Shown here one piece after another: positions 1-37,727 of a DNA stretch of 37,727 bases; the stretch's first letter is position 1; each line of letters begins with the position of its first letter. The notes under the pieces were generated by a model. That model worked only from the letters and a program-made list of their open reading frames with translations. It ran no database searches and was not told the DNA's origin. A program made the position numbers and the translations under genes. The stretch spans positions 1 to 37,727 of the forward strand of contig CALFCX010000106.1 of assembly GCA_937950635.1 (NCBI GenBank). Reading direction: 5' to 3'. The DNA is from an uncultured bacterium (GTDB lineage Bacteria; Margulisbacteria; WOR-1; JAKLHX01).

Positions 1-806
1 AGAACGAACCCTATTCCGAACAAGGCATAGTAGTGCATGCTTCCCTGTATCACTTCGCCCATTTCAGCCGCTATGGTCGCGGTAAGCGTGCGCACCGGCT
101 GTAATATGCTCCCGGGAATTATGGCCGCGTTGCCGGTGATCATAAGCACGGCCATCGTTTCCCCTATCACTCTTCCTATGCCGAGCATGACCGCCGCCAT
201 TATCCCCGAGGAAGCCGCCGGAAGAATGACCCTGCGGATCGTCTGCAGATGCGTGGCCCCTAAAGCAAGGGCCCCTTCCTTATAACTTTTGGGCACCGAA
301 TTCAACGCATCCTCTATTATGGAAACGATCGTGGGCATCGCCATGAACGCCAGCATTATGGATCCGGCAAGCGCGGTAAGCCCGCTCGGCAGATTGAAAA
401 GATTCTTTATGAACGGGGCAAGCACAACTATGCCAATGAAACCCAGAACTATGCTGGGTATGGCGGCAAGCAGCTCTATTCCGGTCTTTAATATTTCCTT
501 GAACCATCCGGGCGCGACTTCGGATATGTATATAGCTGCCGCAAGGCCTATCGGGACCGCTATGATTATCGCTCCGATCGTAACAAGGAACGATCCCAGT
601 ATCAAAGGAAGGAAACCGAACTTGGGAGGATGGGATATTGGATACCAATCGGTCCCGGATATTATGGTAACGATGTCATTAGCGGCAAAAAAACTGAAGC
701 TCTCTTTGATCAGAAAGATAAAGATCATAATGACAACAATTATTGCCGTGACCCCGCTGAAAAATATCGCTTTCTCTATGAAAGCCTCGAATAATTTTCT
801 TGTCAT
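1..806 (-). CDS. pstC: phosphate ABC transporter permease PstC (3' end runs off the window)
   Basis: This minus-strand frame is open to the window edge, so it is absent from the ORF track. My translation from the ATG at 806-804 reads MTRKLFEAFIEKAIFFSGVTAIIVVIMIF...IEDALNSVPKSYKEGALALGATHLQTIRRVILPAASSGIMAAV, a multi-TM protein with the ABC permease EAA-type loop. Its start overlaps the pstS stop (ATGA). The + strand ORF 289..816 is its antisense shadow. Confidence 0.85.
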   Translation of the reverse strand, partial: MTRKLFEAFIEKAIFFSGVTAIIVVIMIFIFLIKESFSFFAANDIVTIISGTDWYPISHPPKFGFLPLILGSFLVTIGAIIIAVPIGLAAAIYISEVAPGWFKEILKTGIELLAAIPSIVLGFIGIVVLAPFIKNLFNLPSGLTALAGSIMLAFMAMPTIVSIIEDALNSVPKSYKEGALALGATHLQTIRRVILPAASSGIMAAVMLGIGRVIGETMAVLMITGNAAIIPGSILQPVRTLTATIAAEMGEVIQGSMHYYALFGIGFV

Positions 807-1675
807 CGCACGCTGATCGGGACAAAACCCGTTCCCTTTATTATTTCCTGGCCTCTGGGGCTCATAGTGAAATCCACGAACTCCTTCACGTCACCCTCGG
901 GAGTGCCGTTGGTATAGAAAAAAAGAGTCCTTGAAACCGGATATTCTCCTGAAGAGGCGGTCTTAACAGTAGGGATCACATAAGGCCGGCCGCGGCCTTT
1001 CGACACAGCGACAAGCTTTGTCCGGTCGCAGGCATAGCCGAGGCCTATATATCCTATGGCCTCAGGATTGGCGGAAACCTCTTCTACTATGGCTTGAGTG
1101 GACGGCATCATTAGAACGCTGTTGGCAAATTCTTCTTTGGACTTTTTGTTGTCCTTTTTTATTATATGTTCAAGAAAGAAAACGTGCGTACCGGAGTTCC
1201 TGTCCCTGGAAAGGGCCACGATCCTCCTGTCAGGCCCGCCCAGTTTCTTCCAGGACGTGATCTTCCCGGAAAAAATATCCGCCAGTTCGTCTTTGGTAAG
1301 CCTGTTCACAGGATTGGACGGGGAAACTACGATCGCGATCCCGTCACTGGCCACATGGATCTCATAAGGCTCAACGCCCCTTGCCCTGGCGGTGTCTATC
1401 TCATATTTCGTCATATCCCTGGAGCATAGGGTTATATCCGAGGTCCTGCTAATTAGGGCAGCAACCCCGGTGCCTGAGCCGCCTCCCGTAACGGCGACAT
1501 ATGTCCCTTTATGATCGTTCGAGAATTCCTCTACCAGAGCCTGGGCCATGTTCACCATGGTATCGGAACCTTTTATCTGAAGTATCTTGCTTTTTTGTCC
1601 GCAACCGGAAAGTGTCAGCAAAGGAATAAGCATAGCAACGGCCAAAGGAAATATCTTCGAAGAAAGATGGTTCAT
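803..1675 (-). CDS. pstS: phosphate ABC transporter substrate-binding lipoprotein PstS
   Basis: The ORF is 803..1714. The likely true start is the internal Met at 1675, giving MNHLSSKIFPLAVAMLIPLLTLSGCG (signal peptide plus LSGC lipobox). PBP-type motifs GSDTM, VTGGGSGTG and SRDRNSGT are present, and pstC follows immediately. Confidence 0.85.
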   Translation of the reverse strand: MNHLSSKIFPLAVAMLIPLLTLSGCGQKSKILQIKGSDTMVNMAQALVEEFSNDHKGTYVAVTGGGSGTGVAALISRTSDITLCSRDMTKYEIDTARARGVEPYEIHVASDGIAIVVSPSNPVNRLTKDELADIFSGKITSWKKLGGPDRRIVALSRDRNSGTHVFFLEHIIKKDNKKSKEEFANSVLMMPSTQAIVEEVSANPEAIGYIGLGYACDRTKLVAVSKGRGRPYVIPTVKTASSGEYPVSRTLFFYTNGTPEGDVKEFVDFTMSPRGQEIIKGTGFVPISVR

Positions 1676-1786
1676 CTTTTTTACAATTCCGAAACAATTA
1701 TAACATCCATTCATGCAAACAATCTTAAGGCCCTCAAGAACCGTTCCGGTTGCTTCAGAACCTTTTATGATAAAATTGTTTTACCT

Positions 1787-2563
1787 ATGAAGAGGCCTGT
1801 TCTTACGATCATTCTGGTCTGTTTCTCGTTGATGATACGGCCGGCGGCAGCTGCCGGCACATACGACGGGCTTTGGTTCCTTGGATTTAACATGAACAAA
1901 GAGGTCTTTTCCGGCAACAAAAGCAAACTCGTACGTCAGGCCTTCAATCACGCTATAAACAGATCTTATATCTGCAAGGATGTGATAGGAGACAATAATG
2001 TTCCTTCTGGAGTGATCCCGACGGGTATGCCCGGACATCTTGATAACAGGAGCGGTTATTCTTTTTCAACCTCCCGGGCAAAAAAACTGCTGAGAAGCGC
2101 CGGTCTCAAAGAAGGCGATAAAAGGCTCAAAAACCTGACGCTAATACATACCGACGGACAAAAGACGGCAAAAATAGCCCGGATCATAAAAAAAGAGCTT
2201 GCCGATAGCGGCATACAAGTGACCTTAAAAGAAATAGCATATGAAGAGGACGATTCCTGGGAAAGGGAGCTGACAAAAGGATCTGCCGATCTTTTCCTGA
2301 TGGGATACAAAGTCCCCCCCCAGCCGTTCGAGAAGAACGACCCCGTATCAAGGAGCGAAAAATTCCTGTATGAACTTTTCCATTCCAAAGGCGAAGCCAA
2401 TATGTTCTTCCTGCACAACAAAGACCTTGACGCGCTCATAGAAACTACAGGAACGGTCCCTTCAAAAGAAGCGGGCCTAAAGACCCGGCTGCTGCAGAAA
2501 GCCGACGGATTATTGTTCGAAGATCCGGTAACGGTCAATCTTTTTTACATAGAAGAGCTGTAA
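1787..2563 (+). CDS. secreted protein resembling a fragment of family-5 (peptide/nickel) ABC substrate-binding proteins
   Basis: Within ORF 1511..2563, the Met at 1787 gives MKRPVLTIILVCFSLMIRPAAAAG, a signal peptide. The stretch LVRQAFNHAINRSYICKDVIGDNNVPSGVIPTGMPGH resembles the SBP_bac_5 core. At 258 aa it is much shorter than canonical family members. Confidence 0.5.
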   Translation: MKRPVLTIILVCFSLMIRPAAAAGTYDGLWFLGFNMNKEVFSGNKSKLVRQAFNHAINRSYICKDVIGDNNVPSGVIPTGMPGHLDNRSGYSFSTSRAKKLLRSAGLKEGDKRLKNLTLIHTDGQKTAKIARIIKKELADSGIQVTLKEIAYEEDDSWERELTKGSADLFLMGYKVPPQPFEKNDPVSRSEKFLYELFHSKGEANMFFLHNKDLDALIETTGTVPSKEAGLKTRLLQKADGLLFEDPVTVNLFYIEEL

Positions 2564-3109
2564 ATGATGTACGAGTATAACGACCTGGACAGAGAAAATG
2601 ACGGGTTCGGCCTTTTAAGACCGAAAGAGTACAACAGTTCTATTTTTACGATAGACATAAACGCGCTGTATAAAAAAGGGATACGCGGGTTCATAGTGGA
2701 CCTTGACGATACGCTGCTGCCTCGGCCTGAATACAGGATCCCTTTTTCCGTATACAGCTGGGTGGAAAAAGTGAAAGAACACGGCATAAAGATATGCATA
2801 GTTTCCAACGGCGGGAGCGCAAAAAGAGTGGAATACATCTCGGAAAGCCTTAATCTAAAAGGTTTTTCTTTGTCGTTCAAGCCGCTGCCCTTCGCCTTGA
2901 GAAAGGCCATCGCTCACCTTGGGGTTTCTCCGGCCGAGACCGCCGTGATAGGAGATCAGATAATAACCGATGTGATCGGGGGGAATATTATCGGGGCATA
3001 CACAATACTCGTAAAGCCCATCTCAAACGAGGTCTCTCCGATAAGAATGCCTATGCGATTCGTAGAGGACAGTCTCCTTAAATTGCTCAGGCTTGAGATA
3101 GACTCTTGA
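2564..3109 (+). CDS. YqeG-family HAD-IIIA phosphatase
   Basis: HAD motifs are present: FIVDLDDTLL (motif I), IVSNG (motif II) and VIGDQIITDVIGGN (motif IV). Length (181 aa) and layout are typical of YqeG. Confidence 0.75.
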   Translation: MMYEYNDLDRENDGFGLLRPKEYNSSIFTIDINALYKKGIRGFIVDLDDTLLPRPEYRIPFSVYSWVEKVKEHGIKICIVSNGGSAKRVEYISESLNLKGFSLSFKPLPFALRKAIAHLGVSPAETAVIGDQIITDVIGGNIIGAYTILVKPISNEVSPIRMPMRFVEDSLLKLLRLEIDS

Positions 3110-3695
3110 GAGAACTCCTTATTATTTCTTCTACAGATGCCCTGTCCGAAAGATCTTCCACGGCTTTTGATACCGCTCTGCGGGCTTCTTTCGAACCGTA
3201 ACCGAGCGCCATTAACGCGGAAACGGCGTCTTTCAACAAAGGAGAGTCCGACGAAGCGTCAAAAATGCCGCTCGAAGCGTCCAGAGAATATGCCTTGCTT
3301 ATTTTCTCCCTAAGCTCCACAATGACCCTTTGGGCGGTCTTCTTCCCTATTCCCGGAACAGCCGTTATCATATCGACATCAGCTTTGGCGATCGCCGCGA
3401 CCAGCTTGTTAAGCTCAAAAGAAGATACTATGTTCATGGCGCTTTTGGGCCCTATCCCCGAAACCGACAACAGCTGCAGGAACAGGCCTTTTTCTTCTTT
3501 TGAAGAGAACCCGAACAGCTGCATGGAATCCTCTTTTACGTTCATATAAGTGAGTATCTTTATCTTCTGCCCTTTTTGAGGGATACTTCTCAGCACGGAA
3601 GAACTGACCGTGATCTCATACCCTACACCGTTCACGTTAACAGAGATCTTGTCCGCCTCAGCCGTTTCCAGCATGCCTTCGATAAAACTTATCAT
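3087..3695 (-). CDS. ruvA: Holliday junction branch migration complex subunit RuvA
   Basis: MISFIEGML...VNGVGYEI N-terminal OB domain; two HhH motifs (LLSVSGIGPKSA and LTAVPGIGKKTAQR); C-terminal domain LMALGY. It lies directly downstream of ruvC. Confidence 0.92.
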   Translation of the reverse strand: MISFIEGMLETAEADKISVNVNGVGYEITVSSSVLRSIPQKGQKIKILTYMNVKEDSMQLFGFSSKEEKGLFLQLLSVSGIGPKSAMNIVSSFELNKLVAAIAKADVDMITAVPGIGKKTAQRVIVELREKISKAYSLDASSGIFDASSDSPLLKDAVSALMALGYGSKEARRAVSKAVEDLSDRASVEEIIRSSLKSLSQA

Positions 3696-4177
3696 TTGGC
3701 CTCCCTGAAACCGCGCGAATTTATATGGCAGATGGCAATAGCTATAGCATCCGCGGCATCGTCAGGTTTCGGGACCTCTTTACAACCCAGGATGTTCTTG
3801 ACCATATATTGTATCTGTTTTTTATCGGCTTTGCCGTACCCTGTCAGTGCCATTTTTACCTGAAGCGGGGTATATTCGGATATGTTGAGTCCGGCCTGTG
3901 AAGCCGTAAGGAGTATGACGCCCCTCGCCTCCCCGACCTTTATCGCTGTTTTGGCATTGTTGCAGAAAAAAAGCTGTTCGACCGCAATATTATTCGGTTT
4001 ATGATCCTTGATTATATCTTTCAGCTGGGCAGATATCATGTTCAATCTGTCCGGCATCGGAAGTCCGGACGGGGTCTTTATGCATCCGTAATCGATAAGA
4101 GAAAGTTTTTTGTCCGCTTCTTCCACGACACCGAAACCTGTGGTCGCTGTTCCTGGATCTATTCCGAGTGTGCGCAT
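3692..4177 (-). CDS. ruvC: crossover junction endodeoxyribonuclease RuvC
   Basis: MRTLGIDPGTATTGFGVV start with the catalytic Asp; VEQLFF and the C-terminal DAADAIAIAICH motif. It overlaps ruvA by 4 nt. Confidence 0.92.
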   Translation of the reverse strand: MRTLGIDPGTATTGFGVVEEADKKLSLIDYGCIKTPSGLPMPDRLNMISAQLKDIIKDHKPNNIAVEQLFFCNNAKTAIKVGEARGVILLTASQAGLNISEYTPLQVKMALTGYGKADKKQIQYMVKNILGCKEVPKPDDAADAIAIAICHINSRGFREAK

Positions 4178-4184
4178 GGCGAAA

Positions 4185-5102
4185 TTATAGCACCTTATCC
4201 TTTACAAACTCCATATATTCCCCGGTAACGGGATGGGAAAAACCCAGGGCATAGCTGTGCAGCGACATGAACGGAGACTTATCTTTTTTCTGCCCGTAGA
4301 CTTTGTCGCCTACTATGGGGTGCCCCATATAGGCCATGTGGACCCTTATCTGGTGCGTTCGCCCGGTCTCAAGCCTTATCTCCAAAAGAGTCTTGCCAGC
4401 CTGCCTTTTCACTACTTTATAATGCGTGACAGCATTCCTGGCTTTAGACCTGCGCGGTTTCCTGAAATTATGTGCTTTAATGACACCGGGATCTGCCGCT
4501 ATAACCGCCATTTTCTTTCTGTCCGACTGACTGCGCCCTATCGGGGCGTCTATGGTACCGGCATCGTTCTTTATGCTGCCGTGCACGAGCGCGAGATACT
4601 TTTTCGCGACCTTCCTGTCCTTGAACTGCGCAGAAAGGTTGCGGTGCGCGACATCGGTCTTGGCTATGACCATAAGTCCCGAGGTTTCTTTATCAAGCCT
4701 GTGGACTATGCCGGGTCGTTCCTCCCCGCCTATACCCGAAAGATCTTTGCAATGGCTCAAAAGAGCATTTACCAGAGTTCCCGTCCTGTTGCCGTGCGCC
4801 GGATGCACCACCATTCCGGCCGGCTTGTTGATCACGATCAGCTGGTCATCTTCATACACTACGTCAAGAGGTATGTCTTCCGCCAGAGACTCCGTCCTTT
4901 TTACCGGAGGCATCTCGACCGATACCTCGTCTTCATGGGAAAGCTGTTTCCCCGCCTTTTTGCACGGTTTGCCGTTGACCTCCACTTTGCCAGACTTTAT
5001 CACCTTTTGTATCAATGACCGGCTCATCCCGGACAGTTTATTGGCAAGGAACTGGTCAAGACGATAGAATTCATATTCCTTCGGGACCGAGAACGTTCTC
5101 AT
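4185..5102 (-). CDS. rluD: RluA/RluD-family 23S rRNA pseudouridine synthase
   Basis: N-terminal S4 domain (RLDQFLA...SRSLIQKVIKSGKVEVNG), catalytic HRLDKETSGLMV motif and the THQIRVH motif. Confidence 0.85.
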   Translation of the reverse strand: MRTFSVPKEYEFYRLDQFLANKLSGMSRSLIQKVIKSGKVEVNGKPCKKAGKQLSHEDEVSVEMPPVKRTESLAEDIPLDVVYEDDQLIVINKPAGMVVHPAHGNRTGTLVNALLSHCKDLSGIGGEERPGIVHRLDKETSGLMVIAKTDVAHRNLSAQFKDRKVAKKYLALVHGSIKNDAGTIDAPIGRSQSDRKKMAVIAADPGVIKAHNFRKPRRSKARNAVTHYKVVKRQAGKTLLEIRLETGRTHQIRVHMAYMGHPIVGDKVYGQKKDKSPFMSLHSYALGFSHPVTGEYMEFVKDKVL

Positions 5103-5148
5103 AATGCAATTTTACAACTAATTATCTGTTTTTTCATTCGTGTTGAGG

Positions 5149-5154
5149 TATAAT
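5149..5154 (+). promoter_or_regulatory. candidate -10 box (TATAAT) upstream of the small basic ORF
   Basis: A perfect TATAAT lies about 30 nt upstream of the ATG at 5183. I found no convincing -35. Confidence 0.3.
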
Positions 5155-5182
5155 TTATTCATAGAACGAACGGAGGCAAAAA

Positions 5183-5266
5183 ATGCGTCAAAGAGAAAAA
5201 GAGATCAAAAGAAGAAGAAAAAGAAGAAAAGAAGCTCTTAAAAAAAGAAGAAGGCTTAAAAGATAG
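5183..5266 (+). CDS. 27-aa highly basic peptide (MRQREKEIKRRRKRRKEALKKRRRLKR), unannotated small ORF
   Basis: ATG at 5183 is preceded by GGAGG at 5172-5176, a 6-nt spacer. It is below the size cutoff of the ORF track and sits between two minus-strand genes. Of its 27 residues, 17 are Arg or Lys. Confidence 0.45.
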   Translation: MRQREKEIKRRRKRRKEALKKRRRLKR

Positions 5267-5272
5267 CCGACC

Positions 5273-6757
5273 TTAGGATCTTTTTTCACAAGGGAAGATA
5301 TTATCTCGACCCAGGATCATTTTCGGGTCGAGATATTTTTTTACGCGGACCATTTCGCAGATGCCGCGTTCTCCATACATTTCTCTTAAGAAAGCATGTT
5401 TTAACTTGCCTATTCCGTGCTCGGCGGATATCGTGCCGCCCAGAGCGACCGCGGTCCTTGCGAACCTCAAATATATTTCTTTAGCCTTTTGACGCTCGGC
5501 TTCGTTCTTAGGAAGGATATTGGCATGCAGATGATTGTCGCCTATATGTCCGAATATCAGATGGTCCATCCCAGAGGCGGAAAGCTCTTTCACGTAAACA
5601 GAGAACATCTCAGGGAACTTCTCCCACGGCACCGCTATATCCGTCCCTACCTTGGCTATCCCTCTTGATCTGACTATCTCGTTCACCAGCACCGGAAGTT
5701 CGTGCCTTATTTTTTTAAATTCCGCTTCTTTTTCGGGTTCCGTGGCGCTCCATACGCTATCTATGTTCACGCCGTTCTTTTCAAGTAACGCCACCCAGTC
5801 ATCAAGAAAGCCCGGCTCTCTTTCCGGAGTTATCTCTTCTTCGAAGAATATCGCGGCGTTCTTGTCCGAAGGGATATTCCCGAACTTATTCCTGAGTAAA
5901 GAGAGGGAATTCTTATCAAAATATTCTATCGCAAGAGCATTAAGACCTTTTGGGTCCATGTTCTTACGGCTAAGAAAAGTCCTCGATTTTGCGTCTTTTA
6001 CGAACGCGAGAGCTTGTTCGTTATCATCAAAAAAAGCAAAAGCCGCGAATGTATAACCCGTGACGGGAAGAAGCCTGAGCCGGGCTTCAACAACTACCCC
6101 AAGGGTCCCTTCACTCCCTATAAAAAGATCTATCAGGTCCATATCCGGTTTGGAATAATACCCGGCAGCATTTTTAATGTTCGGCATTTGGATATTTGGA
6201 ATTTGAAATTTGCTTAGGGCTTCGGATTTAGGTTTTAGGATTTTTATTGTTTGCCCCTGCGCCAGATATTTACCCCTGGGCACATCAAGCATCTCTCCGT
6301 CGGCCAGCACCACTTTGATGCTGTCGACATATTGCCGCGTAGAACCGTATTTAAAAGACCTTGAGCCCGAAGCGTTCGTGGCAATATTACCTCCTATGGA
6401 CGCGTCCCACTCGGTAGCGTCCGGAGGGTAAAAATACCCTATAGATCCCGCCGCTTCGTGTATCTTTGTTATCGTCACTCCCGCCTGAACGGTCATTGAT
6501 CCGGGTTTTACAGAGAGAATGCCATCGAGTTTTTCAAGAGAGAGTACATTACCCCCGAAAGGAAGACGCCCTCCGGTCACACCGGTACCGGCGCCGGAAA
6601 TAGATACGGGTATATTTTTTGAAGAAGCTTCTTTGAGGATATCGGACACTTCGGAATAGGTCTCCGGGATAAGGACTTTGTCGCAATGCGCTCCGAGCAA
6701 TCCGGATTCGTCGTGGAGATAAGCTTCGATCACGTCTTTGTCGGACTTGATTATCAT
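5273..6757 (-). CDS. FAD-binding oxidoreductase (GlcD / D-lactate dehydrogenase family)
   Basis: PCMH-type FAD-binding N-terminus (PVSISGAGTGVTGG, GNIATNASG) and a C-terminal FAD-oxidase domain (HIGDNHLH, GGTISAEHGIGKLK). Confidence 0.8.
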   Translation of the reverse strand: MIIKSDKDVIEAYLHDESGLLGAHCDKVLIPETYSEVSDILKEASSKNIPVSISGAGTGVTGGRLPFGGNVLSLEKLDGILSVKPGSMTVQAGVTITKIHEAAGSIGYFYPPDATEWDASIGGNIATNASGSRSFKYGSTRQYVDSIKVVLADGEMLDVPRGKYLAQGQTIKILKPKSEALSKFQIPNIQMPNIKNAAGYYSKPDMDLIDLFIGSEGTLGVVVEARLRLLPVTGYTFAAFAFFDDNEQALAFVKDAKSRTFLSRKNMDPKGLNALAIEYFDKNSLSLLRNKFGNIPSDKNAAIFFEEEITPEREPGFLDDWVALLEKNGVNIDSVWSATEPEKEAEFKKIRHELPVLVNEIVRSRGIAKVGTDIAVPWEKFPEMFSVYVKELSASGMDHLIFGHIGDNHLHANILPKNEAERQKAKEIYLRFARTAVALGGTISAEHGIGKLKHAFLREMYGERGICEMVRVKKYLDPKMILGRDNIFPCEKRS

Positions 6758-6772
6758 GTGCCTATTTTAGCA

Positions 6773-7600
6773 CTATTCCTCAAAAACCTCGTTCTGCATG
6801 AATTCATAGGCTTTTTTGAGAGAGGGATCGCCTTTTTCGCGGTAGGCTTTTTCTGCGATCTTTTTAAAGGCTTTGTTCTTATTATAGAACCATTCGTAGG
6901 ACCATGCGAATTTTTCCAGAGGATTTTTGTCCCACGGAGCTTCGCTTTTTTTCGGGAGCTCGATAAGTATCTCGCCGAACACGTCCTGCTCCTTGGAAAG
7001 CGAGTTGAGACTGAACCTGTCCCAGACACTGTCCCATTTCTCCTTGGGGACTTCGACAGGTTTGATGCCGAACTGGTAAAGCTTGTTATCATTAAAGAAT
7101 ACCCTGCGCATCTCGGTCATGTTCCATCCGGTATCCTGGATAAATTCCATAAAGCGCGCAAAAGACAGGTTGAAATGGTTGACCGCATGCCCTATCTCAT
7201 GTATCAAAACTTCCGGTATTTCCTCGGGAGAAAGATCGTCAAAAAGATAGACCCGCTTCTGCTCGGCCACATAGGCCCCTCCCGCGTGTACAAGGGCGTT
7301 CTTCAGCAGCCGTACTCTTACGGATTTGTTCTTAACGATCTCTTTCACTCCAAGCAGATGCTGCTGTTTTTTCTTCTTCTTGAGGTCGTTCAGCACCTTT
7401 TCTATTACCAGAAGTTCTGCCCTTGAGAACCTAACATCACTGTCAAGGACCTTTACTCCGTGGTCCTTATATATCCGGCCTCGGTCGGACATGCCTTCTA
7501 CGGTGTGGGTGGGCTGCTTTTGTCCCGGCATCCCGACTTTGAACGACAAAGCCGCCGAAGGAGCACCGGTAGAATAAGGCCCTATTGCAGATATAGACAT
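6773..7600 (-). CDS. hypothetical protein with an HExxH zinc-metallopeptidase motif
   Basis: A VLIHEIGHAVNH motif is present. I recognise no other family signature. Confidence 0.45.
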   Translation of the reverse strand: MSISAIGPYSTGAPSAALSFKVGMPGQKQPTHTVEGMSDRGRIYKDHGVKVLDSDVRFSRAELLVIEKVLNDLKKKKKQQHLLGVKEIVKNKSVRVRLLKNALVHAGGAYVAEQKRVYLFDDLSPEEIPEVLIHEIGHAVNHFNLSFARFMEFIQDTGWNMTEMRRVFFNDNKLYQFGIKPVEVPKEKWDSVWDRFSLNSLSKEQDVFGEILIELPKKSEAPWDKNPLEKFAWSYEWFYNKNKAFKKIAEKAYREKGDPSLKKAYEFMQNEVFEE

Positions 7601-7666
7601 ATATACACTCCCGCTATAAGTAGATATCGTACCGAGAATAAAAGAACTTGCGGGATTGATGGATCG

Positions 7667-8530
7667 TTATCTTTCGACCATAGTACCGATACCGACATCG
7701 GTAAAGAGCTCCAAGAGTATGGCGTGAGGGATCCTTCCGTCAATTATATGGACTTTCTCAACCCCTTCTTTAAGGGCTTTGAGCGCACATCTCACCTTAG
7801 GGATCATGCCTCCGGTGATCACGCCGTTCCTTATGAGCCGGCGGACCTTTGAAGCATTAACGGCGGATATCAGCCTGTCTTTTTTGTCAAAAACCCCTCT
7901 CACGTTGGTTATCAAAATAAGCTTTGTAGCTGACAGCGAAGAAGACACCTCTGAAGCAACGATATCGGCGTTTATATTGTATGTTCGCCCCTTGCCGTCA
8001 ACACCGACCGAAGATATCACAGGTATCCTTCCGCCGGCAATAACGCTTTTGAGCTGTTTCACGTCTATATTCGCAACATCTCCGACAAAACCAAGATCGA
8101 TCTTCTGTTTGTTCCGGTAAAAGATCCTTTTTCGCGCTTTTATTATACGGCCTTTTTTCCCGGAAAAACCTCTCGCCATACGGCCGCCTTTATTTATCAA
8201 AGAAACTATCCCGGCATTCACCCTGCCAAGCACGGTTTCCACAACTTCCATTGTGGGCTCGTCGGTAACACGCAGGCCTTCAAGGAATTTGATCTCTATT
8301 TTTCTTTTTTTGAGCTCTTTGGTTATCTCAGGGCCTCCGCCGTGCACAAGTACCGGATACATCCCAAGATATCTTAAGAGAGTTACCGCCTCGATCACTT
8401 TAGCTTTGAGAGCCCGGTCCACCATCGCGTTGCCGCCGTACTTTATCACGATGATCTTACCGTAGAATTTGCGCAGATAAGGCAAGGCCTCCATTACGAC
8501 CTCAGCCCTTTTTATTAGCGCCTCGAACAT
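7667..8530 (-). CDS. argB: acetylglutamate kinase
   Basis: VIKYGGNAM, LVHGGGPEI and the NINAD motif. It is the last gene of the argC-argJ-argB run. Confidence 0.92.
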   Translation of the reverse strand: MFEALIKRAEVVMEALPYLRKFYGKIIVIKYGGNAMVDRALKAKVIEAVTLLRYLGMYPVLVHGGGPEITKELKKRKIEIKFLEGLRVTDEPTMEVVETVLGRVNAGIVSLINKGGRMARGFSGKKGRIIKARKRIFYRNKQKIDLGFVGDVANIDVKQLKSVIAGGRIPVISSVGVDGKGRTYNINADIVASEVSSSLSATKLILITNVRGVFDKKDRLISAVNASKVRRLIRNGVITGGMIPKVRCALKALKEGVEKVHIIDGRIPHAILLELFTDVGIGTMVER

Positions 8531-8541
8531 TTTTTATCCTT

Positions 8542-9750
8542 TCAGGTATGGTAGCGTGCGTTTATGTCTATATATTTTTCGGTCATATCGCAACCCCAGG
8601 CGGTCGCGCTGAATTTGCCGTGTTTTAGGTCCACAAGAATATCCACTGTGTCTTTCTTCATAAGTTCGGACGCTTTTTTTGGGTCGAATTTCACCGGCAT
8701 GCCTTTTTTCACCAGAAGCATTCCGCCAAGCTTGACTTCCGTTCTTTCCTGATCGAATTCCGCTCCTGAATATCCGGCTGCCGCGAGAACTCTCCCTATA
8801 TTCGGGTCTGCGCCGTAGACCGCGCATTTGACAAGGCTTGACCCGGCTATGCTTTTGGCTGCCAGAGCGGCATCTTTTTTTGTTCTTGCCCCGCGGACGT
8901 TCACGGAGATCAGTCTGGTGGCACCTTCGCCGTCCCTTGCTATTTCCTTGGCAAGATACTGGCATACAAAGCTGAGCGCAGCCAAAAACACCTGATAACT
9001 TTTCCCGGTTGTCACTTTTGAGGATTGCCCGTTAGCAAGCGCCAGGACGCAATCGTTGGTGCTCATATCGTTGTCTACCGTTAACATATTAAAAGAGTCT
9101 TCCGTGGCTTCCAAAACAGCCTTTTGAAAAAGCTTAGGGATTATCTGCGCATCGGTTGTTATCACCGCTATCATCGTCGCCATGTTCGGGCATATCATCC
9201 CGGAACCTTTTGCTATCCCTCCTATACGTACTTTTCCGCCACCCGGGAGAGAAACGTTCACGGCTATTTCTTTCTTTCTGAGATCTGTCGTAAGTATGGC
9301 TTCGGCCGCGGAACACGTATTATCCTTTTTTATCATTCTGGAAGCCGTCCAGATGCCTCCGGTTATCTTCTGCATCTGCATGGGAACGCCTATTATTCCG
9401 GTGGAGGCTACAAGAACATCTTCTTTGCCGATCCTTAGAGCTTCGGCCGTTTCCTTTGCCATTTCAAGGGCATCCGACATCCCCTGTTTGCCGGTGCACG
9501 CGTTCGCGTTGCCCGAATTTATTACGATAGCCTGCGCGTAACCTTTTTTTACGACCTGCTGAGAAACTATCACCGGAGCGGCTTTCACCTTGTTCTTCGT
9601 GAAAACCCCGGCCGCAGAAGCGAGTGAAGTGGAATATATGAGAGCAAGATCTTTTTTCTTGGATTTTTTGACCCCGCTGTAAACCCCGGAAGCAAAAAAA
9701 CCTTCCGGAGCGCAGATGCCGCCTTCTACAGGCTTAAATGAACATTTCAT
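8542..9750 (-). CDS. argJ: bifunctional ornithine acetyltransferase / N-acetylglutamate synthase
   Basis: Autoprocessing-site context PNMATMIAVITTDA and the C-terminal INARYHT ending typical of ArgJ. It overlaps argC by 4 nt. Confidence 0.92.
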   Translation of the reverse strand: MKCSFKPVEGGICAPEGFFASGVYSGVKKSKKKDLALIYSTSLASAAGVFTKNKVKAAPVIVSQQVVKKGYAQAIVINSGNANACTGKQGMSDALEMAKETAEALRIGKEDVLVASTGIIGVPMQMQKITGGIWTASRMIKKDNTCSAAEAILTTDLRKKEIAVNVSLPGGGKVRIGGIAKGSGMICPNMATMIAVITTDAQIIPKLFQKAVLEATEDSFNMLTVDNDMSTNDCVLALANGQSSKVTTGKSYQVFLAALSFVCQYLAKEIARDGEGATRLISVNVRGARTKKDAALAAKSIAGSSLVKCAVYGADPNIGRVLAAAGYSGAEFDQERTEVKLGGMLLVKKGMPVKFDPKKASELMKKDTVDILVDLKHGKFSATAWGCDMTEKYIDINARYHT

Positions 9751-10790
9751 GGATAAAGAGGGCTTCTGTCAAGACCGGTCTTCTCATCAAGGCCGAATAT
9801 TATGTTCATATTCTGTACGGCCTGCCCCGCAGCTCCTTTCACAAGGTTATCGATCACGGACATCACGACCACTCTGCCGGAACGGTCATCCGCCACAACG
9901 TTAATGTCGCAGAAATTCGAACCGCTTACATACTTAGTGGCCGGGAACTTGCCTTTTTCAAGGACTCTCACAAAGTAAGCGTTCTTATAGAAGTCTTTGT
10001 AAAGGGAGTGGACCTTGTCCGTATCGGCTTTTCCAGAAAGAGTGGCATATATAGTGGCATGGATGCCGCGGTTCATCGGGATAAGATGAGGGACAAAAGT
10101 CGTCAAGATCTTTTGCGAGGACACGTCCCCGAGTATCTGGTCTATCTCGGGATTGTGTCTGTGTGAGGCAACGGCGTAAGCTCTTAAATTTTCGTTGCAT
10201 TCCGGAAAATGCGTTATATCCGTCAACGCCGCACCGGCGCCGGAAACCCCGCTTTTCGCGTCTATCACCAGGCTTTTTGGATCAATAAGCCCGCTCTTCA
10301 CCAAAGGCGCAGCCCCCAGAATGGAAGCCGTGGGATAACAACCTGGGTTGGCGATCAAAGATGCCCCTTTTATTTTGTCCATGAAAAGTTCCGGCAACCC
10401 GTAAACGGCTTCGGCCACGAGATCGGGGCTGGCATGGTCTATTTTGTACCATTGCTTGTATTCGGCCAGGTCCTTTATCCTGTAATCCGCGCTGACGTCT
10501 ATTGCCTTTTTGCCTTTTTTCAGGATAAGAGGGCAAAGCTTCATGGCAAGGCCGTTAGGAAGCGCCATGATGACAACATCAACGGAATCTATAAGGCCTG
10601 AAATATCCGGGGCCTGGCACGTTAGATCGCATATACCCGAAAGCGACGGGCGGATATCCGATATTTTTTTACCGGCATGAGCCTGTTCGCTTGAAACCCA
10701 AACGACCTCCGCTTCAGGGTGGGAAGTAAGTATTTGCAAAACCCCTACACCCGCATAACCGGCCGCCCCGACTATCCCGACTTTTATCAT
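9747..10790 (-). CDS. argC: N-acetyl-gamma-glutamyl-phosphate reductase
   Basis: MIKVGIVGAAGYAG Rossmann start, active-site context ANPGCYPT, and the C-terminal DNLVKGAAGQAVQNMN. Confidence 0.92.
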   Translation of the reverse strand: MIKVGIVGAAGYAGVGVLQILTSHPEAEVVWVSSEQAHAGKKISDIRPSLSGICDLTCQAPDISGLIDSVDVVIMALPNGLAMKLCPLILKKGKKAIDVSADYRIKDLAEYKQWYKIDHASPDLVAEAVYGLPELFMDKIKGASLIANPGCYPTASILGAAPLVKSGLIDPKSLVIDAKSGVSGAGAALTDITHFPECNENLRAYAVASHRHNPEIDQILGDVSSQKILTTFVPHLIPMNRGIHATIYATLSGKADTDKVHSLYKDFYKNAYFVRVLEKGKFPATKYVSGSNFCDINVVADDRSGRVVVMSVIDNLVKGAAGQAVQNMNIIFGLDEKTGLDRSPLYP

Positions 10791-10829
10791 CTGTCAAAAC
10801 CCTTTCCAGTTAAAAATGTGCACAACGCC

Positions 10830-11339
10830 CTAATGATACCTTTTTACCACAAATTTGGCCAGTTGCACAGGCTCTTTTTCGGAGATCCCCGCTTTTTGCC
10901 TGCAGATAGATATCTGCTGCTGCGGCGTGTCAACACCGTCCAGGTCCGGTAAAAGAAGCCCTCTCCTGCCGCCAGCAGAAACTATGACCCCGTATTTTTT
11001 CGCATCTAGCTCTGAAATATCCTTTACCGGTTCCGGAGCGGAGAGAACATCTACGGATATTTCAAGATCTTCCAATTCGTCTCCGTTCATGGGAATAAAT
11101 CTCGGGTCTCTTGTGGCTGCCGAGATAGCATTCATTATTATTTCTTTTGCTACGTTGTCCTGAGTAGGGGCAAAAGTCCCTATGCAGCCGCGCAAGGCCC
11201 CATGTCTGTGCAAAGACACAAAAACCCCCGCCCGCTGGCGCATTTCTTCGGTGAGTTCCGAAGGCGAGTCAAGGATCTTGCTCTCCCTCAAATAAAGCTC
11301 TATGGTTTTTCTGGCAAGCTGCACCAACGGATGCTCCAT
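10830..11339 (-). CDS. AMMECR1-domain protein (AmmeMemoRadiSam system protein A-like)
   Basis: GAFVSL-type stretch ([19 protein letters not shown]) and the DPRF motif, both characteristic of AMMECR1. Confidence 0.75.
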
Positions 11340-11341
11340 TT

Positions 11342-12142
11342 TTATTTTTCCCTCTCGTAAGAGACCACCATATACCCTACCCCGAACGGACCTTCATAAG
11401 AAAGGACATCCGGCTTGAAACCTCCTCCGTCCAAAATGCCGAGAAGTATCGCGATCGACCAAAGAGCATCCTGCCCAGCTTCTTCGGCAAGGTCGGCATC
11501 AAAATCCAATATAGAACGCGTATCGTTATTTTTCACTAGCTCTACAAGTTTTTTGTCGAATATCTCTCCATTAGGGGAGTACCCGGAAGGGGCGCTTTTT
11601 GTAAGCCTGTGCGACATATCCGCCGATCCTACGACCGCGACTTTCTTGTCCGAAGCCCGAACAACATCCGCAAAAAACATCCCGAACTCGAAAAGCTCGC
11701 TCAAAGGACTGAGCGAAACAGCCAGCGGAAGTATCTTTCCGTTGAACCCCGCTTTCCTGATGTAGTGCAAAGGGACCATAACTCCGTGGTCCAAAGAGAT
11801 GTCCGGGATAGTTTCACAACGAGGTTCTCTGCCGCGCGACCTTGAAGCCGCAGCCTCTGCAAGACCGGGATCGCCTTCACCGGACATTTTTGCGTTCGGC
11901 ACCCCGAACATCGAGAAATCACCATCAAACAAAGAAGAAGAATACAATCTGATATTTGTTTCCGATATTCTGCCGTGAGGGGTGATCAATACAACCGTAT
12001 CAGGAGCGTGAGACGCAAGTTTTTGAGCGCACGTTCTAAGGGATCTATCGGTCCGATCCGCTTCCTTTATTCTGCCGCCGCCTATCTCGGGGATGAGAAG
12101 AGGAGGATGAGGAGATATCATGCCATAAACGATTTGTCCCAT
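11342..12142 (-). CDS. LigB/Memo-superfamily (class III extradiol dioxygenase-like) protein
   Basis: The N-terminal [12 protein letters not shown] stretch, HG and SADMSH histidine-containing motifs resemble the LigB/Memo fold. It is immediately upstream of the AMMECR1 gene, with a 2-nt gap. Confidence 0.55.
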
Positions 12143-12207
12143 TGTCTGACAGTGATATTATATCAGCAAGGTCAAGACCTTGCGGCTATTTGCTATAATG
12201 CTTTCGT

Positions 12208-13563
12208 ATGACGCTAAAAATAAGCATTTCAGGCATAAGGGGCATAGCAGGAGAGTCTTTGACGGATGACGTTATAACCGGCTTCGCCGCGGCGTTCGCG
12301 CAATATACCGACAGCGGGACTATAGTCATAGGATCGGACGGGAGATTTTCCGGCACCCACATAAAAGAGCTGGTCATATCAAAACTTAACCGGAACGGCT
12401 GCAAAGTCATAGATATAGGGATAGCCCCTACTCCCACTGTACAATTATCCGTAAGGTCCCTTTCAGCTTCCGGCGGGATCATCGTGACGGCGAGTCATAA
12501 CCCGTCCCAGTGGAACGGCCTTAAATTCGTACGCAGCGACGGGATATTCCTGAACGAAAAGCAGGCGCAGGAACTGATAAGCATATATGAAAATCTCCCG
12601 GAACAACAGCCGCAGGAAAAAGAGGTGCACGGCTATGCCAGCGAGACGGACAATGGAGCGCTGGACAGGCATATATCCCTCGTCCTGAAAAAGATATCCG
12701 CGGACAGGATCCGGCAGAAAAAATTCAGGGTAGCAATAGACTGCTGCAACGGCGGGGGATCCGTAATAGCCCCAAGGCTCCTTAAAGAACTTGGCTGCGA
12801 GATAATATCCATCAATACCGATCCCGGAAAGGTCCCTTCCAGAGGGCTTGAACCGGTCCCGGCCAATTTATCGCAGCTTTGTACGCTGGTAAAGAAGTTC
12901 AATGCTGATATCGGTTTCGCGCAGGACCCCGACGCGGACCGCCTGGCGATAGTATCGGACAAGGGAGAGCCGATAGGCGAAGAATACTCTCTGGCGCTGG
13001 CGGTCATGTTCGTATTGCAAAAACACAGGGAGTCAAAAAACAAGGTCGTGGTCACAAATCTATCTACAAGCAGGCTAACCCAGGACGTTGCGGCGATGTT
13101 CGGGGCAGAGACAATAAGGACAAAGGTCGGGGAGGTCAATGTTTCCGAAAAGATAAAGGAATCCGGCTCCCTGATCGGCGGCGAAGGCAACGGAGGGATA
13201 ATCTGGCCGGAAATAGGTTTCGGAAGGGACAGCATCTCCGGCATAGGAATGATCCTCGATCTGCTCTCGGAAAGCGGAAAAAAGATATCCCAGCTGTCGG
13301 GTTCTTTCCCAAGATACTCAATGATAAAGGACAAGATCGACCTTACGGAAGGCGGCAGTGCTTCGGCCCTACTGGCAAAAGCCGAAGAAAAATTCTCTTC
13401 CGCAAAGATAGACAAGACCGACGGCATAAAGATAGACCTTCCGGAAGGATGGCTGCATATAAGGGCATCGAACACCGAACCGATAATAAGGATAATAGCC
13501 GAAGGTACCGACCCCGAGCGCACAAAAAGCCTGATAGATTCCGTAAAAGAACTGGCCGGATAA
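12208..13563 (+). CDS. alpha-D-phosphohexomutase (phosphoglucosamine/phosphomanno/phosphoglucomutase family)
   Basis: SGIRG N-terminus, active-site TASHNPSQWNGLKF, metal-binding FAQDPDADR and the GEGNGG sugar loop. Confidence 0.85.
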   Translation: MTLKISISGIRGIAGESLTDDVITGFAAAFAQYTDSGTIVIGSDGRFSGTHIKELVISKLNRNGCKVIDIGIAPTPTVQLSVRSLSASGGIIVTASHNPSQWNGLKFVRSDGIFLNEKQAQELISIYENLPEQQPQEKEVHGYASETDNGALDRHISLVLKKISADRIRQKKFRVAIDCCNGGGSVIAPRLLKELGCEIISINTDPGKVPSRGLEPVPANLSQLCTLVKKFNADIGFAQDPDADRLAIVSDKGEPIGEEYSLALAVMFVLQKHRESKNKVVVTNLSTSRLTQDVAAMFGAETIRTKVGEVNVSEKIKESGSLIGGEGNGGIIWPEIGFGRDSISGIGMILDLLSESGKKISQLSGSFPRYSMIKDKIDLTEGGSASALLAKAEEKFSSAKIDKTDGIKIDLPEGWLHIRASNTEPIIRIIAEGTDPERTKSLIDSVKELAG

Positions 13564-13566
13564 TAT

Positions 13567-14859
13567 CTACAAGGGCCGCGGATCGTCCAACAGAAGATTC
13601 TTGGGGGAATCGAGGAATTTCGATACGGCTTCCATATCTTTACCTGAACATTCGGACAAAAGAGAGATCAAATTTCGCTTGAAAGTATTCTGTGCCGATA
13701 CTAAAAAGTGGTCATTATCCGACAAAGCTTCTCTCAGACTCGAGGCCAGAAGCATTTTCAGATCGATCGGCGCATCATATGACATGACGCATGATGATCT
13801 GGCCCTTAAAACAGAATTTCCGATAACAGCGTCCAATTCCTCATAATTGCCGGGCCAATCATACGAGATGAACATGTTAAGGACATCATTTGCCGCGGCA
13901 TTGACGCTTTTACCGTATTTTGAACAATACTTTTTCATGAGTTCCGATGCTATGACCGGAATATCTTCTCTCCGCTCGCGGAGAGCCGGCGCATAGAGGT
14001 CAAAAAATACTCCTTTAAGCCGTTCGGAATCCTGTCTGGCTTCCTCGGTCTTTGACATCTTAAGGACTATCCTGGGAGCTCCGGCTGTCCGCTCTCCGGG
14101 TTTCCTTCCCGAGAAAAAATCCACTATGCTGCTCCTGAAATGTTCTGGAAGAGAGTACAATCCGTCCATGAACACCGTTCCTGCGGGGACCTGATTGCCG
14201 GATATTTCCTGAAGGTCCTCCCCTACCATCTGCTTGAACGAATTCCAGAACATCGATTCCGAAGATTCTTTTTCAAAAGAGGAAAGGTCAAGCACAGAGA
14301 GGTCTTTTTTTCTGGCCGGCCCGTTCAAATGTATTATCTCTGCAAGCTGGTGCCCAGGAACTCCCGGTTCACAGAACAGGACAATATCTTTTTCCGAGGC
14401 GGCGGCTTCGTGCAGCTGCGCCAGGAAATTATCAAGAGAAGTGCTTGCTCCTTTCCAGAACGGTCTGTAAGCTTCGGGTATAACAAGCGCGGATATATCG
14501 GAAAGGGCCGCGAATATCCTCCCTGCGGCCTGAGAAAGCTTCTCGGATTCCAACGGCTTATTCAAATAATCGGAAACGCCGAGCTTAGTGGAAAGAACGG
14601 CATGAGAAACATCGTTGAGGGCGGATACCATTATGACCTTTGCTCTGGGCATGACCGTTTTTACTGATTTGTAATGCTGTAGTCCTTGGGCGTTATCCCT
14701 GTCGTTATCTATTATTACGAGATCGGCGGATCTTTCTTTAAGATGGTCCAGGAGTTTGTCCGGTTGAGAGAATATCTTTACAAGGCACTCCGGTTTAAGC
14801 GCCTGTTCCGTTATGGCTACAAAGGCCGGATCCTGCGAAAATACCGAGACTTTTCTCAT
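13567..14859 (-). CDS. response regulator with a degenerate NtrC-type (sigma-54 activator-like) central domain
   Basis: The receiver domain is present (DLVIIDND acceptor region, YLNKP). The central domain keeps NtrC family landmarks (LRERREDIP, DWPGNYEEL). However Walker A reads EPGVPGH instead of GxxGxGK, Walker B reads FMDG instead of LDE, and I see no GAFTGA loop. Confidence 0.6.
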   Translation of the reverse strand: MRKVSVFSQDPAFVAITEQALKPECLVKIFSQPDKLLDHLKERSADLVIIDNDRDNAQGLQHYKSVKTVMPRAKVIMVSALNDVSHAVLSTKLGVSDYLNKPLESEKLSQAAGRIFAALSDISALVIPEAYRPFWKGASTSLDNFLAQLHEAAASEKDIVLFCEPGVPGHQLAEIIHLNGPARKKDLSVLDLSSFEKESSESMFWNSFKQMVGEDLQEISGNQVPAGTVFMDGLYSLPEHFRSSIVDFFSGRKPGERTAGAPRIVLKMSKTEEARQDSERLKGVFFDLYAPALRERREDIPVIASELMKKYCSKYGKSVNAAANDVLNMFISYDWPGNYEELDAVIGNSVLRARSSCVMSYDAPIDLKMLLASSLREALSDNDHFLVSAQNTFKRNLISLLSECSGKDMEAVSKFLDSPKNLLLDDPRPL

Positions 14860-14919
14860 TTGAAAAGCTCCTAAGAACCCCTCGTGCGCGGATTTTAAGC
14901 TATTATAACACGTGAACCG

Positions 14920-15660
14920 TTATTTGCTGCGCGATCTGAACACCCTTTCGGCTTCCGAAAGCTGCTCTTTTGTGTTTATCCCGATGGCGGATTGGGCATC
15001 ATCTATAAGGAAAGCGCATACCTTTTTCCTCTTGCTCCTGAGTATCGCTATGACATCGGTAAGATAGTATTCATGCTGAGCATTCTCGGAACGCACATCG
15101 TGAAGAGCGGCAAAAAGGTCCTTTGAATTGAAGCAATAGGTCCCTGTGTTTATCTCGTTGATCTCAAGTTCTCCCAGGCTCGCATCTTTCTGCTCAACTA
15201 TTTTCTCAAGATGCCCGGAACGGTCGCGGACTATCCGCCCGTATCCCTTGGGGTCGTCCATCTTCACGGTAAGAACCGTAGCCGAAGCCCCCGACCCATA
15301 ATGATACTGCGCAAGACCCTTTATTATGCCTGGATTTATCAAAGGCATATCGCCGTTGAGGACCATTACCGTAAGGTCTCTGTCCTTCAAAAAAGGCTCC
15401 GCCTGCATCACGGCATGACCGGTACCGAGTTGTTCCTCCTGAAGCACGAAAACAGCGGGATAATCCTTGAATAAGGACCTGACTTTTTCCGCCTGATGTC
15501 CTATGACCACATACGGCGGAGAGGAGAAAACACCGCGCACATTGTTCAGGACATGGTGCAAAAGAGGTTCTCCGCATATTTTATGCAGGACCTTGGGAAG
15601 ATCAGAGTTCATCCTGGTCCCTTTGCCGGCGGCAAGTATGATAACTTCGGTATCCTTCAT
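14920..15660 (-). CDS. nucleotidyltransferase homologous to the N-terminal (uridyltransferase) domain of GlmU
   Basis: ILAAGKGTRMNSDLPKVLH signature, GTGHA and NGDMPL motifs. At 246 aa it lacks the left-handed beta-helix acetyltransferase domain. Confidence 0.8.
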   Translation of the reverse strand: MKDTEVIILAAGKGTRMNSDLPKVLHKICGEPLLHHVLNNVRGVFSSPPYVVIGHQAEKVRSLFKDYPAVFVLQEEQLGTGHAVMQAEPFLKDRDLTVMVLNGDMPLINPGIIKGLAQYHYGSGASATVLTVKMDDPKGYGRIVRDRSGHLEKIVEQKDASLGELEINEINTGTYCFNSKDLFAALHDVRSENAQHEYYLTDVIAILRSKRKKVCAFLIDDAQSAIGINTKEQLSEAERVFRSRSK

Positions 15661-15756
15661 TGCTGGGATTGATTATAACAGAAGTTCTCCGCGAAAACCA
15701 TTTTAAGAGATCAAATTGACTTTAAAGGCGCCATTTAGTATATTCTTTGTAGAAAT

Positions 15757-16338
15757 ATGGACCTCGCCAAAATACGCAAGAAGCTCATGTCCGTCCTGGA
15801 CAGCGAACGTTTCGAGCATTCTCTTAACGTTGAAAGAACGGCGCGGCAGCTGGCAAAGATATACGGAGCGAATGAGGAAAGGGCCGCCCTGGCCGGACTT
15901 TTGCATGACTGCGCCAAATACATGAGCGGGAAAAAACTTCTTCTGGAGGCAAAGAAACACGGGATCCGTTTCCATTCTTCTTTCGAGAGCCAACCGCACC
16001 TCTTGCACGGCCCTGTCAGCGCCTTTATAGCCAAAGAAAAATTCGGTATACATGATAAAGGCGTGCTTGCCGCGATAAAGAACCATACTTCCGGCAGGCC
16101 TGGTATGAGCCGGCTGGAAGAGATAATATATCTCGCTGACCACATAGAACCCGGCCGTAAATACAAGAATATAAGGATGATAAGAAAAGTTTCAAAAAGC
16201 AATATAAACAAAACGATTGCTTTGGTAGCAGAGGAAATGTTAAAATACCTTCTGTCCCGCAGAAAAGAAATATACCCGGGAACTCTGACCACCAGAAATT
16301 ATTATCTAAGGCGGTCGGGCGGGATGGAGGGAAAATAA
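15757..16338 (+). CDS. yqeK: bis(5'-nucleosyl)-tetraphosphatase, HD-domain YqeK family
   Basis: RFEHSLNVERTA and LLHDCAK HD motifs, plus HTSGRPGMS and the LADHIEPGR motif typical of YqeK. Confidence 0.85.
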   Translation: MDLAKIRKKLMSVLDSERFEHSLNVERTARQLAKIYGANEERAALAGLLHDCAKYMSGKKLLLEAKKHGIRFHSSFESQPHLLHGPVSAFIAKEKFGIHDKGVLAAIKNHTSGRPGMSRLEEIIYLADHIEPGRKYKNIRMIRKVSKSNINKTIALVAEEMLKYLLSRRKEIYPGTLTTRNYYLRRSGGMEGK

Positions 16339-16411
16339 AATCGCTACCGAAACATCTTCTCCGAAAGGAAATCCCTGGAAGATCTGGTTCGTAATAGTAA
16401 CTATACTTCTC

Positions 16412-17287
16412 GTGCTGGTATCCGGGTTCTTCGGCTTTTTCACTTCATTCGTTCTGAGCAGGTTCTCGGCGTTCGAAATGCTATTTACGCTCGCTCCATC
16501 AAGCATACAGGTCCCGGAAATGAACGTACTGCTCCTGGGCGTCGACGCTTCCGGAAGAGTAAAAAGATCAGACACGATAATGGTCGCGCATATCAATCCG
16601 AAAACGAAAAAAGTCAATGTGATCTCGATACCAAGGGATACTCTGGTGGTGATCCCCGGGGTCAGGCTCGATAAGATCAATCACGCCTATGCTTTCGGAG
16701 GACCGGAGCTGGCGTGCGCAACCACATCAGGTTTTCTGGGAGTTCCCGTCGAAAAGTACATAAAGGTCAACATAAACGGTCTGGAAAAGGTGATAGACCG
16801 GCTGGGCGGAATAACTGTAAATGTGGACAAAAGGATGTACTACGTTGATTATGCGGGAGGCCTTGATATAGATCTCCAGCCCGGAAAACAAAAGCTCAAC
16901 GGGAAACAGGCTGTTGGATACTTAAGGTTCAGACATGACGCTATGGGCGACATAGGAAGGATAAGAAGACAGCAGGAATTCCTTCAAGAAGTAGCCAAAG
17001 AGATAGCCAATACAAGGAACATCGTCCAGACGTACCAGATAATCCTGGATTTCCTCAACTGCGTGGAAACGAATATCCCGAGCGCGCAGGTCTTTGCTCT
17101 GGCATCGGTGGTGAGGCAGGCTTACGAATTCGGCAATGTCGAAGTGGCATCACTCCCCGGGACCGGCACCACGATAGACGGGATCTATTATCTTCAGCCC
17201 GATATGGACCAGACCAACCGACTTGTAGAAAAATACTTAAAAGGGAAAGAAAAGTTTGACCCCACGCAAGACTACTACCCGCAGTAA
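16412..17287 (+). CDS. LytR-CpsA-Psr (LCP) family protein
   Basis: Core motifs NVLLLGVD, RSDTIMVAHINP, SIPRDT, INHAYAFGG, GYLRFRHD and DIGRIRRQQ. The start is uncertain. The frame is open back to 16310 and the TM helix (IWFVIVTILLVLVSGFFGFF) begins upstream of the GTG at 16412, but no ATG, GTG or TTG lies in that extension. Confidence 0.8.
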   Translation: MLVSGFFGFFTSFVLSRFSAFEMLFTLAPSSIQVPEMNVLLLGVDASGRVKRSDTIMVAHINPKTKKVNVISIPRDTLVVIPGVRLDKINHAYAFGGPELACATTSGFLGVPVEKYIKVNINGLEKVIDRLGGITVNVDKRMYYVDYAGGLDIDLQPGKQKLNGKQAVGYLRFRHDAMGDIGRIRRQQEFLQEVAKEIANTRNIVQTYQIILDFLNCVETNIPSAQVFALASVVRQAYEFGNVEVASLPGTGTTIDGIYYLQPDMDQTNRLVEKYLKGKEKFDPTQDYYPQ

Positions 17288-17648
17288 ACCGGCGGAAGAA
17301 AAAGCTCTCTCCTCGAAACAGCTGGCCGACCTGATCTGCAAAGGCGCCGAAAAAAAACACGCCGAAGAGATAGAGGTCATTGACGTGAGAAAAACATCCT
17401 CTGTCTGCAACTATCTGGTGGTGTGCACCGCCCAGTCCGCCCCGCAGCTTCCGGCCATAGCCGACGGCATAGACGAAGCCCTCTCTAAAAAAGGCGTGAA
17501 AATACCGCGCATCCAGGGAAAGCACGGCTCGAACTGGCTGATAATAGATTTTGTGAACGTTGTGGTCCACATAATGGGGAAAGAAGAACGCAAAAAATAC
17601 AACCTCGAAGACCTCTGGGGAAAAAGCGGGATAATCTATCACGTGTAA
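17256..17648 (+). CDS. rsfS: ribosome silencing factor RsfS (iojap)
   Basis: The segments EIEVIDVRKTSSVCNYLVVCTAQS, WLIIDFVNVVVHIM and YNLEDLW are classic RsfS. The start codon is TTG, and the gene overlaps the LCP gene end. Confidence 0.88.
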   Translation: MTPRKTTTRSKPAEEKALSSKQLADLICKGAEKKHAEEIEVIDVRKTSSVCNYLVVCTAQSAPQLPAIADGIDEALSKKGVKIPRIQGKHGSNWLIIDFVNVVVHIMGKEERKKYNLEDLWGKSGIIYHV

Positions 17649-17649
17649 G

Positions 17650-17671
17650 AAACTGGACCTGGGGGGACTCG
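17650..17671 (+). repeat. left copy of the 22-bp direct repeat (partial tRNA-Ala 3' end), attL-like
   Basis: It is identical to 32582-32603 and begins 2 nt after the rsfS stop codon. Confidence 0.85.
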
Positions 17672-17752
17672 GCCTTCGCGGTCGCATGGGCGACCGGCTT
17701 CGGGCCATGGCTGATATCCGGATAAAAGGCGAAGCTATAAGATAATATTCCA

Positions 17753-17861
17753 CCTTGCTACTTACTGCTTACTTCTTGCTCCTTAAATTTGCGAGCGGTG
17801 GGTGGAAATAACAAATTATTGCAGGTGACTTTGGTTAAGGAGTAAGAAGTAAGGAGTAAGG
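17753..17861. repeat. long imperfect inverted repeat (about 27-34 nt arms of CTTAC/GTAAG-rich sequence)
   Basis: Left arm CCTTGCTACTTACTGCTTACTTCTTGCTCCTTAA (17753-17786) pairs with right arm TTAAGGAGTAAGAAGTAAGGAGTAAGG (17835-17861). The inner 20 nt pair, with the two differing positions allowing G-U pairs. Each arm is followed by AAATTTGCGA. Confidence 0.6.
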
Positions 17862-17863
17862 AT

Positions 17864-17884
17864 AAAATTTGCGATGCAAATTTT
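17864..17884 (-). terminator. palindrome AAAATTTGC-GAT-GCAAATTTT; possible original terminator of the tRNA-Ala gene and outer arm of a recombination site
   Basis: It has a 9-bp perfect stem and a 3-nt loop, and on the minus strand it ends in a T run. It lies directly next to the TGG core at 17886-17888. Confidence 0.35.
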
Positions 17885-17886
17885 AT

Positions 17887-17947
17887 GGTGCGTCCGAAAC
17901 CTTTCCGAACTCTCTCGCTAATTATACCTAACACTATTCATGGCTGC
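17887..17947 (+). repeat. left copy of the ~60-bp inverted repeat flanking the cargo (inner arm Q of a recombinase-type site)
   Basis: GGTGCGTCCGAAACCTTTCCGAACTCTCTCGCTAATTATACCTAAC (46 nt, 17887-17932) is identical to the reverse complement of 29842-29887. Similarity continues with one mismatch and one indel through ATTCATGGCTGC. Confidence 0.85.
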
Positions 17948-17993
17948 AAGAAGAGAAATCTCGGAAGGTTGTAGCCGAGATAATGCCGGGTGA

Positions 17994-18037
17994 TTAGCCC
18001 GCTTTTTCTCCCCCACACCCCCGAAAAAGCGGGCTAA
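17994..18037 (-). terminator. strong hairpin downstream of the last cargo gene (15-bp stem)
   Basis: TTAGCCCGCTTTTTC (17994-18008) pairs perfectly with GAAAAAGCGGGCTAA (18023-18037) around a C-rich loop. It lies 12 nt beyond the stop of the 130-aa gene. There is no clean U-tract on the minus strand. Confidence 0.5.
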
Positions 18038-18049
18038 ATAAAATTTATA

Positions 18050-18442
18050 TTATTCCGATGAAATCGGCTTAGAAGCATATTTCTTACCGGTTGCATCAAC
18101 GACAAACACTTCATAAGGTACTTTTGCATCAGAAATATATTCCAAATTACGGAATACCGTATGACAATTTCTCGCTTCTAGCTTTGCAATGGGTTCCTGT
18201 AAATACAAGAATCCGTTTTCCTTATGTTTCATAAATATTTGATGAATGATAATATCCTTGTCGCCATGATTAATAACCTTAATGAACAGCTTTTCCTTAT
18301 TGTCGGAATTACCAAGCCCATCAACAATCTTTCCTTTAGATACTTGAATCTCGATCCGTGCTTGTGAATGCCACCAGGTGAAACACTGCCAACCAAGTGA
18401 TGACAAAGACAATATCAAGGCTACAACCGCAATAATATCCAT
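18050..18442 (-). CDS. 130-aa protein with a single N-terminal transmembrane helix, function unknown
   Basis: MDIIAVVALILSLSSLGWQCFTWW is a hydrophobic N-terminus. AGGAGGG lies upstream of the ATG. It is the last gene of the cargo cluster and starts 12 nt after the patatin stop. Confidence 0.6.
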   Translation of the reverse strand: MDIIAVVALILSLSSLGWQCFTWWHSQARIEIQVSKGKIVDGLGNSDNKEKLFIKVINHGDKDIIIHQIFMKHKENGFLYLQEPIAKLEARNCHTVFRNLEYISDAKVPYEVFVVDATGKKYASKPISSE

Positions 18443-18454
18443 ACGATTTCCCTC

Positions 18455-19405
18455 CTACACATTGAAATCTATTATCTCAAACGCATTCGTCTTTTTCTGG
18501 CCCATATGTTCCACAGTTACCATCTCATTCCGAAACGGTTTTCTCTTCCAATATCTGAAGAACTCATCTGCTCCTTTAAATATTGAGAATATCCTGTTAA
18601 AAGTCTCCCCAGATCTTTTCATTATTTGCGGTATTTCCTTAAACTCAAACGGAAACACATCAAAGAGGCCAGGATTTATTATCCTTACTGCTATTTTGTT
18701 CTTTATATAGATATCGCCATTTATATGCCTGTTTATTTGCGAAAATGAAGTTGTTAACTCAAGGCACTGCATAAATATGCTCATCATGTTCTTTCTGTTA
18801 AAGTCGCCTTTTAGCTGTCCGCTATAGCCTAAGTCGCAAGCTATTACCCTTTTTACACCAGGTATCTTTGCCGCAACAGTTATCGGGCAATTTTCCCTGA
18901 TTCCACCGTCAGCAAGAGCTGCTACTTTGCCATTGATCTTCATCTTTTTGGGCTTAAATATGACAGGGAACGATATTGATGCTTCAAGGGCTTCCGAAAG
19001 AAGCATATTCTTGTCATAGCCGAACACTATTAGCTTTCCCGTATTAAGGTCAGTCGTAGTGATATATGCCGGTTTCTTAAGATCCTTGAATGTCTTGCCG
19101 GTAAAGCCACCCTCTTTTGCAATGTGTTTTATTGCTTCCTTTGACTCGAACATTCCGGCTCTTGAGAAAATATCTACTGATAACAGCTGCGGCCATATAT
19201 GTTTTTTGACAAAGTGAAGCGATATTTCCTTAACCTTCTGCGGATCGTCATAGAGCCCGAGAAGGACGGCAAATACTGCACCTATAGAGGTTCCAATAAA
19301 GACATCAGGAATATATCCGCGGGAATATAATTCTTCGGCCATTGAGATGTGTGCTGCGCCTTTGACGAAACCGCCTGACAGGACGAGGGCAAGCTTGTTA
19401 TGCAT
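18455..19405 (-). CDS. patatin-like phospholipase
   Basis: SGGFVKG oxyanion/Gly-rich loop, GTSIG nucleophile elbow (Ser about residue 40) and a downstream LADGGIREN (DGG catalytic Asp) motif. Confidence 0.85.
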   Translation of the reverse strand: MHNKLALVLSGGFVKGAAHISMAEELYSRGYIPDVFIGTSIGAVFAVLLGLYDDPQKVKEISLHFVKKHIWPQLLSVDIFSRAGMFESKEAIKHIAKEGGFTGKTFKDLKKPAYITTTDLNTGKLIVFGYDKNMLLSEALEASISFPVIFKPKKMKINGKVAALADGGIRENCPITVAAKIPGVKRVIACDLGYSGQLKGDFNRKNMMSIFMQCLELTTSFSQINRHINGDIYIKNKIAVRIINPGLFDVFPFEFKEIPQIMKRSGETFNRIFSIFKGADEFFRYWKRKPFRNEMVTVEHMGQKKTNAFEIIDFNV

Positions 19406-19856
19406 TCCTAACTACCCGCAATATCTTGTCTTCCGGTTTTACATTTTCATTTAATTCAGCCAATTGCTTTAACGAGATATATATTTCTCCGGCTTTGGTT
19501 TGCTTCCGATGCTTTAAAGAAATCCACGGTCTTATTCCGTCACCGTTGTAAATCTCATCAAATTCACCATCATCGTTTATTCTAAGAACGAGCAATAACT
19601 CATACTCCCCGTTTATTTCGACTCCTTTGCCTTGGGTCGTTTTTATTTGGATTTTTCTACCATTAATTTCGCCATCATATCTGGGGTGAGAATTCTTAAA
19701 GAGTTTAATTCCATATTTTTCAGCAGCATAAACTTCTCCAAGGCTACCAACCATGTGCCCATCTGGAGTAAATGATCTATTTGGATATTTTTTACGCAAT
19801 TCAGATACAATTGAATATATCTCTCTTATAAGAGTCGACACGCCATTGTTTTTCAA
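19398..19856 (-). CDS. 152-aa hypothetical protein, possible minimal PD-(D/E)xK-like fold
   Basis: FTPDGHMVGSLGEVYAAEKYGIKL ... YDGEINGRKIQIKTTQGKG follows a pattern I recall from a small conserved family of unknown function (possibly annotated DUF6998; I cannot verify that here). It overlaps the patatin gene by 8 nt. Confidence 0.55.
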   Translation of the reverse strand: MKNNGVSTLIREIYSIVSELRKKYPNRSFTPDGHMVGSLGEVYAAEKYGIKLFKNSHPRYDGEINGRKIQIKTTQGKGVEINGEYELLLVLRINDDGEFDEIYNGDGIRPWISLKHRKQTKAGEIYISLKQLAELNENVKPEDKILRVVRNA

Positions 19857-19860
19857 GGTA

Positions 19861-20865
19861 TTATCCAGCGTTTTCTTTTTTCCGAGTTCTGCCCCAGTTA
19901 ATTTTCCTCATACGAGTCATTATTTCCTCAACTAAAGGCTTAAGATTTTTCAAGATATTATCCAAGTCGTCCGAATCTATCTGGTTTGGGACCAAATCTA
20001 TTTGGGAATATACCTTTGTCCACGATTTGCCCCACTTGTCGGTATATTTAAACTCGAGGCCTTGGTCATTCAATGCTCTTTTTGCAAGATACATCTGCCT
20101 TTTTATTTTGTTTGCGCGTTTACGTGTCCTCTTATCCTTAAGCCATCCTTTGCCCCATTCGAGATGAAATCCAATTTCGCACGGTTTTGTTATACTACCC
20201 CTTTTTCTTTTTCTCAAATGGACTTCAAAATGAAGACGAGAATTTCCGTCAATCTCCTTGAAGCTTATTAAATGGGCTCTCTTTTGCCATATATCAAGCT
20301 TATTACCCAATTCAGAAGATATGATCTTATCTTCAATTGCATCAATCAGTTGTTTTTTATCGTATTTCTTTCTAATCCGAATACTTATGGGCCTTGCTTC
20401 TTTTTGTTCAATGCATCTTGCTTTCTTAGCGAATATAATTCCGATTGAATCTCCAAAATCACCAATATTTTTTAGCATGAGAGTCGCAGGCTCAATAAGC
20501 TTTTCCTTGAATTTAATAGGTAAAATGACATAAAATCGCACTTTAATTGCGCGATTTTCCAAGAATTGCGAAAAATCTGTCAAATGCAGATTTGCCGCTT
20601 TTGAAATATTATCGAGAAAATCATATCCGTTTTCCTGAAGCATAGAGATATATGCAATCAATTGGCCTACTGCATGTCCTACGGAAGCAATTCTCTTAGC
20701 ATATTTGCCTTCGGCAACATAAAAGCTCTTTTCATCTCTGTTATATGCAAGAAGATCAAGCTTCCCACCAGCGAACCTAAATTCACTGCTTGCAAACACA
20801 CATTTCTTCTTCCTTTCAAAGAAATTCTTGCCTGGATAATTAAGCTGTTGATCTTCTATTCCCAT
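19861..20865 (-). CDS. 334-aa hypothetical protein with an N-terminal PD-(D/E)xK nuclease-like motif
   Basis: GGKLDLLAYNRDEKSFYVAEGKYAKR fits D-x(n)-E-x-K. The C-terminal half is highly basic. GGAGGG lies upstream of the ATG, and a 4-nt gap separates it from the next gene. Confidence 0.55.
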   Translation of the reverse strand: MGIEDQQLNYPGKNFFERKKKCVFASSEFRFAGGKLDLLAYNRDEKSFYVAEGKYAKRIASVGHAVGQLIAYISMLQENGYDFLDNISKAANLHLTDFSQFLENRAIKVRFYVILPIKFKEKLIEPATLMLKNIGDFGDSIGIIFAKKARCIEQKEARPISIRIRKKYDKKQLIDAIEDKIISSELGNKLDIWQKRAHLISFKEIDGNSRLHFEVHLRKRKRGSITKPCEIGFHLEWGKGWLKDKRTRKRANKIKRQMYLAKRALNDQGLEFKYTDKWGKSWTKVYSQIDLVPNQIDSDDLDNILKNLKPLVEEIMTRMRKINWGRTRKKENAG

Positions 20866-20884
20866 TTATAAGTTCCCTCCATTT

Positions 20885-23644
20885 CTATTTCACCAAATAC
20901 CCCTTAAAACTATAATCTCCAATTTCTCCCAATAAGTTGACGATCATATTAATCATCTCTTTGTGTTCCTGTGCTTTGGGCTTTACAGCATCAAGTATTT
21001 TTACAAAATAGTCATGAAACCCAAAATATAGGCGGTTATTCTTTTTGCTTGCCAGCAGCAGTTCATATGCTAGTTTCAAAGCTTCTTTTGGATGATCCCC
21101 GATATTCTTAATCAGGTATTCATAATATCCGTTTTGATGAAATACCTTCCCTTTAACTTTGATGCTTTTTTCAATAAGATCAAATAGCTCAACTATCGAT
21201 TCAGGAAGCCACTTCAGCCACTGAACGAATGAACCAACTTCTTCGTCATCAATCTTTTCTAATCGATATTTCCACAAAGCTTTAAGTTTTATCCAAACAT
21301 CTTTTTCCAACGGCTCCTTATCAAATGCTGATCCAATGAACCATATCGCATGACTTCGTACATCAGACGGTGCTTTTTCAAAGAATAATTGGACCAATCC
21401 ATTTTTATCATTGAGATTCTCAAGCCCTCTTATGAGCGCAATCATTATATGTTCGGCAAGCCGCATATTCTCTTGTTTTTCCGTATGTTTGCTTTCTTTT
21501 GTAATTGTTTCGACAGCTATTTTATAATTGCTCCTCAAGAGTTTAAACAAAATATCATAGAATCTGCTAAACAATACATATCCTTGCCAATCTGCCTCCC
21601 AGTACTGATATTTATTTTTGTCTGATGGAAACAATAGTCCTTTTTCAATGCTTTTCTTTATCCATTCCTGATCTAAATAGTAAAGATATTGAAAATATCT
21701 GCCGAATGTTGAGTGGACTGCTGGGCTCAATTCATTATTCATCCTGTTCTCAAGGAATGATTTAACATCACATTCATATATTTTTTCGCCTGGGGGAAAC
21801 GGGCCCTTGTCTTTTTCTGCTTCTTTATCCACTTTGATCCTTGCTACTCTAAGAGCATATAAAATAAGCGCTTCTAGGGCTTTCCCTCTGTTGCAATTGA
21901 TCGCTTCTGTTACGTAGTCAGTATTGCGATCATTCTTGTCAATTTCCGGATTTGGGTCCTTTTCGGCTATATGGAACAAGATGCTTTTTATTTTTGGTAA
22001 ATAAGTATCATCTATTACATGTTTATCAGTCCTAAGTGCCTCCCCGAGCAGATCAGCAATTGCGCCTTCTGTCCACGAAAAACGACCATAATCAAAACTG
22101 TCTTTCCTGTTAAGTTCAGGATCAACATCTTCTCTTTTTTGCATCAGTTCACATAACCTTAATACAGAATCCCATGAGAATGTTTTTCCTTCCCGCCATG
22201 CATCATGAAGTGCTCTAAGCAGATTTGATACATAAGCAGGATAAATGCCTTCTTCAGCGAATCTTTCTGCAATAGCAGCATATGGTTCCGGACTATCTTT
22301 AACAACATCACCAATTAACCTGGCGAGCCCCTCCGGTGTAGGCTGCCAATGTCCTCCTGAAGGTTTGAATTCATTCTTTAGATAATCGACCAGCTCATTC
22401 GCACTCAGTCGTTTTATCTCTTCAATAGTCATCGGGCTTGTCGGGCCTTCCCAGCTTGTGATCCCTTCTTGTTTATCAGATCTATTCCATGCATCTATTT
22501 CGTCTTTGTACTTTTCAACTATTGAATGATATTCACTTAAATTATTATCATTCGATATAACTGATGATATTTTGTATAATCGCGCTATTATCCAGCGATC
22601 AATAAACTTCGCGGTCGTTTTCCATCTAGCACCATGCTGGATCATCTTTAATATTTTCTTCTTTGCTTCTAAAGGCAGTTTTTCAAAATATTCAGAATAT
22701 AAGATTTCGTATTCAGGCAGCTTTTCATATGATTCAAATAATTCCTCATTTGTCAGTATTTGCTCATAAAGCTCTGTAATATTGCATTGCCTTGATACAT
22801 ATATCGCAATTCTTTTATATATCGAATATTTCATGGATAGGTACTTTTCGATAACCTCAAGAGCCATATTGCTATCTTTGTTATGATATTTGATGAGCGT
22901 ATCTCGCAATATATCCACAAAGATGTTTTCAGCGTCATCAAAAGAGTAATTTTGTTTACTATCACCAATAGATGGCCGCCATATGCTCGAAACATCATCC
23001 TGATATCCGTTTTTGCTTATTTGTATCGCTTCATTAAGCCGCTTTTCAATTATTTCAAGCACTTTACCAGGATTATGCTCAACAAGAACCGGCAGATATT
23101 TGGCCATAAGTTCTTCTTTGTAATAATAGAAATCAAACCTCAGACTTGTATTAATGTGCTTCTTTTTGCTTGGCTTACTTAGGATATCAAACAATGCAAA
23201 AGCCGATTCATAATCTTTTGCTTCAATAAACTTGCCAAGCAGATCAATCGAATATTTATCCCCAATATCAAACACGCTTGAATCGAACCACTTGTCAATG
23301 TTCGGCAGTAACTGCTTTGCATATTCTGATGGTAATTTAAGCGTTATCTGAAAGCATAGATCCAAAGCATTCCAATTTTCATTTGTATTAAGATTCTGTA
23401 ATAACTCGACCACCTTGCCTGGCACTTTATCTGCAACTTTTAGAATGTAATAGCCAGGCCACCATGGTGGAGATTGCACCGTGTTTTCGTCTTTGTCTTT
23501 TATTTTTATTGGCACTTTTGACAACATATTATTTTCATTGAGAAAATCAAACCATCCTGGCTTGTCCAAGTGCAAAAAGAAATACTGAAAAGCTGTTGGC
23601 TTTTGCAGTAGCTTAACAATCTCTTTCTTGTTTACTGTATTCAT
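20885..23644 (-). CDS. 919-aa all-helical-looking protein of unknown function (no catalytic motif found by eye)
   Basis: This is a long uninterrupted ORF whose start overlaps the stop of the 226-aa gene (ATGA). I saw no Walker A, HExxH, DEAD or PD-(D/E)xK motif. Its W/Y/K/E-rich composition looks like helical repeats. Confidence 0.65.
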   Translation of the reverse strand: MNTVNKKEIVKLLQKPTAFQYFFLHLDKPGWFDFLNENNMLSKVPIKIKDKDENTVQSPPWWPGYYILKVADKVPGKVVELLQNLNTNENWNALDLCFQITLKLPSEYAKQLLPNIDKWFDSSVFDIGDKYSIDLLGKFIEAKDYESAFALFDILSKPSKKKHINTSLRFDFYYYKEELMAKYLPVLVEHNPGKVLEIIEKRLNEAIQISKNGYQDDVSSIWRPSIGDSKQNYSFDDAENIFVDILRDTLIKYHNKDSNMALEVIEKYLSMKYSIYKRIAIYVSRQCNITELYEQILTNEELFESYEKLPEYEILYSEYFEKLPLEAKKKILKMIQHGARWKTTAKFIDRWIIARLYKISSVISNDNNLSEYHSIVEKYKDEIDAWNRSDKQEGITSWEGPTSPMTIEEIKRLSANELVDYLKNEFKPSGGHWQPTPEGLARLIGDVVKDSPEPYAAIAERFAEEGIYPAYVSNLLRALHDAWREGKTFSWDSVLRLCELMQKREDVDPELNRKDSFDYGRFSWTEGAIADLLGEALRTDKHVIDDTYLPKIKSILFHIAEKDPNPEIDKNDRNTDYVTEAINCNRGKALEALILYALRVARIKVDKEAEKDKGPFPPGEKIYECDVKSFLENRMNNELSPAVHSTFGRYFQYLYYLDQEWIKKSIEKGLLFPSDKNKYQYWEADWQGYVLFSRFYDILFKLLRSNYKIAVETITKESKHTEKQENMRLAEHIMIALIRGLENLNDKNGLVQLFFEKAPSDVRSHAIWFIGSAFDKEPLEKDVWIKLKALWKYRLEKIDDEEVGSFVQWLKWLPESIVELFDLIEKSIKVKGKVFHQNGYYEYLIKNIGDHPKEALKLAYELLLASKKNNRLYFGFHDYFVKILDAVKPKAQEHKEMINMIVNLLGEIGDYSFKGYLVK

Positions 23645-24321
23645 TCTTTAGGTGGTTGCTCCATAGCTAACAGTGGATCAATTTTCGGAATATCGTCTTC
23701 AACTAATTTATGTAATAACGAAGCTAGACAATCCTTGAACTCTTGCCATTTTTCAGCAAATATATTGCTATCAATATCATTTTGTCTATGGTGAACGCAT
23801 TTGCCAACAAAATAGTCATTGCACTTAGCTAGTTTTTGCGAATATCCTTCGATAACTTCTTTTGGATAGCCGGGGTGCCTCGTTTCATATAAAGATATGA
23901 GTTTCTGTTTTAAATTTATTTTCCCTCTTAGCAGCAGTCGCTTAAGCGCATCATATTTTCTTTGAACAAACGATACAACATCGTTTTTCTCTTCCTTTTC
24001 ATCAGAAAGAGGCATTCCTTGAAGCATAGCGTTGAATTCCTTATCAAGTGCCACCATGGCTTTTTCTTCTGCACTTGTGAATTTTGTTTCATTGATAGTA
24101 TCCTCACACAATACAGCGATTAATTCCCTGGCAGAATGTGCGGCATGGGAATATCTCTCAGGATTGTGATCATCTTTTAAAACTCTCAACGCAGCAAGAA
24201 AGCTATCGAATTGTTTGGTATTTATTTTGCGAAGCGATTCCAATATCGCTTTTTCCTGTGAATCACAATCCCTATCTTCATTAAATTCCGGCCATTGTAC
24301 GACCAATAACTCTTCCATCAT
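23641..24321 (-). CDS. 226-aa helical protein of unknown function (weak HEPN-like R-x5-H)
   Basis: Its start overlaps the hsdS stop (ATGA). The ERYSHAAHSAREL segment contains an R-x5-H spacing compatible with HEPN, which is weak evidence. Confidence 0.6.
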   Translation of the reverse strand: MMEELLVVQWPEFNEDRDCDSQEKAILESLRKINTKQFDSFLAALRVLKDDHNPERYSHAAHSARELIAVLCEDTINETKFTSAEEKAMVALDKEFNAMLQGMPLSDEKEEKNDVVSFVQRKYDALKRLLLRGKINLKQKLISLYETRHPGYPKEVIEGYSQKLAKCNDYFVGKCVHHRQNDIDSNIFAEKWQEFKDCLASLLHKLVEDDIPKIDPLLAMEQPPKE

Positions 24322-25691
24322 TCTCCCTCAAACGCCTCTCTAAGCACCGCCTGCATAAGCTGCTCGGACTGATCTTTGCAATCTTTTATCTGAACTTCTA
24401 ATTCATCTATCATAGCCATAATTTTATCCACCCTATCCACAATTGCCTTTTGTTCATCAAGAGGAGGCAGTGGAATCAAGAAATTGGACAACAAATTTAA
24501 ATTCAACCCTTTATATGCAATACCTCTCAAGTTTTTACCAATTTCATAATTAAAGAATGGAGAAGTTAAAACATTAAGGATGTAGTGATTCATATCTCTA
24601 TCATGCAATACAATCAAGGAAACCTCTCTCGCAATATTGAAGCCCTTATGTTCTTTCGTAGTAATTGCACAACCTCCTAATGTTCCTCGAACATTTAATA
24701 ATATCTCACCTCCCGACAAGATTGTTCTTGAATATTTCGTAGATATATTATTAGATACTTTTCTTATTGAAGCTCCATCTATATATCTAAAACGGACATC
24801 GCTACATCTCAAAGCATAAACGCCATCATGTTTCGGTTCATCACCCATTTTTACTATTCCGTATGTGATAGGTCTTCGTAAGTCGACAAGTTGATTTAAC
24901 TTGCACCACACCCACCCCTCCGGCAATTCAAAAGGTTTCTCATCATCAGAAATTGGCGGAAGCGACTTATCTTTCTTGATCTTGCCTCCTTTGATCAATC
25001 GTTCCTTCTCCGCCTTTATCTTTTCAAGCAATTTAGATGCGTGATTTTCACCACTGATAAGATCAAGATGTTCTTTGCGCCATTTAGCGGTCAGTTTGCC
25101 TTCGATGGCTTCTTGGAGGATGGATTGGCGTAAATTATTTAAATGCAACAACTGATTAGATATGTCCGAATCTATGTCTGATACAATTGATTGAATTTTC
25201 GCAACTCTCTCAACTAATTGAGTTTGTTTTTGATAACCTATAGCAGGAATATCTATCTCGCACAAATTGTCATAGCTCAATGCATTTCTTACGCCGCCTT
25301 TATTTCCATACCAGTTTATGAGGTGATGGCCAAAGTCGCTTTTAAGATATAAGAAAAGAAAATCGGGATTTAAATCTGCCTTTGTCTTAAATACAACGTA
25401 AGCAGGACTAACGCACCCTTTCAAACCAGAGTTATTGAACCCTATAGATCCAACATTGATTCTATAAGGATTATATGCAAAACAGCCTTTGTCTATAGCA
25501 ATATAATTTGAGACATCCTTACTCGTTCTTTTCCCTGTAACAACAATTCCTTCTGTATTTGTTACACCATAAACGAGGTTGTAAGAAGAAGACTTTTTAT
25601 CTGCGACAGATTCTTTAACTGGCTCAATAAAGTCGCCTAATTTTGTTGTTTTAAATGTTATTCTGGTTCTTTTCCATTCAACCATTACCAA
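24318..25691 (-). CDS. hsdS: type I restriction-modification specificity subunit HsdS
   Basis: Two target-recognition halves each end in a conserved helix (LNNLRQSILQEAIEGKL and SEQLMQAVLREAFEGE), with the IPLPPLDEQKAIV motif. It overlaps hsdM by 14 nt. Confidence 0.88.
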   Translation of the reverse strand: MVMVEWKRTRITFKTTKLGDFIEPVKESVADKKSSSYNLVYGVTNTEGIVVTGKRTSKDVSNYIAIDKGCFAYNPYRINVGSIGFNNSGLKGCVSPAYVVFKTKADLNPDFLFLYLKSDFGHHLINWYGNKGGVRNALSYDNLCEIDIPAIGYQKQTQLVERVAKIQSIVSDIDSDISNQLLHLNNLRQSILQEAIEGKLTAKWRKEHLDLISGENHASKLLEKIKAEKERLIKGGKIKKDKSLPPISDDEKPFELPEGWVWCKLNQLVDLRRPITYGIVKMGDEPKHDGVYALRCSDVRFRYIDGASIRKVSNNISTKYSRTILSGGEILLNVRGTLGGCAITTKEHKGFNIAREVSLIVLHDRDMNHYILNVLTSPFFNYEIGKNLRGIAYKGLNLNLLSNFLIPLPPLDEQKAIVDRVDKIMAMIDELEVQIKDCKDQSEQLMQAVLREAFEGE

Positions 25692-27111
25692 GTTCCCTTT
25701 TCAACTTATCAAGCAGCTCATCGCTTTTGCGGAACGAATCATGGATCATATTTACCAGTTCAACACTCGAATAGAATTTGTCTTCTTCAGGAATATGAGG
25801 ATTTTTAATATCAAGATTATATCCGTTTGAAATAATTGAATCGATTGAGACTTTCCATGCCTGCTCATTTTCTTTTCGTTTCTTCCACCATTTCTTAAGG
25901 TCTTCGAATTCGCTTTTCTGGATCGGTTTTGTTTTGCTGTATGCTTTAACGCCTTCCGGTAGTTTATGCTCCCAATACCAGATTTCTTTTGTCGGTTTTC
26001 CTTTCTCGAAGAATAATAGATTAGTCGCCACGCTTGCGTACGGTTGAAAAACAGAATTAGGAAGGCGTATTATCGTATGAACATTGCATGTTTCAAGAAA
26101 ATGCTGTCTTATGCGTTGTTTTACCCCATCGCCTGTCAATGAGCCGTCAGGAAGCACTATACCCGCACGCCCACCGTCTTTTAGATAACGGATCATAAGC
26201 AAGAGAAATAGATCGGCGCTTTCTGTTGTGCGGAAGTTCACGGGATAGTTTGTTTCAACGCCATCGGTAACTGAAGCACCAAACGGAGGATTTGTCAGGA
26301 TAACATCAACTCTGTCTTTTTGTCCGATTGAAGTATATTCGCGGTTTAAGCTATCCGTATAATCGATATTGGGGACTTCAATATCGTGCAATATCAGATT
26401 TGTCACGCATAACATGAACGGAAGCGGCTTTAGCTCCATTCCATGGATAGTTTTTTCCAATGTCTTTAGGTCTTTTACCCCCTTGATGTCCTGCTTGCGA
26501 ATATTCTCGATTGCGCTTGTCAAAAAACCTCCGGTACCGCATGCAGGATCAAGAATTATCTCTCCTAAACGAGGATTAATCATTTCTGTAATAAATTCCG
26601 TGATCGCGCGAGGTGTATAAAATTCTCCATAATTTCCCGCGCTTTGAAGGTCGCGCAGGATGGTCTCATAGATATCGCCAAAAACATGCCGGTCTTCAGA
26701 ACTATTAAAATCAATCTGATTAAGCTCATTCAGCACCTGTCGGATAATGGTTCCGTTTTTCATGTAGTTATTAGTGCCGTCAAATATCTCGCGAATGATT
26801 AAGGCTCTTTTGCCCCCAGAACTTATGTCGAGATTCTTCAATTGAGGAATGAGTTTGCCGTCAACAAACTCTTTAAGTTCTTCTCCGGTCATCCCCTCAT
26901 CATCAGCGGCCCAATTACGCCATTGCAGTTTCTTTGGAATCGGGGAAACGTATTTATCATTTAGCAATTCAAGCTCTTTATCTTTGTCATCTAATATTTT
27001 TAAGCTTATCAACCAGCCAAGCTGTTCGATTCTTTGTGCATCGCCTGACACGCCGGGATCTTTGCGCATGATATTCTGAAGTGTCCTTATTATGTTTCCA
27101 ATATTTTTCAT
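25678..27111 (-). CDS. hsdM: type I restriction-modification DNA methyltransferase HsdM (N6-adenine)
   Basis: HsdM N-terminal domain (LISLKILDDKD), GEFYTPR, AdoMet motif DPACGTGGFL and the catalytic NPPFG. Confidence 0.92.
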   Translation of the reverse strand: MKNIGNIIRTLQNIMRKDPGVSGDAQRIEQLGWLISLKILDDKDKELELLNDKYVSPIPKKLQWRNWAADDEGMTGEELKEFVDGKLIPQLKNLDISSGGKRALIIREIFDGTNNYMKNGTIIRQVLNELNQIDFNSSEDRHVFGDIYETILRDLQSAGNYGEFYTPRAITEFITEMINPRLGEIILDPACGTGGFLTSAIENIRKQDIKGVKDLKTLEKTIHGMELKPLPFMLCVTNLILHDIEVPNIDYTDSLNREYTSIGQKDRVDVILTNPPFGASVTDGVETNYPVNFRTTESADLFLLLMIRYLKDGGRAGIVLPDGSLTGDGVKQRIRQHFLETCNVHTIIRLPNSVFQPYASVATNLLFFEKGKPTKEIWYWEHKLPEGVKAYSKTKPIQKSEFEDLKKWWKKRKENEQAWKVSIDSIISNGYNLDIKNPHIPEEDKFYSSVELVNMIHDSFRKSDELLDKLKRELGNG

Positions 27112-27119
27112 TTATTATC

Positions 27120-29525
27120 TTACGCTACCGCGTAAAGCTCCTTTTCAAGCTCTTCGACCGCGCTCAAGTATTGATCTCTGCCTCCAAAGGATTGGACTAT
27201 CTCTGAAGGCGTTCCCATATCCTTGAACGGCTCGATCCTTAATATTGAAAGGTCCTCAATGTTCTCAATCCCTATCTCAGCGTATTTATCCAGTAATGCT
27301 TCCAGGACCTTTTTTGCTTTATCTCCGTATTTGGTAAAATAATTCCTTTTTTTAACGTTCTCGGCACGCTCGCGTCTGGTTAAAGCGGGCTTGTCCCATG
27401 CAATATGGCATATCAAATCAAACACATCCAAATTTTTCTTCACATCATCCATCAGATTATCAAGGATAATGCCTTCCGCTTCAAGTTCGTCAATTATCGC
27501 CTTTTTCTTCTTAGCGTTATTCCATTGCGTCAGGAATTCATTCATAGTCCGATATTCCCTCAATATGCTGTTTTTTGTGTACTCTTTCAGAGTTTCCGTC
27601 ATCAAATCTCCATTGGAATTCAGATATTGCACTCTCTCATTTAGTACTGAAACATCCACTCCTGCCACATATACCTTCGGCCGCGGTTCGTCCGTTATAT
27701 TTCCACCTTGAATTATTTGAGGCGTTTCTGATTGCTCCGGAATACTCGTTTTATCAAAATCTATAGGTTGGTTTGTTTCCGGATCAATTACATTTTGGCT
27801 TTCATTCGGCAGAATATCTTCATTTGTTAACAGGTCTTCCCCTTTAACTTTTCTAATCATCACAGGGTCGCCATCAAATGCCGGATCAGCAAACAAATCC
27901 GTAACATTCCTGAAATCCATGATCGTAAAGAATGTTTTATCGTATTCCTCGTTTATTCTGGTTCCACGCCCGATGATCTGCTTGAACTCCGTCATTGATT
28001 TGATGTTTGAGTCAAGAACTATCAGTTTGCAGGTTTGAGCATCAACTCCGGTAGTCATCAACTTAGATGTTGTCGCAATAACAGGATATTTTTCTTCGGG
28101 ATTTATGAAGTTATCAACTTCACGCTTGCCTTCGCTGTCATCCCCGGTTATTCTCATAACATATTTACGGTTTTCAAGCGCTATATCGGCATTTTCAATA
28201 ACAAGTGCTTGTCTCATACGTTCTGCATGCTCGATATCAACGCAAAATATGATCGTTTTATCGTATCTGTCAGTTTTCTTCAGGAATTCCGAGACTTTTT
28301 TCGCGACTGCTTTTGTCCGCTCGTCTATGACCAGAGTCCTATCAAAATCATTCGTGTTATAAATCCTGTCTTCAATCTCTTTGCCATCTTTATCTGTCAT
28401 GCCTGCATCGGGCCTCCATCCCTCAAGATCAGTATTCAACCCCACACGGATGACCTTATAAGGAGCAAGAAATCCGTCATCGATCCCCTGTTTAAGAGAA
28501 TATGTATAAATTGGCTCGCCAAAATACTGGATATTCGATATTTCTTTTGTCTCACGAGGCGTTGCCGTGAGACCTATCTGTGTAGCAGATTTGAAATACT
28601 CAAGGATAGCTCTCCACGCACTGTCAGCATCAGCGCTGCCTCTGTGGCATTCATCAACAACCACAAGATCAAAGAAATCCGGGCTGAATTCTTTGTAAGC
28701 GTCTTTATCTTCATTATAATCGGTGAGGCCCTGATACAGCGCCATATAGACTTCAAATGCTTTGTCAATTTTCTTCTTTTTAATAACCGTCATAAGCTTT
28801 TTGAAATATTTGAAGTCTCCTCGTTTTGTCTGGTCAATAAGGACATTCCTATCAGCAAGAAATAATATTCGCTTTTTCTTTCCGTTTTTCCATAGTCGAT
28901 AGATGATCTGAAAGGCAGTATATGTTTTGCCTGTTCCGGTGGCCATTACCAGAAGTATTCGGTTTTTGCCTTTTGCTATAGCTTCAACAGTCCTATTAAT
29001 GGCTATTTGCTGATAATACCGCGGAGCACGTTTTGATCCGTCATAAAAATAATCGAATGAAGCGTACTTTTCCTGCTCTGTTGTCTCGATTTTCTTGTAT
29101 TTCTTATAGCTGTTCCATAGAACTTCAGGTGAAGGAAACTCATCAAGATTTATCTGCTTTTCACCTCCGGCAATAAGACCCGATCTGTCATGTATCAGAA
29201 AACCGTCTCCATTGGAGCTGATAGCAACTGGAATATCAAGTATTTCCGCATATTTCAGTCCTTGCTGCATTCCGGAACCGATTGAATGATTATTGTCTTT
29301 TGCCTCGATAACAGCAATGGGGATGTTTGGTTTTAGATATAGGATGAAATCGGCCCTTTTCCGTTCGCCTCTGGCAGTCTTGTCACCTTTTACAAAAATA
29401 CGTCCGTCTGTAAAGAAGACTTCTTCTCTGATTTGCTTTTCAAGATTCCATCCTGATTTTATTAGCGCAGGAAGTATATATTTTGTGCAAATATCTCGCT
29501 CGGATAAGTCTTTTTTGTTTGTCAT
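27120..29525 (-). CDS. hsdR: type I restriction endonuclease subunit HsdR
   Basis: N-terminal nuclease motif (RADFILY...VIEAKD), helicase Walker A (MATGTGKTYTA), DECH box (VVDECHRG), motifs LTATP and GRGTR, and a C-terminal helical domain. Confidence 0.92.
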   Translation of the reverse strand: MTNKKDLSERDICTKYILPALIKSGWNLEKQIREEVFFTDGRIFVKGDKTARGERKRADFILYLKPNIPIAVIEAKDNNHSIGSGMQQGLKYAEILDIPVAISSNGDGFLIHDRSGLIAGGEKQINLDEFPSPEVLWNSYKKYKKIETTEQEKYASFDYFYDGSKRAPRYYQQIAINRTVEAIAKGKNRILLVMATGTGKTYTAFQIIYRLWKNGKKKRILFLADRNVLIDQTKRGDFKYFKKLMTVIKKKKIDKAFEVYMALYQGLTDYNEDKDAYKEFSPDFFDLVVVDECHRGSADADSAWRAILEYFKSATQIGLTATPRETKEISNIQYFGEPIYTYSLKQGIDDGFLAPYKVIRVGLNTDLEGWRPDAGMTDKDGKEIEDRIYNTNDFDRTLVIDERTKAVAKKVSEFLKKTDRYDKTIIFCVDIEHAERMRQALVIENADIALENRKYVMRITGDDSEGKREVDNFINPEEKYPVIATTSKLMTTGVDAQTCKLIVLDSNIKSMTEFKQIIGRGTRINEEYDKTFFTIMDFRNVTDLFADPAFDGDPVMIRKVKGEDLLTNEDILPNESQNVIDPETNQPIDFDKTSIPEQSETPQIIQGGNITDEPRPKVYVAGVDVSVLNERVQYLNSNGDLMTETLKEYTKNSILREYRTMNEFLTQWNNAKKKKAIIDELEAEGIILDNLMDDVKKNLDVFDLICHIAWDKPALTRRERAENVKKRNYFTKYGDKAKKVLEALLDKYAEIGIENIEDLSILRIEPFKDMGTPSEIVQSFGGRDQYLSAVEELEKELYAVA

Positions 29526-29701
29526 TTTATGTTTGACCTGTTCTTAATAAATATTTCCAGGTCTTTTGTCATAATCCGCCATTGTCCTATTTTTGTTGCC
29601 CTTATTTCTTTTCTGGCAATAAGATCTCTAACCCATTCTTCAGTAATGTCCAATTTATCCGCCACATCTTTCACTGTCATATATTTCTTTATGTCGATCA
29701 T
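29522..29701 (-). CDS. 59-aa excisionase-family helix-turn-helix protein (candidate RDF or controller protein)
   Basis: It is not in the ORF track because it is under 60 aa. My translation is MIDIKKYMTVKDVADKLDITEEWVRDLIARKEIRATKIGQWRIMTKDLEIFIKNRSNIK. The pattern (T)VKDVA...VRDLI..(K)EI.A.KIG.QWRI is the classic excisionase/MerR-like HTH. The stop TGA overlaps the hsdR ATG, and AAGGAG lies upstream. Confidence 0.75.
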   Translation of the reverse strand: MIDIKKYMTVKDVADKLDITEEWVRDLIARKEIRATKIGQWRIMTKDLEIFIKNRSNIK

Positions 29702-29728
29702 AGTCCTTTTGACTCCTTATTAATCCAT

Positions 29729-29757
29729 ATTCTATCACTCTTGCAAACAACATTCAA
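29729..29757 (-). promoter_or_regulatory. candidate sigma-70 promoter of the cargo operon (TTGAAT-17 nt-TAGAAT on the minus strand)
   Basis: The reverse complement of 29752-29757 is TTGAAT and of 29729-29734 is TAGAAT, with an exact 17-nt spacer. It lies about 28 nt upstream of the HTH start codon. Confidence 0.5.
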
Positions 29758-29773
29758 AACATGAGGCTTTCCT

Positions 29774-29817
29774 GGCCGGCGCAATTATTAGAGTGGGGGC
29801 TAAGGTACGCGCCGGCC
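29774..29817. other. GC-rich hairpin (9-bp perfect stem GGCCGGCGC / GCGCCGGCC, 26-nt loop)
   Basis: Read directly from the sequence. It sits between the inverted-repeat site and the operon promoter and could act as an insulator or terminator. Confidence 0.45.
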
Positions 29818-29827
29818 ATATATGGAA

Positions 29828-29887
29828 GCAGCCATGAATGCGTTAGGTATAATTAGCGAGAGAGTTCGGAAAGGTTTCGGACGCACC
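29828..29887 (-). repeat. right (inverted) copy of the ~60-bp repeat flanking the cargo
   Basis: The reverse complement of 29842-29887 equals 17887-17932 exactly, and the extension to 29828 has minor differences. Confidence 0.85.
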
Positions 29888-30099
29888 AGTTTGATTTCAT
29901 TGCGAACTAATGTTGTTGGGCGGCTTTGAGCCGTGCTTGCATGGCGAAAAGCCGCCTCATTGTTATTATCAGAAGATTTTATTTCCGCCGATGTCGCCGA
30001 GCTTGTCGAGGCGGCTGAGGCGGCCTCAGCGCTCTCGGAATACAATAATGACTTCTATTGCCTCCGTCGAATAAATGACACTTTCCGATGTGCCTTTTC
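29886..30099 (-). pseudogene. inverted duplicate of the last ~215 nt of the serine recombinase gene (3' fragment only)
   Basis: The reverse complement of 29886-30047 is identical (162 nt by my reading) to 32427-32588. A further ~52 nt (30048-30099) match 32374-32426 with several mismatches and two indels. Track ORF 29800..30045 repeats the recombinase tail YSESAEAASAASTSSATSAEIKSSDNNNEAAFRHASTAQSRPTTLVRNEIKL. Confidence 0.85.
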
Positions 30100-30160
30100 A
30101 AATACAAGCTGAATAAGAAATGCTTTCTACGAGGTTTGCTTCTCCGGGTTTTCCATTGTA

Positions 30161-30415
30161 GCACTTTTCTGCCTTTTCCCTGTCAAGGTCGCTTGCGTTC
30201 GCGCCTCCTCGACGCGCCTTCGTAGCAGCTCGGAGGCGCTCATGCACGCTCCCTGCTCCAGTCGGCAGAGTCGTTGCTCAGCCTCCTTCCGCCCCTACGC
30301 TCAGCCTCGCTGCGTCAAACATTGCGTTATCCAAAAAGGCACTGTTGATTTACTGCCTGCGGCAGTAATAATCCTTGCTCGGCTTCGCTTCGGGTGACAG
30401 GGGGCAGAAAAGTGC
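30161..30415 (+). repeat. GC-rich structured element closed by a 21-bp inverted repeat (possible ncRNA or DNA structure)
   Basis: GCACTTTTCTGCC-TTTT-CCCTGTCA (30161-30185) pairs with TGACAGGGGGCAGAAAAGTGC (30395-30415) apart from a 4-nt bulge. Internal stems are GCGCCTCC/GGAGGCGC (30201-30239) and TACTGCC-TGC-GGCAGTA (30351-30367). GCTCAGCCTC occurs as a direct repeat. Confidence 0.55.
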
Positions 30416-30442
30416 TCCTTGGTACCCAAGGAGGTGTCGCTT

Positions 30443-30976
30443 ATGTCTTTTCATCGTTTGGTTGGTGTTGTCGGGTCCCGTTCTCTTCCTGTCTCTTTTG
30501 CTCCGCTTGTTGATCGTGTTGTGTCCTCGTTCCTTTCCCTCGGTTACTGCATTGCTTCCGGTGGTGCCGTGGGCGCTGATTCGTTTGCTTTGTCTGCTCT
30601 TCTTCGTTCTGGTTCTCCCTCCCGCGGTGTTATATATTCGGCGTGGTCTTCGGTTTCGGGCTTTTCTGCTTCGGTGCGGCCTGATGTTGAGCGTTTTGTT
30701 TCTTGCGGTGGTCGGGTTATTTGGGGTTCTGCGTCTCCTTCCTCTCCTCGTTCTGTTGCTGTTCCTGCTCTTCTCGGCCGCAATAGGCGTTTGGTTTCTG
30801 CCTGCTCGGTCATTGTTGCTTTCCTTCACGGCCCTTCCCGCGGTTCTCTCCACACCATCCGTCAGGCTGTTTCCCGCGACATTCCGGTTGTCGTGTTCCT
30901 TTGCGGCGGTGGTGCTTCATTGCCCGATGAGCTTGAGTCCAAGTGCCGCGTCATTCACAGACAGGAGGTGATTTAG
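30443..30976 (+). CDS. short DprA/Smf-like Rossmann-fold (SLOG-type) protein, encoded by an A-depleted gene
   Basis: AAGGAGG lies 8 nt upstream of the ATG at 30443. VVGSRSLP...IASGGAVGADSFALSALL and GRNRRLVSACSVIVAFLHGPSRGSLHTIRQAVSRDIPVVVF parallel the DprA core motifs (GxR, SGxAxGxD, RNR, SGS). The track ORF 30419..30976 is in the same frame. Confidence 0.6.
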   Translation: MSFHRLVGVVGSRSLPVSFAPLVDRVVSSFLSLGYCIASGGAVGADSFALSALLRSGSPSRGVIYSAWSSVSGFSASVRPDVERFVSCGGRVIWGSASPSSPRSVAVPALLGRNRRLVSACSVIVAFLHGPSRGSLHTIRQAVSRDIPVVVFLCGGGASLPDELESKCRVIHRQEVI

Positions 30977-30978
30977 TC

Positions 30979-31170
30979 ATGCCTATGTATCCGATCTATC
31001 CGTGCTGTTATTGTCCTGTCGCTGACCCTGATAATCCCTGCAGTAATTCAGTTAAGGTTTCCTGCGACAGATTTCTTTGCTACATAGAAAAACTGTGCAG
31101 GTTTAAGTCTCATAGCGTTTTGATCAAAGAGTTAAAGGACTTAATAGATATAAAGAAAGGAGTTAGATAA
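30979..31170 (+). CDS. 63-aa cysteine-rich protein (7 Cys), function unknown
   Basis: AGGAGG lies 10 nt upstream of the ATG at 30979. The sequence is MPMYPIYPCCYCPVADPDNPCSNSVKVSCDRFLCYIEKLC.... It ends 1 nt before the recombinase start codon. Confidence 0.5.
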   Translation: MPMYPIYPCCYCPVADPDNPCSNSVKVSCDRFLCYIEKLCRFKSHSVLIKELKDLIDIKKGVR

Positions 31171-31171
31171 C

Positions 31172-32632
31172 ATGAAAGCAGCAATTTATACTAGAATTTC
31201 CACTGATAATCAAGCTGAGGTTGAGTTCAATTCCTGCGAGACGCAGGCGACCAAAATAAGATCATTCATATCAAGTCAGAATGATCTCGAGGTTTTCAAG
31301 GTCTATTCCGATCAAGGGTATTCCGGCGCAAGTATAGAACGTCCGTCATTACAGGACATGCTTGTTGATATCCAGAATGGAAAGGTTAATCTGGTCATCT
31401 CATACAAGATTGACAGGCTCACTAGATCGCCTAAAGACTTTTATCAGCTTATTGAGCTGTTTGAAAAGCACAATGTCAGTTTTATCTCAGTCACAGAACG
31501 ATTCGATACTTCCACGCCTTCCGGAAGGCTTCTGAGGAACATCATGCTTACATTCGCACAATTTGAGCGCGAGCTTATTAGTGAAAGAATCAGGGACAAG
31601 ATGGCAGAGCGTGCTAAAAAAGGCATGTGGAACAGCGGGAATACTCCGCTGGGCTACAGAAGAGACAATAAAAAGCTTGTTATCGAATCCAAAGAAGCGG
31701 AAATCGTCAGGACTATCTATGACGAATATCTTGCCAGTCATTCCGTTGCAAGAGTTTATGACAAGCTTAAATCGATAAAGATGTTCGGCAGAAAAGGACT
31801 TCCGTTAATCAAAACCAACATAACAAAGATACTTCACAACATTCTCTATACAGGCAAGATCGAATATAAAGGCAAGATATACAAGGCCATACACGAGCCG
31901 ATCATTTCAGATATATTGTTTGAGGCCGTCCAGTCATTACCAAAAGAAGAATATCAGAAACGAAGCAAGTTATTTATGTACACTTTGTTCCCCGGACTGA
32001 TTCATTGCAAAGAGTGCGGATCGATAATGAGCTCGGTATTCACAAACAAGATCAGGAAAGGCAAGCGAGTCAGATATTTCTATTACCGCTGTAACGGTCT
32101 CGCTAAACGTGATCTGTCATACTGCTCGACAAGATATGTCAGCTGCGACCGGCTCGATGCTTTTATCATTGATAATCTCGATAAAATCGCTAAGAACCAG
32201 CAATACCTTGATAGTTTGATATTCACGCTCAATTATTCCCCGCAAGATATGACGGAGGGGTTTAAACCTAACGGGGATACTTCAACGTATTCTTCTGAAA
32301 AGCTGCGAGAGATACTGGAAAGCATAGTCGATGCTTCAAAGCTTAGGGGCAAATCCGAGAAGCGGGAAATCGTGAAAAGGCACATCGGAAAGGTCATTTA
32401 TTCGAAGGAGACAATAGAAGTCAAAATATTGTATTCCGAGAGCGCTGAGGCCGCCTCAGCCGCCTCGACAAGCTCGGCGACATCGGCGGAAATAAAATCT
32501 TCTGATAATAACAATGAGGCGGCTTTTCGCCATGCAAGCACGGCTCAAAGCCGCCCAACAACATTAGTTCGCAATGAAATCAAACTGGACCTGGGGGGAC
32601 TCGAACCCCCAACCCCTAGCATGCCATGCTAG
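31172..32632 (+). CDS. large serine recombinase (resolvase domain + recombinase domain + zinc ribbon)
   Basis: MKAAIYTRISTDNQ carries the catalytic Ser, with YKIDRLTRS and the FAQFERELISERI E-helix. The recombinase domain shows PLGY, and the zinc ribbon has CKECGS...YYRCNG. The last 16 codons (DLGGLEPPTPSMPC) are antisense tRNA sequence, so the C-terminus is created by the junction. Confidence 0.92.
   Translation: MKAAIYTRISTDNQAEVEFNSCETQATKIRSFISSQNDLEVFKVYSDQGYSGASIERPSLQDMLVDIQNGKVNLVISYKIDRLTRSPKDFYQLIELFEKHNVSFISVTERFDTSTPSGRLLRNIMLTFAQFERELISERIRDKMAERAKKGMWNSGNTPLGYRRDNKKLVIESKEAEIVRTIYDEYLASHSVARVYDKLKSIKMFGRKGLPLIKTNITKILHNILYTGKIEYKGKIYKAIHEPIISDILFEAVQSLPKEEYQKRSKLFMYTLFPGLIHCKECGSIMSSVFTNKIRKGKRVRYFYYRCNGLAKRDLSYCSTRYVSCDRLDAFIIDNLDKIAKNQQYLDSLIFTLNYSPQDMTEGFKPNGDTSTYSSEKLREILESIVDASKLRGKSEKREIVKRHIGKVIYSKETIEVKILYSESAEAASAASTSSATSAEIKSSDNNNEAAFRHASTAQSRPTTLVRNEIKLDLGGLEPPTPSMPC
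32582..32603 (+). repeat. right copy of the 22-bp direct repeat (contains the tRNA-Ala 3' end), attR-like
   Basis: It is identical to 17650-17671. Confidence 0.85.
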
Positions 32633-32658
32633 TGCTCTACCAATTGAGCCACAGGCCC
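32586..32658 (-). tRNA. tRNA-Ala (anticodon GGC)
   Basis: The reverse complement folds by hand as GGGCCTG-TG-GCTC-AATTGGTA-GAGC-A-CTAGC-AUGGCAU-GCTAG-GGGTT-GGGGG-TTCGAGT-CCCCC-CAGGTCC-A. It has U33, anticodon GGC, A37, the G3:U70 alanine identity pair and the GTTCGA T-loop. CCA is not encoded. Confidence 0.9.
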
Positions 32659-32833
32659 ATCACAGTTCTATTTTATCACAACTCATGATGATGAGTTTTT
32701 CTACACAACGGCTTACGGCACGCTCTCTTCGTTCGCTACAGCTAACGGCTCCGGAGCTGCCTGCCCGCTACGCTTTGCGAAGCATGGCAGGCGGATAAGC
32801 CGTAGGCCCGAAGGACCGTGCTGTTAGCCATAA

Positions 32834-32859
32834 GCCTTTTCTGTCAAGCCCCCTGTCAA
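32834..32859 (-). repeat. third copy of the TGACAGGGGGC..AGAAAAG.GC motif, outside the island
   Basis: GCCTTTTCTGTCAAGCCCCCTGTCAA matches the island arm 30161-30185 (shared CTTTTCTG and CCCTGTCAAG). About 10-15 nt of flanking similarity is present on each side. Confidence 0.55.
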
Positions 32860-32868
32860 GCCCGCCGC

Positions 32869-32895
32869 TTGATTCCATATAATATGTGTTATAAT
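32869..32895 (+). promoter_or_regulatory. candidate ppdK promoter (TTGATT, 15-nt spacer, extended -10 TGTTATAAT)
   Basis: TTGATT is at 32869-32874 and TGtTATAAT at 32887-32895, about 70 nt upstream of the ppdK ATG. Confidence 0.4.
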
Positions 32896-32963
32896 GGAGT
32901 CGTTCGCAACTCGCGCTTCAACGCGTAAACACCCCCAGGGGAAAATAAAGAAAGGAACATACC

Positions 32964-35708
32964 ATGGCGTCTAAAAAAGTGTCCGGCTCCAAAAAGTTCG
33001 TTTATTTTTTCGGCGGAGGAAAAGCTGACGGCAACGAAAAAATGAAAAATCTGCTTGGAGGAAAGGGCGCGAACCTCGCGGAAATGGCGGGAAATCCAAA
33101 ATTAAGGCTGCCGGTCCCTCCGGGTTTCACCATAACGACCGAGGTCTGCACGTACTACTACCAGAACAAGAAAAAATACCCTCCCGCTCTGGCGGCGCAG
33201 GTAAAAACAGCCCTTGAAAAGACCGAAAAGATCATGGGCAAAAAATTCGGCGATCCTTCCAATCCCCTTCTCATGTCAGTCAGGTCCGGCGCCCGCAGGT
33301 CCATGCCCGGAATGATGGAAACGGTGCTCAACGTCGGCCTGACATCCAAGACAATCCCGGGCCTTATCCAGCAGACCGGAGGCAACGAACGTTTTGTGTA
33401 CGACGCGTACAGAAGGCTCATAATGATGTACAGCGATGTCGTCATGGAAAAAGCCGCCGGCATAGAACCCAAAGACGACATGGGGATCAGAAAACAGCTA
33501 GACAGGCTCATGGACCAGGTAAAAGAGCATAAAGGCTATAAGACCGACACCGACATGACCGCTCAGGACCTGAAGGAATTGTGCGAAGTTTTCAAAAAGA
33601 AGGTAAAAGACGTAATAGGGAAAGATTTCCCGGATGACCACATGGAACAGCTCTGGGGTGGCATAAGCGCCGTATTCTCTTCATGGAACGGCAAAAGAGC
33701 CATCTCCTACAGAAAGATAGAAAATATACCGGATGAATGGGGAACGGCCGTTAACGTGCAGACGATGGTGTTCGGCAACATGGGCAGCGACTGCGCTACC
33801 GGAGTGGCCTTCACCAGGAACCCCGGCAACGGTGACAATCATTTCTACGGCGAATATCTGGTGAACGCCCAGGGAGAGGACGTGGTCGCCGGCACCAGGA
33901 CACCAGCCCCTGTCAACGAGGTCAGCAAAAGCGACCACAACAAGGACCTTGTCAGCCTTGAGAAAGGCATGCCCGCCATATATAAAGAACTGTTCGAGAT
34001 ACAGAAGAGGCTTGAAAAACACTACCGCGACATGCAGGACATAGAGTTCACCATCGAAAAAGGAAAGCTCTTCATGCTCCAGTGCCGTATAGGAAAAAGG
34101 AACGGGCCTGCTGCTGTAAAAATGGCCGTGGACATGGTCAAGGAAAAGCTGATAAAGAAGGAAGAAGCCGTAATGAGGGTCACCCCGTCACAGCTTGACG
34201 AGCTTCTTCACCCGATAGTGGATCCCAATGCCGAAAAAACTCATAAGCCTTTCGTAAAAGGGCTTCCTGCAGGACCGGGCGGAGCCGCCGGAATGATAGT
34301 ATTCTCGGCAAGCGATGCCGTCGAATGGGCAAAAAAAGGCAAAAAGGTCATATTGGTAAGGGAAGAGACGAACCCGGAAGATGTTGAAGGAATGAGGGCT
34401 GCTGAAGCCATTTTGACGGCAAGAGGCGGAATGACATCGCACGCCGCACTCGTAGCAAGGGGCTGGGGAAAATGCTGCATAGTAGGCTGCGGCGCGCTTT
34501 CTATCGATCACTCCAGGAAAACGATAACCGTCGAAGGGAAGACCCTTAAAGAGGGCGACTGGATAACTCTCAACGGTACCAAAGGCATCGTTTTCGAAGG
34601 CAATCTCCCAATGATAGACGCCAGCCAGGAAAGCGGTCTGCTCAACGACTTCCTCAAGCTGTGCGACCCGATCAGAAAGCTTAAGATCAGGACCAACGCC
34701 GATACCCCCAAGGACGCCGCGATAGCAAGGAGCTTCGGTGCCGAAGGCATCGGTCTTTTCAGGATAGAACACATGTTCTACGGCGAGGGTTCCGACGAGC
34801 CGCTTTTCCGCCTCAGGAAGATGATACTGTCAAAGACCCTCGAAGAAAGGCAGGCTGCGCTCAAGGAACTTTTCCCATACATGAAGTCGGATATCAAGGC
34901 AACTCTCGAAGCTATGAACGGCCTTCCTGTCACGATAAGGCTGATCGACCCTCCCCTGCATGAGTTCGTGCCGCACGAAGAAGCAAAGCTGGCTGAGCTG
35001 GCAAAAGCCCTGAACATCAGCCTGGAAGACCTTAAAAAGAGAGCTTCCGTGCTCAGGGAAAGCAATCCGATGATGGGTCACCGCGGGGTCAGGCTGGGGA
35101 TCACATATCCCGAAATAACCCAGACCGAAGCAAGGGCGATATTCGAAGCAGCTGCTGAGCTCATTAAATCCGGCAAAAAGGCCTACCCCGAGATAATGGT
35201 CCCGGTAGTAGCCAATGTGAACGAAATAAAAGACCAGTACGCTATCATCAAAAAGATCTATGACGAAGTAAAGACAAAGACCGGCGTAAAGAACCTGCCC
35301 TACTCCGTCGGCACCATGATCGAGATCCCCAGAGCGGCTCTCGTTGCAGACAAGATAGCCGAGTCGGCTCATTTCTTCTCGTTCGGCACCAACGACCTGA
35401 CCCAGCTGACCTACGGGTTCAGCAGGGACGATATGGGCGGATTTCTCGGCGCCTACCTTGAAAAAGGCATCCTGGCGGTGGATCCGTTCCAGAGCATAGA
35501 TACCGAAGGTGTCGGAGAGATGATAAAGACCGGCATAAACAGGGGAAGAAAGACCAAGAAAGACCTTAAGATAGGAATTTGCGGCGAACACGGAGGCGAT
35601 CCGGCTTCTATCGAGTTCTGCTATAAAGCCGGGATGAACTATGTAAGCTGCTCACCTTTCAGAGTGCCGATCGCAAGGTTGGCCGCTGCGCAAGCTGTGC
35701 TAAAATAA
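32964..35708 (+). CDS. ppdK: pyruvate, phosphate dikinase
   Basis: 914 aa. LLGGKGANLAEM ATP-grasp start, the phosphohistidine segment GGMTSHAALVARG, and a C-terminal PEP-utilizer TIM barrel (GTNDLTQ, CGEHGGDP). Confidence 0.95.
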   Translation: MASKKVSGSKKFVYFFGGGKADGNEKMKNLLGGKGANLAEMAGNPKLRLPVPPGFTITTEVCTYYYQNKKKYPPALAAQVKTALEKTEKIMGKKFGDPSNPLLMSVRSGARRSMPGMMETVLNVGLTSKTIPGLIQQTGGNERFVYDAYRRLIMMYSDVVMEKAAGIEPKDDMGIRKQLDRLMDQVKEHKGYKTDTDMTAQDLKELCEVFKKKVKDVIGKDFPDDHMEQLWGGISAVFSSWNGKRAISYRKIENIPDEWGTAVNVQTMVFGNMGSDCATGVAFTRNPGNGDNHFYGEYLVNAQGEDVVAGTRTPAPVNEVSKSDHNKDLVSLEKGMPAIYKELFEIQKRLEKHYRDMQDIEFTIEKGKLFMLQCRIGKRNGPAAVKMAVDMVKEKLIKKEEAVMRVTPSQLDELLHPIVDPNAEKTHKPFVKGLPAGPGGAAGMIVFSASDAVEWAKKGKKVILVREETNPEDVEGMRAAEAILTARGGMTSHAALVARGWGKCCIVGCGALSIDHSRKTITVEGKTLKEGDWITLNGTKGIVFEGNLPMIDASQESGLLNDFLKLCDPIRKLKIRTNADTPKDAAIARSFGAEGIGLFRIEHMFYGEGSDEPLFRLRKMILSKTLEERQAALKELFPYMKSDIKATLEAMNGLPVTIRLIDPPLHEFVPHEEAKLAELAKALNISLEDLKKRASVLRESNPMMGHRGVRLGITYPEITQTEARAIFEAAAELIKSGKKAYPEIMVPVVANVNEIKDQYAIIKKIYDEVKTKTGVKNLPYSVGTMIEIPRAALVADKIAESAHFFSFGTNDLTQLTYGFSRDDMGGFLGAYLEKGILAVDPFQSIDTEGVGEMIKTGINRGRKTKKDLKIGICGEHGGDPASIEFCYKAGMNYVSCSPFRVPIARLAAAQAVLK

Positions 35709-35734
35709 CAGCCGACGCCGGCACCAAGGCAAGT

Positions 35735-36727
35735 ATGCAAAATCTTCGGCAGGAAGCCGAGCATAGGGAAATAAAAGATCTTTCTCCTGATGCGGCGTTG
35801 TCCCGCGAAAGCGCGGGCAGACGCCGCTCGGAGAAGGAGTGCAGCATAAGGACCTGTTATCAGCACGACAGGGACAGGATAATACACTCAAGGGCTTTCC
35901 GGAGGCTCAAGCATAAGACCCAGGTTTTCATATCCCCTGCAGGGGACCACTACAGAACGAGGTTGACGCATACTCTTGAAGTCGCGCAGATAGCAAGGAC
36001 CGTAGCAAGGGCCCTTAACCTTAACGAAGACCTGACCGAAGCTATTGCCCTGGGACACGATCTCGGGCATACGCCTTTCGGCCATGCCGGCGAGAACGTG
36101 CTTAACAACCTGCTGAAAAAATACGGCATGTCATTCGACCACAACATACAAAGCCTGCATGTGATAGACAATATAGAAAAACTCAACCTGACGGAGGAGG
36201 TCCGTGACGGCATATTGAATCATCCGTGGACCTTCCCTTCCGCGGGAACGTTGGAGGGGAAAATAGTAAGGTTCGCCGACAGGATAGCCTATATAAACCA
36301 CGATATCGATGACGCCGTGAGATCCGGTCTTTTAAAAAGATCGGCTATACCGAAAAAGTTCCGTGATTTCATAGGCAAAAGCCCTGTTGACGCTTTTGTG
36401 AAGGACGTCATCAAGACCAGTTCAGGCAAAGGGACCGTTGAAATGAGCAAAAAAGCCCTCGGTGCGCTTCACGGACTTTACAAGTTCATGTTCAGGAACG
36501 TTTACATGGGCCCGAAATCAAAAGCCGAGAATAAAAAAGTTGAGCATGTCCTGACCGCTCTTTTCAGGCACTATCTAAACAATCCCAGAGAGATCCCGGG
36601 ACATAAAAAGACATCATCTCTTAAGAAGACGGTCGAGGCGGTCAGGGATTATATCGCCGGAATGACCGACAGATACGCTATAGACACTTTTGAGGCCCTT
36701 TTTGTACCAAAAGAATGGCAGGAATGA
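35735..36727 (+). CDS. dGTPase-like HD-domain triphosphohydrolase
   Basis: YQHDRDRIIHSRAFRRLKHKTQVF, TRLTHTLEVAQIAR, LGHDLGHTPFGH and ADRIAYINHDIDD are signatures of the dGTP triphosphohydrolase family. Confidence 0.88.
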   Translation: MQNLRQEAEHREIKDLSPDAALSRESAGRRRSEKECSIRTCYQHDRDRIIHSRAFRRLKHKTQVFISPAGDHYRTRLTHTLEVAQIARTVARALNLNEDLTEAIALGHDLGHTPFGHAGENVLNNLLKKYGMSFDHNIQSLHVIDNIEKLNLTEEVRDGILNHPWTFPSAGTLEGKIVRFADRIAYINHDIDDAVRSGLLKRSAIPKKFRDFIGKSPVDAFVKDVIKTSSGKGTVEMSKKALGALHGLYKFMFRNVYMGPKSKAENKKVEHVLTALFRHYLNNPREIPGHKKTSSLKKTVEAVRDYIAGMTDRYAIDTFEALFVPKEWQE

Positions 36728-37678
36728 AAGAACAGAACCCGGCAATAGAAGAACTGAGGCAAAAAGCGGATATAGTCGAGGTCGCATCCGATTATATGGC
36801 CCTTAAAAAAAGGGGCAAGAACCATCTTGCCCTGTGCCCGTTCCACAGCGAGAAAACGCCGTCCTTCACGGTAAGCCAGGAAAAACAGCTTTTTCACTGC
36901 TTCGGATGCGGCGAAGGGGGGAATGTCTTTTCGTTCCTGATGAAGATAGAGAACATCTCTTTCTGGGAAGCAGCCAAGATACTCGCGGATAAATATTCAG
37001 TAGACCTTAACATCCCGGATTTCAAACCCGGACAGGACTTTTCAAGAAAGAAACTGCTTTTTGACATAACTGCCGAAGCCGCGGACTTTTTCTGCCGTCA
37101 GCTCTCCGGCTCCAAGACCGCCTCGGATTACATAAGCTCGCGCGGTCTTAAAGAAAAAGCCGTATCCTTTTTCAGGATAGGATATTCTCCGGAAGGATGG
37201 GACGGTCTTTACAGGCATCTTCTATCAAAAGGCTTCATGCCCAAGGATATAGAAGCCGCCGGCCTCATATTGCCCAGGGCTGACAGGGAAAACTCCTACT
37301 ACGACAGGTTCCGCAACAGGCTTATGATCCCTGTTTTTGATATAAAAGGCAACATAGCGGGTTTCGGCGCAAGGTCCCTGGACGGCGCGGAACCGAAATA
37401 TCTTAATTCTCCCGACTCCCCCGTTTACAATAAGAGCAATATATTGTACGGGCTCAACTTCAGCAAAGAAGAGATCAAAAAACAGGACAGCGTTCTTATA
37501 GTCGAAGGCTATATGGACCTGATCGCCTGTTTCAGCGCCGGGATAAAGAACGCCGCAGCGAGTTCCGGGACCGCTCTTACGTCCTCCCACGCAAAAACGC
37601 TGCAAAGACTGACCGATAATTTTTATCTGGTCTTCGACGGGGATAATGCCGGATCTCTGGCTACCGAAAGGAGCATAT
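36715..37678 (+). CDS. dnaG: DNA primase DnaG, N-terminal half only (truncated by contig end and adapter)
   Basis: Zinc-binding CPFHSEKTPSF...FHCFGCGEGGN, RNA polymerase core and start of the TOPRIM domain (VEGYMD, FDGDNAG). The apparent stop TAG at 37678-37680 is built from one genomic T plus the first AG of the adapter. The start may instead be the ATG at 36724, which overlaps the upstream stop codon. Confidence 0.9.
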
Positions 37679-37727
37679 AGATCGGAAGAGCGTCGTGTAG
37701 GGAAAGAGTGTAGATCTCGGTGGTCGC
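37679..37727 (+). other. Illumina adapter sequence (not biological)
   Basis: AGATCGGAAGAGCGTCGTGTAGGGAAAGAGTGTAGATCTCGGTGGTCGC is the TruSeq universal adapter / P5 reverse complement. Confidence 0.97.

Follow-up and report, generated by a model that had tools for sequence, protein, structure and literature searches.

Organisation of the island

The window, that is the whole stretch of 37,727 nucleotides analysed here, derives from an uncultured bacterium of the Margulisbacteria and carries a 14.9-kb defence island (17672-32581) inserted in a tRNA-Ala gene and organised in nested inverted repeats. The features of the island that are discussed below are listed in Table 1. The Resolvase, Recombinase and Zn-ribbon domains together with the att repeats identify it as an integrative element of the large serine recombinase (LSR) type. 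The inverted repeat of the recombinase module consists of 162 nt of 100% complementarity with extensions of 31 and 20 nt, and the same design was found in six related loci (L004, L006, L009, L018, L019 and L025). The repeat enclosing the defence cargo is 100% complementary over 47 nt with a further imperfect extension, and analogous pairs of this type are present in L004, L006 and L018. Known LSR islands (SCCmec with ccrAB, the fdxN element with XisF) and invertible segments have the same recombinase domains, short direct repeats and defence cargo; here, in contrast, one inverted repeat encloses the cargo and another the adjacent recombinase module, with one junction common to both.

Table 1. 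Positions of the discussed features in the window
Feature	Position	Strand	Basis or remark
attL, direct repeat (22 nt) of the 3' end of tRNA-Ala	17650..17671	+	attR at 32582-32603
Second inverted repeat bracketing the defence cargo, arms	17886..17948 / 29826-29888	.	right arm abuts the module repeat
Module inverted repeat, left arm	29886..30100	.	repeats, in inverted orientation, the end of the island with the 3' end of the recombinase gene
Extended -10 element TGCTACAAT	30155..30163	-	open base of the hairpin; TGnTAnnnT in relatives
Fold-back hairpin with several branches, conserved; putative single-strand promoter of the template strand	30160..30416	-	covariation
Hairpin stem P1	30160-30173/30403-30416
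Hairpin TTTT bulge	30174-30177
Hairpin stem P2	30178-30185/30395-30402
TTGACA in stem P2 (+ strand CTGTCAAGG)	30181..30186	-	possible -35, role uncertain
By-product ORFs of the A lack, not genes	30350-30853 and 30544-30813	-	frame conservation, stop counts
Hydrophobic alternative-frame ORF, 198 aa, not a gene	30375..30971	+	no Pfam family; by-product of the A lack
Short hairpin partly occluding the ribosome-binding site AAGGAGG (30428-30434)	30417..30442	+	covaries among loci
A-avoiding DprA-like (SLOG/Rossmann) single-domain gene, 177 aa	30443..30976	+	PF02481, AF2/Foldseek, composition
Cys-rich partner protein, 63 aa, PCCYC...C...C motif	30979..31170	+	ordinary composition
Large serine recombinase	31172..32632	+	Resolvase, Recombinase, Zn_ribbon_recom; CcrB/XisF-like; 3' end runs into the tRNA gene
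Module inverted repeat, right arm	32373..32588	.	ends in the tRNA-Ala 3' end
tRNA-Ala(GGC), integration target	32585..32659	-	ARAGORN and Rfam

Different tRNA genes are targeted in different genomes, and at tRNA-Tyr the module occurs in both orientations. The suspected tie between the DprA-like module and this family of recombinases is only partial: the module is also accompanied by tyrosine integrases or is found in contexts devoid of any integrase. The Cys-rich gene lies directly downstream of the DprA-like gene in LSR-type and tyrosine-integrase-type loci alike, and no family was assigned to it in Pfam, NCBIfam or PADLOC. Restriction-modification (R-M) cargo always stands beside the DprA-like gene (Type I here; Type III-like, MmeI-like or EcoRII/Dcm elsewhere), and the surroundings of the elements contain defence and toxin genes such as HEPN_AbiV, PemK, PIN and R-M systems. 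In a distant clade the DprA-like gene heads arrays with ArdA, ArdC-N and a Rad52-like gene. Such genes are typical contents of leading regions (PMC11541004), yet no oriT was identified in that clade, and neither relaxase, oriT, type IV secretion system (T4SS) nor replication genes are visible in the island or the window. The region is best explained as the entry and recombination module of a family of integrative islands, composed of the hairpin and the DprA-like, Cys-rich and integrase genes.

Adenine avoidance in the DprA-like gene

The DprA-like reading frame contains 37 adenines in 534 nt (A 6.9, C 27.5, G 27.0, T 38.6%). The initial 400 nt contain 17 of them, an A content of 4.3%, and A is the last base in 3 of the 178 codons; hand counts in an earlier note on this DNA (about 37, 17 and three) were thus exact. 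Among four-fold degenerate families 1 of 128 codons ends in A, against 414 of 1577 (26%) in eight other genes of the window (binomial P=5e-16). The lowest A content of any 400-nt window elsewhere in the stretch is 16%. The same note was right in its opinion that this is not ordinary foreign DNA of high GC content. Residues that cannot be encoded without A (K, N, E, Q, I, M, T, Y, D, H) constitute 16% of the protein and 44-68% of the products of neighbouring genes. Of the residues described earlier as almost absent, Ile is not rare (8 residues). Due to a sense strand almost free of A, the protein is built mostly of the ten residues for which codons lacking A exist (F, L, S, C, W, P, R, V, A, G). 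The depletion had been described for 30161-30976 as one module, of which the first 282 nt (30161-30442, 15.6% A) lie outside the gene and form a separate structured element.

The same bias was found in more than 230 DprA-like homologues, so it is a conserved property and not the isolated oddity that the earlier note had allowed for. In 26 loci of Margulisbacteria genomes, which are related so that counts across them are not independent, the homologous genes have 4.8-14.5% A within flanks of 26-35% A, and in 333 kb of related loci windows with less than 10% A are confined to the DprA-like gene. A distant, extreme clade (G+T 75%) descends to 0.3% A. In the L035 reading frame only 2 of 615 nt are A, and these lie in an Asp codon and in the stop codon. 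Translation starts at GTG behind the ribosome-binding site GGGGGTG, and no A occurs over positions -74 to +52, terminator included. The bias sets in at the start codon in the Margulis clade, where A is present in the ribosome-binding site, the start codon, the 3' end and the other genes of the operon, and at the predicted transcription start in the extreme clade. Co-oriented genes downstream are spared, and the ArdA/ArdC neighbours of the A-free gene in the distant clade have normal A.

Between homologues, four-fold sites have diverged to 0.53 with saturation at 0.63, yet A is held at only 5%. As synonymous sites are nearly saturated among T, C and G, the bias must be maintained at the nucleotide level: the DprA-like gene is held nearly adenine-free on its sense strand by ongoing selection. 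The depletion of synonymous sites depends on context (NGA at least 16-fold, NTA about 10-fold, NCA only 2-3-fold); the rarest residual contexts are GA and AA, and the commonest is CAG.

A strand-biased mutational history had been offered as an explanation. It could act by transcription-associated or single-strand damage to sense-strand A or by A-mutating copying of the kind performed by diversity-generating retroelements (DGR), and would agree with the G+T richness of the extreme clade, similar to deamination skews, and with a bias limited to one transcription unit. However, C, which deaminates far faster than A, is not depleted (24-28% in the A-avoiding genes), co-transcribed downstream genes are unaffected, the onset is sharp, and the bias is held through sequence turnover. 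To keep 0.3-5% A at saturated sites the loss of A would have to exceed its gain more than 100-fold. Furthermore, residual A is kept exactly at the conserved residues D46, N114 and Q141, and the GTG start and A-free ribosome-binding site are functional substitutions. Strand-specific mutation is therefore extremely unlikely as the explanation, and a purely mutational origin was rejected on C retention, synonymous saturation and the functional substitutions. The DGR-like variant was rejected as well: the bias extends over an entire transcription unit and not over a variable repeat, and no reverse transcriptase was found among the Pfam-assigned genes of the window and the loci. What does find support, though in a different shape, is a connection with a single-stranded intermediate, through a proposed fold-back promoter of the template strand.

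A literature search for genes lacking or depleted in adenine gave only a eukaryotic case, the signal-sequence regions of vertebrate secretory mRNAs (ALREX), and no precedent. There too an A-poor coding segment is a signal at the nucleic-acid level; the differences are that ALREX serves eukaryotic nuclear export, covers about 60-100 nt, is modestly depleted and has no link to DNA strandedness (PMC2100149). Plasmids (PLSDB) and phages (INPHARED) gave no matches in tblastn searches, for which the low-complexity filter is possibly responsible.

Extra reading frames

The four overlapping reading frames noticed earlier exist as listed and are, as was supposed, a consequence of the lack of A. The stops in the six frames across the DprA-like gene number 0, 1, 7, 1, 5 and 4, so three frames are nearly stop-free and not four or more. 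Genuine coding in several frames had been suggested, and would mean that proteins are made from the hydrophobic 198-aa frame or from the antisense frames; in its favour, the window has long ORFs in three frames. Between homologues the real frame is 66% identical and the alternative sense frames only 36-39%. In homologues the latter are interrupted by 0-8 stops (0-19 for alternative frames overall), and they match no family. The best antisense frame reaches 57% identity and shares third positions with the real frame, which vary freely among T, C and G. Multi-frame coding is thereby ruled out, its remaining probability being practically negligible. Avoidance of off-frame stops was also considered, since of the dinucleotides ending in A only CA is tolerated and TA, GA and AA are avoided; this idea fails because 8 of the 37 residual A of the window gene lie inside such stops and the homologues carry 1-8 of them.

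The DprA-like protein

The 177-aa product matches the PF02481 profile with 41 bits (cut-off 29.6), aligned over profile positions 45-186 only, but with 26.6 falls well short of the cut-off of 191 that the NCBIfam equivalog sets for true DprA. Its AF2 model has a pLDDT of 91.5, and Foldseek retrieves ShosA (8zva), H. pylori DprA (4ljk/5mll), 3maj and 3uqz with probability 1.00 and TMq of 0.69-0.74, ShosA 8zva and H. pylori DprA 4ljk being the top matches (TM 0.72-0.74). The Rossmann-like fold of the DprA core is thus confidently modelled despite the reduced residue alphabet. Across 20 homologues G11, R13, R113 and N114 never vary and S12 hardly does, and the GSR and RN(R) motifs align with the GTR and RNR of ShosA/DprA, whose arginines bind single-stranded DNA (PMC12961424). 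The product is taken as a small DprA-like protein that is predicted to bind single-stranded DNA.

The likeness to DprA and ShosA/PsyrA is limited to this single domain of about 175 aa. The canonical flanking domains (N-terminal SAM-like, C-terminal winged helix) are absent, the structural targets having 215-380 aa, sequence similarity is weak (E ~2e-5) and the residue alphabet is reduced. PADLOC gave weak ShosA/PsyrA matches only (E ~5e-7). Membership in the ShosTA/PsyrTA systems was rejected: unlike ShosA/PsyrA, the gene has no adjacent PRTase toxin, none appearing in any locus listing, and the genes around it encode the Cys-rich protein, the LSR and an HTH_17 protein.

Upstream hairpin and promoter-like motifs of the minus strand

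The leader of the DprA-like gene folds into a multi-branched hairpin with compensatory changes at 24 of 30 consensus pairs (17 loci) and a folding z of -4.1 when treated as RNA and of -4.9 for the minus strand as DNA. Of the two DNA strands, the minus strand gives the stabler fold in 25 of 26 loci (P=1e-5), and G:U pairs are no commoner than A:C pairs (7 each), unlike in typical RNA. A search of Rfam with the leader gave no match at the gathering threshold and only chance-level matches at E up to 10. On the minus strand the motif TGnTAnnnT stands at the foot of a stem no shorter than 13 bp in 25 of 27 Margulis loci, and in the extreme clade -10 elements occupy the stem base as well (TGGTATAAT in L035, TGGTATGCT in L032). 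The template arm of the hairpin adjoins the DprA-like reading frame, and from this geometry a single-strand promoter would start transcription at about 30424-30432. In the window the TTGACA of stem P2 is separated from the -10 element by 20 nt in linear duplex, or about 15-16 bp with the bulge looped out; in L035 and L032 the distance is only 8 nt, and the difference between the clades makes a -35 role doubtful.

Composition tracks the type of promoter. Relatives of ordinary composition (A 24-25%) have a + strand TTGACA-N17-TATAAT and no hairpin, intermediate relatives (15-23% A) have hairpins with a degenerate -10, and across relatives the hairpin is associated with A-avoidance. The promoter scan found no + strand promoter ahead of the hairpin, and no conventional one is conserved there; the lone + strand match in the leader falls in a stretch present only in the copy of the window. 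The cargo operon has a promoter of its own.

The hairpin could alternatively be an RNA leader, transcribed from an upstream duplex promoter and acting as a riboregulator or by protein-bound translational control. The promoter-like motifs of the minus strand would then be incidental or serve leftward transcription, and A-avoidance would have nothing to do with strandedness. In favour of such a leader, covariation is strong, three CCUCC motifs are complementary to the ribosome-binding site which the small hairpin occludes, and a weak + strand TTGCTC-N15-17-TAGCAT can be read upstream. However, with TAGCAT as the -10 the transcript would start inside P1 and lose the covarying 5' arm, and the scan detected no + strand promoter before the hairpin. 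Together with the lack of G:U excess, the better folding of the minus strand as DNA and the absence of an Rfam family, this makes the RNA leader quite unlikely.

A proposed single-strand fold-back promoter

It is tentatively proposed, at a confidence just short of even, that the operon of the DprA-like, Cys-rich and integrase genes is driven from the minus strand by a single-strand promoter similar to the Frpo promoters of plasmids, and that A-avoidance provides it with a T-free, weakly structured template. Should the minus strand become single-stranded, for instance on entry by conjugative mobilisation or transformation, or while it serves as lagging-strand template or as a rolling-circle intermediate, the hairpin would form and expose the extended -10 at its open base beside a duplex stem. 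RNA polymerase of the host would then use the gene-side arm as template and produce the DprA-like, Cys-rich and integrase transcripts, and conversion to duplex would abolish the hairpin and switch the operon off. The T-free template would stay an open, usable single strand or, alternatively, be exempt from factors that bind or attack T in single-stranded DNA, with the DprA-like protein itself possibly among them. We infer the single-stranded stage, the promoter role of the hairpin and the reason why A is the avoided letter; the stage is assumed, since neither the island nor the window shows a relaxase, an oriT, a T4SS or a replication gene. Two further points count against the model: the Cys-rich and recombinase genes presumably belong to the same operon and yet are A-rich, and the extended -10 could also fire leftward in duplex DNA.

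An mRNA without A implies a template without T and rich in A, in which no A:T pairs can form. The predicted minimum free energy of the template as single-stranded DNA is -33 kcal/mol, as compared to -73 for a GC-matched balanced sequence and -56 for other windows, and that of the mRNA is ordinary. It can be argued against minimal template structure as the only aim that loss of G or C would remove stronger pairs. As the Cys-rich and recombinase genes are A-rich and the ArdA/ArdC neighbours of the distant clade normal in A, T is tolerated in the templates of other genes and only the DprA-like gene is under this pressure. Two further aims were considered and set aside. Avoidance of primase sites is weakened by the commonest residual context, CAG, which is CTG on the template and the site of E. 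coli primase. A weak RNA:DNA hybrid, judged against published nearest-neighbour values, does not agree with G and C kept at 54-63%.

The pressure may instead act on RNA, if an A-poor mRNA escapes adenine-directed attack and the protein is still made during active defence of the cell or the element. Candidates for such attack are endoribonuclease toxins with A in their sites (MazF, PemK, HigB and ToxN types, HEPN RNases, Csm6/Csx1), mRNA ADP-ribosylation at GA by CmdT, and A deamination. It is known that mRNAs without ACA survive MazF, as exploited in the single-protein-production system. Such transcripts likewise avoid a nucleotide pattern over the entire coding sequence whatever residues are encoded; the difference is that a 3-nt motif is avoided there and a whole base here, which reshapes the amino-acid alphabet. 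Immunity of the transcript would fit the extreme clade, where the A-free zone coincides with the transcript from ribosome-binding site through start codon to terminator. It would also fit the location of the elements among defence and toxin genes, and the far stronger depletion of NGA and NTA than of NCA, with GA and AA rarest, a pattern which suggests that a motif is avoided and not every A. On the other hand, no A-specific RNase is a constant partner, this place being held by the Cys-rich ORF only, and the Margulis clade keeps A in its ribosome-binding site, start codon, 3' end and remaining operon. The hairpin, the minus-strand -10 and the ordinary promoters of ordinary-composition relatives would be left unexplained, hence this explanation is judged unlikely; sequence alone cannot tell transcript from template.

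Selection against A-containing targets of RNases or of m6A-dependent restriction had also been suggested from the sequence, and nothing specific was found in its favour here. For duplex DNA the idea would be that, with one strand free of A, no site that needs A on both strands can occur. Type I sites are thereby absent altogether, as are paired Type III sites and the majority of A/T-containing palindromic Type II sites, and the gene would be a generic restriction- and m6A-proof segment. R-M cargo always accompanies the gene, and DprA of H. pylori is reported to counteract restriction. Nevertheless, a cut anywhere in the element would be fatal, and the rest of module and island is normal in A; Type I enzymes cut far from their sites, and sites of G and C only are still possible. 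Nor would it explain why the bias sets in sharply at the start codon or transcription start and why it goes with the hairpin. Avoidance of duplex targets is very unlikely.

Relation to Frpo and leading-region promoters

The single-strand promoter proposed here has its closest counterparts in the Frpo/ssi promoters of F and ColIb-P9, hairpins that rebuild promoters on the transferred template strand and are switched off after conversion to duplex (PMC9849209). Common to both are a stable hairpin upstream, formed by the template strand of the gene and here proposed to present promoter elements in its fold, and an activity expected in the single strand and lost in the duplex. As in leading regions, the gene of the distant clade lies beside ArdA and ArdC (PMC9849209, PMC11541004), and its product, like SSB and PsiB, is predicted to handle single-stranded DNA. 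Unlike Frpo, the hairpin here is multi-branched with the -10 at its open base and is unrelated in sequence. It belongs to a tRNA-integrating serine-recombinase island without visible transfer genes and not to a leading region next to oriT, and the operon it would drive includes the integrase. In the leading-region literature examined, including one composition analysis, no A-avoidance is described for Frpo-driven genes of F-type plasmids. Prolongation of the single-stranded window is reported to be selected for (bioRxiv 10.64898/2026.01.09.698686).

Significance

The DprA-like genes may represent a family written in a three-letter nucleotide alphabet without A, an adaptation of 'first-in' genes that are read from single-stranded DNA or escape attack on T in single-stranded DNA or on A in RNA. 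Natural, folded DprA-type proteins made almost wholly of ten kinds of amino acid would be its side effect, and A-avoidance combined with a fold-back promoter a general, so far unrecognised signature of the entry genes of mobile elements in uncultivated bacteria; this wider reading is offered as possible, with rather less than even confidence. If confirmed, it would be the first natural family of protein-coding genes found to dispense with one of the four bases, a trait which recurs across distant bacterial lineages and at its extreme leaves 2 A per 615 nt and a non-ATG start. It would provide a handle on the limits of gene expression from single-stranded DNA at the entry of an element, or on an unknown base-directed defence. 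Single-strand promoters would extend from the conjugative plasmids of model bacteria to the integrative defence islands of uncultivated phyla, and the integrase itself would seem to be under 'zygotic' control. Natural proteins of a ten-letter alphabet with a confident Rossmann-type fold would be of value for minimal-alphabet design and for questions of the early code, and long A-free reading frames behind hairpins would serve as a compositional search key for entry modules in metagenomes.

Adenine depletion and its conservation

The DprA-like gene holds 37 A in 534 nt (6.9%) and 38.6% T; 17 A lie in its first 400 nt and three of its 178 codons end in A, and these counts of A are exactly those made by hand in an earlier note on this DNA. 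All other 400-nt windows of the 37.7-kb sequence contain at least 16% A. In four-fold codon families A is found in 1 of 128 codons, against 414 of 1577 (26%) in eight other genes of the window (binomial P=5e-16), and amino acids that require A in their codons make up 16% of the protein vs 44-68% in its neighbours. The earlier note had placed the anomaly at 30161-30976; this holds for the gene, but the first 282 nt are a different element, a fold-back hairpin. The four overlapping ORFs that it listed all exist, but the nearly stop-free frames number three of six, not four or more, and its suggestion of multi-frame coding is rejected: the alternative sense frames are 36-39% identical vs 66% for the real frame, and are broken by stops in homologues.

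Whether homologues share the depletion had been left to be checked, and it proved to be a family trait. In a survey of one genome per species (26 loci) the gene has 4.8-14.5% A vs 26-35% in the flanks, and in one locus none of the 175 codons ends in A. The named loci all belong to Margulisiibacteriota, WOR-1 or Saganbacteria, except one truncated copy, which lies at the end of a contig with a Patescibacteria label, and some genomes hold several copies. A composition poor in K, N, E and T and rich in S, R and V is common to more than 230 homologues (62-84% identity). Across 333 kb of related loci, windows below 10% A were confined to the DprA-like gene and none fell below 10% T. Homologues differ by 0.53 at four-fold sites, near the saturation value of 0.63, so that these sites have changed many times between T, C and G while A has stayed at 5%. 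The A fraction drops sharply at the start codon, from 18-24% in the preceding 60 nt to 1.5% at +30 to +60, and recovers in the last 30-45 nt, the site of the next gene's ribosome-binding site; residual A's are located at conserved residues D46, N114 and Q141, mostly in CAG, CAT and TAT contexts. A search of 1.8 billion cluster representatives returned 291 relatives, which form a continuum of A-requiring residues from up to 54% (ordinary) down to 0.7-1%. Because many independent assemblies and sources agree, an assembly artefact is excluded, though all sequences are metagenomes or MAGs.

A distant clade, the extreme one, is nearly A-free. The ORF of its locus L035 has 2 A in 615 nt, in a conserved Asp codon and the stop codon; it starts with GTG behind a GGGGGTG ribosome-binding site, and the A-free zone extends from 74 nt upstream to 52 nt past the stop, terminator hairpin and T-run included. 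A second such ORF (L032) has 7 A in 774 nt. The A-avoided zone of this clade is the transcription unit, and its proteins consist of nearly only F, L, S, C, W, P, R, V, A and G. The neighbour genes, ArdA, ArdC-N, Rad52-like, GmrSD, PemK and PIN among them, are of ordinary composition; the set resembles the leading-region content of conjugative elements (PMC11541004). Upstream of the L035 gene lies a GCAAAA/GGCAA-type repeat array with 55% A and 4% T, which on the same strand mirrors the composition of the gene. The intermediate relative L036 has two DprA-like modules in opposite orientation on one 5-kb contig (A 22.8% and 14.8%), one of them followed by a large serine recombinase, and P0135 (582 aa) appears to join an A-free DprA-like domain, by fusion or read-through, to one whose composition is ordinary.

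A strand-biased mutational history had also been proposed, and a purely mutational origin of the A-loss is unlikely: C is undepleted, the limits of the bias coincide with functional ones, A's that serve a function have given way to substitutes that work (a GTG start, a GGGGG ribosome-binding site) and conserved codons that contain A persist. Selection against restriction sites needing A, another earlier suggestion, cannot account for a segment-limited bias within an otherwise A-rich element. The compositional anomaly is real, ancient and selected, A-avoidance is an actively maintained trait of the family, and as far as literature searches reach the anomaly is undescribed.

The DprA-like protein and the Cys-rich protein encoded next to it

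The ORF encodes a single-domain DprA-like protein of 177 aa (Pfam DNA_processg_A, 41 bits vs cut-off 29.6; AlphaFold model, pLDDT 91.5), whose top structural matches are ShosA (8zva) and DprA of H. pylori, R. palustris and S. pneumoniae (TM 0.69-0.74). Its GSR and RN motifs, invariant or nearly so among homologues, correspond to ssDNA-binding arginines in DprA and ShosA. In contrast to true DprA it is without flanking domains, and its score is far under the DprA equivalog threshold; ShosTA/PsyrTA membership is ruled out, there being no PRTase toxin neighbour.

A conserved Cys-rich protein of 58-66 aa (P-C-C-Y-C ... C ... C ... FL.YI..L ... LIKELK) is always encoded 3' of the DprA-like gene, and the hairpin, A-poor gene and Cys-rich ORF occur with tyrosine as well as serine integrases. 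No family assignment was found for this protein, a possible zinc-binding recombination directionality factor or partner of the DprA-like protein.

Island architecture

The island (36-43% GC vs 45-55% in the flanks) is flanked by housekeeping genes, and the recombinase ORF ends within the tRNA gene, its last ~16 residues being read from the tRNA antisense strand. An insertion that separates hsdS from the remainder of the island holds a 919-aa gene (PADLOC Dsr1 match, E=3e-63; no domain by Pfam) and a 226-aa gene that weakly matches a pPIWI-associated nuclease; a second defence system is thus embedded in the Type I R-M operon.

The cargo and module segments are adjacent, and their repeats share one junction, whose core is CCA/TGG and whose site is a hybrid between the arm at the island end and that at 17886. 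Each module-repeat arm has its own 18-bp hairpin, within the C-terminal coding region of the recombinase. The two-segment inverted-repeat design recurs in other genomes (loci L004, L006, L018, L019 and L025), and modules adjoin tRNA genes for Ala, Ile, Lys, Val, Met and Tyr. Both module orientations occur at tRNA-Tyr (L019 vs L025), suggesting that a serine recombinase inverts it or that giant stems fold back in a single-stranded form.

Features of the island, the module and related loci (window positions unless a locus is named)
Feature	Position	Strand	Remark
Island	17672-32581		14.9 kb; DprA-like gene at recombinase end
Direct repeats bounding island	17650-17671; 32582-32603		22 nt, perfect; tRNA-Ala(GGC) 3' end
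Cargo segment	17886-29888		inverted repeats 17886-17948 / 29826-29888, 47-63 nt
Type I R-M system			cargo; interrupted by Dsr1-like 919-aa gene and 226-aa gene
919-aa gene and 226-aa gene	20885-24321	-	
Patatin-like phospholipase			cargo
DUF6998			cargo
HTH_17 excisionase-like gene			cargo
Promoter of leftward cargo operon	29757-29729		
Module segment	29886-32588		inverted repeats 29886-30100 / 32373-32588, ~215 nt, 162 nt identical
18-bp hairpins	29919-29956; 32518-32555		GGCGGCTTT...AAAGCCGCC
Extended -10, TGnTAnnnT	30155-30163	-	TGCTACAAT; exactly at open base of stem
P1 closing stem	30160-30173/30403-30416		
TTTT bulge			between P1 and P2
P2 stem	30178-30185/30395-30402		
Stem motif CTGTCAAGG / CCTTGACAG	30178-30188; 30395-30402		L035 ~596-606 and 654-664; also L032
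C-rich junction motifs	30250-30310		CCCUCCUCCAGUC and GCCUCCUUCCGGCCCUCCGC
DprA-like gene	30443-30976	+	
Cys-rich ORF	30979-31170	+	L004 counterpart 6530-6721
L035 repeat array	1-100; 236-335		
L036 DprA-like modules	1510-2190; 4116-4724	+; -	

The fold-back hairpin as a candidate promoter

All loci of Margulisbacteria genomes have an element of 140-260 nt that separates the left inverted repeat from the gene. It is closed by a long stem, made up in the window of P1, the TTTT bulge and P2. Its interior combines variable inner hairpins with conserved C-rich junctions, and 24 of the 30 consensus pairs show compensatory changes. No Rfam family matches it, G:U pairs (7) are not in excess of A:C (7) in its alignment, and the minus-strand DNA folds more stably than the plus strand in 25 of 26 loci (mean 4.2 kcal/mol, P=1e-5). 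The C-rich junction motifs, conserved in the leaders of all these loci, resemble anti-ribosome-binding sites on the + strand and are GGAGG-rich on the minus strand.

The minus-strand TGnTAnnnT stands at the open stem base in 25 of 27 loci, and the extreme clade has TGGTATAAT or TGGTATGCT at the equivalent position. In the folded minus strand the extended -10 would be the non-template side and the paired arm adjoining the ORF the template, so that RNA polymerase would run into the DprA-like gene, by this geometry starting just 5' of the ribosome-binding site. In linear DNA 20 nt separate the stem's TTGACA from the -10 (~15-16 bp with the bulge looped out), vs only 8 nt in the extreme clade, so that it is uncertain whether TTGACA acts as a -35. 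The CTGTCAAGG / CCTTGACAG stem motif, with the same two distances to the -10, is conserved between clades sharing little other leader sequence, and may be a protein-binding or nicking site instead of a -35. Upstream of the hairpin a scan for conventional promoters gave none on the + strand; the sole + strand match inside the leader falls in a stretch unique to the window's copy, and the cargo operon, which runs leftward, has a promoter to itself.

Composition follows promoter type. Ordinary relatives (L038/L039 and L040, 24-25% A) have a + strand TTGACA-N17-TATAAT and no hairpin, intermediates (both L036 copies and L037, 15-23% A) a hairpin with a degenerate -10, and strongly A-poor genes a hairpin with an invariant extended -10. 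This match, the most direct evidence although from a small sample of related loci, argues for a link between A-avoidance and the fold-back element.

Possible reasons for adenine avoidance

An A-free mRNA implies a T-free, A-rich template. As single-stranded DNA the window's template is predicted to fold with -33 kcal/mol, compared with -56 +/- 12 for other windows and -73 for base-balanced sequence of the same GC (L035: -34 vs -69 and -91), and the mRNA folds ordinarily because G:U pairs are still available. This fits a template kept open for polymerase, or one kept free of proteins or enzymes acting on T in single-stranded DNA, but proves neither. Against a simple low-structure aim, G:C pairs are kept, and neither the co-transcribed downstream genes nor the neighbouring anti-restriction genes are A-free, so the pressure is specific to the DprA-like gene and may be avoidance of the protein's own binding. 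At synonymous sites (23 loci) the depletion varies with context, being at least 16-fold for NGA, ~10-fold for NTA and only 2-3-fold for NCA, with CGA unused in 264 codons and GA and AA the rarest A contexts overall; the avoided target may be a dinucleotide (GA, UA or AA in RNA, or TC, TA or TT in the template). RNA-level immunity is a live rival, however, it explains neither the hairpin nor the promoter correlation. We infer rather than observe why A is the avoided letter.

Cumulative GC skew of the whole window falls steadily to ~30-31 kb and is then flat, matching the switch in gene orientation; if it reflects replication, the module's minus strand is the lagging-strand template and the hairpin strand would be exposed once per replication round.

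The element is best likened to Frpo, the single-strand-DNA promoter of conjugative plasmids. On the template strand that is transferred, Frpo-type hairpins re-form promoters, giving an early burst of expression that conversion to duplex silences (PMC9849209), and a longer single-stranded phase is advantageous (bioRxiv 10.64898/2026.01.09.698686). There is good support for a coupling of A-avoidance to this promoter-like fold-back element; on the Frpo-like reading the hairpin would work as a single-strand promoter, and these islands would have a single-stranded stage.
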